DNA of 64,000 nt from an uncultured virus (IMG/VR IMGVR_UViG_3300011008_000092). Its lineage: Duplodnaviria; Heunggongvirae; Uroviricota; Caudoviricetes. Below the pieces are notes generated by a model. The model saw only the letters and a program-made list of their open reading frames with translations, was not told the origin of the DNA and ran no database searches. Each line of letters begins with the position of its first letter. Position 1 is the stretch's first letter. The position numbers were made by a program, and so were the translations under genes. The stretch lies in IMG/VR virus record IMGVR_UViG_3300011008_000092, one strand, 5' to 3'. Below are positions 1 to 64,000 of this stretch, piece after piece.

Positions 1-36
1 GAAAACTCTCAACCAACTGAAAACGAAGAACTTAGA

Positions 37-858
37 ATGATGTGCGAAGACACCGAGGGCGCACTAAAGGGCGCACATGAGGGCGCAAGAAATAGGAAAG
101 GTTCCCAAAAGAAAGAGAAAGTTTCCCCCACACCCCCTATAAAGAGTAAAGAAAGTACCCCTCCAAAGGACCAAAAAAATAAAAAAATAAGATTTTCGGA
201 CAATTTTTTTGAAAAAGTCAGAGTTGCTTTCAACGTTCTGGCAATCGGAACGGCCATCAGGTCGTGCACGAAGATGTCTGATGAACGCAAACAGCTCGTC
301 CGCAACTTCGTTGATGACTACTCTGTCGAGGATATTGACCGTCTCTTCGCTGCCGTACGGGAAGCTCCTCGTCTCTATAAGGGTCGCTCTGGAAAGTCCA
401 TCCAGTTCGATACGCTCTTCTCTCCAAAGTTCTATGTTGGCATCATGGAAGGTAGCTGGTCGGCACCAGAGCCTCAGCCTAATGTGGACTCCTCCTTACC
501 TGAGCCTCCTGCCCAGACTGAGACTGCCGACAGTTCCCTTCCTCAGCCAACTTATAAGGAACGAAAGAAGAATGAGCGTCGTGAACTTCTTCGGGGATAC
601 ATCGAAGGTTTCAAGAAGAATCCTAAGAGCTCCTGTGGAAAAATTCTAATGGCTGCCTATAACAACGGGGAACTGAAAGAGCTCGGACTGGACTGGAAAC
701 CTTCTGTGGATTCCGATCTCCAACAGCTTGAAGAGCTTAACAAACAGGGACAGAAGATACATTCCAGTAGTAATAAGAAGTCTGCCTCAGCAGCAGAGGT
801 AATTGCAGACGATCCCAATGGGCTGCTTGCAAGAATTATCAAACAACAAAATAGCTAA
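37..858 (+). CDS. Phage replication initiator-like protein (probably 5'-truncated by window edge)
   Basis: Low-complexity linker, KEKVSPTPPIK motif and a conserved-looking FDTLF..K...IMEG domain; first gene of the replication cluster; frame open to window edge. Confidence 0.5.
   Translation: MMCEDTEGALKGAHEGARNRKGSQKKEKVSPTPPIKSKESTPPKDQKNKKIRFSDNFFEKVRVAFNVLAIGTAIRSCTKMSDERKQLVRNFVDDYSVEDIDRLFAAVREAPRLYKGRSGKSIQFDTLFSPKFYVGIMEGSWSAPEPQPNVDSSLPEPPAQTETADSSLPQPTYKERKKNERRELLRGYIEGFKKNPKSSCGKILMAAYNNGELKELGLDWKPSVDSDLQQLEELNKQGQKIHSSSNKKSASAAEVIADDPNGLLARIIKQQNS
56..87 (+). repeat. Three AGGGCGCA direct repeats at 12-bp period (possible ori iterons)
   Basis: Copies at 56-63, 68-75 and 80-87, followed by an A/T-rich tract at about 170-215. 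Confidence 0.45.
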
Positions 859-863
859 AGATT

Positions 864-1418
864 ATGGCATACAACAAACAGATTATCGATGCCCTTAATG
901 CTAGGGGACAGCAGAAGAGCGAAGAGAAGCCTCGCAAACATAACTTTCAGCGTGAAGGTGGCTTGCAGATTCAGTGCGTGACATGGTTCCGCTATCAGTA
1001 CAAAGCATTCTCTAAGCTTCTTATCCATCCTAGGAATGAAGCTGGGAAGCCGTCATCACGCAAGGTGGCAATAGATGCTGCTGCGGGTGTTGTGCCAGGT
1101 GTTCCCGATCTGATGTTACTTCTCCCGTCTCAGGAGATTGTTACCGATGAGCCAAGCGTTTATTTCGGGCTTGGTATTGAATTGAAGTATGGCAAGACTA
1201 ATAATCAGTCTCCTGCTCAGAAGGAATATCAGCGTTACATGGAGGCTGCCGGATACAAGTACGTGGTAGTTCGGTCACTTGAAGAGTTCCAGAAGGTCGT
1301 GACAGACTACATGTCAAGTGCCCTGTTTGCCTATAAGGAACGTGTTCAAAATCTCTTCGGACAGGACGATGACACAGCATCCAATAAGGCTCTGCTGAAA
1401 CGTATCGCTAACAGATAA
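864..1418 (+). CDS. VRR-NUC-type PD-(D/E)xK nuclease
   Basis: EGGLQIQCVTWF...HPRNE...GVVPGVPDL...IELK...QSPAQKEY motif series. Confidence 0.8.
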   Translation: MAYNKQIIDALNARGQQKSEEKPRKHNFQREGGLQIQCVTWFRYQYKAFSKLLIHPRNEAGKPSSRKVAIDAAAGVVPGVPDLMLLLPSQEIVTDEPSVYFGLGIELKYGKTNNQSPAQKEYQRYMEAAGYKYVVVRSLEEFQKVVTDYMSSALFAYKERVQNLFGQDDDTASNKALLKRIANR

Positions 1419-1446
1419 TAGTATTAACCCAATAAAAACTACGATT

Positions 1447-1968
1447 ATGAAAGAAGAAAAGAAGAATGGCACTGCTGTCAATGAGAAGTTCACAGACAAT
1501 GGTAATGGTTCAACTGTACGCTCACGTACTGCCAACTGGTTTGAGTGCAAACTGCGCTATGAGAAAACAACAGAGGATGGACTGCAAAAGAAAGTGTCTG
1601 AGTGGTATTGTGTAGATGCCGTCACCTTTGGAGAAGCAGAAGAGCGTGTTATCAAGGAAATGTCTGCCTATGTCAGTGGTGAACTTGACGTGGATGACAT
1701 CAAGAGAGCGAAGTATCATGAGGTATTCTTCTCAGGTGACGAGACGGATGACTGCTGGTATAAGGCAAAGCTGGCGTTCCTTACCATTGACGAAAAGACT
1801 GATAAGGAGAAACGTTCGTATGTGTTCTATCTGGTACAGGCTCATTCCCTGGAACGTGCCCGACAGATTGTCGATAAGGTCATGGGCGGTTCAATGATTG
1901 ACTATGAGATTAAGAGCCTCAGCGAGACTCAACTGATGGACTTGTATGAATACAGGGAGGAGAAATAG
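1447..1968 (+). CDS. DUF4494-like Bacteroidota protein
   Basis: WFECKLRYEKTTEDGLQKKVSEWYCVDAVTFGEAE and WYKAKLAFLTIDEK motifs. Confidence 0.75.
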   Translation: MKEEKKNGTAVNEKFTDNGNGSTVRSRTANWFECKLRYEKTTEDGLQKKVSEWYCVDAVTFGEAEERVIKEMSAYVSGELDVDDIKRAKYHEVFFSGDETDDCWYKAKLAFLTIDEKTDKEKRSYVFYLVQAHSLERARQIVDKVMGGSMIDYEIKSLSETQLMDLYEYREEK

Positions 1969-1969
1969 T

Positions 1970-2200
1970 ATGCCTACGGAAAATTTCTCTTTCGAGTCAA
2001 GACAGGCTACCATCCGTGACCGTGTGGCTACCATCTGTCTGAAGTATATGAACGCCAAGGGGCTTACCAAAGCGGAGTTTGCCAACCTTATCCGTCTCTC
2101 TACCTCTCAGTTGAAGGAGATTACCAACAAGCGTAGCAATACTACTCTGAATGTACTTGCTAAGATTTCCTACGTAACTGGTGAACGAATAATTATTTAA
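1970..2200 (+). CDS. XRE-family helix-turn-helix regulator
   Basis: KGLTKAEFANLIRLSTSQLKEITNKRSNTTLNVLAKI HTH pattern; ATG directly after upstream stop. Confidence 0.75.
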   Translation: MPTENFSFESRQATIRDRVATICLKYMNAKGLTKAEFANLIRLSTSQLKEITNKRSNTTLNVLAKISYVTGERIII

Positions 2201-2204
2201 CGCT

Positions 2205-3359
2205 ATGAAGATTACAGTACATGCAAATAAATTGCTGGCTGCCCTGAAGAAAGTTGAACAGGGAGCTGCACAGAACTGGGAAATACCAGTGCTGAGACAT
2301 TTCGTATTTGAAGCTCTGCCTAATAGAACGTTGACGGTATCTGCCTCTAATATGGAGATCTTCTTAAAGTCAACTGTCTCAGATGCGGATGTGGAGCATT
2401 TGACTGAACGCACGAAATTCGCTGTGGAGATTCCTGCCTTCCGTCAAGGTATCAGAACTCTTGGTGATGAGTTGATAGAGATTGTGGTCCATGACTACCA
2501 GCTGACCGTTGAACATAGCTCTGGAAGATTCTTCCTTCCTCTATACAAGAGCCCTGACGAGTTCCCTGTACCTTCTCCCGTGATGGAGCCTCATCATACT
2601 ATTGCTTTAGAGGATCCTGCGGTTCGCTCGTGGCTGGATACACTATCACTGGCTATGGCAGAGGATGAGCTGCATCCTTTCATGAACAGCATCCTGTTTG
2701 AGTTTGACAAATGTCTTAATATGGTTTCTTCTGATGGTCATATACTGGCGTTGGTGGAAACTCAGATAAAGAGCGAGTTCCAGGGAGAATACATAATACC
2801 TCGATTCGTAATACAGAGGCTTCAGCGGATATTGCCTAAAACAGGATTCCTTACTATGCAACTGTCAGAGAAAGTATACGACTCCTGTATTACCATCGAA
2901 GATGGCAGTGAAACTTTGACAGTACACTTCAAACGTACTGATGGCAGGTATCCAAAGTGGAGATCTGTTGTTGACAGGAATTACTCTTTCGATGTCACTG
3001 TTGGAAGAAGGCAGCTTCTCAGGAGTCTTGAACGTTCCTGCATATTCTCAAATTCCAGTAGTAACCTAGGTGTCTTTAGGCTGGATAAAGACATTCCTTC
3101 TAAGCTCATTGTAGAGTCTGATGATGTGGACTTTGAAACCAAGGCGATTGAATCGGTAGATGCAGAATACTTGACTTCTGACAACTTTGCAATAGGTCTT
3201 AAAATCCCTACTCTTATCAAATGTCTTAAACCGATGACCTCTCAGCAGATAATATTCCATATCAAGGATGCTGGCAGAGCTGTGCTCATGGAGCCTGATG
3301 TTCAGCCGGACAAAGAGAAGATTACGCTTCTTATAATGCCAATGTTACTCAATAATTAA
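2205..3359 (+). CDS. dnaN: Phage-encoded DNA polymerase III beta sliding clamp
   Basis: 384 aa; TVSASNME, MVSSDGHILA, GRYPKWRSVV and terminal LLIMPM motifs of the beta clamp. Confidence 0.85.
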   Translation: MKITVHANKLLAALKKVEQGAAQNWEIPVLRHFVFEALPNRTLTVSASNMEIFLKSTVSDADVEHLTERTKFAVEIPAFRQGIRTLGDELIEIVVHDYQLTVEHSSGRFFLPLYKSPDEFPVPSPVMEPHHTIALEDPAVRSWLDTLSLAMAEDELHPFMNSILFEFDKCLNMVSSDGHILALVETQIKSEFQGEYIIPRFVIQRLQRILPKTGFLTMQLSEKVYDSCITIEDGSETLTVHFKRTDGRYPKWRSVVDRNYSFDVTVGRRQLLRSLERSCIFSNSSSNLGVFRLDKDIPSKLIVESDDVDFETKAIESVDAEYLTSDNFAIGLKIPTLIKCLKPMTSQQIIFHIKDAGRAVLMEPDVQPDKEKITLLIMPMLLNN

Positions 3360-3369
3360 ATATGCAACT

Positions 3370-4044
3370 ATGAAACAGAATTATTTTATACAGATTCGTA
3401 CAATGACGGGGTGGAATGCCAACAAGTCAACAAATGCTATGTGCGCCATCATACAACAGAAACTGGAGAATGTCACTATAGAGTCCATTGATGATATTCA
3501 AAAAGTGCTGGAATGGGTCAGTTTATGGTGTGGCACTGTCAATAAACAGAATCCTCGTTCCCGCAAACTGTCTGCATCTCAAATATGGGAGGCTTCAGGC
3601 GGAAACTTTCACTTTACAATCAGTTTGGAGAATGCAGAAGCCTTCCTTCAGGTTTCTTTTTCTCCTGTCAGACATCAGTACCACAGCCCTAGTATGATGA
3701 ACGAACTGCTTGAAGTAAATGATTACGTAATGCCAAATGATACTCGGTGTCATTGTAAGCAGTGGAATCCTGAGAAATGTAAAGATGGAGATGTTATCGT
3801 ACATAATGAAAGGGGTTATATAATCATCGTTAAATCCGTAACCGATAAAATATCTTTCTATGCCTACCTGTATCATATGGAGAAAGACATATATCTGGAA
3901 ATACATGAGAATGGTGATGGAACTGGATATGGGAGACCTGATTTCCATTATGCTACCAGAGAAGAGAAAATGATACTCGACAATGAACTGTCTGTTCTAG
4001 GTTTGAAATGGAATCCTGCTACTTTAAAGTTTGAGAAGATATGA
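3370..4044 (+). CDS. Hypothetical phage protein
   Basis: 224-aa ORF in operon; C-terminal KDGDVI...YATREEK...GLKWNP motif common in Bacteroidota phages. Confidence 0.65.
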   Translation: MKQNYFIQIRTMTGWNANKSTNAMCAIIQQKLENVTIESIDDIQKVLEWVSLWCGTVNKQNPRSRKLSASQIWEASGGNFHFTISLENAEAFLQVSFSPVRHQYHSPSMMNELLEVNDYVMPNDTRCHCKQWNPEKCKDGDVIVHNERGYIIIVKSVTDKISFYAYLYHMEKDIYLEIHENGDGTGYGRPDFHYATREEKMILDNELSVLGLKWNPATLKFEKI

Positions 4045-4190
4045 AAGAATATTGTATGGGTATCGAGTGTCCTGTTAAGCAACAGTGCAGAAGATTTATC
4101 GACGGCCTAGAGGCTGGCATATCAGATGGCACTCAGGTCAGATTCTTCCGCAAGTGTACTAACCAGAAGAAATTCTTGAAAGATGAATAG
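4041..4190 (+). CDS. Small Cys-rich protein (49 aa)
   Basis: Manual translation MKEYCMGIECPVKQQCRRF...KCTNQKKFLKDE*; ATGA overlap with upstream stop. Confidence 0.6.
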   Translation: MKEYCMGIECPVKQQCRRFIDGLEAGISDGTQVRFFRKCTNQKKFLKDE

Positions 4191-4411
4191 TTCTCCCCCC
4201 CCCCATTGGAATATTGCTGGACATCACGGAGAATGGGAAGTTCATCTGCCAGCTCAGGTACACAAAACGTGGATTCCCTGAAATGATTGATGGCCGTCTG
4301 ACGGAGGTACAAGACATTGCGGACATACAGAAGTTTGTATTCCAACAGAGGCCGTCTCTGAGACATCGGAAAATAAGAATCGAATTTGCAAAACAAAGAG
4401 TATTTAGATAG
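4183..4411 (+). pseudogene. Small phage gene frameshifted at a C10 tract (possibly phase-variable)
   Basis: ATG at 4183 overlaps upstream gene end; C10 at 4195-4204; with C9 it reads in frame into ORF 4214-4411. Confidence 0.5.
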
Positions 4412-4413
4412 AT

Positions 4414-4602
4414 ATGTTTCGTATTGGACTGATTGACGTGGATGGTCATGCAAAGAAAAAGAAATGGGGAGCTACCGTTTATCCTAATCTGGCTCTCATG
4501 AAGATTGCTGCCTGGCATAAACAGCGAGGGGATAACGTGGAGTGGTACAATCCTCTCACCACAGAAAAATATACCATCGTGTATATGTCGAAGATTAAAT
4601 AA
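4414..4602 (+). pseudogene. N-terminal remnant of a phage radical-SAM-type protein
   Basis: IGLIDVDGH...PNLALMKIAAWHKQRGDNVEWY...VYMSK matches the N-terminus I recognise from phage radical-SAM proteins; stops after 62 aa with no CxxxCxxC. Confidence 0.6.
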
Positions 4603-4627
4603 ATAACAACATTAAAAATTCAAAATT

Positions 4628-5264
4628 ATGAATGAGCAACAAGATTTAAAAATGCATCTCCTTGAAAAGTATGGAGACGTAAAGGACAAACAGAGTATAG
4701 ACTTCTGCCGTGAAGCCTATAAGTTCTTAGTAGAAGGTGACATAGTAAAGTTTGAATGTACGAAAGAAGGAACAGTTACTATTGAGCGCACAACACCGGT
4801 TAACTCAAAATCGTCTTCAGCTCCAATAGCTGTTGACCTCGGACTGCCATCAGGTCGGCTGTGGGCTGACCGCAATATCGGAGCCTCATCACCTGAAGAT
4901 GTCGGATTGTATTTCTCGTGGGGCAATACCGATGGACATGTTTTCGGTACTGACTATGACTTCTATGAGGATTATGAAAATACGCCAGGCTCTAAGCTAA
5001 CAGGTGACATTGATGCTGAACATGACGCTGCAACAGTCAATATGGGTGCTCCTTGGAGACTTCCAACTACTGATGATTTCCAAGAGCTGTGCGATAACTG
5101 TACTCATGAGTTATGTTCTAGGAATGGCTATAAGGGTATGCTCTTTACTTCAAAGATAAACGGAAATTCAATATTCTTTCCTTNNNNNNNNNNNNNNNNN
5201 NNNNNNNNNNNNNNNNNNNNNNNNNNNNNNNNNNNNNNNNNNNNNNNNNCGGGCGGTTCAGTAA
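4628..5264 (+). CDS. Remote DGR target protein 2 (CLec/FGE-like domain); VR lies in the N gap; true stop at 5262-5264
   Basis: VDLGLPSGRLWADRNI...YFSWGNTDGH...GAPWRLPT...INGNSIFFP, paralogous to 19110-20279; post-gap CGG GCG GTT CAG TAA = RAVQ*, identical to the end of target 1. Confidence 0.88.
5182..5261 (+). repeat. DGR variable region VR2 (mostly unresolved; N at 5184-5249)
   Basis: Left flank TTCTTTCCTT and right flank CGGGCGGTTCAG match the two ends of VR1. Confidence 0.82.
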
Positions 5265-5332
5265 CATCTTTCGCCCAAGCCATTCAGAGTCGGCCACCAG
5301 TCGCTTACCAAAGCGACACAAGGCAGACTCTG
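5262..5332 (+). promoter_or_regulatory. IMH and target-recognition hairpin of VR2
   Basis: TAACATCTTTCGCCCAA identical to post-VR1 sequence; hairpin GTCGCTT-ACCA-AAGCGAC (5300-5317) inside outer stem CAGAGTC/GACTCTG. Confidence 0.78.
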
Positions 5333-5391
5333 CAACTCAAAGTAAAATAACAAATACCAGCCGTAGGCTGGTCGGATAAAAAACAAAAATT

Positions 5392-5613
5392 ATGGATTTA
5401 GAACAAAAGAAAATATTTATGAAGATAGCTCAGTCATATTGTGAGGTGGCTACGTCAAGGCTTACTGGCGAAAGAGCGATGGTCTCCTGCCCTTGCAGTC
5501 TTACTACTGCACAGGACATCGTGAAACGTGAAAACAGCAAACCGTCTCGCCTTAGAGTCTGGCTTAGGCACTCAGTGGCTATATATCCGTACAAAACCAA
5601 AATTATACTATAG
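5392..5613 (+). CDS. Hypothetical protein
   Basis: ORF in operon with A-rich leader. Confidence 0.55.
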   Translation: MDLEQKKIFMKIAQSYCEVATSRLTGERAMVSCPCSLTTAQDIVKRENSKPSRLRVWLRHSVAIYPYKTKIIL

Positions 5614-5615
5614 AT

Positions 5616-5882
5616 ATGGACTTGTTTACCAATGACCCTGTATTTGCTCCTTCTGAAAAACCAAAGAGGAAGGCATTACGTAACAGACTCGGACAGTTCG
5701 CTACTGCCGAACAGATTGATGTTGAGCGCACAAAACATGAGAACTTGGTGCTCAAAAGAAAAGCAACCCAGTTCTATCGTGCGTTCCTTGCTCTCTCCAA
5801 GGATAATTCGAGACTCACCCGTGAATTGAATGAGATGAAGAATAAACTAAAAGGACTTATTAATGGAACAGCAAAACATTGA
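5616..5882 (+). CDS. Hypothetical protein with RNxxGQFA motif and coiled coil
   Basis: RNRLGQFAT motif; tightly coupled ORF. Confidence 0.6.
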   Translation: MDLFTNDPVFAPSEKPKRKALRNRLGQFATAEQIDVERTKHENLVLKRKATQFYRAFLALSKDNSRLTRELNEMKNKLKGLINGTAKH

Positions 5883-6270
5883 ATTTATCCGATCACACTG
5901 TCACATCATGAATCTTACTGATGATGAGATTAAACTGACGCTGCGCTTGATGGAACTGACTGAACAGTTCAGCTGGAGTGACATCTACAAGAAATCTCCT
6001 GAAGTTAATGCACTCTCTAATGAGGATAAGTTTCTTCTCTTACTGGGGAAAATGGATAAGGAAGATTATATGGTTCGCTCCAAGACGCTCATCCACTATT
6101 TCGGAGGGTCTGTATATCAGTGGCGCAAAATCGGACGAAAGCATCCTCTTACTGATGTAGCCACAGCTTTCAGCGAAAGTTCCTCTGGCTACTATGGACG
6201 TGGATGGGTTATCGCTCCTCATATCCATTCTCTTATGAAGTGTCTTAATACACCTATTGATAAATTATAA
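5863..6270 (+). CDS. Hypothetical protein
   Basis: 135-aa ORF in operon. Confidence 0.55.
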   Translation: MEQQNIEFIRSHCHIMNLTDDEIKLTLRLMELTEQFSWSDIYKKSPEVNALSNEDKFLLLLGKMDKEDYMVRSKTLIHYFGGSVYQWRKIGRKHPLTDVATAFSESSSGYYGRGWVIAPHIHSLMKCLNTPIDKL

Positions 6271-6282
6271 AAAAGTATCATT

Positions 6283-6921
6283 ATGAATGAAAGTATCAAC
6301 ATCGCTGTTGACCTTGAAACGCTGTCAACACGCCCTACAGCTGCCATCATTTCCATTGCAGCAAAAGCGTTCACGTTCTCTGACCCTCAGCCTGAAATCG
6401 GCTGCTTCTATGTGCCTGTCAATGCTACTACCTGTGCTATGTACGGTATGCACTTCTCAGAGAGTACCGTTGACTTCTGGTATCATCAGAAGGAAGAAGC
6501 GAAAAAGCCTCATCTGGAACTGTCAGATGCGGTCTGCTCCTTGAAAGTGGCTCTCCTGAAACTGAAGGACTGGGTGGATTCCGTACGTGCTATGTCTCCT
6601 GACAAAAAACTGCTGGTATGGATGCAAGGAACAGACTTTGATGGTGCCATCTTGCGCAATGCCTACTGTCAGGTATTCGGCTCGGAGGAAGCTATGCCTT
6701 GGAAGTACACTGAGCTTCGTGACTCTCGCACCTTCATTCATGGGTTTGTTGGCTATGTGCGTCCTGATCTGCCAATCCCATATGATGCCATACCAGAGAA
6801 TCCCAACTGGATAAAACACGACGCTCTCTCTGACTGTGACCAGCTCATCTGGAACGTCCGTCACTGCGTGACTCTCATGAATGAATATGTTACATCTTCT
6901 ATCGCTGCTGCCAATCTATGA
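6283..6921 (+). CDS. DEDDh 3'-5' exonuclease (phage exoribonuclease type)
   Basis: AVDLETLST, QGTDFD, RDSRT and HDALSDC motifs. Confidence 0.85.
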   Translation: MNESINIAVDLETLSTRPTAAIISIAAKAFTFSDPQPEIGCFYVPVNATTCAMYGMHFSESTVDFWYHQKEEAKKPHLELSDAVCSLKVALLKLKDWVDSVRAMSPDKKLLVWMQGTDFDGAILRNAYCQVFGSEEAMPWKYTELRDSRTFIHGFVGYVRPDLPIPYDAIPENPNWIKHDALSDCDQLIWNVRHCVTLMNEYVTSSIAAANL

Positions 6922-7223
6922 AGAAGCAAAGAATATATCTCTCAGGTAAGATTACAGGTTATCCTGACTACAGACAGGCTTTCGACGCTGCTGAACAGGC
7001 TGTTACCAGAAAAGGGGTGAAGGTGCTCAATCCTGCAAGGATGTGGGGCATCTTCCAGCCCATCTTCGTCGGACTCCCCTACTCCGTACAACTCATACTT
7101 GACCTCTGTGTTCTGGCTAGCTGTGATAAGATCGCATATCTTCCGAACTGGAAGTACTCAAATGGGGCTCTCGTTGAGCATTCTTTTGCTGATGCACTAA
7201 AACTCAAAACAATATACTTGTGA
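6918..7223 (+). CDS. DUF4406 / nucleoside 2-deoxyribosyltransferase-like protein
   Basis: IYLSGKITG...F..AE...VLNPA...CDKIAYLPNWKYSNGALVEH. Confidence 0.8.
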   Translation: MKKQRIYLSGKITGYPDYRQAFDAAEQAVTRKGVKVLNPARMWGIFQPIFVGLPYSVQLILDLCVLASCDKIAYLPNWKYSNGALVEHSFADALKLKTIYL

Positions 7224-7762
7224 CGGGTGTTATATATCAGATAATGTTCCATCCCAGGGTTGGCGTGATACGCTTCTATCAGCGGTACAGTGACCGCAAG
7301 GAGGCGTTGCGCCAATGCCGTCAACTCAACAACGACGTGCAGGATGGACTATATTTCATCAAAACCATTTATCCTATAGCAGAAATGAAAACAGAGAAAT
7401 TTGATGAGTTTATCGCTCTCGTGACCAGCGTCCGTGAGGCACAGAAAAAATTCTATGTTGGCCGTGACCATCAGGATATGTTGAAAGCGATGACACTGGA
7501 GGATAGGCTGCGAAAGTATATTGAGAAATGTAAGCAGACGCTGGCTGCCCATCCTCAATACAAGCCTCAGCCTACATCTAAAGCATACTTTGACATTGTA
7601 GATACATGGCTAAAGAAAACAAAGGAGTATTTCACCCATAAAAAAGCGAATGACGAAGATAAAAATGTCCTTCGTGAACGTCTCAGGGAGTGCAAGGATT
7701 TCGAGGCTCGCATAGATCTGGTGTTAGAGGAATACGCAAAATATCAATCAACAGATAAGTAA
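7220..7762 (+). CDS. Hypothetical protein
   Basis: ORF overlapping upstream stop; VREAQKKFY helical motif; start uncertain. Confidence 0.55.
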   Translation: MTGVIYQIMFHPRVGVIRFYQRYSDRKEALRQCRQLNNDVQDGLYFIKTIYPIAEMKTEKFDEFIALVTSVREAQKKFYVGRDHQDMLKAMTLEDRLRKYIEKCKQTLAAHPQYKPQPTSKAYFDIVDTWLKKTKEYFTHKKANDEDKNVLRERLRECKDFEARIDLVLEEYAKYQSTDK

Positions 7763-7783
7763 ATCTATTAAATTTGCATTGTT

Positions 7784-8173
7784 ATGATTAAGAAACTCAG
7801 ACTTTTAAGAGACAGGTTGGCCATCTGGGCTATCCAACGTTTCAATTTCAAGCTGCCTGACCTTCAACAGACTGACTATGTGAAGCCAGGCAGGGTGTAC
7901 TACTATTATGGTCGCTGGGTACGCTTGGTGCCTCAGCCTACAGAAGTAAAAGACTATATCCGCAATGTCTTTGAACTGGAAGGTGTTCGTGACATTATTC
8001 CTGATCACATCGGAGAGTGTGTAGCGGAAAAGATGTGCACTCACTGTGCACTGCATATCCTCGGACTTCCATGTAAGAAGCATCATGGTGGTACTGTCCG
8101 TGACTTGTGTATTAAATATCGTTATCAATTAGTTAAAGGCAAGAAATATGACGAAAAAATTGAATCAGAATGA
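7784..8173 (+). CDS. Hypothetical Cys-rich protein
   Basis: CTHCAL...C...C possible Zn motif. Confidence 0.55.
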   Translation: MIKKLRLLRDRLAIWAIQRFNFKLPDLQQTDYVKPGRVYYYYGRWVRLVPQPTEVKDYIRNVFELEGVRDIIPDHIGECVAEKMCTHCALHILGLPCKKHHGGTVRDLCIKYRYQLVKGKKYDEKIESE

Positions 8174-8906
8174 CCCGTTGCGTCCTCGTAATATCCGCAA
8201 GCGTGAACATCGTGAAGCTCGTAAGACTCACAAACAAATAATGGCCAAGAAGAAGGAGGCTATGGAGAAAGGTGTGGAGAATAAAAGCGAGGCAATAGAT
8301 AAGAATAAGGTTTTCCATGCCGGAGTGGTCCAGGAGGCAAAGGAGCGTATCGCTCGTATGAAGGAGAAATTCCCGCTGCCTACGTTCATCAAGTCTTTGC
8401 GTCGTGGAAAGATTTCCAAGGTATTGGTCATCAATCGTGACGGCAAACGTCGTGAACTGCTTCCTGACCTTCCTGATCGTCACGTCATCCTTTGTCACAG
8501 CAGGGTTGCCAAAGTTATCACCTCTTCTGTATGTGTGTTCAATAAGGTGACGGAACATGAGGAGATTAACGAAGAGAAGCAAGAGCGTCGATGGATTGAC
8601 GGCTCATGGACGCTGGCTCCGTGCTCTCCTGCCATGTTGCGTGGTACAACTGTCCAGCATGTCACTCGTCGTAAGTGGTGGTTCCTGCGTCGGTACTGGT
8701 ACCAGATCACTTTCGATGGCAGGGTTCAGCCAGCAGGTATGTTCTTCGACTATGACATCGACCCCTCACGTCCAAAGCAGGCATTCTATGTGACTCATGA
8801 GTACGTGAAGGTTGAGAAACTTGACAGGGAGAATGACTTCCTGCGCTTCTGGCTTAAGAAGGAGAATATCACTCCGTACGTTCCACCCAAGAAGAGAAGG
8901 AGGTAG
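8148..8906 (+). CDS. Hypothetical basic protein
   Basis: 252-aa ORF in operon. Confidence 0.65.
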   Translation: MTKKLNQNDPLRPRNIRKREHREARKTHKQIMAKKKEAMEKGVENKSEAIDKNKVFHAGVVQEAKERIARMKEKFPLPTFIKSLRRGKISKVLVINRDGKRRELLPDLPDRHVILCHSRVAKVITSSVCVFNKVTEHEEINEEKQERRWIDGSWTLAPCSPAMLRGTTVQHVTRRKWWFLRRYWYQITFDGRVQPAGMFFDYDIDPSRPKQAFYVTHEYVKVEKLDRENDFLRFWLKKENITPYVPPKKRRR

Positions 8907-8909
8907 TGT

Positions 8910-9302
8910 ATGTCTGATGTCGTTATCCTCAACAGGGCGAAGTCTCATCGCAAGGGTATTGTCATAGAGCGTAATGGTCGTATCACACTGCGCTCTCGTC
9001 CATGCCGTTTGCTGGGGCTGGAGACTGGCAGTAGGATTTCCTTTGTGGTGCTCGGACAGCAGATGTATCTACTGAAAGAGCCTGAGCCTCCCGTGAACAA
9101 AGATACGCTGCGTCTGTGTGGCCGAAAATTCCAGCTTCATTGCTGTTCTAAGGATACTGCTCTGGAAGTCTTGAAAAACGCGTATGGGGCTGGCAGACTC
9201 GATAAGGTGGAGCTGAACGTATCTCCTTCTGTGGTGTCTGTATCCATAGGGATGGATAAGTTCGATGCGCTTGCCGTTATCAATATTGTCGATAATCATT
9301 AA
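8910..9302 (+). CDS. Hypothetical protein (AbrB-like beta motif possible)
   Basis: NGRITL...LLGLETGSRISF pattern. Confidence 0.55.
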   Translation: MSDVVILNRAKSHRKGIVIERNGRITLRSRPCRLLGLETGSRISFVVLGQQMYLLKEPEPPVNKDTLRLCGRKFQLHCCSKDTALEVLKNAYGAGRLDKVELNVSPSVVSVSIGMDKFDALAVINIVDNH

Positions 9303-9356
9303 CAACAGGTGGGCTGCTGGGCGTGTCCAGGAGCCTGCCTTTAAATATAAGGTAAT

Positions 9357-12236
9357 ATGCAAAATTCTATCAGATTCCAAGGTCTTAGTCTTACTCCTGA
9401 TGAGCACTCAGCACCCAAAGGGTCGCTGGCTCTATGCGCTGGGGTGGAACTGCATGATGGCTCACTGCGTCCGTCAGTGGTCGCTGGCACTCCCGTAAAC
9501 ACACCTCTTAAGGATACCGACAACAATGTCGTGACTCTCATATACGTCCATGAGACTACTGCTTATCGGCATTTCATAGCGGAAAGAACTGCTGGCAACC
9601 AGAGTCGTATTTTCTGGTTCAATTCCGATGGCTCCTATGGTGGCATTGTCTATACCTTCAACTACAATGTCAAGCTTAGAAGCATCGAGTCTATAGGCAA
9701 TACGATTGTCATGGTGGCGGATGATGCCATTCACTATGCCATCTTCAAGGATAGTACTTATACCTACATCGGCACTCAGCCACCCTTTCTGCCACTCCAA
9801 TTCGGTGTATCTAAAACATATAAGAGCAACTATGACCGTTCCACCATCGAAAACGATTCTGACGGAACGGAATACTATGAAGCGTGGCGACAATTATCTT
9901 TCTCCGCTTCAGAAGTGTCAGAGGTTAAAAACAACGGACAAACAGTTATTTTTAAAAGCGATGCCCAGGGAGACATCACGACAGCCATGTGGGCTCTTAT
10001 CAACGAAACCGACAATAATATTGCAAAGAAAGGGCATTTCTCACGTCCGTTCATGGTAAGGTACTGCTATCGTTTGTATGACGGTTCGATGATTATGCAC
10101 TCTGCTCCTGTATATATTCCTGTCACTGGGAAAAGCGCATATAAGGTGTATTTTGAAAACGCCAGTAAACGTTATTCCAATGGCGAAATCTTCATAACAG
10201 ACAGCTTCCAGGTGATTGAGGAAGGGCATAGCCATTTTAATGTCAACAAGTTCTGTATGAGATATGAGCCTGCTAATGTAGCTCTGAGGTATCGACTCTT
10301 AAGCGAGAGCACACTTAATGCGCTGAAAACAAATTGGTCCGACATTATCAAGTCTATTGATATTTTTATCACTCCTCCTATAGTTAGTGAAGATTCATCG
10401 CAACTGATCACTTCTGCCAGAGTTGAGGACGAAGATGACTGGAAATATTATTTCGACCCGGGAAAAAAGCTTAATGGTGCTTGGGTTCAGACACCCTTGA
10501 ACAATGTCATTATAGCAGAGGTGTCTGGACGTACACTGGATAGCGAGAGTTCCATCAATGTGATATTGGACGTTCCTATGCTGTCAATGGATGCTTTCAG
10601 AGATAAAATCCGTGACCAGGCTTCCTTCTATCGTATTCATTCTTTTGTATTGGAATCAGATACAATGCAGACAGAATGGACAGAATTGCCTATAGATAAA
10701 TCAGCGGTGGAACATGTGGCAACACAGGAAAAAATGACCGATGACTACAAAACGCATAATCAGCTAATGCCTATACCGTCCAGTGATATTGTCAAGATGA
10801 ATGCTGGAGCATATATATATAACCATCGGCTTAATCTCTATGGATTGAGGGAAAAGCTCTTCAACGGATTCTCACTGGATACCATGCTTCCCTGTGTCGA
10901 TTATTGTATGTTCGGTCAAGGTGCCAGTACAACGGTGACCGCTGTGTTTGTAGAACTTCAAACTGACGAGGGTCTGAAAATTGTCAGAGTGCCCGTAAAC
11001 TCATCTCACAGCGTATGGGTTTTCCGTAACCTGCCTGTTTTCTATCCTGACTCACGGGCTACGAGAATGATTATTGCTACATCAGACTATTTTGCAGTCC
11101 TTCCTCTTAAACAATGTCCTGAGCTTAACGGTGCCATGTATGTGGGGAATTTCTCTAATAATTATGACAATACTACAATGTCTAACTATGTGCCTTCTGC
11201 CAACGATATTGTCAACCTCCCCAATAAAATATACACCTCCCAGACGAACAATCCGTTCTATTTCCCACCAGAAGGTATCAATACTGTTGGTGTCGGCTCT
11301 ATCATGGGTATAGCTGCTGCTACCCGTGCACTGTCTCAGGGACAGTTCGGACAGTTCCCATTGATGGTATTCGCAACGGATGGTATCTGGGCTTTGGCGG
11401 TATCATCTACCGGCACATACTCTGCTGCTCACAATATTAGTCGTGAGGTAGTAAGCAATCCTGCGTCCATCGTTCAACTCGACCAGTCTGTTGCCTTCGT
11501 GACAGCTCGATCCCTCAGTAGGGTTGTGGAGTCATCAGTGACTTCCATGTCAGAGGTGCTGGATGGTCCTTGGTTCGACTGTGCGACAAAACTGCCTAAG
11601 CTCGCTAGCTATTTCGATTTCCTGCCTGCGGATACAGAGGATGAACATAACTACAAGCTCATCATCCAACAGCTGATGGCTTTCTCAGACAATCCTATAG
11701 AGTACTTCCAGTCATGCCGAATATTATACGACTACGCTAGCTCTCGCCTCATCCTCATGCCTAGTGAAGCGTCTGACGATGATAATGTGGTAGTGTTCGT
11801 GTATAGCATACGCTCCGGTACATGGTCTACCATGCTGCTGCCTACACCTCTGGCTGCCATCAACTCCAATCCGTATCCATATATCCAGCGAAAGGATGGA
11901 AGCGTACGAAGGCTGGACTTGCCGTATGACTACAATGATGCTGTGCGCTATCCTGGCATCGTGGTTACTCGTACCCTGAAACTCTCTGAGGTTATCAGTG
12001 CTATATCGGGATTCTCACAGAATCATGACAGTCAGGAGAAATGTACACTCTTCCTGTATGGTTCTCACGATAATATCAACTGGAGATATGTAGGAAAGTC
12101 AACATCTATCCATTCCGACTATCTTCCTGCCCATAGTTATCGTTACTTCCGCTTGGCAGTATTCTCTAGGTTATCCACCAATGAGCGTTATATGTCTGTC
12201 ACGCTGGCTACCAAGGATAAGTACAGGAAATTCTAA
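9357..12236 (+). CDS. Large virion protein, probable tail nozzle/stabilisation protein
   Basis: 959 aa, beta-rich; conserved-looking ALSQGQFGQFPLMVFATDGIWAL block; size fits podovirus nozzle (inference). Confidence 0.55.
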   Translation: MQNSIRFQGLSLTPDEHSAPKGSLALCAGVELHDGSLRPSVVAGTPVNTPLKDTDNNVVTLIYVHETTAYRHFIAERTAGNQSRIFWFNSDGSYGGIVYTFNYNVKLRSIESIGNTIVMVADDAIHYAIFKDSTYTYIGTQPPFLPLQFGVSKTYKSNYDRSTIENDSDGTEYYEAWRQLSFSASEVSEVKNNGQTVIFKSDAQGDITTAMWALINETDNNIAKKGHFSRPFMVRYCYRLYDGSMIMHSAPVYIPVTGKSAYKVYFENASKRYSNGEIFITDSFQVIEEGHSHFNVNKFCMRYEPANVALRYRLLSESTLNALKTNWSDIIKSIDIFITPPIVSEDSSQLITSARVEDEDDWKYYFDPGKKLNGAWVQTPLNNVIIAEVSGRTLDSESSINVILDVPMLSMDAFRDKIRDQASFYRIHSFVLESDTMQTEWTELPIDKSAVEHVATQEKMTDDYKTHNQLMPIPSSDIVKMNAGAYIYNHRLNLYGLREKLFNGFSLDTMLPCVDYCMFGQGASTTVTAVFVELQTDEGLKIVRVPVNSSHSVWVFRNLPVFYPDSRATRMIIATSDYFAVLPLKQCPELNGAMYVGNFSNNYDNTTMSNYVPSANDIVNLPNKIYTSQTNNPFYFPPEGINTVGVGSIMGIAAATRALSQGQFGQFPLMVFATDGIWALAVSSTGTYSAAHNISREVVSNPASIVQLDQSVAFVTARSLSRVVESSVTSMSEVLDGPWFDCATKLPKLASYFDFLPADTEDEHNYKLIIQQLMAFSDNPIEYFQSCRILYDYASSRLILMPSEASDDDNVVVFVYSIRSGTWSTMLLPTPLAAINSNPYPYIQRKDGSVRRLDLPYDYNDAVRYPGIVVTRTLKLSEVISAISGFSQNHDSQEKCTLFLYGSHDNINWRYVGKSTSIHSDYLPAHSYRYFRLAVFSRLSTNERYMSVTLATKDKYRKF

Positions 12237-12238
12237 AT

Positions 12239-12276
12239 AAAAAAGAGCCGTACCATTCGCCAATGATACGACTCTT
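12239..12276 (-). terminator. Intrinsic terminator of the minus-strand late operon
   Basis: 15-bp stem with two G-U pairs on the minus-strand RNA, 4-nt loop, then U tract. Confidence 0.7.
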
Positions 12277-12339
12277 CAAACCAATAACTAACTACTAACC
12301 TAAAAACTATGAATTATCAACTAAACATTATTACTGCTT

Positions 12340-12909
12340 CTAATAGAATGTTGGCCTGCGCTTACCAAACTCCTCACGGGCGTTCAGGTCGGTCACAATC
12401 TGAGGATAGTCAACCTCAGCTGCCTCCTTGGTGTATTCGGCTGCTTTGTCTGCGTACTGATCCTGCAGGAAACGACCCATCACATAATCCACTACATACT
12501 TGTGCATGTGGCTCTTCATACCGTCTGTTACGGCTGTATTGAAATTTGGAATAGCCATAGTAAGCACAATCTGCTCATAGGTGATGGTATCAACCTCATC
12601 GGTATCCTGACCACCCTCTTGTTTAAAGGTCACACTGGCTACCAGACGCTCCAGATTGTTGTTGTCGCTGGTACGTCCTGTAGTAAGCCAACGCTGGGCA
12701 GCAATCTTTACGTTACCGAAAGCTTCTGTTACGGCACGGCAAATGATACTGCGTGTCTCATCACTGTCAGGACTGGCAATATCAGCACGGATGTCAGCCA
12801 TTGCCTCTTCCTTCATTCCCTTGCTGATAAGGTTACACTTAGCAAGGATGTCGTTACAAACCTGTTCCAGGTCAAACGTCAATGTAATAGGGGTCTTTTT
12901 TGTACTCAT
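12340..12909 (-). CDS. Putative head-tail connector/adaptor-like virion protein
   Basis: Helical protein; HKYVVDYVMGRFL resembles QEYIVHSIIAGWL in the neighbouring gene. Confidence 0.5.
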   Translation of the reverse strand: MSTKKTPITLTFDLEQVCNDILAKCNLISKGMKEEAMADIRADIASPDSDETRSIICRAVTEAFGNVKIAAQRWLTTGRTSDNNNLERLVASVTFKQEGGQDTDEVDTITYEQIVLTMAIPNFNTAVTDGMKSHMHKYVVDYVMGRFLQDQYADKAAEYTKEAAEVDYPQIVTDLNAREEFGKRRPTFY

Positions 12910-12929
12910 AATCGTAAAAATATAAATTG

Positions 12930-14339
12930 TTAATATTCATCCCACCAATGCCCATGACAGTCAAGTCCAAAACCGCTTCCACTATAGTCAATATCCTCGT
13001 GTCTGCGTGGTCTGCGACATTCGTCCTCATGACGCTCTCCACCTTCAAGAATACCGATTCCTTCTGCTCCCTTGGCAGAATCCTCAGTACGTTCTATGGC
13101 AGTGGTAGCCTCATCTGTTGGTTTCTGACTGTCCTGTATCTCGTTACGCTCGTCAAGCACAAGTGTATTGTCATCTGCCTTTCGGCTGTCAGAGGTACGC
13201 TCATCCTCGTGAACTGTTGAGCCGTCCTCTGCCTTCTCTGTGTCAGATGTTCGCTCTCCTGTTGAAGGGGTAGCCTCATCTGTTGGTTTCTGACGGTCTG
13301 AGTTTCTGCTGGTGGTCTCGGCAATAATGCCTGCATCGGATTCTTTGTCTGTGTCTGCTGTACGGCTACCTTCTGTCGGAGCAATCTCATCAGCAGTGGG
13401 TTTGGCGGTATCTGAGCTACGCTCTCCAGCAGGAGATACTATAGCCTCATCAATAGGCTTAACATCGTCTGACGTGCGACTTTGCTCTGATGGAGCGACT
13501 TCATAACCTGTTGGTTTCGTTTCGTCTGACGTGCGCTGTTCTGGTGACGGTGCTACGGTTTCGTCTGTAGGTTTGGAGGTGTCACTGCCTCGCTCTCCAG
13601 CAGGAGATACTACGACCTCGTCAACAGGCTTGGCTTCATCGGAAGCACGATTGCCCTCAGCTGGTGCTATGTCATCGACTGTAGGCTTGGAGCTGTCACT
13701 TTGTCTGCTTGATGGTGTCGGAGCTACAGTTTCATCAGTGGGCTTGCTTGTATCACTGCCTCTGCCGGATGGACTGAATGCACCTGACTCTTCAATAGGC
13801 TTATCAGTGTCTGCGCCTCTCTCACCTGCAGGAGTGGCTACTTCTTCATCAGAAGGCTTCTGTGTGTCTGCGCCACTCTGTCTGGTGGTTTCCGCAAAGG
13901 CAAACTCTCTATAGAGAATGATGCTCTCCAGGGAAGTAATATCTCCAGCTGCGATTGTCAGATAGTCTGGAGCTTGCACCTCTCCGAAATCACTCAGCCA
14001 TCCTGCTATGATGGAGTGAACGATATACTCCTGGATTTTGTTGCCTACCAGCCCTGTCAGTTTCCTGTTCCAGCGGTTGTCAAGCTTCAGTGTGATGCTA
14101 TAGTCCGTTCCGTCGGTCTGAAGGTCAAACTGGGCAGAACTCTGTTGCATCCATTTCATCATGACCTGCTCCAAGTCTCCGATGGCTGTTCTATACCAGT
14201 AATCGAGTTTCTGACGGTCTCCTTCGGATGCCCACATCTGCTCAAAGCTGATATTGGTGCCATGCTGGGCGATAGTGACGCTCAACATTTCAACGGCCTT
14301 CATGACCTTATCCCTGACTATCTGTATCGTAACTTTCAT
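12930..14339 (-). CDS. Connector-like protein with about 15 acidic ~19-aa tandem repeats
   Basis: Start MKVTIQ at 14339 just after a TAnnTTTG promoter element; repeats RxSDxxKPxDExVAP. Confidence 0.7.
   Translation of the reverse strand: MKVTIQIVRDKVMKAVEMLSVTIAQHGTNISFEQMWASEGDRQKLDYWYRTAIGDLEQVMMKWMQQSSAQFDLQTDGTDYSITLKLDNRWNRKLTGLVGNKIQEYIVHSIIAGWLSDFGEVQAPDYLTIAAGDITSLESIILYREFAFAETTRQSGADTQKPSDEEVATPAGERGADTDKPIEESGAFSPSGRGSDTSKPTDETVAPTPSSRQSDSSKPTVDDIAPAEGNRASDEAKPVDEVVVSPAGERGSDTSKPTDETVAPSPEQRTSDETKPTGYEVAPSEQSRTSDDVKPIDEAIVSPAGERSSDTAKPTADEIAPTEGSRTADTDKESDAGIIAETTSRNSDRQKPTDEATPSTGERTSDTEKAEDGSTVHEDERTSDSRKADDNTLVLDERNEIQDSQKPTDEATTAIERTEDSAKGAEGIGILEGGERHEDECRRPRRHEDIDYSGSGFGLDCHGHWWDEY
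13020..13885 (-). repeat. Coding tandem repeat, about 57 bp unit, about 15 degenerate copies
   Basis: RGSDTSKPTDETVAP occurs twice exactly; SPAGER/TPAGER three times. Confidence 0.85.
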
Positions 14340-14342
14340 ATT

Positions 14343-14389
14343 GCAAAGATATATATAAGATGTTTCAAGGCAATGATAAATTACGCAAT
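14343..14389 (-). promoter_or_regulatory. Late promoter copy 1 (ATTGCGTAATTTATCA-N22-TATCTTTG)
   Basis: Shared motif plus Bacteroidota -7 element. Confidence 0.75.
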
Positions 14390-14392
14390 CCA

Positions 14393-14947
14393 TCAGAAAT
14401 CAACAATGAGTGCTGCACCTAACCACACGTCGAATTTCTGTGATGTCAATCCATATCCAGCTCCAACAGCAGGACGAATTTTCACCTTTACTACCTGCTT
14501 CCTCTCTATGGTCTTAGTGATGGTACGCTCAACTGTTTTCTGTCTTACCAGTATAGAGTCCAGCTTAGGATACACGTCATACCTCAATCCGCTAACGTAA
14601 GCCGTATAGGTGGAATCGTCGGTGTATTTTCGCTGAACAATATCCAATGTCATGTTAAGATTTTCGTCTTTTTTTGCTATATTAGCGGTGCCATGTATAG
14701 ATTTTCCTGTTTCTTTTACATGATTCTTTCCAGTGTTTGAAGAACTGGAATGAACAGGAAAGGTTGCATGTCCGACGGTCTTTTCATCCTTCACGGAAGG
14801 TGCAGTATCTTTCACCTTTATTACCTTTTCCTTATATACGGTGTCGCTTTTTACGATATCCGTCTTGAGATGCCGGTACATACCGATGTTAAGGCACACC
14901 GACACGGCGAACATGAAGATTATTAATGCAAATATAAATTTTCTCAT
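14393..14947 (-). CDS. Membrane-anchored lysis accessory (spanin-like) protein
   Basis: N-terminal TM helix, DTVY repeat-like stretch, C-terminal GAGYG...GAALIVDF; follows endolysin. Confidence 0.55.
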   Translation of the reverse strand: MRKFIFALIIFMFAVSVCLNIGMYRHLKTDIVKSDTVYKEKVIKVKDTAPSVKDEKTVGHATFPVHSSSSNTGKNHVKETGKSIHGTANIAKKDENLNMTLDIVQRKYTDDSTYTAYVSGLRYDVYPKLDSILVRQKTVERTITKTIERKQVVKVKIRPAVGAGYGLTSQKFDVWLGAALIVDF

Positions 14948-15591
14948 AAGCCAAATTCCTTTGCAAAACGACGATAATAACACTTGCGCTGGGAGATGCC
15001 AATCAGCCCACCATTGACTTTCTTAGTGATACGCTCCACTACCTGCTCGCCCATGGTACCGCCATCGTCGGTGTCGGCAATGGCATTAAGTCCGTAGCGT
15101 TCCCAGAACCAGAGGGCACTGAGTTGGTTCAACGGATAGTCGGCTACCTTATCAGGATGCTTAATTACATCTTCCGTACATAGGTCGAAATCATTGAAGA
15201 GTGCATAATTCTGTCGCCCTGTCAGCCCTATATACCCACGTCCCCGATACTTCCATCCGTCGCCAGAGGCTTCATCTCCATTCCCCATGCGATTAGCATA
15301 CACGAAGTTGGCAAGTTTCTCAGGGTTATGTGCATACCGCTGAGCGAAGGCAAGGGTTTTGAAACGTGATGGCCATACCTGCATCAGGCGCTGTGCGGAA
15401 TAGTTCATGTTCTCACTGGTAGCCGTCAGTGCACCGCTTTCTGTAAACACCTGGGCGAGGTAATGAACGATGCGCTGCTTGGTGGTAAGTCCGAAATGGA
15501 CGGCATACATATTGAAGGATGCTACGAACTCGTCAGCCTTACTTTTGTTCAGGCCGTAAACGGCTCTCATTAATTGTGCTTGAGTTAGCAT
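14944..15591 (-). CDS. Endolysin, glycoside hydrolase family 19
   Basis: HYLAQVFTESG, YANRMGNG, GDGWKYRGRGYIGLTGRQNY and ITKKVNGG motifs. Confidence 0.92.
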   Translation of the reverse strand: MLTQAQLMRAVYGLNKSKADEFVASFNMYAVHFGLTTKQRIVHYLAQVFTESGALTATSENMNYSAQRLMQVWPSRFKTLAFAQRYAHNPEKLANFVYANRMGNGDEASGDGWKYRGRGYIGLTGRQNYALFNDFDLCTEDVIKHPDKVADYPLNQLSALWFWERYGLNAIADTDDGGTMGEQVVERITKKVNGGLIGISQRKCYYRRFAKEFGL

Positions 15592-15593
15592 AG

Positions 15594-16091
15594 TCAATTA
15601 TCGTCTTTATCAAGAATAGTTCTCTGCTCTGCTGCTTCCTTTTTCTGTGTATCGAGATAATCCTTCAGATAGGGTATCTTCTCGATAAACTTGAAGCGGA
15701 GAATGAAGTAGAGAGTATTAACAACGTGCCAAGGTGCCGTTTCATCTTTGAATATCTTCTTGCAGTTGCGAAGGATATTAAGTGCATAGAAGTATATTAC
15801 AAGGTAGGTGATAAACGATACGCATTGCACTGAACCTCCCATCTGCCTTTTTAGCCTGCCTATAACATAGACGGCAGCGCAAAGGATGAAGAAGATTGCA
15901 GCGTGACCGACACATACAAGAGCCTTTTTCAGCGAGAAATCTTCGCCCTTGACCATATCCGAAAGGTAGCCAAACAGGAAGTTGAGGAAGAAAACCAGGA
16001 ACAGGCTCTGTAATTCACTCTCTATCGGCTCCAAATAGGCAAGGATAGCCAATACTATCCCCACCGCCATGTTCTTAATCTGCTCTATCAT
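15594..16091 (-). CDS. Putative holin
   Basis: Several TM segments, basic C-terminus, immediately upstream of endolysin. Confidence 0.7.
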   Translation of the reverse strand: MIEQIKNMAVGIVLAILAYLEPIESELQSLFLVFFLNFLFGYLSDMVKGEDFSLKKALVCVGHAAIFFILCAAVYVIGRLKRQMGGSVQCVSFITYLVIYFYALNILRNCKKIFKDETAPWHVVNTLYFILRFKFIEKIPYLKDYLDTQKKEAAEQRTILDKDDN

Positions 16092-16372
16092 AATATCAAA
16101 AGAATATAAGAGTAAATACAAACGACTGTATTGGCTATTATATCAGCAGCCCAATCAGCAGCTTCTGACGATCCTTTCTTGATCTCGTCGTAAATCTCTT
16201 TACCAATACCAAGCGCAAAGCCTACTCCCCACCCATAGCAGCACGAAGCGATATTGCTAAAACCAAAAGCCTTCAGAAGAAGGATGGTAACGGCAACCGT
16301 TACAGAAATAAGCATAATATGCAAGAGCTTGTCTTGCGGGATATTGACTATCCAATTCCAAATCTTTTTCAT
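16088..16372 (-). CDS. Small membrane protein (DKLLH...KEIYD...DWAAD family)
   Basis: Three hydrophobic segments with conserved-looking charged motifs. Confidence 0.6.
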   Translation of the reverse strand: MKKIWNWIVNIPQDKLLHIMLISVTVAVTILLLKAFGFSNIASCCYGWGVGFALGIGKEIYDEIKKGSSEAADWAADIIANTVVCIYSYILLIL

Positions 16373-16377
16373 AGCCT

Positions 16378-16866
16378 TTAACTTTGAGTGTTGGTATTCT
16401 CTTCCTGTCCGTACTGACTCCAATCAATACCATCCTTCTCCTGATAGCCTGCTGCAAGACACTGCTGTTTCCATACGATACAGGCATCGTTGAAGGCTTT
16501 CATATCCTCTGCCGTCTCAAAGGTATGGTAGATAGGTGTTCCGTCCTCCTGCTCACCGATTTTGAAGGTGGCGGGCACTACTGCCTGCGAGAAGTTCATC
16601 TGATTCTCCTCCGACAGCCACACGGGATTGCCGTTCCATACGAAACCGCTTACTATCTTCTCTTTCACATGGGCATTGATGTCGGCAAGGATGGCTTTCT
16701 TGATGTCTGCGAATGAGAGTTGCGCACACTGCTTCTTGTAGAAGTAAATCTCGTACCACTCGTAATGGTCTTTGTCTAACTTTGTCAGTCCATAGCAGAC
16801 TGCGATACGACTGCCATCTTCTCTAACTGGCGAAAAGTCGCTCTTCTTTCCTGTAACTTTGTTCAT
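16378..16866 (-). CDS. Tail-fibre-associated protein (DUF4376-like)
   Basis: GFVWNGNPVWLSEENQMN motif; position after fibre/DGR module. Confidence 0.55.
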   Translation of the reverse strand: MNKVTGKKSDFSPVREDGSRIAVCYGLTKLDKDHYEWYEIYFYKKQCAQLSFADIKKAILADINAHVKEKIVSGFVWNGNPVWLSEENQMNFSQAVVPATFKIGEQEDGTPIYHTFETAEDMKAFNDACIVWKQQCLAAGYQEKDGIDWSQYGQEENTNTQS

Positions 16867-18067
16867 AATCATTACTTTTTAATATGTTATAGTATTTATA
16901 TCTGTCTGTTATCTTAGTCATTCCTTCATCGAAGATTCCTATACGCAATATCTCCTTGGTCATGAATATACGTCGGCAAAGGTTGTAGGATGAGCTGTGC
17001 ATGAAAATTCCAAGATAGGAATTGACGCTTCTCAGCACCTTCCAAGGTTTCCGGTAGTCGAACTCCTGTATCTTCTTCAAGATACGCTGTAAGGCATGGT
17101 TGCTGATATAGGTACGATAGGGTTTGATGTATGTTCCAAGAAACTCCACTCCATGATGCACCTCCGATATTTCCAGTTTTCCCATGTGCAAGTCCAGTCC
17201 TAATTCCGTACTGAGGAAGCTGCGTATCTCTGGAACCAATGACAATAGCCATTTCTTGTCTGACGAGACTACGGCTGCATCGTCCACGTACCTGCCATAG
17301 TACTTGCATTTCAGCTTTCGCTTCATGAATTGGTCGAACACGTTGAGATAGACGTTGCTGAAAAGCTGACTGGTCAGATTGCCAATAGGTAGCCCAAGCC
17401 CTGGCGCAAGATGCAAAAGGCTCTTGGCGGGGTCTAAGCCATCCCAATTCGACAGGTCTCCTACAATGATGCAATTCTCCTTTGGGTCGAGCATGACTAT
17501 TATTTCTGTCAGCCATATCACGAAGTCCATATCCAGCACGTCGTTCCACGTTCTCATGGAGCCTTTGTTGATACGATGTGTACCTAACCTCCTGAGTGTC
17601 GCCACAGCTATCTCCAGCAATCTCTCTCTTACTATGTGCATGAAATAGCCTCTGATGTCCAGGTGCATCACATAGCACTTTCGCTGCCAGTTCTGACTCT
17701 CCTTCCTGCAAAAGTCCGTTATTCTGCCTATGCCGTAGTGGGTGCCACGTTCCTTGATGCAACTGTAGGTGTCCTGTATGAATGTTCTCTCGAATAGCTG
17801 ATGGGTATAGTTGAAATACAGGTGATGTACGATACGGTCTCTGAACATCGCTGCAAATATCTCCCTCTTCTTGGGATATTCCACTATGAAGCATTTCGAG
17901 GGCTGGGGCTTGTAGCTTCTGGTGAAGAGATCTTCGCACAGACTCTCCATATTCTCCTTCAGATTCATTTCCCACTTGCGGACATACGAGCGTTCTACCT
18001 TGCAACGACGGGCGCAATAGTAGGCAACATACAGGTCTCGTAACAGCTGCTGACGTATTAATTGCAT
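16823..18067 (-). CDS. DGR reverse transcriptase
   Basis: KKREIFAAMFRDRIVHH, HLDIRGYF, GLPIGNLTSQLFSNVYL (DGR-type GxxxSQ) and RYVDD; likely start MQLIRQ at 18067. Confidence 0.95.
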   Translation of the reverse strand: MQLIRQQLLRDLYVAYYCARRCKVERSYVRKWEMNLKENMESLCEDLFTRSYKPQPSKCFIVEYPKKREIFAAMFRDRIVHHLYFNYTHQLFERTFIQDTYSCIKERGTHYGIGRITDFCRKESQNWQRKCYVMHLDIRGYFMHIVRERLLEIAVATLRRLGTHRINKGSMRTWNDVLDMDFVIWLTEIIVMLDPKENCIIVGDLSNWDGLDPAKSLLHLAPGLGLPIGNLTSQLFSNVYLNVFDQFMKRKLKCKYYGRYVDDAAVVSSDKKWLLSLVPEIRSFLSTELGLDLHMGKLEISEVHHGVEFLGTYIKPYRTYISNHALQRILKKIQEFDYRKPWKVLRSVNSYLGIFMHSSSYNLCRRIFMTKEILRIGIFDEGMTKITDRYKYYNILKSNDYEQSYRKEERLFAS

Positions 18068-18101
18068 AGAAGATAAGTAAAAGGATGACCAGAATTGTGT
18101 G

Positions 18102-18276
18102 CTGAACCGCCCGACCAGCAAAGCCGTTGAACCGATTGTTGTTGTTCTGAGGGTTGACCCCACCACTGTTGAAGTTCAAGTTCCGACCATTCGTTGCGGA
18201 GTTGAGCGATGACGACCAGTAGTTCCCGTTCCCGCCACGGTTGTTCCATAACGAGCCATTGCCGTTTCCAGAGCAA
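18102..18276 (-). repeat. DGR template repeat (TR), 175 bp
   Basis: Non-coding copy of VR1 with 17 AAC/AAT codons; 3' flank (IMH*) CACACAATTC differs from VR flank TAACATCTTT. Confidence 0.96.
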
Positions 18277-18441
18277 TGAAATAAGGCCATTCGGTCACTG
18301 CCTTTCACTACCACACAAAGGGATTGCACCGGGCAAAACCATCGGGTATCTTGCCTTTTTCCCGCACCTCCTGAAAGGTGAAGGACGAGTGACCTGTGAA
18401 CATCTTTCTGAACCATCCTTTTGAAATAATAAATGATTATA

Positions 18442-18993
18442 CTAAAACATGGCAGCTACCTGTTGGCGGAGCTCACGGAGAAACTCATACGCCTCCATAG
18501 GTGACTTATTCTCTAAAGGGAATGACAGTACCCTGCCAAGAATATCTGATATACGAGTGATGCGGGGTGCTGCCTCTGCCACCTCACGCTCTTCACGACG
18601 CTGCTTGTTACCCCTGTTTATTGGAAGTCCTGCTTTCCAATCGTCCACCTGACTGCGGATGGTGTCGAAATCGGATTCCATCACATCGTCCGTCAACTTG
18701 ACGGTAACGTCAAGCTGGGTGTCTGTGATAGCCGTGAACTGAACTTCATCACCATCAGGAATATACTTACCTAGGGAACTGACAGGAAAGCCGACAAACA
18801 CATTCATGTACCCATCTTTCAGCTTCTTGACTGTCGGAGTAGGAACGGAATCGCTCATCGGGAACATGGTCATCAGCCATGCACTCCAATCATAAGCATG
18901 ATAGAAGGTGCCTTCTTTCAGCAGGTGTACCACACCATACTGCTCTTTCGTTTTCCTGTTGTTTTCAAGATTTATTATATCTTCAATCTTCAT
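18442..18993 (-). CDS. DGR accessory protein, MutS domain-I-like (MSL type)
   Basis: VHLLKEGTFYHAYDWSA resembles MutS GxFYE motif; lies between VR and TR, where avd usually sits. Confidence 0.7.
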   Translation of the reverse strand: MKIEDIINLENNRKTKEQYGVVHLLKEGTFYHAYDWSAWLMTMFPMSDSVPTPTVKKLKDGYMNVFVGFPVSSLGKYIPDGDEVQFTAITDTQLDVTVKLTDDVMESDFDTIRSQVDDWKAGLPINRGNKQRREEREVAEAAPRITRISDILGRVLSFPLENKSPMEAYEFLRELRQQVAAMF

Positions 18994-19025
18994 ATATCTA
19001 TTTCTTGTTATCATTCTTTCGGTAC

Positions 19026-19112
19026 GTGCCTTGGGTCGCTTGGGAGCGACTGGAGGCACGACCTACAGAATGAGGGTTTGTTTTGTTCTGTTTGGTTGGG
19101 CGAAAGATGTTA
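19026..19112 (-). promoter_or_regulatory. IMH and target-recognition hairpin of VR1
   Basis: GTCGCT-CCCA-AGCGAC (19035-19050) within outer stem GTGCCT/AGGCAC. Confidence 0.78.
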
Positions 19113-20279
19113 CTGAACCGCCCGACCAGCAAAGCCGTGGAACCGATTGTCGTTGTACTGAGGGTGGACCCCACCACTGTTGAAGTACAAGTACCGACCA
19201 TTCGACGCGGAGTTGAGCGATGACGACCAGTAGTACCCGTGCCCGCCACGGTCGTACCATAACGAGCCACCGCCGTACCCAGAGCAAGGAAAGAAGAGAG
19301 TATTACCATTGAGCTTTGAGCGTATATGCAAGCCCGTAATACCGTTCAGCGTACAGCGTTTATCGGCTGTCGCTGTGTCAATCACATTGCCACTGGCATC
19401 TAAGTACTCGATATTCGCAAACAGCTCTGCATATTCCTCAGTTGTCGGCAACCTCCAAGGTGCACCAAGGTTTGCTCTTGCAAAGTCGAATGACGGGCTC
19501 ATATGACCTGTGAGCTTCGCTCCTGGACTTGACACGTATGGCTCCTGGTCATTGCCACTTCCCCAAAAATAACTTCCAAAGGATGATGCCGATGTCGGGT
19601 TGTGTCCGTCTGTGTTACCCCATGAGAAGAAAGTACACTCATACTGGAACTCAGAGGCTGCAAAACCATTAGCCTGCGTAATGTCGATATTCTTCTTAGC
19701 CCATAGCAAGCCGGATGGCAGTCCCATATCCACCACCAAGTCACTGGGTGCTGCCGACTGCTCCTGTCCCAGCATAGCTACCACATCCCAATGCGTTCCG
19801 TCGTAGAGCAACAGAAGCGTCATGCCAGGACGTACCACTCCTGGCTGCAAAGCGGTGCCGTTAATCACTATGGGTTTCGCTCCCGTGCCACTCACATTCA
19901 ACGTTGCACCTGCCACACTGATAGCTCTGGTGAAGCGGATGGCAACAATGGCGTTCTTCAGCAACAGGAAGTTACTGATAGTTGCCACCTTCGCTGCCGT
20001 TGGTGCCTCTGTGCTGCAGGTGCCGAAGAAATTGCAGCCTCCGATAGTTTTCAGGAGGTTGGCATTGGTTACGAAACCTGCATTGTTGCCACTGTTCACA
20101 CCGATGAGTCTGGTGGCATTCTCTCCAATGTCACTCAGTGCCTCCGTCAGTGCGGAGAAGATCATCTTCTTCACATTTGCTCTGGTGATGTTCTTGAACT
20201 CTCCATTGAGCAAACCTACGAGGTAGTCAAGACTCTGTCCGCTACCATCGTTGTACTCGGTAATTTTTCTGTCTGCCAT
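19110..20279 (-). CDS. DGR target 1: tail-fibre/receptor-binding-like protein with C-terminal CLec/FGE-like domain
   Basis: ATLNVSGTGAKPI...YDGTHW fibre-type domain, then VDMGLPSGLLWA domain ending in VR. Confidence 0.88.
   Translation of the reverse strand: MADRKITEYNDGSGQSLDYLVGLLNGEFKNITRANVKKMIFSALTEALSDIGENATRLIGVNSGNNAGFVTNANLLKTIGGCNFFGTCSTEAPTAAKVATISNFLLLKNAIVAIRFTRAISVAGATLNVSGTGAKPIVINGTALQPGVVRPGMTLLLLYDGTHWDVVAMLGQEQSAAPSDLVVDMGLPSGLLWAKKNIDITQANGFAASEFQYECTFFSWGNTDGHNPTSASSFGSYFWGSGNDQEPYVSSPGAKLTGHMSPSFDFARANLGAPWRLPTTEEYAELFANIEYLDASGNVIDTATADKRCTLNGITGLHIRSKLNGNTLFFPCSGYGGGSLWYDRGGHGYYWSSSLNSASNGRYLYFNSGGVHPQYNDNRFHGFAGRAVQ
19113..19287 (-). repeat. DGR variable region VR1
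   Basis: 175-bp ungapped match to TR with 16 mismatches, all at TR adenines (coding strand). Confidence 0.96.
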
Positions 20280-20282
20280 AAT

Positions 20283-20326
20283 GCAAAAATAAATTGTTAT
20301 ATATTAAACATGATGATAAATTACGC
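20283..20326 (-). promoter_or_regulatory. Late promoter copy 2 (upstream of DGR target 1)
   Basis: GCGTAATTTATCA-N22-TATTTTTG. Confidence 0.75.
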
Positions 20327-20593
20327 TTTCTCTTTGCCAAGAGCCATCAGTGCATCAATAAATACTGGTGTTCCTGCTTCATTCACAAAGTCCATGATAA
20401 GCTTGTATTCCTCGTCGGTATACTCCGTCTCACCTTTGGAGTTCCATATCTTCAAAGCCAAAGCATGGTAGGCGATGCCGTGTCCGCTTTTATACATGCC
20501 TTCCGCCACATCTTTCTTGATGTCTTTCACTACTTGTACGGTGTGTGCAATGTCTGCCCACAGTACAATCTTCTCAAAATCAATTTTTACCAT
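20321..20593 (-). CDS. Small tail-associated protein
   Basis: 90 aa; GIAYHALALKIWNSKGETEY motif; follows large tail protein. Confidence 0.65.
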   Translation of the reverse strand: MVKIDFEKIVLWADIAHTVQVVKDIKKDVAEGMYKSGHGIAYHALALKIWNSKGETEYTDEEYKLIMDFVNEAGTPVFIDALMALGKEKA

Positions 20594-20597
20594 AGTT

Positions 20598-20892
20598 TTA
20601 CTGTTTTATGTAGTTTATAAATGAATAATGCTTTCTGGTGTCCACATAACCTACCTTCATCTGGTTATCGTACGCTTCTCTCTCAAAAGAGATATTCTTG
20701 TAGGCAGTCATCCTGTTACGGTACTGGATGAGCCTCAGCAACCACTCGATACCATACCACAGCAGGAAGAAGAGTTCTATTTCTCCATGTGAGGCATGGA
20801 TTTTGAGTGCGAGTGCGTGAAAATCTATGCCTTGACCGTGGTTATAGAGGTCGTTGGCAATTTTCTTCCTTTTTCTTTTTTTCTTTCTTCAT
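20598..20892 (-). pseudogene. Frameshifted chimeric remnant
   Basis: Reads IANDLYNHGQGIDFHALALKIHASHGEIEL (paralog of 20321-20593) fused to FFLLWYGIEW...AYKNISFEREAY; ATG out of frame by one base across an A7 tract. Confidence 0.55.
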
Positions 20893-20925
20893 AATCAGTT
20901 GTTATATTTAATTGTTGTTGTCCTT

Positions 20926-23900
20926 TTAAGAACCCCAATCCGCGTTCCATATTTTATTAACACTATCATATATTAACCAATGATGCTTATAGCCGCCGAA
21001 TGACACATTCGTATAAAACGAACCGTTTGGGTGACGAATTTTATCTGTTCCGCTTGCGGTGATGTAAACACGCCCGTATGGTATTATAACATATTCTTGA
21101 CCATCTTCTGGTGCGTTTGGTAAAGTGAGAGTAATATTTTCTTTCGTGCAGAACACATTGTTGTCATAAATTGACAAAGTTTGAGAACTGCCAACGCGCC
21201 TTGTCTCTTTTCTGAATCCTGCAATATTTCCTTTTGCTATAAGCAAAGCATGATTGCCGAACGTGGGGTCGTCATCCCAATTCCTTGCACCTTGGACATC
21301 TAAATAAATTCCGAAGTTAACAAGTAAAGGCCATGAAGCATCAGAGTGGCGGTTAACAATTCTCACGTTACCATGATAGTCTCCACTAATTTCTGCTGCT
21401 GGTCCGATAGTAATAGATGATTGTAAAGCAGAAATGGTTGTACTGTTGTTGTATTGCCCTCTTGTTAAAGTAACTCCAGATGGTTTAATGGTTAAACTGT
21501 CAACATGCCCATTATGCCTACTCCCTGCGTCCAATCCGTCACTAAAAGCAAATAAAGACAAATTGTAATCAACTTTAAAACCTCCAATATTCCCCCCTTG
21601 TTTAGCCGTTATAGTACCTGTAAACTCTCCGTCCCTGGCATGAATAACACCAGTAAATTCTCCATCAGTAGCAATAATCTTACCAGTTATCTCTGCATTG
21701 GTGGCAATCAGCTTACCCGCCTGTGTCACCCTGAAAGGAGCCGTGCTAATATCATTCTCGCTGGTAGAGCCTGCCCAGATACGTACACTGTCATCCGAGA
21801 TACCTGTTCCTCGCATTCCAGCCACTACCTTGTCACCCTTCGTCCAGCTGTACAGTGAAGCATAAACATAGGAAGTTCCTGTGAGTGCTGCTACAGGATT
21901 CACGGAAATGGCGTATTTTACACTGTCCTGTCTCCTGACAAGAGAAACAGTATAACTCTTCTGTACGCCTGCAAAGGTACACTTGATAGTAACGGTGGCT
22001 GTGTCGCTGGACATTCCTGTCACTTTGATGACTTTGGCATTGCCGTCGTATCCTGTTGAGTCTAGCGTACATCCTGTACCTGTAATGCTCCATGTGCCAG
22101 CAGCATATGGAACAGAACCTTGTCCGCCATAAATGTATGCCTTGATGACGGAAAGGGTATCACCGATAACTCCATCGGACGATTTCAGAACAGTGTCATA
22201 GTTCTTATCTACTACCAAGGTGAATCCTGATGTCGGTAACGTCGGCACCTCAGCACGACTAATTATAGCACCATTGGGTTCTAGCAGACGGAACACCACA
22301 CTACCAGAGCCAGGTTTGCTGATTCCCTGACCTGAATAATCCTGCCATGAAGTGTTATTGATGTTATACTGCCATGTGTAGCCCGATGGCTTGCTGACAG
22401 TACCACTGCTCTTGGTGGCTCCAGGAGAGGTAATCACAAATTGGTTGCCTGTACCAAATTTGATATAGGCGTTCTTAGCTATCAGCAGACTGGTATACAG
22501 TGGTCCTGCATCACTCAACTCTTCCCATACCGTCGTGCCGTTTACCGTCAACGAGAAGCTGCTGCCACTTGTATGTGTTGAAAGACATCTGTAGAACTTC
22601 CAGCCTGTGGCATTCACATCGTCTGGACGTGCCACTACGTCAATATAGCCGATGGCATGTTGTGAGCCTTGCGAGAAGTCCACTCCGTCATCATTCCTGT
22701 ATTCCGTATTGGCCTTCCATTCCGTCACTCTGGTCACACAGCCTTGCAATCCCTGTGAACCATTAGTGACAACGGCAACGGTCTTGGTATCGACAATATG
22801 ACCAGAGACTTGTGAAACAAGATTAATGACAAGCCGGGTAACATCCGTGCTCAACAATAGCCTGTACGTACCTCCCATCCTCCAAGTTTCACTGACAGTC
22901 CCATCTGAAGAGATCTGAAGGGTTACTTCGTTGAAATCAGTAAGGTGTACAGGAACGTCACTGCCACTTTGTCTATACATATTGACAAGAACATAATTTC
23001 CTTTGACAAACTGGTTATCGGCATTCTTCGTGATGCTGTCTGGATGAACTATCATATAATAGCGGACACTGGCATCACCTTTGGCTCCCTTCACGCTGCT
23101 GATGTGGTAGTATATCTTCTCACCACCTCCTGCCATCCTGACTACTTCCTTGTTCCATTGGTACGGCTTGGCATCCGTCGGCACAACAATCTCTGTAGTC
23201 CAATTGAGAATGTCACTTGGGTATTCTCTGCCGATCTCTGGCTCTGACTTGGCAGAAATCTGATAGTAGTTCTGAAGGTCGGCAATACCGTCTGAGAAAT
23301 TGCCAATACAATGCGGATAAGAAAAGCTCTGTGTACCGTCTGAGAAGTTGGTTAACTCAAAGTTCCATAGATATGGATACTCGGCATTAGTGGCTTCTCT
23401 GGGTCTGTCTTTACTCCAAACTGCCTCATCGAAATACACTTTACCGCTATCTTGCAGCACTGGTACGGATGGAGGTGCTGATGGATTGTCTGTCGTACCT
23501 CTTGCATAGTACTCGTCAACAGACAGGACGCTTCTTATATGTGGCATTTCTGGCTGTTTGAGTCCTTCTAAGAAGTAGTCGTAATAACTGCTGTTGATAG
23601 CCTCATCAATAATAACATAGCCTCCTTCTCCATTAAGTACCCTGTTGCCTGCTCCATCCTTCAGAAGTGTCATCACTGGTGGTACGTCGGTATTGTCCTT
23701 CTTACAGATGTATAGATTGCCTGCCATCTCATATACGTCGTTCACGCTGGCTACTACTCCTGTATGCCAGTGTCCTCTATAGGCAAAACTATCACCTGGG
23801 TCTCCCTTCTCACCGTATATCCTCGTAATGACCCATGAACCTTCATACTGTCCGTTTCTTACCTTTCTTTCGGCTCGCCATATCATCAGTCCGGCTGTCG

Positions 23901-26900
23901 AGAAATTAGGCGACGACGGGTCATACCAGCCTTCGCTTTCATGATTGCTGAATGGGGTATTTCCTGTTGGGACATTAGGCTGAGTGTTGGATGGACTAAA
24001 CTCTAAATCTAAGGTGGATGTGTCACTCTGAGCTGCTGGCACACTCCAACCGCTGCTTCCTCCACCTCCATAGAATGTACATGAGGATGACCATAGAATT
24101 TCTGCTCCTGCTGGTGCGCCATCGTGCCACCCATCAGGTACGGGATGGTCATAGTCTCCTCCTGTCGGGGTTGCGGGACGGGCTTGCTGCTGGGTAGGAT
24201 TAAACCTGCAGAAAACGGTGCTCTTGAAATTGCCTCTCGTTCCCTTGCTTCCCTTTACTGCGGAAATATGGTAGTGAACATCACAGGTATCTTCGTTCCA
24301 CTGGCCATTGGTCTTGGTGGAGTCGTTATAGGCTGTGATGACTTTATTCCATTGGTACGGTTTGGCATCCGTCGGGGCTGCATCGTAAACCTCGTCTGTC
24401 CAGTTCAGTGTCTTGACGGTATTGCTCAGTACACTCTCGTTACTGATGGCGTAAAGCTCCAGGATAGCTGCAATACCTCTGGCAAAGTTACCAATACATA
24501 TTGGTTCAGTAATACGCTGGTTCCCTTCTGTGTCGTAACTGATCTCAAAGTTCCACAAATAGGGAGTAGAAGCATTGGGACTGCTGGTTGGACGTGCTTC
24601 ATTCCAAGGTGACTGAGGTACGTATCTTCCACTGCCGTCAACATGATTCCAGCCTCCTGGCGGTGTCTGATTACTGCTGCTCAGTGCATAGTATTCTTCA
24701 GTACCAAGGTATCCTACACCATCCTGACCTATCTTGCCACACATGTAACTTACCTGCGGAATGTCTCCTTTGTCATAGGTAATCACGGTCTTTGACCAAA
24801 CAAAGCTGCCGTGCTCTGGGGTCGGCATGTCGGCATAGTGGTCATACCAGGTTACTCGCCAGTCATCATCTGGCATGACTAGCTGGTCCTTCGTGGTGGC
24901 AAAATACTGATGACTGTCGGCTATACCATTGCCGTCTATGCCTGTACGCCTGACGGCATATACTTCCACTTTGTCACCATCGCTATATACAGTCACTGCC
25001 CTACTCCATACATACACGCCATCTTCCACTGTCGGTTCTGTCTTACTCCAACCTGTCGTGGGTCTGGTCTGCCCATTCTCACCAATGGCATACTCCACAT
25101 ATTTGTCTATGATAGTAATCGGTGCTCTGAGCCAAAGCGTGTAATAATCGGTGTTGGTAGCCTCATCAACAATAACATAACCTCCAGTGCCGTTCAGTAC
25201 TCTTCGGCCTGCTCCGTCGAGAAGGAGCGACATCACGGGAGGAACATCTTCGTTGGCCTGAGTGGTCAGATAGAGTGCGTCTCCAAAGATGAAAACATCA
25301 CCTACCTTTGCCACTGTGCCTGTCACCCATTGACCTCGGCTGCGGAAGCCGTCACCCTTGTCTCCTTTCTCTCCTTTCTCTCCCCAGATACGTGTTATTA
25401 CCCAGTTTCCCCATACTCCGTTCACACAGTTACGTTCTGCTCGCCACTGCATTCTGGTCCAGTTGGCATGGCTGTTATTGGCATCCTTGATAGTGTCATA
25501 CCATAAAGCTTCATTGCCACTGCCATTGGCTGTATTGCTATCAGTTGGAGCTACTGGTTCCGTATCGCTCATCGAGAATCTGACATTGTAGGTGGCTGTA
25601 TCACTCTGCTGACGTGGCGTTGACCATCCTGCCTGCTGTGGTGACAGTCCGTCACTGGTGAAGATTCTAGTCGATGCCCATATAATCTGACCTTCTGGAG
25701 TGGCTGGAATGCCGTCCGTCCATCCTGAGGTCTCAGGAATCGGGCTATTATAGCTTCCTCCTGACGGAGTGGCTGGTGCAGTATTGCTGCGCTTGAACAC
25801 GGTGCTCTTGAAGGTGCTCTGTCCTTTGTCGCCTTTCTCGCCTTTGATACGGCTGATTACCCAGTTTCCCCATACTCCGTTTTTACAGGTACGCTCTGCT
25901 CGCCAGTTCATCTGCGTCCATACAGCATGTGGGTTGCTGGCATCCTTGTCAGGGTCATACCACAGAGCTTCTTGACCGTTGCCATCTGCCGTATTGTCGT
26001 TGTTGGGTGCTGCTGGCTGCGTCTCACTCATCGAAAACTCCACTTCATAGGTGGCGGTATCACTCTGCTGTTGCGGAGCTGACCACACTGCCTGCTGCGG
26101 AGACAGTCCGTCACTGGTGAATATTCTGGTCGATGCCCATATCTTGTGACCGGCAGGAGTTGCTGGAATACCGTCTGCCCATCCTTCTGTGGTGGGACGT
26201 GGACTGTCAAAGTTTCCTCCTTCTGGGGTGGCAGGTGTACTGTTGCTGCGAATGAATACGGTACTCTTATAAATGCTCTGACCTCTCTCACCTGTCAGTC
26301 TTACATATTTGGCTGCTCCTGTCGGTGTTCCGTCATGGTCTACAGGAGTCATCTTCATCCAAAGATACGGGAACTCGGCTGTCACAGCCTGTGGCTGGTC
26401 TGTCCATCCTGCAGGGCTGACATTGGTAGGTGCGGTAGTGCTGCTGGCACTGACCTTGCTCTTGGAAATAGCGAAGTCATAGCGCATACTGCCTCCGTCC
26501 TCACCGACAATCTTAATGGCTGCTCCCCATTGGCTGTCTCCTTCTTGTTTTGTGTGCATCCACATATCTCCGTCTTGATAAGTGGAATGCCAGGTAATAC
26601 CATCTGCGGAATATTCTGCTAACAGAGTCTTGGCATTGAGTCCGTCAAAGACTCTTGGGATGTCCTCCACATCTTCTATCGTACCATCGGAACTGTAGAG
26701 TGTCAGTATAAGGTGGTCTCCTATGAAGGAATTGTCACCAACAGTTATCACGCTGCCATGATAAGCATTGATGTTACTCTGCCCATTGACAGAATAGCGG
26801 ATATATCCCAAACCACTCTGTTCTGTAATCTCCTGAACGCTCCCTGTCGCTCCCTTCTTGATATAGGCTCTCACCTGCAGGCTCATCGGAGAATATCGCT

Positions 26901-29160
26901 GGGTGTTGGGGTCGTACTTGATGACGTTATGGTCACACTCGATCCATAGCTTATCCTTGCCAAAGGTTTTGTGGAAGGTGAACTCCTTTGGATATGTTTT
27001 TCCTTTGTAGGTGGCAACAATACAAATAACGGCTCTGTCTGCCGACATTCCCCATGTTGTCAACACGCCTGTAGTAGTATTGATACTGGCTAGCGGACTG
27101 GTCTGAGTGCCTACGCCACTGGTCTTGCTCCAATCTATAGCCCATGTCACTCCTGCGGTCTGCTGCTCCAGTCCTACAAAGAACTGTGCAGTAGTGGTGG
27201 GGAATGCCGTTCCTGACGGGATATTGCCGTGCTCGTCGGTAAACACGCTGTCGTTGTCGTTTGTCAGATTGATGGCTATAGCGTCCTGTCCTGCAACACC
27301 ATTGGCTATGTCGCCTACATTCAGAAGCACATCCCAGTCCTCGTTGGCATTCTCGTCAACGATGATATAGTCACCTTCTCCATTGAGCACATAGCCTGTT
27401 CCTGCTCCATTCAGCAGAAGTCCCAAAGGCGGGTTGCTGGTTTCCTTGTTGCTGACGAACACGGTTCCGCCTAGGTTTACAATACTGTTACCAGAATAGG
27501 GTACTTTGTTGCTTTGCCAGTGACCAAGGGGTTTGAGTCCCTGTGCATAGATATAGGCTACCCAGTGGTTATCCGTACCAGGCACACAGTTCACTCCGTC
27601 ATGTGATGTTCTTAACGGCTTATAGGTTCCTGTCTCGTCTTTCTCAGCATAGACACATCGCCATACGATGCCGTTATAATGCACGAGGTCGTTGTAATAA
27701 TAGTCAGCTGTTAGCGTAAACTCTCCTTGGTCTGGATATTCTTCCACTGGCCTTCCCCAAGAATCTACCTTATCCAGCGTCCCAGAGAAATAGATGCTGC
27801 CGTCAATCCAAAGGAAATAGTCCGTAGCATGGGCAGCCTTCTCACTCTCCGTACCATAGGCACTTTCGATGAGATTCATACCTCCAAGCTGCATACCTAC
27901 GTTATACAGGTGCTCATCCCATCCTGTCATCTGACGGAGCATACGGATATACTTCGTGGTGTAATAGGTACTGTTCTGACGTGTCCTGTCGCTGGCATTG
28001 GAATACTGTGCAACAGTCATCTGCGCCTGTGGATGGAAACCTCCCCTGATACCTGTTGACCTTACCTCTCCTGTTGTCTCATCTGGATCATGTGCCCAGC
28101 ATCCGTCTGAAGTACACGGCCTCAACTCATAGGTAATACGGTTGTTGATACCTCCATCGTTATAGACTCCTGTCACAACGAAATAACAGGTACAGAAGCC
28201 TTTGAACGTCCTGCCTCCTGCTCCGTCATCTGTAGTGGTTGTGTCGTTCTCTCCTGTGAGATTATGGAAAATACCTTTGCATTTGTCATTGACCTGCAAC
28301 GTTCCTGCCTCCCCATCCTCTAGATGCAGCCATAGCGTACCGGTATTGGCATAGCCTCCAGTGCCTGTCTCATCTGGTACTACACGCTCTACAAGTCCTC
28401 CTCCGTTGGTACGCCATTCGTCACCTGCCTTAACAGTAATCCTATTGAATCTCAATTCAGGCACTTCTAAGAAAGAGCGTACCATCAGACTCTCCAACTC
28501 TCCATTGCCCTCTGAGTCTATCCTGCCTCCCATACCTCCGATATAGCCCGAAAGGAACTGACCGAAATCTGCTCCTCCCATCAGCCTTGATATGGTTTTG
28601 GATGTCAGTCCCTGAAGGAAAGTGATATGACCGTTGGCTGTGTCATTCTCCGTCCTGGATAGTTTGTCGTTAAGAGCAAGGATGATGGCTGCATATAACT
28701 GCTCCATCATGTCGGTCACTCCTCTTTCTTCCAAGACGTTGCCAAGGGATACTGTCAGGTTGTTGTAGATGGTAATAGGGTCTAGCTCCACTTCTCCGTC
28801 ATCATTGGGGTATTCGTCTGCCTGATCATTGGAGTGGACTATCTCGAAAAGTCGCTCTATAAAGGTACGTATCTTATCTCCCTCGTACCTGCCAGTCAAT
28901 TCCAATGACCAGAAGCCACATTGCAGTGACCCCTCTATATGGAGTAAAAGCATGTCATTCCTGCTTGGGGCTATCTCCCATTCCATTTCATAACGCTGCT
29001 GATTCTCGTTTACGAGTCTGACCTGTACGTCGGTGGCGTTATTTAATGGGAATGGACCTGAGACGGTCTCGCCTCCACTGGTGACAAACTGCTTTAAGGG
29101 AACTAGTCCTTCAAAATCGTTTCCCTTTACTATCTTGGGTATTCTCCTTGCTCCTGCCAT
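20926..29160 (-). CDS. Giant modular tail fibre/tail protein (2744 aa)
   Basis: Repeated Trp/Pro/Thr-rich modules, collagen-like GEKGDKG linkers, APFRVTQAGKLIATNAEITG motif. Confidence 0.82.
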   Translation of the reverse strand: MAGARRIPKIVKGNDFEGLVPLKQFVTSGGETVSGPFPLNNATDVQVRLVNENQQRYEMEWEIAPSRNDMLLLHIEGSLQCGFWSLELTGRYEGDKIRTFIERLFEIVHSNDQADEYPNDDGEVELDPITIYNNLTVSLGNVLEERGVTDMMEQLYAAIILALNDKLSRTENDTANGHITFLQGLTSKTISRLMGGADFGQFLSGYIGGMGGRIDSEGNGELESLMVRSFLEVPELRFNRITVKAGDEWRTNGGGLVERVVPDETGTGGYANTGTLWLHLEDGEAGTLQVNDKCKGIFHNLTGENDTTTTDDGAGGRTFKGFCTCYFVVTGVYNDGGINNRITYELRPCTSDGCWAHDPDETTGEVRSTGIRGGFHPQAQMTVAQYSNASDRTRQNSTYYTTKYIRMLRQMTGWDEHLYNVGMQLGGMNLIESAYGTESEKAAHATDYFLWIDGSIYFSGTLDKVDSWGRPVEEYPDQGEFTLTADYYYNDLVHYNGIVWRCVYAEKDETGTYKPLRTSHDGVNCVPGTDNHWVAYIYAQGLKPLGHWQSNKVPYSGNSIVNLGGTVFVSNKETSNPPLGLLLNGAGTGYVLNGEGDYIIVDENANEDWDVLLNVGDIANGVAGQDAIAINLTNDNDSVFTDEHGNIPSGTAFPTTTAQFFVGLEQQTAGVTWAIDWSKTSGVGTQTSPLASINTTTGVLTTWGMSADRAVICIVATYKGKTYPKEFTFHKTFGKDKLWIECDHNVIKYDPNTQRYSPMSLQVRAYIKKGATGSVQEITEQSGLGYIRYSVNGQSNINAYHGSVITVGDNSFIGDHLILTLYSSDGTIEDVEDIPRVFDGLNAKTLLAEYSADGITWHSTYQDGDMWMHTKQEGDSQWGAAIKIVGEDGGSMRYDFAISKSKVSASSTTAPTNVSPAGWTDQPQAVTAEFPYLWMKMTPVDHDGTPTGAAKYVRLTGERGQSIYKSTVFIRSNSTPATPEGGNFDSPRPTTEGWADGIPATPAGHKIWASTRIFTSDGLSPQQAVWSAPQQQSDTATYEVEFSMSETQPAAPNNDNTADGNGQEALWYDPDKDASNPHAVWTQMNWRAERTCKNGVWGNWVISRIKGEKGDKGQSTFKSTVFKRSNTAPATPSGGSYNSPIPETSGWTDGIPATPEGQIIWASTRIFTSDGLSPQQAGWSTPRQQSDTATYNVRFSMSDTEPVAPTDSNTANGSGNEALWYDTIKDANNSHANWTRMQWRAERNCVNGVWGNWVITRIWGEKGEKGDKGDGFRSRGQWVTGTVAKVGDVFIFGDALYLTTQANEDVPPVMSLLLDGAGRRVLNGTGGYVIVDEATNTDYYTLWLRAPITIIDKYVEYAIGENGQTRPTTGWSKTEPTVEDGVYVWSRAVTVYSDGDKVEVYAVRRTGIDGNGIADSHQYFATTKDQLVMPDDDWRVTWYDHYADMPTPEHGSFVWSKTVITYDKGDIPQVSYMCGKIGQDGVGYLGTEEYYALSSSNQTPPGGWNHVDGSGRYVPQSPWNEARPTSSPNASTPYLWNFEISYDTEGNQRITEPICIGNFARGIAAILELYAISNESVLSNTVKTLNWTDEVYDAAPTDAKPYQWNKVITAYNDSTKTNGQWNEDTCDVHYHISAVKGSKGTRGNFKSTVFCRFNPTQQQARPATPTGGDYDHPVPDGWHDGAPAGAEILWSSSCTFYGGGGSSGWSVPAAQSDTSTLDLEFSPSNTQPNVPTGNTPFSNHESEGWYDPSSPNFSTAGLMIWRAERKVRNGQYEGSWVITRIYGEKGDPGDSFAYRGHWHTGVVASVNDVYEMAGNLYICKKDNTDVPPVMTLLKDGAGNRVLNGEGGYVIIDEAINSSYYDYFLEGLKQPEMPHIRSVLSVDEYYARGTTDNPSAPPSVPVLQDSGKVYFDEAVWSKDRPREATNAEYPYLWNFELTNFSDGTQSFSYPHCIGNFSDGIADLQNYYQISAKSEPEIGREYPSDILNWTTEIVVPTDAKPYQWNKEVVRMAGGGEKIYYHISSVKGAKGDASVRYYMIVHPDSITKNADNQFVKGNYVLVNMYRQSGSDVPVHLTDFNEVTLQISSDGTVSETWRMGGTYRLLLSTDVTRLVINLVSQVSGHIVDTKTVAVVTNGSQGLQGCVTRVTEWKANTEYRNDDGVDFSQGSQHAIGYIDVVARPDDVNATGWKFYRCLSTHTSGSSFSLTVNGTTVWEELSDAGPLYTSLLIAKNAYIKFGTGNQFVITSPGATKSSGTVSKPSGYTWQYNINNTSWQDYSGQGISKPGSGSVVFRLLEPNGAIISRAEVPTLPTSGFTLVVDKNYDTVLKSSDGVIGDTLSVIKAYIYGGQGSVPYAAGTWSITGTGCTLDSTGYDGNAKVIKVTGMSSDTATVTIKCTFAGVQKSYTVSLVRRQDSVKYAISVNPVAALTGTSYVYASLYSWTKGDKVVAGMRGTGISDDSVRIWAGSTSENDISTAPFRVTQAGKLIATNAEITGKIIATDGEFTGVIHARDGEFTGTITAKQGGNIGGFKVDYNLSLFAFSDGLDAGSRHNGHVDSLTIKPSGVTLTRGQYNNSTTISALQSSITIGPAAEISGDYHGNVRIVNRHSDASWPLLVNFGIYLDVQGARNWDDDPTFGNHALLIAKGNIAGFRKETRRVGSSQTLSIYDNNVFCTKENITLTLPNAPEDGQEYVIIPYGRVYITASGTDKIRHPNGSFYTNVSFGGYKHHWLIYDSVNKIWNADWGS

Positions 29161-29187
29161 AGTAAGTATATTGTGGGTAGGAATAGC

Positions 29188-29571
29188 CTACCTGATTATC
29201 ATGGGTTCTGTCATTACATAGATGCCACTCTCGTTAGCGGTGGCCGTTGCTTCTTCCTCCGTCTGTACCAACTTGAAGTACCTGTCCTGATAACTCCTGA
29301 TGGTACGCCCTCCTAGCTTTCCTGCTATCTTCAGTCCGTAATAGCCAGGAGTGGATGTGCCAGAGGATATGTGTACATCCATTGTCTGCCCTCTACCCTC
29401 AAAGGTTACGGGTATCAAGGTATTGTTCTCTCCCACCAAGGATACTTGAACACCACTGATTGATGATAGGTCTATCCCCTGACGAACAATACTGCCATCA
29501 CTGAGGTACGCTCTTATCAGCGGAACGCCAATAGTAATGTCGCCTCCGTTTAATATCTGCGGTGTCATCAT
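29188..29571 (-). CDS. Small tail protein resembling the N-terminus of the 2744-aa protein
   Basis: PQILNGGDI...GYYGLKIAG...IRSY vs PKIVKGNDF...GFWSLELTG...IRTF. Confidence 0.55.
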   Translation of the reverse strand: MMTPQILNGGDITIGVPLIRAYLSDGSIVRQGIDLSSISGVQVSLVGENNTLIPVTFEGRGQTMDVHISSGTSTPGYYGLKIAGKLGGRTIRSYQDRYFKLVQTEEEATATANESGIYVMTEPMIIR

Positions 29572-30179
29572 ATCCCTCGGCTTAATTCGTAGTACTTTTC
29601 TGCTGCATCTGGTTCCCGATGGGTTTCCAGATAGATGCCTGCTGCACGATAAAGAATACACTTCCTAGCCTCTTCTCTCAGTGCACAGGTAACGGAGGTA
29701 TTGGTATAGGTAGGCATTGGAACATAAAGGAAACGGGTAACAGGTTCGTTGGCCGACGTTCCATATACTTGAAGGATTTTGGTTGTGCCTGAGGTGGTCA
29801 TGATAGCTACTGGCTTGTATTTCGTGCCCATAGTCCACGCACATCGCTGCATCTTTGCCTTATCACTATCTGGAGGTGTCAGCTCCCTTAACTCAGTTCC
29901 CCATGAACGAAAGCTGACAGCAACAAACCTTAGCATGTCACTGGGTATGGTTATCCGATGGGTTCCTGTTCCTGCGGTGGCTGTTACAGACGGATCGTCT
30001 TTTAAGTCAATATGACTTTCGTCAAGCTCATTTAAAAGCTGTTCAACTGCACTGTTCACTGCCTGGGTCAACTCGGTATCCATATCGGTGGCAAAATCAT
30101 CGTTCTGAGCATCACCGATGATAATCTCATCGAGAGCTACATGCAACTCCCTCAGTATGTCGCAATATTCTATAGTCAT
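29568..30179 (-). CDS. Putative head-tail adaptor / tail tubular protein
   Basis: IPSDMLRFV...ILYRAAG pattern; position downstream of capsid gene. Confidence 0.5.
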   Translation of the reverse strand: MTIEYCDILRELHVALDEIIIGDAQNDDFATDMDTELTQAVNSAVEQLLNELDESHIDLKDDPSVTATAGTGTHRITIPSDMLRFVAVSFRSWGTELRELTPPDSDKAKMQRCAWTMGTKYKPVAIMTTSGTTKILQVYGTSANEPVTRFLYVPMPTYTNTSVTCALREEARKCILYRAAGIYLETHREPDAAEKYYELSRGI

Positions 30180-30234
30180 AGCTGTATCTTTTTTGTTCCT
30201 TACCTGCTAAAAATGAGCCTCCTGCCCTTGGAGG

Positions 30235-30666
30235 TTATTTTGTCTCGTATTTAAAAGTAATACCTTTCTCCCTGGCAAACGCCTCAACCTGTGACTGGGT
30301 GCGGATGCCGTTGGTTTCTTCCTTGTATTCTTTCTTCAGATAGTTTTTCAACTGAGAGAAGTTGGCGAATACAAGAATCTGCTGCTCTTGCTCAGTTTTC
30401 CCGACCTTCTGCTTTGGATTTTTTTCTGCCTCCTTTATCGTCACTGCGTCGGATGTCGGCTCACTGCTCTCAGGAAACTTTCCGTAAGCTTTTATATGAC
30501 CAGTCTGGAAGAATTTATGCCTTCTGATGGCATTGATAACGTCTTTGTCGGTTGTCTCAAAACTGGAAGAGGTACTGTTAGCGTTGGGGTCTGAGAAGCG
30601 AACAAGACGCTCCGTATTACCTACCCTAACCTTAAAAATCAATTGGTGTTCACTTGTAAAAAGCAT
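30235..30666 (-). CDS. Hypothetical virion-region protein
   Basis: 143-aa ORF after capsid gene. Confidence 0.6.
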   Translation of the reverse strand: MLFTSEHQLIFKVRVGNTERLVRFSDPNANSTSSSFETTDKDVINAIRRHKFFQTGHIKAYGKFPESSEPTSDAVTIKEAEKNPKQKVGKTEQEQQILVFANFSQLKNYLKKEYKEETNGIRTQSQVEAFAREKGITFKYETK

Positions 30667-30679
30667 AGTCTATCATATT

Positions 30680-30723
30680 AAAAAGGGGCAGGGTCTTGGC
30701 TTGTTGCCTCAAACCTGCCCCTT
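30680..30723 (-). terminator. Terminator after capsid gene
   Basis: AAGGGGCAGG/CCTGCCCCTT 10-bp stem, U tract on minus strand. Confidence 0.7.
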
Positions 30724-30749
30724 GGGTTCTTTATACTATGAAACAGATA

Positions 30750-32276
30750 CTAAGCTGCCTGTACTTCATCGGTTACACCAAGGGTGGCGTCGAAGGTAGG
30801 ACGGCTTACCCTTGCATGGGCATTGGGGAACTCCAACGTCCAGCCTGAGTACTCAGTCATCACAACAGCATCAGAGTTGCGGACAAACAGATTCTTCAGG
30901 TCGTACTCCTGACGATCCCAGTCACCGAATACCCACTTCTCCAGATACCTTGGGTCGAGACAGAAGCCCATACCGTCCATCTTCATATAGTTGAAGGAGT
31001 CGTGACGATAGATGAGAATCTTGGTGCCCATCGAAGAGAAACTCTCGAAATCGAGGTTCCAGTTACGATAGTTTGTCTCGTTCTGGAAAATAGTACGGTT
31101 ATCGGTCTTGATGTTTGCCAATGCCTGATAAATCAGGTTATCAACAAACAGAAGCTTGGTACGGCTGCCGTTACCTGCATCCTGGATAATCTGATTGATG
31201 AAGGCAGTGAACTCCTTCTGAGTGATAACATACTCGTAAACGGTCTTAGTGGTGTCACCGTCTTTGACTGTGATGGGGACTTTCTCACCATTGCTGCCAA
31301 TCTCAATCTTTGGCTGCCAGTGACCAATTTCCAAGTCTTTACCTGCCTCCCAGAAGATACCACCAGTGGTATAGATCTCACCACTGTCACTCCATGAGAT
31401 ACGACCTTTAACACCGAACAGTCCGCTACGTTCGATACCGCCTCGCATGTCATCAACGGCAATACGCTCCTGCTTGATGAAATCCCAGTCCACAACAGTC
31501 TTAAGCATCTGCTCAATCTTAGACTGCTCCACCTGCATGATGAAACGCTGGCAGTATTGCTCAGAAGGCTCTGGCATGGTGTAGTAAGAACCTGTCTTGA
31601 CATCACGCTCACCGGCTGCTCGTCCAAGCCTCAGCATTACTACGCCAGCCTCAATAGCGGGAAGGTCAAAGCGGTTGTCACTATTCTTCTTACCATTGAT
31701 GGCTACAACAATAGGATAACCAGCTGTAGTACGGCCTACCACACGTACCATCAGGGGATGATATGGGTCACGGGTCTCGCCATCAGCCTTGAAACCTTGA
31801 ACGCTTGGGAACAGGATGGTGTCCATGTTATCAAAGCACTTAGGATTAAGGGGCTTAATCTCATTACCTACACCATTACTGGTCGCTTCCACTGCTTGAT
31901 TGAGAGTGGTGGTAACTGGACGCTGGCCAATCCTGTAGTATTTGATAATCATAGAGTCTGCGTGACGACTATGTGATGCGCTACGCAAAATCTGATCAAT
32001 AGGGCAGGATTCAAGCTTCATCTCACAGATTCGCTTGTTAATCTCGCTCTGATAGTAGTCGAAGTCATGATGAACTTCCTCGGCAATCTTGCGAGAGTCC
32101 TCATGCCACTGTCCTCCCTGTGGGTTGTCTGAGCCAGAAGCTCCGTGACCGCCACCAGGAATCTCCTCTACACGATCAGTCAGAGCTGGCTCGTCTGCCA
32201 TCGCATAGACATTTCCACTGAAGATTGTGAGTGCTACTGCAAACACAAATCCAAACCACTTTTTGAATGTTTTCAT
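30750..32276 (-). CDS. Major capsid protein (probable)
   Basis: 508 aa; QYCQRFIMQVEQS, IERSGLFG and YTTGGI pattern; follows scaffold-like gene; own terminator. Confidence 0.72.
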   Translation of the reverse strand: MKTFKKWFGFVFAVALTIFSGNVYAMADEPALTDRVEEIPGGGHGASGSDNPQGGQWHEDSRKIAEEVHHDFDYYQSEINKRICEMKLESCPIDQILRSASHSRHADSMIIKYYRIGQRPVTTTLNQAVEATSNGVGNEIKPLNPKCFDNMDTILFPSVQGFKADGETRDPYHPLMVRVVGRTTAGYPIVVAINGKKNSDNRFDLPAIEAGVVMLRLGRAAGERDVKTGSYYTMPEPSEQYCQRFIMQVEQSKIEQMLKTVVDWDFIKQERIAVDDMRGGIERSGLFGVKGRISWSDSGEIYTTGGIFWEAGKDLEIGHWQPKIEIGSNGEKVPITVKDGDTTKTVYEYVITQKEFTAFINQIIQDAGNGSRTKLLFVDNLIYQALANIKTDNRTIFQNETNYRNWNLDFESFSSMGTKILIYRHDSFNYMKMDGMGFCLDPRYLEKWVFGDWDRQEYDLKNLFVRNSDAVVMTEYSGWTLEFPNAHARVSRPTFDATLGVTDEVQAA

Positions 32277-32335
32277 TGTGATAAAATTTTAAAAGAAAAG
32301 AAATAATTAAGTTACTAATTCACTGTCCTTACCTG

Positions 32336-32464
32336 TTATTTGATATTGGGTCTGTAAATAGACTGCCTGAGTCCTGCCTTGCGCTCGAAATCATCTACGC
32401 TGGTTTTGTCTCGTGGACCTTCTATCACATAACCGCCTCCGTTCAGATGTTCAAAGCTGCTCAT
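32336..32464 (-). CDS. Small protein (42 aa) between scaffold and capsid genes
   Basis: Manual translation MSSFEHLNGGGYVIEGPRDK...RPNIK*; ATG 2 nt after upstream stop. Confidence 0.45.
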   Translation of the reverse strand: MSSFEHLNGGGYVIEGPRDKTSVDDFERKAGLRQSIYRPNIK

Positions 32465-32466
32465 AT

Positions 32467-33252
32467 CTATATGGTATAAGCGTCCTTCATTGCGTCAAGG
32501 TGTCTCAGATTGGGGTCATCCTTCTTCTCTACAGGACGGCCACCACCTCCACCGATGACTGGCAGCTTGGTACGATTGTTATGCTTGTGCTGCTGCATGT
32601 CAATCTTCTCGTTCTTTCCTCTGACATAACCTTTCTGGTCAGCCTCAGCCATCTTAGCATCCCAATCTTTAATACGGAAGAGCTGAAGGAAATCATCCTT
32701 CTTCAACTCAAACCTGCCAGCTCTCCTGATAAAGCCATTCTCCTGATTGTATATCCAGTCCAGGAGTTCTTTTACCTCGTCGGGCTTCAATCCTGCTTCC
32801 TTGATAGCTGCATCCAGTTCGGCATCTTCTTGGGCTACCAACTCGTCTGCCTTGGCTTCAAAGTCTGCATCGTCCTGCTGTCGCTTCCTACGTGCATCAC
32901 GTATCTGCTTATACTTCTCTTTATTGGCAGGATTGCCTTCAATAAGGTCAATAACCACCTCTGGATAGTTTTCAAGGAGAAAGTCTCCCAGGTCGAAATC
33001 GCTGCCATCCTCATTCTTGCCTGTTGCCATGCCAGTGACAATACCTGCACTGTAAGGATTGGAAGCCAACATGTTATTAAACTCTTCCCGTTCTTTGTTG
33101 CGTTGGTCGAGAAGGTCGTAATCGGTTGAGATTTGACCACTTAGTGCCTCATCATCGTCGATGTTCAACTCAGGATAGCGACCTTTCATCATTTTGGTCA
33201 GCTTCTGACGGTTAGTCATAACATCTTGATTTTCAGTCTTTTCTTTTACCAT
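32467..33252 (-). CDS. Putative capsid scaffolding protein
   Basis: Acidic helical protein directly upstream of capsid gene; C-terminal Gly-rich tail. Confidence 0.55.
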   Translation of the reverse strand: MVKEKTENQDVMTNRQKLTKMMKGRYPELNIDDDEALSGQISTDYDLLDQRNKEREEFNNMLASNPYSAGIVTGMATGKNEDGSDFDLGDFLLENYPEVVIDLIEGNPANKEKYKQIRDARRKRQQDDADFEAKADELVAQEDAELDAAIKEAGLKPDEVKELLDWIYNQENGFIRRAGRFELKKDDFLQLFRIKDWDAKMAEADQKGYVRGKNEKIDMQQHKHNNRTKLPVIGGGGGRPVEKKDDPNLRHLDAMKDAYTI

Positions 33253-33277
33253 AACAAAAATCGATTTAAAATTTTTT

Positions 33278-33324
33278 CCAAAGATAAAAAGAATAGCCAG
33301 TTTATCACTGATAAATTACGCAAT
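33278..33324 (-). promoter_or_regulatory. Late promoter copy 3 (scaffold/capsid operon)
   Basis: ATTGCGTAATTTATCA-N22-TATCTTTG; divergent TAACTTTG on + strand at 33332-33339. Confidence 0.75.
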
Positions 33325-33380
33325 TGCTTAGTAACTTTGCCTCAGAAGGAGTTGTTTCACCGTAATATTACTATTGCCGT

Positions 33381-33806
33381 ATGCGTCACAAAAACAGTGT
33401 TTCACAGATCAATCTCGAAAGGGATAAGGAGCTATTGAGGATTTTCAGAAAGGCTACAGAGCTGGCTGGAAATCCTGCTACCTTGGTTCGTATCTTTACC
33501 ATCGCTGCCTGTCTGCCAGTGTCGAAGTTCTATATCTCAGACTACTGGGCTTGCCGTTATATCCATAACAGACTTAAAGGAAAGGCGAAGAAATTCAAAA
33601 ACAGACATAAACAGATTCTCTATAATGCGCTCTTTGCGGAATACTGTCAACTCAGTAAACGGGCGGAGAATCGAAATAAATCCTTTGAAACACTGGTGGA
33701 CATGGCTCTGGAACGACCTGCTCCTATTATCGGTCTGTCTCCTCACTCCTTAAAAGATATTATTCGCTATCGCCTGAACATCAAACAATACGATGAAAGA
33801 AAATGA
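33381..33806 (+). CDS. Basic helical protein, possible DNA-binding regulator
   Basis: Internal duplication PVSKFYIS / PAPIIGLS; basic; first gene of terminase operon. Confidence 0.5.
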   Translation: MRHKNSVSQINLERDKELLRIFRKATELAGNPATLVRIFTIAACLPVSKFYISDYWACRYIHNRLKGKAKKFKNRHKQILYNALFAEYCQLSKRAENRNKSFETLVDMALERPAPIIGLSPHSLKDIIRYRLNIKQYDERK

Positions 33807-34285
33807 AACAGCTCTATCTTATAGTAACATCACTGCTCTTGTTGGCAATACTGATTCCCTTTCACGAAAGTATGGCTGTTCATCCTGACGCTCCTCTGTT
33901 TACACATTTCGTTTACATGGCAGGACATGCCAATATACTTCACTGGCTCATCAATGCCTGGGCACTGTTCGTACTGCATAACCTCTTCACTGTTTCTCGT
34001 TGGATTGTGGCGTATCTATGTGCCGTCGTACTTAGTTTCTGCTATTATCCGGAACTCCCTGTGTTGGGGGCATCAGTTTTCGTATCATTCTTCTCAGGGT
34101 TTATGCTGATATGGTTGTGGAAACGGCATCGTCTCATCTTCTGGCAACTGCTGGCTCTCATCTGTATCGGATTCTTTATTCCACATATCGCTGCCATGTA
34201 CCATCTTGCTATGTTGCTGGCAGGTCTTTTGTTTAACCGTATAGAATGGCTTATTGCCGATTATAAATACTTCACGTCGAGATAG
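33803..34285 (+). CDS. Rhomboid-like intramembrane serine protease
   Basis: Multiple TM helices; HANILHWLIN, GAS (Ser) and downstream HLAMLLAG (His) motifs. Confidence 0.68.
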   Translation: MKQLYLIVTSLLLLAILIPFHESMAVHPDAPLFTHFVYMAGHANILHWLINAWALFVLHNLFTVSRWIVAYLCAVVLSFCYYPELPVLGASVFVSFFSGFMLIWLWKRHRLIFWQLLALICIGFFIPHIAAMYHLAMLLAGLLFNRIEWLIADYKYFTSR

Positions 34286-36471
34286 TGACCGCCACTGCTA
34301 CCATAAAAAGACAGAAGGAGATACCCAAGCAATTGCTTGCGGATATTATCCATGAGGATGACCAGCGACTGGCCGTACTGAATGCCAGATACAATCCGAT
34401 CACTGGCGAGGATGCTCCTGGACTGCGCTTTGAAATGTCTATCAGCGACTTTCTGGAAGGGAAGATGTTGTACCTCCCTGTGGAAATGATGCTGGAGCCG
34501 TTTATCTGCGCTCTCATGAACTGTGGTTCATTCGACTTGTATATTGCTCGTTATCTCCCTGAAGGTGGTGACTACCAAAGTCAGCGTGAATCGGTCATCA
34601 GGTATTTCATCCGACTGCGCTGCAAATACGACTTCTACTTCTTCGCCTATGCCTATGGACGTATCAAAAACAAGGAAGGTGGTGCGGATATTCCTTTCTA
34701 CCTGCGTCCTGCTCAGGTCAAACTCTGCAAGATATTTGAACAGATGCGACTGGCTAACCATGCAATACTGGTCATATTGCTGAAATGCCGACAGTGGGGT
34801 GGCTCTACACTGACGGACATCTACATGGCATGGATTCAGATCTTCTGGAAAACAAACTGGAACTCGAATATCGTTGGTCACATGTCAACATCTGCATCCA
34901 ACGTGTTCGCCATGTACGAGAAATTGATTGATGCTATTCCTCTGTGGCTGTTCTATGACCTTGGCGAAGAGTATCCTGCAGAAGTGAAGAAATTCGCTGG
35001 CGTGGGAACTACACAGAATATCAAGGAGATGGTTCCTCGCCATTGCAAGATACAGACTGGTTCTGCTCTCAATCCTGAGTCAACACGTTCTGCGGACGCT
35101 GCTATGGTGCATCTGACGGAGGAAGCCTTCTTCCCGGAGACGGAGAAGCGTATGCCTGCACAGATAGCCTCAGCGTCATTCTCTTCCGTCAATACTGAGC
35201 TACCATACACCTTCATAGTCCGTGAGTCAACTCCTAACGGAAAGAACCACTACTATGACGAGTGGATGAAAACCAAGAAGGTCAATCCAAAGACTGGAGA
35301 AAGATTGTCTGCCTACATTGGAGTATTCGTGGCATGGTTTGAGATTGAGACGTACATGTCTCCGTTCAAGGATGAAGATGAACGTGCCGACTTTATCATT
35401 GAGCTGTGGCGAAACCGTAATGACAAACAGTATCATGGTGCATACCTGTGGTCACTGTGGGAGAAGGGTGCTTCCCTGGAGGGTATCAAGTGGTACAAGA
35501 ATAAGCTTAAAACGATGGCCTCTCTGGAGGAGATGCAACAGGAGTACCCATCGGACGATATAGAGGCTTTCCGTTTCTCAGGCAATCAAGTATTCGATAT
35601 GTATAAGGTGGAAGCCATGACAGAGGATTGCTACGCTCCCATCTTTGAAGGAGATATTGAAGGTGACTCTACTCTGCCTGACGTATTGCCAGAAGAAGCT
35701 GGATTTGTCACTCCAAGGTGTATGCAGAACGTACGCCTCATCGAACAGGCTGGTGGTCCACTGCGTATCTGGGAACTTCCAAATGATACAGAGCATGTGG
35801 AACATCAGTATGTGGTATCTCTGGATATTGGTGGCTCACATAAGACTTCCGACTACTATGACATGGTTGTGCTTGACCGGTATGACATGATGTTTGGAGG
35901 AACGGAGGCTATAGTGGCAGAGTGGCACGGACATGCCGACCCTGATCAGATGGCTATGAGAGCTGCACAGCTGGCTCACTTCTATAACGACGCTCTGCTG
36001 GTAGTGGAGAATAATACTGCTTACTCGAAGATGAACAATACTGATGGCGACGTGGCAGAGCTATTCTTCCCTATCCTTCGTCCACTGTATGAGAACATCT
36101 ATTCCAGCAATCACTCCAAACTGCTTAAGCACAGACAAAAGGAGACAAAACTTGGCTTCAATACTAACCGCAACAACAAACCTGCTATCATCAAGCATTT
36201 GGTGAAGCTGGTGCGTACGCATGACTATATCGAACATGAGAAAGAAGCTCTGACGGAAATGTCATACTACCTCTTTACGGATAAGGGTACTTATGAAGCT
36301 GCTCCTGGCTATCATGATGACCGTGTGATGTCCCGTGCCATCGGTCTGTGGGTGTCACGTATGGATATGGATACACCGTATATCGTTAACGAACCAACAG
36401 AGGAAGAGATGCAACGGGAGGAACGTCGGAAGATGGCAGAACACAAGAATACTATTATCGGAAACTTATAA
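34285..36471 (+). CDS. terL: Terminase large subunit
   Basis: LLKCRQWGGST (Walker A), VHLTEEAF (Walker B), ESTPNG, SLDIGG and HDDRVMS nuclease motifs. Confidence 0.92.
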   Translation: MTATATIKRQKEIPKQLLADIIHEDDQRLAVLNARYNPITGEDAPGLRFEMSISDFLEGKMLYLPVEMMLEPFICALMNCGSFDLYIARYLPEGGDYQSQRESVIRYFIRLRCKYDFYFFAYAYGRIKNKEGGADIPFYLRPAQVKLCKIFEQMRLANHAILVILLKCRQWGGSTLTDIYMAWIQIFWKTNWNSNIVGHMSTSASNVFAMYEKLIDAIPLWLFYDLGEEYPAEVKKFAGVGTTQNIKEMVPRHCKIQTGSALNPESTRSADAAMVHLTEEAFFPETEKRMPAQIASASFSSVNTELPYTFIVRESTPNGKNHYYDEWMKTKKVNPKTGERLSAYIGVFVAWFEIETYMSPFKDEDERADFIIELWRNRNDKQYHGAYLWSLWEKGASLEGIKWYKNKLKTMASLEEMQQEYPSDDIEAFRFSGNQVFDMYKVEAMTEDCYAPIFEGDIEGDSTLPDVLPEEAGFVTPRCMQNVRLIEQAGGPLRIWELPNDTEHVEHQYVVSLDIGGSHKTSDYYDMVVLDRYDMMFGGTEAIVAEWHGHADPDQMAMRAAQLAHFYNDALLVVENNTAYSKMNNTDGDVAELFFPILRPLYENIYSSNHSKLLKHRQKETKLGFNTNRNNKPAIIKHLVKLVRTHDYIEHEKEALTEMSYYLFTDKGTYEAAPGYHDDRVMSRAIGLWVSRMDMDTPYIVNEPTEEEMQREERRKMAEHKNTIIGNL

Positions 36472-36482
36472 ATATAAAAGTT

Positions 36483-36929
36483 ATGACTATCAAACAAAGA
36501 ATCAGGGCATTGATGCTGGCAGTATACAAGCCCTACATCGTACGAAAAGAGAAAATGATTGCTACCCGTATGTGGAAGCGTGGTGTGAAGGAATGTATTG
36601 CAGAGTACAAACGAGTGAATGGACCTCGCTTCTATCTCTGGTTTGACCGTAACTCCTTCCAGTTTATCCCCATTGTCTATGAACAGCGTCCGAAGGGGGA
36701 TGCCATTGCCATGAAGTACCTCATCCGTTCTCGTAAGGTGAAGATACGTCGGGAAATGAAGGTGGAGGATATGAAGCGTGAATGTTTCTACTATACTCCT
36801 TCCAGATGGGGAGCAATCGGATGTGACAGCGACAATAAGCTGCGTTTGAAGAAGTATGCTGAATGGATTAACTATTACATGACGGAGCTGTCAGAACCGA
36901 TGAAAAAAGTCAGGGCATTCAAGCCCTGA
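36483..36929 (+). CDS. Hypothetical protein
   Basis: 148-aa basic ORF after terL. Confidence 0.6.
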   Translation: MTIKQRIRALMLAVYKPYIVRKEKMIATRMWKRGVKECIAEYKRVNGPRFYLWFDRNSFQFIPIVYEQRPKGDAIAMKYLIRSRKVKIRREMKVEDMKRECFYYTPSRWGAIGCDSDNKLRLKKYAEWINYYMTELSEPMKKVRAFKP

Positions 36930-36951
36930 CCGACGGATAATATGCGGATGC

Positions 36952-38982
36952 TCAGTTAACTCCACCTATCACCGGCTGTGGTCCATCGCCTCTTCCTTGT
37001 TGCAGGTGTGTGGCTCCACCGGTGGCGGCCTGTGGCATGACTCCCGTCTGCGCTGTCTGTTCCAACATGCGCTGCTGGTATTCTTCGTAACGTTTCTTCA
37101 GGCGGGCGGTATTCGTCCAGTAGCCACAATCCAGCATGGTTGGCAGGTCTATCTTGTTGTTGAGCATCAACTGCCACAACATGTCGTTGTTGGTCTCTCT
37201 CATCACTGCACTGTTGGCATCCATGTCAAGTGTCAGGTCAAAGTTCACGTCCATCATCGTCTCCGGGTTGTAATACTGCTTGAAGTCCTCACCACTCACT
37301 TTGACACTCCTGTGTGAATCGTAGAACTGCTGTATCTGCCATAACTGTATCTTGCAGACTCGCTTCTGGAAGCTGTAGAACGCTCCAAAGTAGTCTGCAA
37401 CTGTCGTGGCTGCACTCTCACGCTCCATCTGGTATTGCTTGCCACTGGTGTTCCTGTGAACACCCTGCAAGGCTCCCTGGACTCCTGACTGACTCACTAC
37501 AATACTCTGGTTCTGGTTAATCATCCAGTCAAGTCCTTGTGGCAAATGATTCTGTGCCAACGGCTTTGGTGCCTCGCCTTTTTCACTATTATAGATGACA
37601 ACACCATTGGGCTTCGTGGCGTTAGCTATCATTTCGTCTAGTCCCTGTAGCGGAGTGACGCTCTTGGAGTCTATGGCAACTCCCTTCATGGCGTGACCAA
37701 GCAGACTGTCAAGCATCAGCATGTAGTGGTTAGTGGCATTCTGTTTATCCTCACAACGGTCAATGAAACTACGGATCTCTCCCTGTAGGCAGGGGTATGC
37801 CAGGAATGCGTATGGCTGATAATAGAAGCTGTAGCCGTCCCTTGTTACCTTGTATGGGCTGCATCCTTCTTTCAATAGATAGCCGTTAGGACTCAGGAAT
37901 CTGTAGTACCAGAACTCCTCTATGTCTATCCTGTATTCTATCAGCTGAAGGTGATCGGGATCTACATAGTACATCTCGTTCCCTTCTGCATCGAGAATGG
38001 GAAGTCCGTTCTCATCCCTCATCACATTGTCATGCTTCCTGCGCTCGTTCTCAGCTTCAATGGCATCCCTTTCGCTCAATGGCCTGTAACCGACATCAGC
38101 TGTGGCCCTGTCATGGCACCACAATGCCCTGTTACGCTCTAGTGTCCATATTTCCACCACTCTGTATTTTCCGATGGTGGATGAATGGTAGAAGTCATCT
38201 GAGTCGTTGGCGTTATTGAAACCTGTATGCCGGAGCGACTGGATACGGTCTGTCTCTGCCTTGTATATCTGCTTCAGCTCTTCCTCTGCTTTACGGCTGG
38301 CATTGCCGTTCTCGTCTTTACAGAAGATGCGAAGAATGTCACTCCACTCCATATCATGAGCCTCGGCAATAAACTTGATGTCGCTAAGGTCACTCTTCTC
38401 AAATGGGGGAAGAGCCAGCTTGTAGATGTCTTTCTGTTCCAGATAGATGTCATCCCTACCCTGTCGGTAATCATGGTTAACCTTAACACACAGGAAAGCG
38501 TAGATCAGAAATTTCTCAAACAACTCAGAATTGAGCTGACTGCGCTCATTCAGGGTGTCATTCTGCTTCAGCAGCTCAGAGAAAATGGCTGCAAACATAT
38601 CCTCATCGGCATCGGTGCTCTTGCAGGTGCAGCTCATATTCTCCTGTCTCATCAGTCCTTTCAGCGTCAACACCTTATCACTGATGATGTCGTTCTGGAA
38701 CTCTGGAAGTCCTCTGAGTTTCAGCAGATCTTTCACCTTTACCTTTCTGCCGTTATAGATAACCTCATCATCCAACTGCCTGCCCATATAGTAGTTGTTG
38801 GCTCTGGTCCACTTCTTACGTAAAGGTGACATGTCATCATAATAATGAGCTGCCTTCTGCATCAGCTTCCTGTAGAAGCCGTCGTTACTGAAATGCTTGT
38901 GCTCATGTCCACTCAAGGAGTCCATGCCTGCCTCATATTCTCCAGTTATTGGATTTTCAAGTCCGTTATTCGCATATACCAT
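36952..38982 (-). CDS. Portal protein (probable, P22-like size)
   Basis: About 676 aa; NYYMGRQ, YRVVEIW, SGVQGALQG and TSG motifs; Q-rich tail; start MVYANN after promoter. Confidence 0.75.
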   Translation of the reverse strand: MVYANNGLENPITGEYEAGMDSLSGHEHKHFSNDGFYRKLMQKAAHYYDDMSPLRKKWTRANNYYMGRQLDDEVIYNGRKVKVKDLLKLRGLPEFQNDIISDKVLTLKGLMRQENMSCTCKSTDADEDMFAAIFSELLKQNDTLNERSQLNSELFEKFLIYAFLCVKVNHDYRQGRDDIYLEQKDIYKLALPPFEKSDLSDIKFIAEAHDMEWSDILRIFCKDENGNASRKAEEELKQIYKAETDRIQSLRHTGFNNANDSDDFYHSSTIGKYRVVEIWTLERNRALWCHDRATADVGYRPLSERDAIEAENERRKHDNVMRDENGLPILDAEGNEMYYVDPDHLQLIEYRIDIEEFWYYRFLSPNGYLLKEGCSPYKVTRDGYSFYYQPYAFLAYPCLQGEIRSFIDRCEDKQNATNHYMLMLDSLLGHAMKGVAIDSKSVTPLQGLDEMIANATKPNGVVIYNSEKGEAPKPLAQNHLPQGLDWMINQNQSIVVSQSGVQGALQGVHRNTSGKQYQMERESAATTVADYFGAFYSFQKRVCKIQLWQIQQFYDSHRSVKVSGEDFKQYYNPETMMDVNFDLTLDMDANSAVMRETNNDMLWQLMLNNKIDLPTMLDCGYWTNTARLKKRYEEYQQRMLEQTAQTGVMPQAATGGATHLQQGRGDGPQPVIGGVN

Positions 38983-38997
38983 AGTCGTAATTTTTTC

Positions 38998-39081
38998 GCA
39001 AATATACCTTATAATAATCATGATGCTCTGATAAATTGCGCAATTTATCATTTACAAGGGGTTTATAATAAGTATCTTTGC
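38998..39081. promoter_or_regulatory. Divergent late promoter pair sharing palindrome TGATAAATTGCGCAATTTATCA (39029-39050)
   Basis: Perfect 22-bp palindrome with a TAnnTTTG 22 nt away on each side. Confidence 0.85.
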
Positions 39082-39106
39082 AACAGGAATTTTTATTTTT
39101 ATTACT

Positions 39107-39553
39107 ATGGCTAAGAAGATTAAAATCATCGAGTGCTGCGTATTGACTAAGGACGACAAAGGCGCACTCTCCCTCGTTGGCAAGGCTAAGGAGGCTATTA
39201 CGTCGCTCATCAAAAACAAGATTGATGTGACTATCGCCCTTACTGATACATCCAAGGAGGATGCGGAGAAGTTCCTGAAGGAAAGCAATATCGAAGGTTG
39301 TAACTTCATTGAGCTGCCAAAGGAGGATGAGAAGTATGATGCCGTCGTGGTTGGCGGTTCTAACGTCATCACACTGCACTCTGACTGGAAATGGACATTG
39401 GAAGATGTTATCCGCCATCTGTTCGACGGTAAGGATGACAAACCTAAGTCTGAACAGCAGCAGATGGATGAGATGGTCAAGAGCATCAAAAAACTGACTG
39501 AGGAACGTAACAAGAAAATCAAGTCAGGAGAATTAGAAGCAACCATTTACTAA
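39107..39553 (+). CDS. Hypothetical protein (degenerate HAD-like fold possible)
   Basis: Own promoter and terminator; alpha/beta pattern without DxD. Confidence 0.6.
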   Translation: MAKKIKIIECCVLTKDDKGALSLVGKAKEAITSLIKNKIDVTIALTDTSKEDAEKFLKESNIEGCNFIELPKEDEKYDAVVVGGSNVITLHSDWKWTLEDVIRHLFDGKDDKPKSEQQQMDEMVKSIKKLTEERNKKIKSGELEATIY

Positions 39554-39632
39554 AAACTCCAGTTGTGGAGTTGCCACATAAAATATTAACTTTACAATTT
39601 TAGTTATACTTATGTCGAATTAGGTTTATATC

Positions 39633-39665
39633 AAAAAGGGAACGTTGTGAAACGCTCCCTTTTTT
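39633..39665. terminator. Bidirectional terminator
   Basis: AAAAAGGGAACGTT-GTGA-AACGCTCCCTTTTTT between convergent genes. Confidence 0.8.
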
Positions 39666-39678
39666 GTGTTATGTTGCG

Positions 39679-42600
39679 TCATTGACGCAATTCATCAGCC
39701 TCTTTCAGTAACTGACTACGTGCCTCACGGATACGCCTCATCACTGATTCGCTGTCATCACCACCAAGTTCAAGCTTCATTTCCTTCAGGTCTCGCCTGT
39801 ACTCGTTGATGCGCTCCCTAAGCTCCAACCAATAGTCATTCCTTTCCTCGAAATCGCTGGTATCCTGCCCATCCTCCTCCATCTGTCGGAGTTGCTTGGC
39901 AATTTCACCACTCTTCTTGTAAAGGGTTGTTACCTTGTAGTCATCCCTCACGTCCTCTGCGGTGGACAGCCAAAGGTAGATACCCTCACCTTCCTTCAAC
40001 TGCTTACTGTCCATAGGCTGCATATCCTCATCACCCGTTCCAAGGATTCCTTTGGCTTTCTCGGCAAACTCGAAACTGTTCATCTGGTCATAGTTGCTCT
40101 CTGCCAGGTACTTCTTCAATTTGCGCTGCCAGTACAGCTTTTCGGTATGGCTCTGCGCATTATTGAACTTCTCCCATGCTCCCTGAAGGTCTTTCACACC
40201 ATCTGCCAGTTCCTGACGTTCTGCTGCCTTGACGCTCCTGAGAGCTGCATCTAACTGCTGCTGCGGGTCGATGCCGTTCAGTACACAGCTCTTGTAGGTC
40301 AGCTCCATGCCTTGCTGGTCATCGGTAAGGATACAGTGCTTGAAGTAGTCCTGTGCCTTCCACTTGGAGAATCCTTTGCTGGATGGGAATACAAGATCTA
40401 TGGCTTTCCATTCCTTACCTTCCTGTGTCGGTACTATGAATGGCAGGAACTTAGAGGCTGTCTTGACAACGAGTCCAAGGGGTTTGCCGTACTTCCTCTT
40501 CAACTCTTCGTCTTGATGGGTGGCCTTGTATGGGTCGAGATAGGTAATATCATCCCAGAAGATTCCGATGTTCGGATTGGCCTTACCCATCATCCTCTTT
40601 ACAAGTGGCCCGGGTACTTCCAACTCGCCTTTCTCATTCGTCCACAACTCTGGGAACTCACGGAACTGCTTACCCCATCTGATATAGGTCTCTGTACCGT
40701 CCTCATAGCGTCCTATGAACATGTGTGTGGTCTGCCCATTGGCATTACCCATCATCAGATAGTCATACCACTTCATACCGTCAGGGGCTATCAGGTCGTA
40801 TTTCGACTTATAGGATGGATCGGCTGCTGCCTTCTCTCGCTCTTCTTCCTCATCCTGCTTGCGGAATATGGCATTGGCGAGATTACTCAGCATCATGGCA
40901 CCGAACAGTACTCCGATGATGTAACACATCTTGGCGTTCTTACTACGGAATGCCCTGAAATCATTCTTCGGGATGTCTGCTCCGAATACTCGTTTCAGAT
41001 TATCGACATTGTATTTCACATATTCCCAGAAGCCACCGTCATTATACAGACTGCCAAAACCAAAGTTGGCGAAGAAGTGACGCTGTGTTGACAGGAGCCA
41101 GTCAGGTGACAGGAACAGTCGCTGGAGTCCTTCCAGGAGCTTCGGACTGACATCTATCAGTTCCCAGTACTGACCACCAAAGCAGTCATTGACGTACTGC
41201 CCAGCCTCATCAAGCATCTTATCCAATTTCTCATCATCCCATTCTTTCTTCTCTGCTTTAATCTTCAAGTCATCGGCAAACATCTTGAACATGGCAATCT
41301 TCAGTCCGTCATGCAGATAACTCCAAAGGAAAGTATCCATACCCTTGTTGATGGCATCGACGGCAAAGCCTACAACACCAAGTGGGCCAACTCCCACCTT
41401 ATCCATGCCAAAGCGTTTGTCCATATCGCTGGCAAACTGGCGGAACTTATCTGTCAGTCTCAACACGTCGGCTGCTGCATAGTCATCAGTGGCTCCCAGC
41501 TTTACCAGATGACTGGCTGCAAGCTTGAAGTCCTCAGGATTTGCCATTGCAGGAAGTTCACCTGTACGAATACAATCATACACAAGACTTCTTAGCAATT
41601 GCTTCATGGCTCTGACGGGTCCTTCGCCTGCCATTCCTTGTGCCAGATACACCTCTGTCAGTGCTCCTGCGTGGAAGAAACTCCAACTCAACTGAATCTT
41701 CTTGGCGGTGGAACCTATCAGGTCATAGACTTTCAAGAGCTTCTGTTTCACGGCTTTTTCGCCTGGAGTGGTGACAGGGCCAAAGACGTTGGCAAACTTC
41801 GATGCTGCCTCTTTATATACCCAGATGTCACCTATTCCTGGAACATAGAAGGTGCTGTAGCGGTCACGTACCAGTCCGTCGGGTTGATTGCTGTAGAGTA
41901 ATGGCGTATTCAGTACCACCTCACCATCACTGTTCACCTCCTGAATGTTCAGACAACTCAGATGCTGCATCAGTCCTTTGTTGGCAACTGCCTCATTATT
42001 GCTCGTGGAGTAATATGCCATAATGTCAGTCAGTTTGTCAAACTTGGGCTTCAATCCAAGGTCGATACCTACCTGATAGCTCTCTATCATCCTCTGCTTC
42101 ATGTTAGGCGACCTCAGACGCTGGTACTGCTCTACATACTTCTCCCATGCCTTGGGGTCACTCTTCTCCTTATCCCAGACGTGGTTCACATAGCCTTCTT
42201 CGATATAGCCTGCCTTGCCTCTGAGTCCTGCATCATCCAGTACGTGGTAAAACTCATCATACCAGTCCTTAATGGTGTCAAGGAGACTTTGCAGTTCTGG
42301 AGTGCGCTTGATGGGCAGTTGGTCACTGATGTCATTAATGGCAATCACGTTGCCTTTCTCATCCCTGATAATCTCATCAAAGTAGGTATCCTCTATGATG
42401 AATGGCAGAGCACTGTTCAGCTCTTCTGGCTTCACGCCCTGTAACTTGGCCACATGGGCAATCTGCTTACCCAGCTGATGCAGGAATACGGCATCTTCGG
42501 CATTACTGCTCTCTAAGTCCTTTCTGCGCTCAATAATGGCCATCTTCACATGATGCTTGGCTCCTTCAGGAGTGGTGTCTGTACCGGTAGCCTCACCAAG

Positions 42601-45600
42601 TTCCCTGAGCATACGTGCGTCTATCTCACTCTCTGTTATCGGGTCTCCTGGCTCAATACCATTGCCCTCATAGAGATTGATGTCTACGTTCTCTTCTTCC
42701 CTGATGTCGTTACGACGCTTCCAGTCGGCATAAGCCTGCCTCCAATCCTTCATAGCCTGTGGCTCCCAGCCAAAGATAGGCTGCAAGGGGTCTCCACTCT
42801 GCATCTCACGCTCATAGGCTTCATGCAGCCGGATACGCTCCATATAGTCGGCATCACTCTCACCTGACTCACGACGTGGCATACCCATATCGTCATAGTC
42901 CTCTGGCAGTCCGTGACTCCTGTTCCACTGCTTCCTGTACTCGTCATACTCTGCTGTCATAGCGTCGTTGTCAATCTCAGGCATTTGTGGCTCCGGGTCT
43001 TGCTCCTCTGCAATCCTCCTGCGCTCCCATTCCCTGAGACGCTGGAAATACTGAGCCTGACTCTCATTATTGCGCTTACGGGGCTTGCCACTGGCTCTCA
43101 TCGGTTCAAAGTGAGTCTCCTGCGTTGCAAGGTTTTCCCTTGCAGATGTGTCCAGTTTATTCCACTTCAACGCATCCCCTGTCTTAAGCACATAGTAACG
43201 AAGGTCATGATCATTCAGCAATCCTCTGATGCGGATATTCATAGCCTTCAGCAGACGGATAAGGTAGTGCTTGGCTTTTGTCCACAAGTCAAACTCCTCT
43301 GGAGTGGCAGGACCATCGGCTGCGATGTCAGAGAAAACTTCCTGAGCTGCCTTGCTCCAACGCTCTCTGTCATCCATCTTCCATCCTTCTTCTTCAGCAC
43401 GGTCAACCATTTTCCTGCGAAGAGTTTTGCCAGCACTTCCAAAGAGGAAATTACCAAACTTCATCACGGCTTCATTAGATCCTAATAATGCTTTCAGCCC
43501 TTCATGACCAAGCTTCTCATGGAACACTACTCGCTTTGCCTCATCGATACTGTCAATGTTGTCAACGAGAAGGCTAACTTCTCCTGTGTTCGGGTCATAG
43601 ATACCCTTGGTTCCCATGTGCATCTCGTGCCTCATATTCTCATCCTTTATACCGTCTGAGGATACAATATTCACTTTTACGCCACCAAGATTTTCTGCTT
43701 CCCTGTTGACTTCATCTATCATTTTTTGATGGTTTTCACCACCTTTCTGCAATTTTTTTGCATTTTCCTTTGCTTTATGCAGATTTATTAGTATCTTTGC
43801 AACATCTCCTTGGCGACGCTCCACCTTCGGGTCGGTCTTTAAGGCCTCGTCTTGGAGACTTTTTTGTGTTATTACCCCATGAAGATACAGCCTTTTCCCG
43901 TCAACAGCTCTCTTGACAATAGCCATACCGACATACCTTTCGCCGGCAATAGTGATTGGGGCAGCAATAATATACGATTCCGTCTGCTTGCCCTTCCATT
44001 CGTTCTTTTTGTCAATGATAACGCCCTGTTCTATAATGTCATGTACAGCTGCGAAGGTGGCTGCTTTGATTCGATTTAAGCCATGACCAATGTCATTCTT
44101 CACAGCTCTCTTGTCTAGCAGAATCTTACCTATATCCTGACGATTAGCTTCACCTCCATATTCTTCCATAAAGAATTTGGATACTGTGTCAACTATACTT
44201 TTATCTGACTTCTGGAACTCTGTACCAATAACATCAATTACGGACTCGCCATCAAAAAGGAAACGTCCCTTGGAGGCATCACTGTTGCCATTTGCAGCCA
44301 TTCTGCGAATTGTCTCACTCTTGAACTTCTCGTATGCCTCCATACATTTCTTACCCATACCCTTGTGAGGTGGCAGAATGTTCATACCTCTCTCAACAAG
44401 TATCGGCAACAGCTTCGGAGGAATGATGTCAAAGTGGATACCTTTCTCTCCCTGGAACTCCTTCACCCAGTCATCTGCTACCTCTTCCCAAGGTACAATC
44501 TCCTGTGGCTTATCCCAGCGACTCAGTATCAACTCACCTCCACCCCAAGGATGCTTGCCTACAGGAAGCTTGGCTTTCTCTGCCTTATAACCACCATCCA
44601 GCTCACTGACGGGGTACTTCGTCCTGATATATACAAGGTTCGGACGTTCCCATGCCTGCTTGAACTGTTTGTTGACCAAAGTGGGACGAATGTGAATATA
44701 AGGATTGTAGTCTACACCTCCGACTTCCTTGTTGCCTGGCTTGATAAGGTCTATCTTGCCATCCTCTGTAGCGAGATCAGGATTCTCATCACTGCGCTCC
44801 CATTTATCAAAAGCAAACATGGTTGTCGGTCTGCGGGCTACACCCTTCTTTCCAAGTCTGTTAGCCATCGGACTTCCTAAGCTGCCGTCATCATTCAGTA
44901 CGACATTCCTGTAGCCAATCTCCGTCGGCTCACTATCAAGACGCTTCACTGTCTCTGTATCATCCTCAATATGGAAGAGAATGTCATCCCTCATGCCAAC
45001 AGCTTCCATCGTGGCAAGCCTGCGGTTCTCATTGCTGATAGCCTCATCACCTGTATTGTCATAGGTCCTGACATCCAGTCCTGCATCCTGCAAAGCTTTT
45101 ACAACTTCTGCAGATGTGTTCTCTGGCACGATAGCCACAGTAAACTCATCCAGCATGACAGGACGCTTAAACTTGGTCTCAAAGTACCTCACGGGGGCTT
45201 CATTGGCATTCTCTATAAAGTTCATCAGCTCTGATGCAAGCTCGCTGTTCTTATTAATATGGTAGCCATACTCTTTGTTCATGTAGCCAATGGGGTCATT
45301 CTCCGTAATAGCTTCCTGCAGACGGGCCTCGGCTATATCAATGTTGATAAACTGGTTGCTGTCCACTTTCTGCATGTCGCTGACCTGACTGATGATGTTG
45401 AACCATATATCTTCCATCTCCTTCTGCTGCTCCTTGACCTGTTCGTCATTCTTCAGCAGATGACGGTGCTTGCGAATATCGGACAGGCTTTTCAGTTTCT
45501 TCAGCAGGCTGGACTTCGAGGCGTTGACACCTCCATTGCCATAGGCATTGGTGTCTGCCTCCTTGTTCATCAGCCTACTTGCGTTGGCTACAGTGTTCTT

Positions 45601-48600
45601 AACGTACTTCTTGTTTCCATCAGGAGTCCATCCGGCAAACAGCCTCTCTTCTACGTCCTCATCATCCAGCAGTTGCTCCTTCCACTTCTCATACTCCTCG
45701 GAAAGCCCCTCCTTTGATACACGGTAGCTGGCTTCGTTGTCAGTCCTGTACCAGTCGGGCTGCGAGTTCTGGCGACGTTTCTCGTCGCGCCAGTTTTCAT
45801 ATACAAAACTGTCGCCAGGGGCAAAAAACAGGCTGCCGTTCTCGTCGACTAAACCATCACGATAGCTTTCAACACGTGCATTGATATATTTGTCACGCTT
45901 CTCCTTGTCTTTGATGCCGCTGGCTAATTCCTTCGCCTTCTTCTCGTAGATACTGACCATCAAGTCAAGAAGGGCATCACGCTGTTCTTTTGTAGAGTCT
46001 GACGGCATGGTAGACTGTGGCTCACCGAAAATCCTGGTGATGGCATCAAACTCTTCCTTGCTGTGCGTGGTACGCTCCTGCATGACTTCCGGATTCAAGC
46101 CTTTCTGCTTCAGGAACAGGAAGTGCATACGGTCACCGTTGCCTTCTATCCAGTCGTTGATGACTCTTGCCATGTGTCTCTCCATCTCTGCGTCACCTCC
46201 GGCAGCTTCCTTGGCAATGGCCAAACGATGTTTTTCACCCTTCTTGGTCAGGAAACGCTCTATATGTGGATAGGTGGGAGTATATGCGTCTCCGGAATAG
46301 GTCCCTGCATTACGTCCCGTCTTGGAGTCTATCAGGCTGGCTCTCGGTATCAGGCTTATCTCGCCATAGTCATTGTGCATACCATTCTTGGTGTCTATAA
46401 CTGCCAGTGACGGATTAGCCAGACCACCCTGCTTAAGAGCTTTTCTCAACTTCTCTTCTGAGATATTATGCACTCCCATCAGGGTTTTCTGTACAACATC
46501 ACCTCTCTGAGCCATCGTGCCTGTTTCTTCTCCAACAGGATTCACACCTTCAAGGAGATCTCTCAACGGCATCCTGACAATACTCTGCCAGCTATTCGTG
46601 ACATTACCGATTGTTTTGCCTGTACTACCAAACAGACGCTTCACGGCTTCCCAGAAACGCCTCAACACGCTCTTCACCTGGTCAATGATAGCTTTGCTGC
46701 CTTTCTTCGTGGCTGCTGCTTTCATAAACTCTTCCTCACTGGTAGCACTACTCAGACGGGAAAGCACCTCACTGGCCATCTGATCATCATTCTCCCAGAT
46801 GCCCTTATAGTTCTTGTTCTTCTCTATCTGCTTCCACATATCGGTTTTCTTCATGGTGGAAACAATGGTTTTCCAAAGCTCAGGGTCGCTCTTCATGATG
46901 TACTTAGCCCATATATGGGTATATTCATGAACAGGAGTGTTGGGATTCAGTCCTGCCTCAGTCAAATATATCTGCTGTCCGTCTGTCCAGCCATATATCT
47001 TACCATTCTGTCCTTTCTGGAACATAGGCTGTCCCTGCATCACACTCTCCTTCATCTCAGGAGTAACATCAACTGACCACATGGTAAGTCCACGCTGCAC
47101 CTTTCCGCTTGTATTTGGTTCGCTAAGGTCTGGCAAATCAACTTCACCAACCTTCATTCCCCATTTCTTACCATACTTATTCATAAAGCGTGGAAGAATG
47201 TCATCGTAGAAGCCTTTCATACCATCAATACCGACACGAAGGTCTTCACCCTGATAGAAACCGCCGTCCTCTGAAAGGATTCTCTCAGCCATAGGCTTTC
47301 CCAAAATATCTGACAACGGCTTGTCATGAAGCTCAGGATGTTCCGTAGAGCTGACAATACCGTCTTTTGTTACAAACAACTCAATATTGCTACGGTCGCT
47401 GGTTATGATGGTGACATCATAACCGTCAACCTCAGACGGACTTTCAGCCTGATAGGAACTGACATTAACAGCATCCACAACCTGACCGAGGTTGTAGCGC
47501 TCACTCTGCTGTTCACCCTTAGTCCATGCTACAGCATCATAGCCGTTCTCGGCTGCATAACGGAGCATACGCTTCATAGCCAACTCGTGCCAGTTCTTCT
47601 CAAAGGGAGCTTCTGATGGCTGACGGTTAAAGGGGTCAACGGATGGCAGTTCAGCCTGTCTGCGCTCTTCTGATGCTTTTTCCAGTCTCTCTTTGGCTTT
47701 GTTGTAGGCTTCCAGATCTTCTGGGCTGAACTGTGCTTTCCACCTTTCACCCCCCTTATCGCCTGGCTCAAACAAGTCAGATGCCTGAACGAATGAATTA
47801 GGCTCACCATATTTGTCTGACAGTTCTTTATTGAGCTGCTTATTAGCACGTAAAGCTTCTCTGTACTCACTTTCAGCCTCATCATACCTCCTCTTCTGCT
47901 CGGCAGTGGGAATGGGCTTATATCCCTTCTCCCTGCCTTCCTGATGACGCTTGGATTGTATCTCGTCAATCACAAGCACCTTCTTATGGACTTTCACCTT
48001 GGTAGGCTCACCAGAAACAGGATGTTGTATCTCCTCACTGATATAGTCTGCATCTCCAAAGCGTATCCAGGCAATGGCTCTTCCACCTCCTGCATCACCA
48101 AAATGAATTTGGCCTCCCTCGTTCCAAGGTTCAATAGTGGGAACTGTCAGGGCAATCTCCTTCTTATTCTCAAGTCCATGAGTAGTGTAAGACAGTCTGG
48201 TGCTGTCAATAGGCATTTCAGGACTATTTTCAAATTCAAGGTAGTATGCTGCTGCCTGACTTAAATTGTCATCATAATCCAACGTTGGTTCAAGTCTGGC
48301 TTGCGTTCCTGTTCCAACTATATCAAAAGCTGACCGGAAATCTTCCCCATAACGCTCCTCCATCTTACTAAAGGCATAATCCACCCAATCAGAGGCGAAA
48401 ATGCTGTTAGTAGCCTCTGAGCCTTCCCACATCAAATCATTAAACTCCTGTTGGAAAGCATCCATTTTCTGCTGCGACTTCTCAGGAAGTCCTTCCATTT
48501 CTGAATAGTGGGTTTCCTCTATCTCTATCTGATTCTGGCGGATATAGTCCTCTATCTCCTGTCTGGTGACAGACTTCTTTCCTGATGCCTGCTGCTCCTT

Positions 48601-51600
48601 CATCCAATCAGACAGTCCAAGCCACTTATCTTCACCAGCTTTCAGTCCGCCATTCTTCTCAATCATCTTTAGCCACTGCTCTGGAGTGGCTTTCTCCTGC
48701 TTGATGCCTTCAACGGCTTTCAAAGCGTTGCTGATGAATATAGGTGTCTGCTCCTGTACTTCTGGTTCCTCAAACATAAATTGGATATGCTCCGTAATCT
48801 TGGCATCGTTCTCATTAAAGATGACATAGTTGGTGGCTCCGTCACCGTCTCCCATGATAGTGCCTGCAGGATACTTCACGCCCGTGAAGCCTGCTTCCGA
48901 CATCAGCTTGCTCACCTTCTCTGCATCCGCTAATCTGCCTCCAAAAGCTTGCAGTAGTCTGTCATGGATTTCCTTGTATGCAAGAGGCTCACGCTCTATA
49001 AGGTTGGCAATTGTCTGCCAACCTTCCTTGTAGTTGGCATACACAACGCTCTGCGCTGGCTTGCCATCAAGTTTTCTGACTGCATCGGCAATCTTCTTGC
49101 GTAATGGCTTTTTGATGGTGGTCATCCAGTCCAGATAGTTGCTGCCTGTATCTTCGGGAATATCCACCTTATACAGATTGGCGGGTTTCTTGGTAAAGTC
49201 CTCTGCATTCAACGACTCTACAAATGACTTCTCATCTTTATATCCTTGCAAATCCTTCAAGTCACCTTCTGATAAATCAGAAATATTCTCTTCAAGATTC
49301 TTGATGTCTGTATCTATGTCCTTTATCAGCCTTGCCCGGGCATCCTCGAAAGTCCTTCCATACTCCATCTGTCGCATGATGTCGGCAACCAATTCTTCGT
49401 CACGGTTGTACCGACCTTCTGGCATCTCACCCTTGCCTGCAAGCACTTCCTTCCTGGACTTGTTCTTATACTTCCATCCCTCACCGGACATATCAGCATA
49501 ATCCTCGCCTATCCTGCGACTGTTACTCAGGTAGGTTCCCCAGCCAAACATCTGACTGCCCTGACCTTCTCCCATGTGGCTATGGTCGAATACGGTAAAT
49601 ACAGCAGAACTGCCATGCCAACCTATCATCGGTTGAATCATCTCAGCAATCTGAGCTGCATTACTCAGTCCTCCTGCAACTTCATCGGGATAGCCCATAT
49701 CCACCATCGTGTACTTCTTGCCGTTACCTCTGTTCGCCCACTTGGTATGTTCCAGTGCAAGACGTTTCTTCTCAAAGTACTGAGGTACTGCATAGGGGTC
49801 TAAGGTGTTCACGACAGCATATCGCTTATGCCAGTCAGGACGGAACTTCTTTGCTCGGGTCACAATAGGCTCCTCATTGACTGCTGCATAAATGCTCATC
49901 ATCTGGTTAGCCTCTTCCTGGCTGACCACCTTATACTTCACGCCTGCATTGTCAAGAGCTGACAGAACAGCTTTTGTGGCTGCCTGCCTTACCTTGGCTT
50001 CTCGCTTTTCGGTATCCGTCGGACTCTTCGGTTCCATCTTGACAACAGAAGCAATTTCCCTCTCAGGAACAGGCTCACTGGCCATATCCTCGTACGGACG
50101 GAACATGTACTTACTACCTCCAAGGTCGAAACGCTCATCAAGTGGTACTACGTCACCTCGCCTGTTAGTCACAATCGGGTCTGCACTCTTCAATGTAGCT
50201 GCATGATGGGTGTCATCAACAGAACGTCCAAGACTTACCACAACTCCCCTGCCAAGTGCCTGAACACATGCCTCAGCGGTGTTACCTGTGTCCACTACAT
50301 TGTCAATGATGATAGGAAGCTTGCCTTCGGGTAACTGTCCTTCCATGCGGATGCCTAGGTCTGAGCTGCTGATGGCTGCTCCTGTCTCCTTCTTGGTGTC
50401 ATACTGACTGGCTCTCGGTGCACCTTTCAGTACATCGGCAACCTCACTGCCTGTCAATTCTCCAAGTACCTTGGCAACATCAAGCATGTCTGTTGCTTCT
50501 CCTGTATGCGATGGAACAGGAACCAGAACAGCATTCTCAGGTATCAGAGGCTTCATCATTTCAGCAACCTCACGGACTGCCTCAGCATCACGGCTCTTCA
50601 CACGTTTAGCCAAAGAACTGACGTTGCGGTATTTGTCAACGGCTACGAATGGGGTAATACCGTTACCTACCTCTTCCTTCAGTGCTTCCATGAAGATGGC
50701 AGAAGCTTTCTCCTTCTCACCCTTCTGAACGGCTTCCATATAGTCGTTGTTGCGACGTTCCAGCCAGTCCTCAACCTTGCGTCGTGGGTTCACTCCGTCA
50801 ACGAAGTCTTTCAGTACCTGGTCGTAAACCTGTGCTGCTGACTTGTAATTGATATGAAGGAAATCAGTAACCTGCTTCCAGAAGTCCTGTAGTGCCTTGC
50901 TGATATTCTTCCAGATATTTCCCCACTTGCTGGTATAGTTGCCGTCACGCTTTGACATACGTTCATACTCAGCCTTCAGACGCTCCTGACCTCGCTCGCC
51001 ACTGGCGGTTGCAATAACCCCCTCAACAAGTGCGTTCTCATCAGTAATCTCAGGATTGCGCTCCTGCACGAAACGCCAAGTGTCTGCATCTGCCTTGATA
51101 AGAGATACGACATTGTTCCAACTATCCGGATTCAACTTCCGCAAAGCTTCACTCCAAAGGTGTGCGTACTCATGGATAGGCAACTTGCCGTCAATCTTAC
51201 GTGGATCGAGATAGAGTTTGCCTCTGTAGGCGAAACCATAGGTCTTACCATCAGGGGTGTGCATACGCCTCAACTCTCCGTTCTCGCTCTGGTCATTCTC
51301 TGCCTGCTTGCGGATGCGACGATTCTCACGTACATCTGTGGTAACATCAATACCCATGTCCTGCAGGTGCTCTACAAGTGCGCCACCTGTCTCACGGTCT
51401 GTCAGCACATTCTCCAACTCTTCACGGCTGCGCTCACGACGGCTCTGCAACTCATCGTCAATGGCATCCATGTCGGCCTGCTGCTGCCGGATAGTCTCCT
51501 GTAGGGTGTTCCACTTCTCGCTTCCCTTCTCTATATTCGTTGTACCAAGGAGGAAACGGGCGGTGGAAGCTACAGAACTGCGCTTCTTACGGCTCTTCTG

Positions 51601-54600
51601 CAACTCATCATCGGTCATCGACTTGATGTCAGCAGGCTTCAACGTCGGTTCTTTCTTCTGTATGGCAGCCTCAGCTCTTGCCTGTACGACAGAGGCAGAT
51701 TGTTTCACCTGGTCCATAATGGAGTTCTGACGCTCCCTGATATTTGCCTTGACTTCCTCTATCGGGTCACTGATTGGGTTGTCATACTTCAGACGGAAAT
51801 AATCTGCATAGGGTTTCGTCTTACGGTCACTGTCAGAAAGCCATTTGTCAAAGCGGTCTTTGGGCACACCAAGCATCTGCATGACGTGCTTATCCCACCA
51901 GCCTGGCTCATAGTTGCGCTCGTAGGCTTTCTTGGCTTCTCCCCATGTAGGATAGCCGTACATCACCTTGTGCTCGTCAAAGGTGCCATCCTCATTCTTC
52001 TGGTCTACGATATATACCCTGCCCTTGAAATTGTCAAGGTCTGCATCGTCATTAATGAAGAAATCCATGTGGTCTCCGTCGGCACCGTATTTCTTACCGA
52101 TATAGCCATAGGTGTCCTTCATCTCAATACTCCAAGGCTTGCCGTTCTGATCCACACCACTGCGGACACTGCCCTTTGGGTTCTCGATAGACATCTTATA
52201 ACCTCCAAACTCAACATGACCCATCTTGTAGTTACCTGCCTTCTTCTGTGCCTCAGTAGGCTCGGTATTGGTGTCTGCCTTTGCAGTCTCCAACCTGTCT
52301 TTGAAAACTGCAGGTGTCTCTTTCCTGTAGTCGGCATTACGCCTCATGAACTCTTCGATAGTGCCACTCTTGCCCTTGGTGATAGGATTGATGTCAACTC
52401 GGATTCCTTCAATCGTCAATGGCTCATCGGTGCCAGAAAGCATGTTGAAAAGGTCATCCTCCCTTGCCTTACCCTTGTACTCCAACAGTACGTCAAGGTC
52501 ACTGTCATCATTGGCAGTGCCATTGGTCCTGGAGCCGATAATCTTCATATCAACAATCTCTGCATCGGCATCATTGTCCCCCCTGACAACATCAAAGTAA
52601 TCACGGACCTGATTCAATATCTCATCCTCACTGTAGGTTTCAAGTCCTTGAATGTTGGACTTCTTGCCTTTCTCTATTCCTCCCTGTGGTTGAACAGCCA
52701 AGCTTTCACCACTGCCAGCTGTGCCACTCTCAGGGGCAGACTGTTGGGGTTGCCCTGCTTCAATAGCTGGATGTCCATCATTGTCATGAGCTTGTGTTGC
52801 TGACAGATCTTCTTTGCCTTGATTGCTTCCTTCTGGAACTCCTGCGGTGACAGGCTTTTCATCCACTCGGTTGCTTGTGCCAGACGGTCTTTGCCCGTCG
52901 GCTGCTGGTTCGTTTCTTTCATATTCTGCTATTTCATTAAATGTTAATTCTTCATCGGCTGCCAACTGACGCATGGCATCCTCATAAGTCTCCCTGTCTC
53001 CTCCAAGGGATTCTATGTAGTCGGCAAAAGCTCCGTCAAGATAGGCAATCACCTCTGGTGTATATTCCTGCTCACTGACAGAAGGTATCCACTCACGGAT
53101 GGCATCGTTGTCAGGCATACCAAGCTCTGCCAGTTCTGCCTCTCGCTCCTCATACTCTTCCATTGCTCGTACATACTGCTCTGCCTCGGCTATACGGTTA
53201 TTGATAGTCAAATGGGAAATGTCTGACGGGGTTCTGGCGGTGGACAGCAAATCAATGATACCATTACGCAGGTCCTCCGTACTGTACATCTTGCCTCCTC
53301 CGTTCATGTCAGGCTGGGCTTCATACAGGTCATGAACGATTTCCTCTATGCCCTTGCCCTGTCCTTCGGCTGCCAGGTACATATTGAAGGCGTTGGTGCT
53401 CTTTCCTCTGCTGATACCTCGCTCCCATCCTGAGCCAAGCTCCTCACGCAAACCTCTCACATGGTGGTCGCCTCTGTCAAAGCCTTCCCAGTTGATAGTT
53501 CCTCTGCCAAGATTCTGAGAGATATACTCTGCAATATCCCTTGGCTCCATGTCATTGATGGCACTGATAGCCTGCGGGTCATCCTTATATATCTCACGGG
53601 CTATCCTGAGCTTATCCTGTGCACTTCTGGCTTTCGACATAGCTTCCATGCGCTGCTCCTGCGGGGTAGAAGGCTCGTTCCTGCCGTTACGCTCGTACAA
53701 TTCAGAGATACCTTCAACGATTTCTCTCATGTGGCTGGCTTCCCTGGTCAAAGCATCCTGATAGGCTTCAAGGTCTGTGACGGATTGCGAGATCTGTTTC
53801 AGCTCCTCTGGAGTCAGCTCTATACGTCCACTGATATAGTCATTCAATTGTCCGTTGAGTGCGTCTATCTGTGGCTGTACCTCGTCACGCTGTTTGTTCC
53901 TCAGTGCTATACGCTGGTCATTCATGAACTTCTCTGCATCAAAAGAGTCTTGGAAATGTCTCAGCAGGTAGTTGTTGGCGTTGCCTGTAGGAGTCAATCC
54001 AAAGTTCATGGTGCCATCCTCGTTCACTGCAATATGCTCGTCGTTCTGACCAAAGTTCCTGTTCTGTTCTGCTGGACGTAAACCTTTACGTGCCTGCGAA
54101 ACGTCACTTCTGCGCTCGGTCTCAAACTGCTGCACCTCTTCCTTGGTCATCAGATTGCTGCGCACATCAGCCCATCGTCTCTGACGGGCATCAAGGTCTT
54201 GCAGCTCTGCTTCCAGCTCTGCCTGACGCTGCTCCAACTGTTGTGCCTCATCAGTGTCAAGAATATCCTTACCGACTGACAGCTGACTGACAACACGGCT
54301 CAACTCCTGCTGGGCTTCCGTCTGACGGGTCTTAAGTTCGTCTTTCGACTGCTGAATGTCATTGATAACCTGTGGCTTCACCTCGGCTATTGTCTGCTCT
54401 TGCTGACGGCTGGCACCAAGCAGATACTCGGCTACAACTGCTGGGTCGCTGCCTTCTGCCGTGAAGTCGGGATTGCCTTCCTTCATGCCTACAATACCAT
54501 TGTTATAGCGTTCCGTGCGTTGCGCTATCTCTGCCTGACGGTCTGCCTCACGCTGCTGACGCTGGGCTTCCCTGAATTGGGCTGCCTCCTGCTGGAGCTG

Positions 54601-57600
54601 TGCTTCTATCTGTAGCTGGTCTGTGGCTTCCATCATGTTCAACACCTCTTCCTTGGTCATCTTCATGATGTTACCATCGCCATCAGATAGCTGGATGTCG
54701 CCATCAGGATAGAAGCCGTCAACAGTAAACGGCATCGTTTCACCTGCGATAGTAAGCTCTACCTGCTGACCTGCCTCTACATTATTGCCAAGGAGCCAGT
54801 TCATCACACGGTTGCCACTCTGTTCTGCAAGATCGGCACTCAGACGCTCTGCAAACTGACCTGCTGGCATAGCCGTGCCCTGTTCCTTTATCTTGCTGAC
54901 TGGCCAGTTCGTAGTCTTTGGCTGACCTGTCTCGTCGGTATAGGTGACAGTAACAGTACCGAACTTGTTAGCAAGGTCTCCTGACTTATGATAAGCCTGC
55001 TGGCCATTGTCAAGTGTTAAGGGAATAATCTCACCTGCCTCGTTCCTGTACGGCTCGATAGCTGCCTCATCCAGAGCTGCCTGCTGCTGATGGTGCTCTT
55101 CCATCGCTGCCTTGAAACCTTCTGCCTCGGCATAGGCATTGACATACTTCACGAAAGCATCCCTCTGCTGTGCTGTCATTGACTCTGTGTCAATAGACTC
55201 TAGGTTGCCAGTCTTGACAGCCTCATCTATCCTCATTGCCTCTTCGGAAGGGAAATAACGGAACATTCTGACATCTGCCATTTTCATCTCATGACCGATG
55301 GACTTGATAGTTGGCTGGTCCTGAGTATAGTAGGCATCCCTTCCTCTCTGACGGGAAGTTTCAATATCAAAGGAAGGTGCTGTGTATTTACTTTCTCCTC
55401 CACCATTGTCACCTTCAGTATCAGCAGGAGGCGGTGGTGTCTCTGCCACTGGCTCCTGTGGTACTTCACCTTCAATCATTCGGGAAGTATCTACTGGTTG
55501 CTGCACCGTTCCTTCTTGGGTCTGTGCTTCTGTCTCTGTCTGGCGTAACGCTTCGTGCTCCTGGATGCGCTGGAGCATCCTCTGACGATATTCACTGACA
55601 ATCTGCTGTTCCTGTTCTGTCCTGTATATGCCATTACCAATTTCTACTATTCCGTTTCCACCTGCCAACTCTTCTGCCTCAGCTTTGCTGTGACCGTACA
55701 TGGCTCGCTCTACTTCTCCTACATTGAGGTCGTACATGTCCTCTACCTCTGCTGCAACACGCTTTCCTGCGCCATTTTTTTGCTTATAGGCATTAAGACG
55801 ACTAAATGCTGCATTAAGAAGAGACTGCTCGCTTGGTGTCAATTCAGTTCCTTCGTTAGCCTTTTGCAGAATGGCAGGAATATTCTGAGCCATCGAAAGC
55901 AACTCTCGGTCCTCAGCTGTCAGTTTGTCTGGGTCTGATACTGCCTTTCTGCGAATGGCTTCATAGCTTTCTGTAAGCATATTACTCATGTCAGTGGCAG
56001 TCTCTAGCTCATCGAGGCGATTTTGAATAGCTTCTGTAGTATTCATGTCAGCTTGGAAGCCTAGCCTATTCTGTTCTGCCAATGCCTCCTCATAGCTTCT
56101 CATGGGCTTGCGCTCTATAACACCTCCTCGTTGGTTCAGTGTCTCGACATATATCTTGCTCCCATCCTCGACAATACGTGTACCTGTCACTGGAGAGAAT
56201 TGGGCTGGCATCTTGCCTTCAATGAGGTACATTACCTTGGCTTTCATCGTCTCGGGTGCCTCACTGGCCATAAAGGAACGGTATACTGCCGACAACTGCT
56301 GCATATTCTCTGCATCAATGGGCTCGGCATCATCTTTCACAATCTCTTTTCCTGTCTGAGCCTGAGGTGTGCGCTCGTCGTTCCTGAGTATGCTCTTTAG
56401 GAAACTGGGCTGCTCTGCACCTCTGTTCGCCATCCTCAGTGCAAGCTCTACAGGGTCATCAATACCCATATCACGAAGATATTGCTTCTCTTCAGGAGTA
56501 AACTTGAACTTCTGAGCCTGCCTTGCCTGCTCTACCTGTCCTTTCATACCAAACATGTGAGGAAGTTTAAGGAGTCCTAAGCTGGCTGCACTCTCAGCAT
56601 AAGCCTCGGCTGCACTCTCAGGAGTTATCTCAAAAGTGGGATCTGCCTCCTTCATGTCGTGAAGAGAGAAGCCTGCCATTACGCCTGCATCGTATCCGAA
56701 ACCTAACGCTCCTCGAATAAGTCCTTCCTTGACGGCACCTTGTGCAATTTTCTCTGGCACTGCTGCTACAGCTCCACCAACCATGAGCGTACCCATCGCT
56801 GCTCCCTTCTTCATTTCCTTCCAGGTCTCACCGATATAGTCATCAAGTTCTGGAGTAAATGCGCTTCCGTCGGGGTTGATGGGTTGACCAGCCTTATAGG
56901 TAAGGTCAACAGGTGTTCCAATTACTGGTTGCAGTCCGAATGTGGTAGCTCCATGTACGGCTGTAGAACCTATCTGAGCTGCACGGCCTGTGAGCGTATT
57001 ACTCATCACCATCTGTGCTGCACGTTCTGCCACACTTCGCTCCACACCTCTTCTGACGAGTCCGTTTGTGACAATCTTGGTGAGTCCACCTGTCATAAAC
57101 TTGGACAGTCCACCACCTGCTGCACCTGTAAGTGCGTACTCAGGCATATTCAAGCCGAATGTCAAAGCACCTGTTCCTACCTTCTCCCAGAAGCCAGGCT
57201 GATAGGATTGGGCTGCAAGGTCATCGAGATAGTTCTGGAAGGGGGTACTGGTAGCCATCCTCGTGAGCTTACCAAAGTCACTGTTTCGGATAGCATTCAG
57301 AACAATGTATTCTGCACTTGACTGTGGCATCCTCTTTTCCACAAGCTGCTGTATCATCCTCTGCTGCATCGTCTGAAGAGCATAACGGCCTGCATCGTTC
57401 AGATTCTCACCATCAGTGGTAAAGTAATCATCCTGAAGCATCTGCGCTGTCATCTGGTCAACGGCTGACTGAATGGCAAGTGACGGGTCGGAAATCTCAC
57501 TGGCTTCCCTCATCGTTGCCATGTCAGGACCTAAATAGCCATCAGGAGAAGTGGAAGGGGTATTCCTGCCTGCTGCATCCTTAAGATGCTGTCTGCCTGC

Positions 57601-58230
57601 CTCCTCTATTCTCTGTAGCTCCTTGCCGAATACATCCATACCGGCATTGACGGCCTCATCATTCTTGATGATAGAGGCATAGCGAGGATTGCCCATATCT
57701 AATGCTGATGGACGCTGCACACCAAGCCTGATACCTCGTTGGTCACTGGGTACTGTCGGGTCAAGTGCGATACCATTGCGCTGGTTATATTGCTGACGCT
57801 GCTGCATCGTGGGGTCGTTCCTCCAGAACTCATCATTCTCCTGAGCCTGCTGCTGGTTAGCCTGCTTAAGCTGGCCATGTATCATGTCGAAGGTCTTTTC
57901 AAGGTCTGTACGCTGGTCAGGACGCTGCAACTTGGAGGCATCAAACTGAGGTTGTTTATAGCCGTTGATAGGAGTTGACTGTGCTGGCTGCATAGGAGTC
58001 GGTGCTGGTGATGCTGGCTGTTGCGGTTGCGCTGCAACAGGCTCCACCATCATGTCATCAAAGTCCTGCTGACTGCCTACGTCAAGATTCAGCTCCTTAC
58101 TCTTGTTATAATACCACTCTCTGTCCTCTTGGTTGTTAAGACTCTGCTTGAAATCGTCATAACTGCCTGTGTCTACGCCAGACTGCTTCATCTGCTCATA
58201 GAGCCACTTTCTATCTTCTTCGTTATACAT
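39679..58230 (-). CDS. Giant polyvalent (ejection-type) protein, 6183 aa
   Basis: NTase, inorganic pyrophosphatase, three zincin-like motifs, PRTase, ART-like and LPD3-like motifs; follows two ejection-type genes. Confidence 0.85.
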   Translation of the reverse strand: MYNEEDRKWLYEQMKQSGVDTGSYDDFKQSLNNQEDREWYYNKSKELNLDVGSQQDFDDMMVEPVAAQPQQPASPAPTPMQPAQSTPINGYKQPQFDASKLQRPDQRTDLEKTFDMIHGQLKQANQQQAQENDEFWRNDPTMQQRQQYNQRNGIALDPTVPSDQRGIRLGVQRPSALDMGNPRYASIIKNDEAVNAGMDVFGKELQRIEEAGRQHLKDAAGRNTPSTSPDGYLGPDMATMREASEISDPSLAIQSAVDQMTAQMLQDDYFTTDGENLNDAGRYALQTMQQRMIQQLVEKRMPQSSAEYIVLNAIRNSDFGKLTRMATSTPFQNYLDDLAAQSYQPGFWEKVGTGALTFGLNMPEYALTGAAGGGLSKFMTGGLTKIVTNGLVRRGVERSVAERAAQMVMSNTLTGRAAQIGSTAVHGATTFGLQPVIGTPVDLTYKAGQPINPDGSAFTPELDDYIGETWKEMKKGAAMGTLMVGGAVAAVPEKIAQGAVKEGLIRGALGFGYDAGVMAGFSLHDMKEADPTFEITPESAAEAYAESAASLGLLKLPHMFGMKGQVEQARQAQKFKFTPEEKQYLRDMGIDDPVELALRMANRGAEQPSFLKSILRNDERTPQAQTGKEIVKDDAEPIDAENMQQLSAVYRSFMASEAPETMKAKVMYLIEGKMPAQFSPVTGTRIVEDGSKIYVETLNQRGGVIERKPMRSYEEALAEQNRLGFQADMNTTEAIQNRLDELETATDMSNMLTESYEAIRRKAVSDPDKLTAEDRELLSMAQNIPAILQKANEGTELTPSEQSLLNAAFSRLNAYKQKNGAGKRVAAEVEDMYDLNVGEVERAMYGHSKAEAEELAGGNGIVEIGNGIYRTEQEQQIVSEYRQRMLQRIQEHEALRQTETEAQTQEGTVQQPVDTSRMIEGEVPQEPVAETPPPPADTEGDNGGGESKYTAPSFDIETSRQRGRDAYYTQDQPTIKSIGHEMKMADVRMFRYFPSEEAMRIDEAVKTGNLESIDTESMTAQQRDAFVKYVNAYAEAEGFKAAMEEHHQQQAALDEAAIEPYRNEAGEIIPLTLDNGQQAYHKSGDLANKFGTVTVTYTDETGQPKTTNWPVSKIKEQGTAMPAGQFAERLSADLAEQSGNRVMNWLLGNNVEAGQQVELTIAGETMPFTVDGFYPDGDIQLSDGDGNIMKMTKEEVLNMMEATDQLQIEAQLQQEAAQFREAQRQQREADRQAEIAQRTERYNNGIVGMKEGNPDFTAEGSDPAVVAEYLLGASRQQEQTIAEVKPQVINDIQQSKDELKTRQTEAQQELSRVVSQLSVGKDILDTDEAQQLEQRQAELEAELQDLDARQRRWADVRSNLMTKEEVQQFETERRSDVSQARKGLRPAEQNRNFGQNDEHIAVNEDGTMNFGLTPTGNANNYLLRHFQDSFDAEKFMNDQRIALRNKQRDEVQPQIDALNGQLNDYISGRIELTPEELKQISQSVTDLEAYQDALTREASHMREIVEGISELYERNGRNEPSTPQEQRMEAMSKARSAQDKLRIAREIYKDDPQAISAINDMEPRDIAEYISQNLGRGTINWEGFDRGDHHVRGLREELGSGWERGISRGKSTNAFNMYLAAEGQGKGIEEIVHDLYEAQPDMNGGGKMYSTEDLRNGIIDLLSTARTPSDISHLTINNRIAEAEQYVRAMEEYEEREAELAELGMPDNDAIREWIPSVSEQEYTPEVIAYLDGAFADYIESLGGDRETYEDAMRQLAADEELTFNEIAEYERNEPAADGQRPSGTSNRVDEKPVTAGVPEGSNQGKEDLSATQAHDNDGHPAIEAGQPQQSAPESGTAGSGESLAVQPQGGIEKGKKSNIQGLETYSEDEILNQVRDYFDVVRGDNDADAEIVDMKIIGSRTNGTANDDSDLDVLLEYKGKAREDDLFNMLSGTDEPLTIEGIRVDINPITKGKSGTIEEFMRRNADYRKETPAVFKDRLETAKADTNTEPTEAQKKAGNYKMGHVEFGGYKMSIENPKGSVRSGVDQNGKPWSIEMKDTYGYIGKKYGADGDHMDFFINDDADLDNFKGRVYIVDQKNEDGTFDEHKVMYGYPTWGEAKKAYERNYEPGWWDKHVMQMLGVPKDRFDKWLSDSDRKTKPYADYFRLKYDNPISDPIEEVKANIRERQNSIMDQVKQSASVVQARAEAAIQKKEPTLKPADIKSMTDDELQKSRKKRSSVASTARFLLGTTNIEKGSEKWNTLQETIRQQQADMDAIDDELQSRRERSREELENVLTDRETGGALVEHLQDMGIDVTTDVRENRRIRKQAENDQSENGELRRMHTPDGKTYGFAYRGKLYLDPRKIDGKLPIHEYAHLWSEALRKLNPDSWNNVVSLIKADADTWRFVQERNPEITDENALVEGVIATASGERGQERLKAEYERMSKRDGNYTSKWGNIWKNISKALQDFWKQVTDFLHINYKSAAQVYDQVLKDFVDGVNPRRKVEDWLERRNNDYMEAVQKGEKEKASAIFMEALKEEVGNGITPFVAVDKYRNVSSLAKRVKSRDAEAVREVAEMMKPLIPENAVLVPVPSHTGEATDMLDVAKVLGELTGSEVADVLKGAPRASQYDTKKETGAAISSSDLGIRMEGQLPEGKLPIIIDNVVDTGNTAEACVQALGRGVVVSLGRSVDDTHHAATLKSADPIVTNRRGDVVPLDERFDLGGSKYMFRPYEDMASEPVPEREIASVVKMEPKSPTDTEKREAKVRQAATKAVLSALDNAGVKYKVVSQEEANQMMSIYAAVNEEPIVTRAKKFRPDWHKRYAVVNTLDPYAVPQYFEKKRLALEHTKWANRGNGKKYTMVDMGYPDEVAGGLSNAAQIAEMIQPMIGWHGSSAVFTVFDHSHMGEGQGSQMFGWGTYLSNSRRIGEDYADMSGEGWKYKNKSRKEVLAGKGEMPEGRYNRDEELVADIMRQMEYGRTFEDARARLIKDIDTDIKNLEENISDLSEGDLKDLQGYKDEKSFVESLNAEDFTKKPANLYKVDIPEDTGSNYLDWMTTIKKPLRKKIADAVRKLDGKPAQSVVYANYKEGWQTIANLIEREPLAYKEIHDRLLQAFGGRLADAEKVSKLMSEAGFTGVKYPAGTIMGDGDGATNYVIFNENDAKITEHIQFMFEEPEVQEQTPIFISNALKAVEGIKQEKATPEQWLKMIEKNGGLKAGEDKWLGLSDWMKEQQASGKKSVTRQEIEDYIRQNQIEIEETHYSEMEGLPEKSQQKMDAFQQEFNDLMWEGSEATNSIFASDWVDYAFSKMEERYGEDFRSAFDIVGTGTQARLEPTLDYDDNLSQAAAYYLEFENSPEMPIDSTRLSYTTHGLENKKEIALTVPTIEPWNEGGQIHFGDAGGGRAIAWIRFGDADYISEEIQHPVSGEPTKVKVHKKVLVIDEIQSKRHQEGREKGYKPIPTAEQKRRYDEAESEYREALRANKQLNKELSDKYGEPNSFVQASDLFEPGDKGGERWKAQFSPEDLEAYNKAKERLEKASEERRQAELPSVDPFNRQPSEAPFEKNWHELAMKRMLRYAAENGYDAVAWTKGEQQSERYNLGQVVDAVNVSSYQAESPSEVDGYDVTIITSDRSNIELFVTKDGIVSSTEHPELHDKPLSDILGKPMAERILSEDGGFYQGEDLRVGIDGMKGFYDDILPRFMNKYGKKWGMKVGEVDLPDLSEPNTSGKVQRGLTMWSVDVTPEMKESVMQGQPMFQKGQNGKIYGWTDGQQIYLTEAGLNPNTPVHEYTHIWAKYIMKSDPELWKTIVSTMKKTDMWKQIEKNKNYKGIWENDDQMASEVLSRLSSATSEEEFMKAAATKKGSKAIIDQVKSVLRRFWEAVKRLFGSTGKTIGNVTNSWQSIVRMPLRDLLEGVNPVGEETGTMAQRGDVVQKTLMGVHNISEEKLRKALKQGGLANPSLAVIDTKNGMHNDYGEISLIPRASLIDSKTGRNAGTYSGDAYTPTYPHIERFLTKKGEKHRLAIAKEAAGGDAEMERHMARVINDWIEGNGDRMHFLFLKQKGLNPEVMQERTTHSKEEFDAITRIFGEPQSTMPSDSTKEQRDALLDLMVSIYEKKAKELASGIKDKEKRDKYINARVESYRDGLVDENGSLFFAPGDSFVYENWRDEKRRQNSQPDWYRTDNEASYRVSKEGLSEEYEKWKEQLLDDEDVEERLFAGWTPDGNKKYVKNTVANASRLMNKEADTNAYGNGGVNASKSSLLKKLKSLSDIRKHRHLLKNDEQVKEQQKEMEDIWFNIISQVSDMQKVDSNQFINIDIAEARLQEAITENDPIGYMNKEYGYHINKNSELASELMNFIENANEAPVRYFETKFKRPVMLDEFTVAIVPENTSAEVVKALQDAGLDVRTYDNTGDEAISNENRRLATMEAVGMRDDILFHIEDDTETVKRLDSEPTEIGYRNVVLNDDGSLGSPMANRLGKKGVARRPTTMFAFDKWERSDENPDLATEDGKIDLIKPGNKEVGGVDYNPYIHIRPTLVNKQFKQAWERPNLVYIRTKYPVSELDGGYKAEKAKLPVGKHPWGGGELILSRWDKPQEIVPWEEVADDWVKEFQGEKGIHFDIIPPKLLPILVERGMNILPPHKGMGKKCMEAYEKFKSETIRRMAANGNSDASKGRFLFDGESVIDVIGTEFQKSDKSIVDTVSKFFMEEYGGEANRQDIGKILLDKRAVKNDIGHGLNRIKAATFAAVHDIIEQGVIIDKKNEWKGKQTESYIIAAPITIAGERYVGMAIVKRAVDGKRLYLHGVITQKSLQDEALKTDPKVERRQGDVAKILINLHKAKENAKKLQKGGENHQKMIDEVNREAENLGGVKVNIVSSDGIKDENMRHEMHMGTKGIYDPNTGEVSLLVDNIDSIDEAKRVVFHEKLGHEGLKALLGSNEAVMKFGNFLFGSAGKTLRRKMVDRAEEEGWKMDDRERWSKAAQEVFSDIAADGPATPEEFDLWTKAKHYLIRLLKAMNIRIRGLLNDHDLRYYVLKTGDALKWNKLDTSARENLATQETHFEPMRASGKPRKRNNESQAQYFQRLREWERRRIAEEQDPEPQMPEIDNDAMTAEYDEYRKQWNRSHGLPEDYDDMGMPRRESGESDADYMERIRLHEAYEREMQSGDPLQPIFGWEPQAMKDWRQAYADWKRRNDIREEENVDINLYEGNGIEPGDPITESEIDARMLRELGEATGTDTTPEGAKHHVKMAIIERRKDLESSNAEDAVFLHQLGKQIAHVAKLQGVKPEELNSALPFIIEDTYFDEIIRDEKGNVIAINDISDQLPIKRTPELQSLLDTIKDWYDEFYHVLDDAGLRGKAGYIEEGYVNHVWDKEKSDPKAWEKYVEQYQRLRSPNMKQRMIESYQVGIDLGLKPKFDKLTDIMAYYSTSNNEAVANKGLMQHLSCLNIQEVNSDGEVVLNTPLLYSNQPDGLVRDRYSTFYVPGIGDIWVYKEAASKFANVFGPVTTPGEKAVKQKLLKVYDLIGSTAKKIQLSWSFFHAGALTEVYLAQGMAGEGPVRAMKQLLRSLVYDCIRTGELPAMANPEDFKLAASHLVKLGATDDYAAADVLRLTDKFRQFASDMDKRFGMDKVGVGPLGVVGFAVDAINKGMDTFLWSYLHDGLKIAMFKMFADDLKIKAEKKEWDDEKLDKMLDEAGQYVNDCFGGQYWELIDVSPKLLEGLQRLFLSPDWLLSTQRHFFANFGFGSLYNDGGFWEYVKYNVDNLKRVFGADIPKNDFRAFRSKNAKMCYIIGVLFGAMMLSNLANAIFRKQDEEEEREKAAADPSYKSKYDLIAPDGMKWYDYLMMGNANGQTTHMFIGRYEDGTETYIRWGKQFREFPELWTNEKGELEVPGPLVKRMMGKANPNIGIFWDDITYLDPYKATHQDEELKRKYGKPLGLVVKTASKFLPFIVPTQEGKEWKAIDLVFPSSKGFSKWKAQDYFKHCILTDDQQGMELTYKSCVLNGIDPQQQLDAALRSVKAAERQELADGVKDLQGAWEKFNNAQSHTEKLYWQRKLKKYLAESNYDQMNSFEFAEKAKGILGTGDEDMQPMDSKQLKEGEGIYLWLSTAEDVRDDYKVTTLYKKSGEIAKQLRQMEEDGQDTSDFEERNDYWLELRERINEYRRDLKEMKLELGGDDSESVMRRIREARSQLLKEADELRQ
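43769..43866 (+). ncRNA. Candidate antisense small RNA with consensus promoter
   Basis: TTTG-N19-TATCTTTG, then about 55 nt of GC-rich multi-stem sequence with a cUUCGg loop and a T6 tract. Confidence 0.45.
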
Positions 58231-58233
58231 AGC

Positions 58234-59559
58234 TTATTTTCTTCTGCTTGGTGGAACGTTTTGATTGTTACTATTCTTCCTACGGCTGGGAGGAGTGTTG
58301 TTGCCCTGCTTAACCTTCTTGACAGAGCCGTACTTCTTACGCATACGCTTCACAAAGGATTCAGGATTCTTCTTATTCAGTCCCTTAGTGCCTCGCCTTC
58401 CTGTCTCTATCTGGTTAGCCTTCTTCCATTCTTCATACTCGGTGGGATATAACTTTCCCCACTCCTCTGCCTCGTCAATCCAGTCCTCATTAGCCTGCCT
58501 GGTGGCGTTGGCTCTTGCATAAGATGCGCTTGCACTGGCATTAGAGGCATTGGCTGATGCTTTTCGCTGGGCTACCTCATAGGGAAGTAGCTCTTCCATA
58601 CGCTTGATCTCTGCCTCCTTCTTCTCAATATCCTTCTCAAGCTGCTTCACTCTGGCTTCGTCGTTGGCGGTCTGTGCCTTCACACGCTCCTGCTGGAGAC
58701 GTGCCAGTTCTGCCTCTCTGTCAGCTTTCTGACGTGCCAGCTCCATCTGCTGGTTCTTGTAGTCAATATTGATGCTTTGCAACTCATTGGCTCGCTGGTC
58801 TGCCCTGTCTTTGTAGTACAAGGCCATCATGTCGTTGGCTGCTTCCCTGCGCTGCTTCATAGTGTAGTCACGGAGTTTATGCTGACGGTCTGTAAGCTCT
58901 GCTCCTGTTGTAAGCTTCTGACTGGGTGCTCCAAGGATTGTTCCGACGAGATTTCCGACATGGCTCAATACGCTGCCTATCTGCTCCCATCGCTCCTGAC
59001 GCTTAAGCTTCTTCTCGTCATCAACATTCTCCTGATAACTCTTCGTGGTATCATACTGCTGGAGAAGGGGGAATACTTCAAAAGCATCCAAAGGTGGCTG
59101 GTCATTGTCAGTAGCCCATCTGTTATAGTCACTTACACCTTGCATGATACTGCCTTCATAGCCATTCTGGATGACATTCATGAAGCCTGTGCTCCAGTCG
59201 GGTGCATTCTTCTTCCTTTCGTGCCTGTCAACAATACCTTGCAGACTGCTCACCAACTCGGGATTCTGACTCACTACCTGCTGTGCAAGTTTCTGTCCAG
59301 GTGCACTTGATTGCTGTAAATTCGGTGCTGGCTCTTCAGTGGTAGCGTTCAGGGGCTTTTCCTCAGTTCCCTGATGCTCCAAAGATGACGGCTCAACAGT
59401 TTGAACTGTCGGTTCCTGACCTGTAGTCGGAGACAGTGTTGAGTTCTCAGTTTGTGGCTGCTCACTACTGGAAGTGCTGGTGGCAGATGAAACTTCTTTC
59501 GTTTTGTCCTCACCTCCAACAATATCATTCGTCGCCTTGAAGATGTCGGTTATTGCCAT
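58234..59559 (-). CDS. Putative internal virion/ejection protein
   Basis: Low-complexity N-terminus, IGSVLSHVGNLVGTILG segment, coiled coil. Confidence 0.55.
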   Translation of the reverse strand: MAITDIFKATNDIVGGEDKTKEVSSATSTSSSEQPQTENSTLSPTTGQEPTVQTVEPSSLEHQGTEEKPLNATTEEPAPNLQQSSAPGQKLAQQVVSQNPELVSSLQGIVDRHERKKNAPDWSTGFMNVIQNGYEGSIMQGVSDYNRWATDNDQPPLDAFEVFPLLQQYDTTKSYQENVDDEKKLKRQERWEQIGSVLSHVGNLVGTILGAPSQKLTTGAELTDRQHKLRDYTMKQRREAANDMMALYYKDRADQRANELQSINIDYKNQQMELARQKADREAELARLQQERVKAQTANDEARVKQLEKDIEKKEAEIKRMEELLPYEVAQRKASANASNASASASYARANATRQANEDWIDEAEEWGKLYPTEYEEWKKANQIETGRRGTKGLNKKNPESFVKRMRKKYGSVKKVKQGNNTPPSRRKNSNNQNVPPSRRK

Positions 59560-59574
59560 GATGCCCTCCTTCCT

Positions 59575-60078
59575 TTAGAATGGTAACAAGTTAGCCATGT
59601 TGGAAAGTCCACCTGCTGCATCAGTGATAGCCTTGCCTTTCTCCTGTGCCTTGCCTAGCTTAGTAGATGCAATGTACTGCGTCATCTCACTGATCTGATT
59701 GTCGGCATTGTTCCAGACGGCCTCCTTCTGAGCTTCACCTGATGCCGCCTGCTTGCCTATCATGTCAGTAACGGCCTGAGCTGCTGCCTGCTTCTGTAGA
59801 GCCAGACTCTCATCTGTACCACCGGCTACTACGTTAGTATCAGCTGCCTGTTTGGTCTTTGCGTTGAGAATTTCCTTCGCTTTCGTCTGTGCACCTTGTG
59901 CAGCTGCCGACTGCGTAGGGTCTTGATAATACACCTTATCACGATGGTCTTTCACATCCTTGATTCTCTTCTCATAGGCTTCAATGGCCTGATTGTAGCC
60001 TTCGTTTACTGCATCTGAGGCGAATATGCCTCCGATAGCAGATCCAATGCCTCCGATAATACTTCCAAATAATCCCAT
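59575..60078 (-). CDS. Putative ejection (pilot) protein
   Basis: MGLFGSIIGGIGSAIGGIF Gly-rich hydrophobic N-terminus; Ala/Gln-rich helical body. Confidence 0.6.
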   Translation of the reverse strand: MGLFGSIIGGIGSAIGGIFASDAVNEGYNQAIEAYEKRIKDVKDHRDKVYYQDPTQSAAAQGAQTKAKEILNAKTKQAADTNVVAGGTDESLALQKQAAAQAVTDMIGKQAASGEAQKEAVWNNADNQISEMTQYIASTKLGKAQEKGKAITDAAGGLSNMANLLPF

Positions 60079-60103
60079 AATTTTGCAAAATTAATATTAT
60101 GCA

Positions 60104-60150
60104 GCAAAGATAAATAATCCATTTTAGCCTCTAATGATAAATTACGCAAT
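60104..60150 (-). promoter_or_regulatory. Late promoter copy (ejection operon)
   Basis: ATTGCGTAATTTATCA-N22-TATCTTTG. Confidence 0.75.
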
Positions 60151-60210
60151 GCCTTTGGCATCACTTTCGGAAAAAAGTCTTATCTTTGCCACAAAATCAT
60201 AATAGTTACT

Positions 60211-60591
60211 ATGGAAGAAAAGAAAGGAAAGAAGAAAAGAGAAGCTACCTCTGGTTCATTCAAGAAGGGGCATGAAAAAATGGGAGGCAGAAAGAAAGGT
60301 ACACCCAATAAGATGACAACAAATCTTAGAAGGGTGTTGGAAGAGCAACTGCGTCCTCACATTGAAAAGCTTGACAAGTACATTGAGAGCATAAAGGAGC
60401 CTGACAAAAAGGCTGCTGTACTTGCACAATGGGCACCATACGTCCTGCCTAAGCTCTCCAATATCACTCTTGGTGAGGACGGACAGCGTGACATCACCAC
60501 TGAGGAATACATCAAGGAGCTTAACTCCAACTACAAAAAGGCAGACATCCATATAGATGTTGCCAAAATAAAAATTGTCAATAACGGCTAG
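60211..60591 (+). CDS. Terminase small subunit-like protein
   Basis: FKKGHEKMGGRKKGTPNK motif, helical body, PYVLPKL. Confidence 0.55.
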   Translation: MEEKKGKKKREATSGSFKKGHEKMGGRKKGTPNKMTTNLRRVLEEQLRPHIEKLDKYIESIKEPDKKAAVLAQWAPYVLPKLSNITLGEDGQRDITTEEYIKELNSNYKKADIHIDVAKIKIVNNG

Positions 60592-62086
60592 TCACTAGCA
60601 CAAAACTATTTTTGTGTCTTACCTGACGCTCATATAGCTGTGACTGGTCTTTGTCCAGATTCTCCACTTTTATCTGGATTGTACTACGCTCTGGGATGCC
60701 GTCAATCATGCCCATCAGCTTTCCTATAACCTCATCAACATTGTTGAAACCAATATCTTCAAGCTTGGCTACTACCCTGCCTCTGTAGTATGCCGTTCCC
60801 CTTATCATCTGCTTCTTGGAGAATCTTTCAAACTTATCTTCCTGCTCCTCAGGTAAGCTGGAAGAGTCATCAGTAAAGAAAATCTTCTCGATCACTCGGT
60901 CATTGAGATTCCAGGCAGGAGAGAAGTCCACCTTCCTGATATATCCTCTCGTAATCTTGTGCTGTGAGTGGTTCATGGCAAAGCCTACCTCTGACTCAGA
61001 CGCTCCACAGTCATTCTGTGCAACAGTTGCCCATGTATGCCTGAACGTATATATAGAATAGGTGTGTCCATGTTCAATACCTAGTGAATCTTCACATATC
61101 TGCTTAATGCCGATGTTGGCATTGGCGTTGAAACTGTCACTCGTACTCATCCTCTGATGGAAGTTCAGAAGATACTCTGAACTGCTGTCATCCATGTATT
61201 TCTCAAAAATAGGCTTCAGGATGTCGGGAACTCTCATCTCTATATAGGCATTATCAGCCCTTGCCTTTCTCGTTTTCCTGCGTTCATAGCCGATAATACC
61301 ATTCCTGTAGTTCTCTTTCTTCAGGTAATATAAGTCGATTGTATTGATACCTGCCAGACAGAGTGTCATCATGGCCACATCCCTTCCAAGCTCTGCCAAA
61401 GGAAACTTCATGGGGCTTTCAGGAATAGGAGCTGCGAAGAATGCCCTACAGTCATCCAGGCTGATGGCTTTCTTCTCAGGGGTATCTGCCTTCGGTATCT
61501 TCACCTTAGGCCAAGGATTCGTCGTTATCCTTATCAGCCCAGTATCGTAATCATTGTAATCAATGAGAGCCTGCTTGAAGATCTGTCTTACACAGATTGG
61601 ATACATCTCCTTAGCTCTTGCCGTGTTGCTCATGGATTTTATCCATCCATTGATAAACATGGATGTCAGGTGGGAAAACATCACTTTATCAGTACCGGCA
61701 TAACGCTCTAGGTGCTGGTAGGCAAGCTCATAGTTTCTGGCATTGCGCTGCTGACCGTTACTATACATCTCGTCATGGTACTGTCGGGCATAGTCGGAAA
61801 AACATACGTCCAATGTGCCCTGCTCCAAAAACTGTACCACATCTTTCACACACCAGAAAGATGTATCCACTTTCTTAAGACGCTCATAGTAGTCGGCTAT
61901 CTTCGTCGTACAGAATTTCAACACAAATGGGTCGGTCACTACGTGCTTCTTATCACACCCTCTGGAGTCCACCATCTTATCTGTTTTCATGTAGTGGATA
62001 CCTTTGTTATGAATCACTCTGATGTAGACTGGCCAGTAGCCATCTGTGCGCTGTTTCTGTACCACAGCTTTGAATGTTGTTGCCAT
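60578..62086 (-). CDS. int: Tyrosine recombinase / phage integrase
   Basis: Arm-binding N-terminus (DGYWPVYIRV), AGINTIDL, YERRKT, YTFRHTWAT and MNHS...ITRGY. Confidence 0.92.
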   Translation of the reverse strand: MATTFKAVVQKQRTDGYWPVYIRVIHNKGIHYMKTDKMVDSRGCDKKHVVTDPFVLKFCTTKIADYYERLKKVDTSFWCVKDVVQFLEQGTLDVCFSDYARQYHDEMYSNGQQRNARNYELAYQHLERYAGTDKVMFSHLTSMFINGWIKSMSNTARAKEMYPICVRQIFKQALIDYNDYDTGLIRITTNPWPKVKIPKADTPEKKAISLDDCRAFFAAPIPESPMKFPLAELGRDVAMMTLCLAGINTIDLYYLKKENYRNGIIGYERRKTRKARADNAYIEMRVPDILKPIFEKYMDDSSSEYLLNFHQRMSTSDSFNANANIGIKQICEDSLGIEHGHTYSIYTFRHTWATVAQNDCGASESEVGFAMNHSQHKITRGYIRKVDFSPAWNLNDRVIEKIFFTDDSSSLPEEQEDKFERFSKKQMIRGTAYYRGRVVAKLEDIGFNNVDEVIGKLMGMIDGIPERSTIQIKVENLDKDQSQLYERQVRHKNSFVLVTSRY

Positions 62087-62089
62087 ACG

Positions 62090-62143
62090 CTCTAAACTTG
62101 CTCTAAACTTGATATTGATTTTCTCTAAATTTACTCTAAACTT
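62090..62143 (+). repeat. Four CTCTAAA(C/T)TT direct repeats (integrase arm-type sites, inferred)
   Basis: Copies at 62090, 62101, 62123 and 62134, all in 11-bp register. Confidence 0.7.
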
Positions 62144-62187
62144 TTGCCTTCATTATCAGCATTTTGTGCTGAAAATGCTTTTAAACC

Positions 62188-62231
62188 AAATAAGCGGAAA
62201 CCGCTTTAAACAAAGGAGTCTCCGCTTATTT
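62188..62231. terminator. Inverted repeat downstream of ppdK
   Basis: AAATAAGCGGA...TCCGCTTATTT 11-bp stem. Confidence 0.5.
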
Positions 62232-62254
62232 TATTGAAATTCAGATACTTCTGT

Positions 62255-64000
62255 TTATTCTTCGACAGCAGCCTGGGCGGCGGCGAGGCGGGCGATGGGC
62301 ACACGGAATGGAGAGCAAGATGCGTAGTTCATGCCAATCTTAGCACAGAACTTCACAGAGCTGGGCTCACCACCATGCTCACCGCAGATACCGCAGCGGA
62401 GTTCAGGACGCACCTCGCGACCCTTCTCTACGGCATACTTGATGAGCTTGCCGACACCCTTCTGGTCGAGCACCTGGAACGGGTCTACCTTCAGGATCTT
62501 CTTGTCCAGATATACGGGCAGGAACGAGGCAATGTCGTCGCGCGAGTAACCGAAGGTCATCTGAGTCAGGTCGTTGGTACCGAACGAGAAGTACTGAGCC
62601 TCAGTAGCAATGCGGTCGGCAGTCAGGGCAGCACGAGGAATCTCAATCATCGTACCAATCTCAAACTCTACCTCGATGCCATACTCGGCGAATACTTCCT
62701 TGGCAGCCTCCAGAATGACTTCCTTCTGCTGCTTCAACTCATAGAGTGTACCAATCAGTGGAACCATGATCTCTGGCATAGGATTCTTGCCTTCCTTCTT
62801 CAGCTCGCAGGCTGCACCAAGGATGGCACGGGTCTGCATAGCGGTGATTTCAGGGAAGGTGATGCCCAGACGGCAACCACGGTGACCCAGCATTGGGTTG
62901 TTCTCAGCCAATGAGTCAACACGACGCTTGATATCCTCTACGCTGACACCCATCTCCTTAGCCATGGTCTCCTGACCAGCCAAATCGTGGGGAACGAACT
63001 CGTGCAATGGGGGATCCAACAGACGGATGTTAACGGGCAGTCCGTCCATAGCCTCAAGAATACCCTTGAAGTCAGCCTTCTGGTAAGGCAGCAGCTTGGC
63101 AAGAGCCTTCTCGCGACCGGCAGCATCCTTCGACAGAATCATCTCGCGCATAGCGATAATCTTCTTATCCTCGAAGAACATGTGCTCTGTACGTGTCAGA
63201 CCGATACCCTTGGCACCGAAGTTACGGGCAACCTGAGCGTCGTGTGGAGTATCAGCATTGGTGCGAACCTGCAGTTTGGTGTACTTGTCGCAGAGGTCCA
63301 TCAGTTCCTTGAAGTCGCCAGAAAGCTCGGCAGCCTTGGTAGGAACTTCACCAGCATAAACCTGACCGGTAGTACCATTCAGAGAGATATAGTCGCCCTC
63401 CTTATATACTACGCCGTCAATCTCAACGGTCTTATCCTTATAGCTAACATTCAGTGAACCAACACCCGATACGCAGCACTTACCCATACCACGAGCCACA
63501 ACGGCAGCGTGTGAGGTCATACCACCACGAGCAGTCAGAATACCCTCAGCGGCAGACATACCGGCGAGGTCCTCTGGTGATGTCTCGATACGAACGAGCA
63601 CAACCTTGTGACCGTCCTTGTGCCACTCCTGAGCATCGTCAGCGTGGAATACAATCTGACCACAGGCAGCACCTGGAGATGCAGGCAGACCCTGAGCAAT
63701 CACCTTGGCAGATGTCAGTGCCTTCTTATCGAATACGGGGTGCAACAGCTCGTCGAGCTTCTGAGGCTCGCAACGCAGGATGGCAGTCTTCTCGTCAATC
63801 TTACCCTCGTGGAGCAGGTCGATGGCAATCTTCACCATAGCGGCACCTGTACGCTTACCGTTACGTGTCTGGAGGAACCAGAGTTTGCCCTCCTGTACGG
63901 TGAACTCCATATCCTGCATATCGCGATAGTGCTCCTCGAGCTTCTCCTGGATACCGTTCAGCTGAGCATAGATTTCAGGCATAGCCTCCTCCATAGAAGG
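62255..64000 (-). CDS. ppdK: Pyruvate, phosphate dikinase (5'-truncated by window), host gene
   Basis: LQTRNGKRT, GGMTSHAAVVARG, GTNDLTQ, CGEHGG and CSPFRVPIARLAAAQA motifs. Confidence 0.98.
   Translation of the reverse strand, partial: PSMEEAMPEIYAQLNGIQEKLEEHYRDMQDMEFTVQEGKLWFLQTRNGKRTGAAMVKIAIDLLHEGKIDEKTAILRCEPQKLDELLHPVFDKKALTSAKVIAQGLPASPGAACGQIVFHADDAQEWHKDGHKVVLVRIETSPEDLAGMSAAEGILTARGGMTSHAAVVARGMGKCCVSGVGSLNVSYKDKTVEIDGVVYKEGDYISLNGTTGQVYAGEVPTKAAELSGDFKELMDLCDKYTKLQVRTNADTPHDAQVARNFGAKGIGLTRTEHMFFEDKKIIAMREMILSKDAAGREKALAKLLPYQKADFKGILEAMDGLPVNIRLLDPPLHEFVPHDLAGQETMAKEMGVSVEDIKRRVDSLAENNPMLGHRGCRLGITFPEITAMQTRAILGAACELKKEGKNPMPEIMVPLIGTLYELKQQKEVILEAAKEVFAEYGIEVEFEIGTMIEIPRAALTADRIATEAQYFSFGTNDLTQMTFGYSRDDIASFLPVYLDKKILKVDPFQVLDQKGVGKLIKYAVEKGREVRPELRCGICGEHGGEPSSVKFCAKIGMNYASCSPFRVPIARLAAAQAAVEE

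Follow-up and report, generated by a model that had tools for sequence, protein, structure and literature searches.

Organization of the locus

The window analyzed here (64,000 nucleotides of an uncultured Caudoviricetes virus, IMG/VR record IMGVR_UViG_3300011008_000092) carries on its minus strand the components of a diversity-generating retroelement (DGR), namely a reverse transcriptase (RT), a template repeat (TR), and a proximal target gene with a variable repeat (VR1), along with a 205-aa ORF that is assigned to the accessory (Avd) gene position and matches zero Pfam or PHROG families (Table 1). Target 1 lies directly downstream of a 2744-aa tail-like gene. On the plus strand, a block spanning 37-12236 encodes an O-like replication initiator, a resolvase, a sliding clamp, an exonuclease, and a deoxyribosyltransferase-like gene; this block also holds a second gene, preceded by a radical SAM remnant, which runs into a stretch of N and is followed by a short recognition block and a hairpin. 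An earlier inspection of the letters alone (hereafter the sequence-only reading) had taken the second gene for a remote DGR target among replication genes, on the opposite strand to target 1 and about 14 kb from it. The gene content of the block bears out this address, and 13.8 kb separate the ends of the two VRs, which lie on opposite strands.

Table 1. Coordinates of the DGR components and of both target genes within the window.
Feature	Position	Strand	Details
Distal target gene, 5' part	4628..5183	+	Codons 1-185 and first base of Cys186; translation
N placeholder over most of VR2	5184..5249	+	66 N; true content 161 nt (run X1 contig)
Last 12 nt of VR2 (CGGGCGGTTCAG), TAA 5262-5264, and 14-nt 3' flank	5250..5278	+	IMH-like recognition block
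Two-tier hairpin 3' of VR2	5285..5332	+	Minimum free energy -17.1 kcal/mol, z -8.24
DGR reverse transcriptase	16823..18058	-	Pfam RVT_1 8.8e-11; phrog_1423 8.9e-84
Template repeat (TR)	18102..18276	-	58 codons in VR frame, 17 of them Asn (AAC or AAT)
205-aa ORF between VR1 and TR, accessory (Avd) gene position	18442..19059	-	Assigned by position alone
Hairpin 3' of VR1	19025..19060	-	z -6.13
Proximal target 1, 389 aa, VR1 at 19113-19287	19110..20279	-	16/16 TR/VR1 mismatches at TR adenines

The gap, its flank, and the reading frame

The 185 residues encoded before the gap (4628-5182) align with residues 170-331 of target 1 at 39% identity over 162 columns (E 2e-31), and every motif quoted in the sequence-only reading as a sign of paralogy with the C-terminal domain of target 1 was found. 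The gap is the one N run of the window. The TR/VR1 repeat core opens with 19287 and 19286, to which T5182 and T5183 correspond; the gap thus starts where VR1 starts, as had been read, to within 2 nt. A 593-nt contig of run X1 bridges the gap, closure of which the sequence-only reading had called for; in this contig, 402 nt fall on 4782-5183 and 30 nt on 5250-5279; by subtraction, 161 nt lie between 5183 and 5250, a length equal to that of VR1, and the 66 N are a placeholder. With 161 nt in the gap, the frame reaches the TAA and the gene comprises 243 codons; orthologues of this same length, 243 aa, exist (P0003 and others). The listed ORF 4628-5350 is consequently discarded as an artefact of the arbitrary gap length. 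In run X6, a contig continues beyond 5183 with TR-like sequence.

The 29 nt that follow the gap (5250-5278) are identical to 19096-19124 on the minus strand, a match for which the chance expectation is 0, and they match the VR1 flank TAACATCTTTCGCCCAA rather than the TR flank CACACAATTCTGG, which diverges at the first base beyond GTTCAG. The recognition block is thus common to both VRs and different at the TR, as the sequence-only reading had noticed; the visible part of VR2 itself is limited to its last 12 nt, which are identical to the TR. A strong hairpin follows each VR, whereas the stretch 3' of the TR gives a z of +1.02 and the TR flank of the window, the one that was folded, forms no such structure. 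The claim that the two hairpins are the same holds for the 6-bp inner stem GTCGCT/AGCGAC and for the two-tier architecture; it does not extend to the outer stems, the loop, or the spacing from the VR. This architecture recurs after 6/6 VRs of three phages, with differing stem sequences.

Since TR, VR1, and VR2 have long exact words in common, at which assemblers break, the 29 nt might have been drawn from the VR1 locus and misjoined to an unrelated lectin-domain gene. Such a scaffolding error is hardly credible: one contig of run X1 covers 4782 through the gap to 5279, another covers 5250-5721, unique sequence included, with zero differences from the window, and the same order of gene, VR, and hairpin is seen in relatives from three other runs as well as in the ungapped L001, L002, L013, and L014. 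The assembly also breaks at VR1 in L011, a 14.5-kb contig of run X6 is interrupted at both of its VRs, and a break at a VR fits repeat or population diversity. No matches to 3400-5183 were returned by megablast against GenBank phages, nor did exact-pattern scans find the 5' flank of the gap in viral contigs or the flank-gap-flank pattern in metagenome contigs; G001, the nearest virus record compared, has neither the distal target gene nor the TR.

Adenine-specific variation in relatives

In the window, VR1 departs from the TR exclusively at TR adenines (16/16 mismatches over the 175-nt core). Two related proviruses extend this pattern to the distal repeat: the distal VR2 of L011 differs from its TR at 22 positions and that of L012 at 15, every one a TR adenine, and in L012 the VR1 departs from the same single TR at 16 positions (16/16 at adenines), in keeping with the sequence-only reading that one TR serves both targets. 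Complete copies of VR2 are present in the orthologues of L001 and L002 (58% and 55% identity), each accompanied, on the opposite strand and at a distance of 5-6 kb, by a single TR and by an RT of 57% or 74% identity. The closest view of the variation comes from P0003, a protein 95% identical to that of the window and the namesake of a 90%-identity cluster of 20 members. Among the 14 members that were aligned (at least 89% identical to P0003), all 17 codons that are Asn in the TR of the window are hypervariable, with 4-8 residues each, whereas none of the 32 adenine-free TR codons varies; before the VR, 18 of 185 columns do so. The adenine pattern of the window's own VR2 is accordingly read from these relatives and from a loose end of 30 nt in the ~97% identical strain of run X6, and would be of the same kind.

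It is conceivable that the distal gene is a relic, i.e., a former target that has kept its flank and hairpin although diversification has ended in this phage. VR2 is hidden by N in the window, and the genome of L013 contains a family member with the hairpin but has no TR copy and no close RT (its only RT-like match is weak and ~73 kb away), which means that not every member of the family is currently served by a DGR. Nevertheless, this explanation is very improbable for the window, given that the 29-nt recognition block matches that of VR1, which looks active, at 100% identity, that the gap content has the length of VR1, that the relatives of P0003 vary at 17/17 Asn codons and at no adenine-free codon, and that breaks of the same sort affect VR1 of L011 and both VRs in run X6.

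With the RT and the TR in the same genome, a recognition flank proper to the VRs, and a downstream hairpin, the gene at 4628-5264 (243 codons with the gap filled) is very probably the second, distal target of the single DGR of this phage. By analogy with the Bordetella phage system, the RT would copy the TR RNA into cDNA and misincorporate opposite adenines. Either VR could then be replaced by this cDNA, because the same GC-rich block and 17-nt flank end both and a strong hairpin follows each; replacement would rewrite 17 Asn codons within the last 58 codons of each target.

Protein architecture and family

The distal protein is composed of a conserved two-helix N-module (codons 1-38), a linker (~39-66), and, from ~67 onward, a putative lectin-type domain resembling Lcl_C/Fib_succ. 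The N-module motif LKMxLLxxFG...DFCREAYKF..E.D occurs within the first ~40 residues, and the corresponding profile matches the ORF of the window at E 5e-22. Structure prediction of the N-terminus, recommended by the sequence-only reading, places helices at residues 3-15 and 21-36 of P0003 (AF2, pLDDT 80-89), while the VR part of the same model falls below a pLDDT of 50. The N-terminus had been described as unrelated and the protein as devoid of a fibre domain and signal peptide, a description that stands: the N-terminus has zero family matches in Pfam and PHROG; no fibre, collar, or virion-anchoring domain is detected with these databases, in a gene located outside the tail module, although a novel anchor is possible; and residues 1-66, as read from the sequence, are strongly charged with no hydrophobic stretch, and hence no signal peptide.

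The lectin-type assignment is tentative: the Pfam matches are sub-threshold, with Lcl_C at best 27.3 bits against a cut-off of 34.9 and Fib_succ_major likewise under its threshold. Foldseek against the PDB returned nothing at E <= 0.001. With VIA-align, residues 63-243 gave TaqVP (5vf4) as the best match (Z 4.3, 122 residues aligned) and the C-terminal domain of Legionella Lcl (8q4e) at Z 3.0, both weak and under the level that the tool regards as informative; the N-module aligned with assorted helical hairpins at an uninformative Z of 3-3.7. Complex prediction with two copies of residues 1-66 scored 0.01, which is neutral on self-association.

At least 1008 homologues of 101-324 aa were collected. 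The N-module profile matches 33 cluster representatives, N-terminally in 30/33, the other 3 being multi-stretch internal matches; 32 of the proteins measure 47-270 aa, and one internal match lies in a protein of 575 aa. Inspection of 22 sequences by eye distinguishes at least three types of C-terminal domain on the N-module, joined through a linker of variable length, and it is on the C-terminal face of the lectin-type domain that variation would be displayed. None of 4 longer candidate proteins scored for the N-module, which is weak evidence. Across 401 genomes of one GTDB family, that of the Bacteroidaceae MAG containing L014, the N-module was matched 3 times, and tblastn of the L002 orthologue against phages yielded 7 distant lectin-domain matches (6 in Lak megaphages and one in an unannotated contig). 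Many homologues carry the precomputed label PF26707 (DUF8237, Pfam 38.1), and in the nearest Atlas clusters, which bear the name DUF8237, 11-39% of members are so labelled. The distal target is one member of this large protein family of Bacteroidales phages; our literature search found no paper naming PF26707 or DUF8237, though supplements may name these genes.

Comparison with known DGR systems

The DGR of Bordetella phage BPP-1 comprises Mtd, TR, Avd, and Brt; adenine-specific information passes from the TR to a VR with which the target gene ends at its 3' side, VR and TR are told apart by the recognition flank 3' of them, a hairpin lies downstream, and the single, adjacent target is the protein at the tail-fibre tip. 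The system described here resembles that of BPP-1 in its adenine-specific transfer, 3'-end VR, VR-specific flank, and downstream hairpin, but differs in having two targets 13.8 kb apart and an accessory ORF with no family match. To our knowledge, the phage DGR targets that have been studied experimentally are adhesins.

Tentaclins, too, come from phage DGRs in which two lectin-domain targets differ in function; why two different genes should be mutated is called unclear in the text consulted (Baykov et al., 2023, PMC10743442). Both target genes are described there as belonging to the DGR cassette, and the one prophage reported is from Flavonifractor plautii; a Tentaclin begins with a lectin domain, which has its VR on the 5' side, and continues with Ig-like domains, the C-terminal one conserved (PMC10743442). 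In contrast, the distal target of the window has a C-terminal lectin domain, shows no Ig-like domain in its model, and is located far from the cassette.

Closer counterparts are found in phages of gut Bacteroidales. Quimbyviruses, whose hosts include Bacteroides, Prevotella, and relatives, have a DGR with two lectin-domain targets, one beside the tail-fibre genes and the other (ORF 80 or 84) distal, on the opposite strand, and among DNA-modification genes "in a defence-related island" (Benler et al., 2021, PMC8008677). In the sections available, the authors consider the distal target probably non-structural, with a role in phage-host conflict, and leave the function of non-structural DGR targets to future investigation (PMC8008677). 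The distal target of the window is similarly situated outside the structural module, in the replication module, and on the strand opposite to the structural/DGR block. The RT, however, is one open frame here as opposed to three overlapping frames in Quimbyvirus, and the phage lineage differs by TerL matches; the two distal targets are likened here by description. Membership in 'Quimbyviridae' was considered and dropped; Quimbyvirus TerL was grouped with Vequintavirinae and Ounavirinae (PMC8008677), whereas the best TerL matches of the window are three Bacteroides temperate phages (37-39%), followed by Vibrio and Stx-converting phages (~26%).

A distant second DGR target is also reported for the Bacuni phages (Hedzet et al., 2021, PMC8143477), among them Bacuni_F1, a phage of Bacteroidales that has been isolated and whose proximal target adjoins Avd, TR, and RT (PMC8143477). 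Its distal target, Bacuni_F1_00026 ('ORF 43' in PMC8143477), is a 224-aa protein encoded between, and co-oriented with, the genes for DNA polymerase A and a C5-methyltransferase. It is laid out like the distal target of the window, in that a linker joins a short segment at the N-terminus to a DUF1566-type domain whose VR is C-terminal, but the lectin-domain subtype is another and the VR measures 35 aa. The two are linked through P0143, which matches the N-module profile at E 1e-16 and is a full-length homologue of the Bacuni F1 distal target (42% identity, E 1e-52); the Bacuni protein is itself the best non-self match of the N-module profiles, albeit at E 0.25 and 0.088, which are not significant, and hhalign of the family with the two Bacuni targets aligned the VR region alone. 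BS-TP1 gp76 was not detected by the N-module profiles. Non-adjacent DGR targets inside prophages are, moreover, called common (PMC5758913). The distal target of the window is thus of the same kind as the published Quimbyvirus and Bacuni distal targets, and a distal, opposite-strand, probably non-structural DGR target had already been published, such that the sequence-only reading over-rated the novelty of the arrangement.

Virion adhesin or intracellular binder

Two functions of the distal protein have to be weighed. As a virion-associated accessory adhesin, it would form a small fibre tip or decoration docked by the two-helix module and encoded outside the structural module, and its diversification, like that of target 1, would widen adsorption. 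It shares its type of lectin domain with target 1, a short conserved N-module with interchangeable binding domains is how receptor-binding proteins are generally built, and both Bacuni targets are called adhesion proteins by the authors in the text consulted (PMC8143477); surveys, as far as their consulted parts go, likewise report tail proteins as the majority of viral DGR targets (PMC8144416, PMC12636319). These points make the adhesin a serious possibility, yet one that we consider doubtful. The distal target or its Bacuni-type counterpart is co-oriented inside a replication/DNA-modification module at all ten loci whose context was compared (the window, L001, L002, L013, L097, L100, L101, L102, L105, and Bacuni F1), including 4/4 loci with full-length homologues; in L001 and L002, a DNA methyltransferase gene lies directly upstream. 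Clear or probable N-modules are found, furthermore, in phages with no detectable common capsid, portal, or terminase protein. Tblastn with the 41 proteins of the window revealed 3 common to it and Bacuni F1, i.e., the RT, a piece of the 2744-aa protein, and the integrase, and no common capsid, portal, terminase, or replication protein. Any docking site on the virion would thus have to be common without detectable homology. The blank searches for a fibre or anchor domain in Pfam and PHROG and the non-structural reading of the Quimbyvirus analogue by Benler et al. (PMC8008677) also speak against an adhesin.

We lean, if only somewhat, toward a non-virion variable binder that would be made with the replication genes and act within the infected cell or the lysogen, where the N-module would keep hold of a constant partner. 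A putative cytoplasmic role in anti-defence, in line with that suggested by the sequence-only reading, is plausible. That the protein is neither a non-virion binder nor a virion-attached adhesin seems improbable to us. A more specific form of the intracellular binder, offered tentatively and rated as rather unlikely in its entirety, is that proteins with the N-module and a lectin-type domain constitute a phage-encoded repertoire, one variant per genome, produced along with the replication and DNA-modification genes, in which the variable face would engage a polymorphic host molecule (a defence protein or other factor) and the two-helix module a conserved partner. The occurrence of the N-module on at least three lectin-type domains, in phages that have no detectable common virion or replication proteins, would fit a partner that is host-side or self-contained.

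Implications

VRs are broken or N-padded by assemblers (as happened in the window, L011, run X1, and run X6), which makes distal targets easily missed and renders ORF calls over the gaps wrong. The locus adds to the published examples a large and well-delimited family, with at least 1008 homologues, a replication-module address, and natural variation limited to 17 codons, in which a conserved N-module travels with interchangeable variable domains. The family is also linked to Bacuni F1, an isolate that can be cultivated and that makes adsorption versus an intracellular role decidable. If the tentative notion of an intracellular repertoire is true, DGR diversification would act on a post-entry step of infection as well, and not on adsorption alone.

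The distal target gene and its masked repeat

The sequence-only reading had taken the gene opening at 4628 (+) for a second, remote DGR target: a paralog of the C-terminal domain of the proximal target (target 1), broken by a gap where the variable repeat begins, resuming in the end of that repeat (VR1) rather than in the flank of the template repeat (TR), and lying among replication genes. Each of these points held. The translation of its first 185 codons (P0001) is 39% identical to residues 170-331 of target 1 (E 2e-31). The only N run in the window (5184-5249, 66 N) begins directly after T5183, which corresponds to base 1 of the Cys codon with which the target 1 repeat starts. The 29 nt that follow the run (5250-5278) are identical to 19096-19124 (-), with zero chance matches expected. 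They begin with the 12 nt that end the VR, which alone are common to the TR, and continue with a TAA stop and 14 further bases. With the 66 N in place, the frame skips TAA 5262-5264 and the ORF finder extends to 5350, an end that is an artefact of the N run.

In metagenome run X1, where 96% of sampled words were present and which may be the sample of origin, a 593-nt contig covers 4782-5183 with 402 of its nt and 5250-5279 with another 30, leaving by subtraction 161 nt between 5183 and 5250; this is the exact base count between the corresponding points of target 1, and it brings the TAA into frame as codon 244. P0003, a 95%-identical protein of 243 aa from public assemblies, ends ...GFAGRAVQ as target 1 does. 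A contig from run X6, which shows 16 differences from the window over 592 nt, extends beyond 5183, and the first 30 letters beyond that point resemble the TR, departing from it at three adenine positions and by one T/C difference also found in the P0003 lineage (position 194). Other assemblies break at these repeats as well: a 14.5-kb X6 contig ends in the flank of VR2 (the masked repeat of the distal gene) on one side and of VR1 on the other, and the proximal VR1 of a related provirus (L011, in genome G003) is broken by an N run at ~9700-9730, so that padded gaps at VRs recur in this phage group. Separately, X1 contigs on 4782-5721 have a depth of 10-12 against 5-8 on either side, and a 502-nt contig joins 5250-5721 to 30 nt matching 4782-4811, which could reflect a tandem duplication, a circular form, or a second strain with this segment in common.

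Evidence for diversification

Coordinates of the DGR cassette, the proximal target and the hairpin of the distal target
Feature	Position	Strand	Remarks
Target 1 (P0002)	19110-20279	-	389 aa; proximal DGR target
VR1	19113-19287	-	last 175 nt of target 1, repeated at 18102-18276
TR	18102-18276	-	repeat of VR1
RT	16823-18058	-	Pfam RVT_1 8.8e-11; phrog_1423 8.9e-84
ORF, 205 aa	at Avd position	-	no family match (Pfam, PHROG)
Two-tier hairpin 3' of VR2	5285-5332	+	z -8.24

All 16 mismatches between the window's TR, with its 43 core adenines, and VR1 fall at TR adenines. Full-length orthologues of the distal protein occur in two IMG/VR proviruses (58% identity over residues 1-185 and 55% over residues 4-185), with an RT 57% and 74% identical to the window's lying 5-6 kb off on the opposite strand. 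At locus L012, a single TR matches both VRs and the mismatches are again confined to TR adenines (VR1 16/16, VR2 15/15), as are those of the distal VR2 in L011 (22/22). P0003 belongs to a 90%-identity cluster of 20, and 14 of the 15 members listed, one 130-aa fragment being left out, were aligned and mapped onto the 58 codons of the window's TR. All 17 TR Asn codons (14 AAC, 3 AAT) show four to eight different residues among these 14 members; 19 of 26 adenine-bearing codons vary and none of the 32 adenine-free ones, while upstream of the VR variation is limited to 18 of 185 columns and to no more than three residues in any of them. Judged by the adenine-only VR2 mismatches of orthologues (L011 and L012) and by this variability, the distal gene is a working DGR target in nature; we infer the same of the window's own copy, because its VR is masked. 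A further family member, at 10001-10702 of L013, ends in a VR-like stretch followed by a hairpin; in its 3-Mb genome record (G005), no copy of the TR was found and the sole RT-like match, a weak one, lies ~73 kb away, making it either an orphan target or part of an incomplete assembly.

The claim that the same hairpin follows both VRs stood for the inner stem and the architecture and failed for the outer stems, which differ. The hairpin after VR1 scores z -6.13, and the stretch after the window's TR, the only TR flank folded, forms none (z +1.02). A two-tier hairpin lies 3' of six of six VRs in three phages, its stem sequences varying by phage.

A second reading frame is open for 509 codons at 16926-18455 (-), its ATG ORF (18416-16926, 496 aa) passing through the TR in the VR frame before running ~416 codons out of the RT frame across the RT gene, and the 34 codons past its end hold seven stops. 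When the codon order of the RT was shuffled 2000 times, the longest open stretch off frame had a mean of 67 codons and a maximum of 207. A long opening of this kind is also found over the RT of L011 (521 codons), and not in L012 or Bacuni F1; it could mark an overlapping gene or reflect constraint on the TR-RT transcript. In the accessible part of the Quimbyvirus study, RT ORFs are said to lie in three frames (Benler et al., 2021, PMC8008677).

Gene neighbourhood

The plus-strand block that holds the distal gene also encodes an O-like initiator, a resolvase, a DUF4494 protein, a sliding clamp, a 62-aa radical SAM remnant, an exonuclease and a deoxyribosyltransferase-like protein; the genes for the DGR, lysis, tail, capsid and portal lie further along or on the opposite strand. 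Orthologous loci L001 and L002 carry helicase, SSB, NinB and helicase loader genes, with a DNA methyltransferase directly upstream and a pyrophosphatase downstream, and L013 carries a Sak4-like annealing protein, a DUF4494-type gene (phrog_19572), a helicase and a loader. At five of five Bacuni-type loci, DNA polymerase A closely precedes the gene; the genes that follow include a clamp in L097, L100 and L101, a radical SAM gene in L100 and L101, a methyltransferase in L097, L100 and L105, and a primase-helicase in L101, L102 and L105. In Bacuni F1, an isolated Bacteroides phage, the distal target sits between the polymerase A and C5-methyltransferase genes. Placement among replication or DNA-modification genes was thus found at 10 of 10 loci. 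By tblastn, Bacuni F1 matches only three of 41 window proteins (the RT, a piece of a 2744-aa protein and the integrase), none of them a capsid, portal, terminase or replication protein, so the arrangement recurs across otherwise unrelated phages.

The radical SAM ORF (4414-4602, +) matches the first 49 of 305 positions of phrog_9298 and no more, and contigs of runs X3, X4 and X6 carry ~860 nt extra between 4595 and 4592 (an X1 contig is colinear with the window); the window's strain therefore has a deletion immediately 5' of the distal target. Full-length copies of this gene adjoin clamp and methyltransferase genes in L100 and L101. At ~4194-4206, a run of ~11 C between small ORFs, where X1 contigs break and an X6 contig has one C fewer at 4205, reflects either a homopolymer of variable length or a sequencing problem. 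Elsewhere in the window, giant ORFs lie at 39679-58230 (-; 6183 aa) and 20926-29160 (-; 2744 aa), the latter with internal repeats, weak tail or host-specificity matches and a 359-residue piece matching the first gene of Bacuni F1, and the capsid and adaptor proteins are of SU10 type. A complete 49.9-kb Bacuni-like genome (G409, the record of L101) has an RT-family match at 43703-44908 with one in-frame TGA.

Protein family and the N-terminal module

At least 1008 proteins of 101-324 aa, out of 1055 candidates, are homologues of the distal target (E <= 0.001), most of them 225-265 aa with the whole query covered. An alignment of 42 members resolves an N-terminal block (~ M..Q.LKM.LL..FG....KS.DFCREAYKF..EGD), a linker of very variable length, and a domain with invariant GLPSG, W, DRN, SWGN and PW..P that ends in the VR. 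The AlphaFold model of P0003 (mean pLDDT 69.9) predicts two N-terminal helices (3-15 and 21-36, pLDDT 80-89) and, with confidence, a core at 64-186; the linker and the VR are modelled at low confidence. Pfam Lcl_C and Fib_succ_major match below threshold only, Foldseek against PDB returned no match for the model at E <= 0.001, and the best hit of a wider structural alignment, the Thermus DGR variable protein TaqVP, reached Z 4.3, below the tool's informative level, so that evidence for a lectin-type fold is weak. Precomputed labels and the protein Atlas assign the family to PF26707 (DUF8237), and no searchable paper contains either word. Titles of matching genome records point to uncultured animal-gut Bacteroidales (Prevotella, Alloprevotella, Bacteroidaceae) as hosts, and the runs containing the DNA are pig, goat and other gut metagenomes.

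A profile of the conserved two-helix N-module (41 positions, five sequences), run against 1.84 billion representatives, matched 33 proteins at E <= 0.001, 30 of them N-terminally; 32 are 47-270 aa long, and one has an internal match in 575 aa. No longer protein bearing the module was found, which is weak evidence. Among 401 sampled genomes of one bacterial family (the GTDB family of a Bacteroidaceae MAG, that of L014), three contain it. Twenty-two of the 33 were fetched, leaving out seven fragments <100 aa, three multi-stretch internal matches and P0112, already in hand. Grouped by eye rather than by formal classification, their C-termini comprise the window's domain type, a DUF1566 type ending ...WYWSSTE..A....RVRPVSAF, a third type with GIIHDGH...DWDFV, and one unrelated C-terminus; the module thus seems to travel with different variable domains. 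P0143, of the DUF1566 type, carries the module (E 1e-16) and is a full-length homologue of the Bacuni F1 distal target (Bacuni_F1_00026; 42% identity, E 1e-52), whose co-linear N-terminus probably contains it as well, a link short of firm because the profile matches there at E 0.25 and 0.088 only. A DUF1566 protein related to P0143, gp76 of Bacteroides phage BS-TP1 (79351-80613; L096 8476-9738), is located ~0.8 kb 5' of a gene labelled 'tail protein', with phrog_1423 reverse transcriptase entered in its note. The latter is a second RT-like gene, far from the RT at 26159-27376, and BS-TP1 may have two DGR-type cassettes.

Discussion

In characterised DGRs, reverse transcription of the TR RNA mutagenises adenines, and the resulting cDNA homes to a VR with a recognition flank and hairpin. 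By analogy, mutagenised cDNA of the window's TR would home to any VR so equipped, so that one cassette could rewrite both genes, and the context suggests that the distal protein would be made with the replication and DNA-modification genes. Evidence on its location and role is circumstantial. We lean slightly towards a variable binder outside the virion, because its address among early-type genes is invariant, because it is without an export signal or recognisable anchor, and because its constant module recurs in phages with unrelated virion and replication proteins, which would suit a host-side or self-contained partner. A virion-attached accessory adhesin is a somewhat less probable, still substantial alternative: to our knowledge, all phage DGR targets studied by experiment are adhesins, and short constant N-termini are also found in modular receptor-binding proteins. 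That the protein is neither of these is improbable.

The accessible portions of earlier studies supply precedents. Many phage-associated DGRs have non-adjacent targets within ~50 kb (Wu et al., 2018, PMC5758913); Bacuni phages have two, one 'on a distant part' of the genome, both read by the authors as adhesion proteins (Hedzet et al., 2021, PMC8143477). In Quimbyvirus, one VR adjoins tail fibres, and for the distal target, which they read as non-structural, the authors inferred a role in phage-host conflict and left its function open, in the available text exactly the idea of the sequence-only reading (Benler et al., 2021, PMC8008677). The survey of Roux et al. (2021, PMC8144416), in the part accessible, was unable to detect remote targets and mentions non-structural viral ones, and the Tentaclins, as far as the available text goes, are another two-target case, different from the window's (PMC10743442). 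Targeted literature searches found no paper pointing out either a shared N-terminal module or constant replication-module placement. The sequence-only reading was right about the DGR; its functional idea for the distal target is a reasonable hypothesis that has already been published, and, through Bacuni F1, the family described here makes the function of such targets testable.
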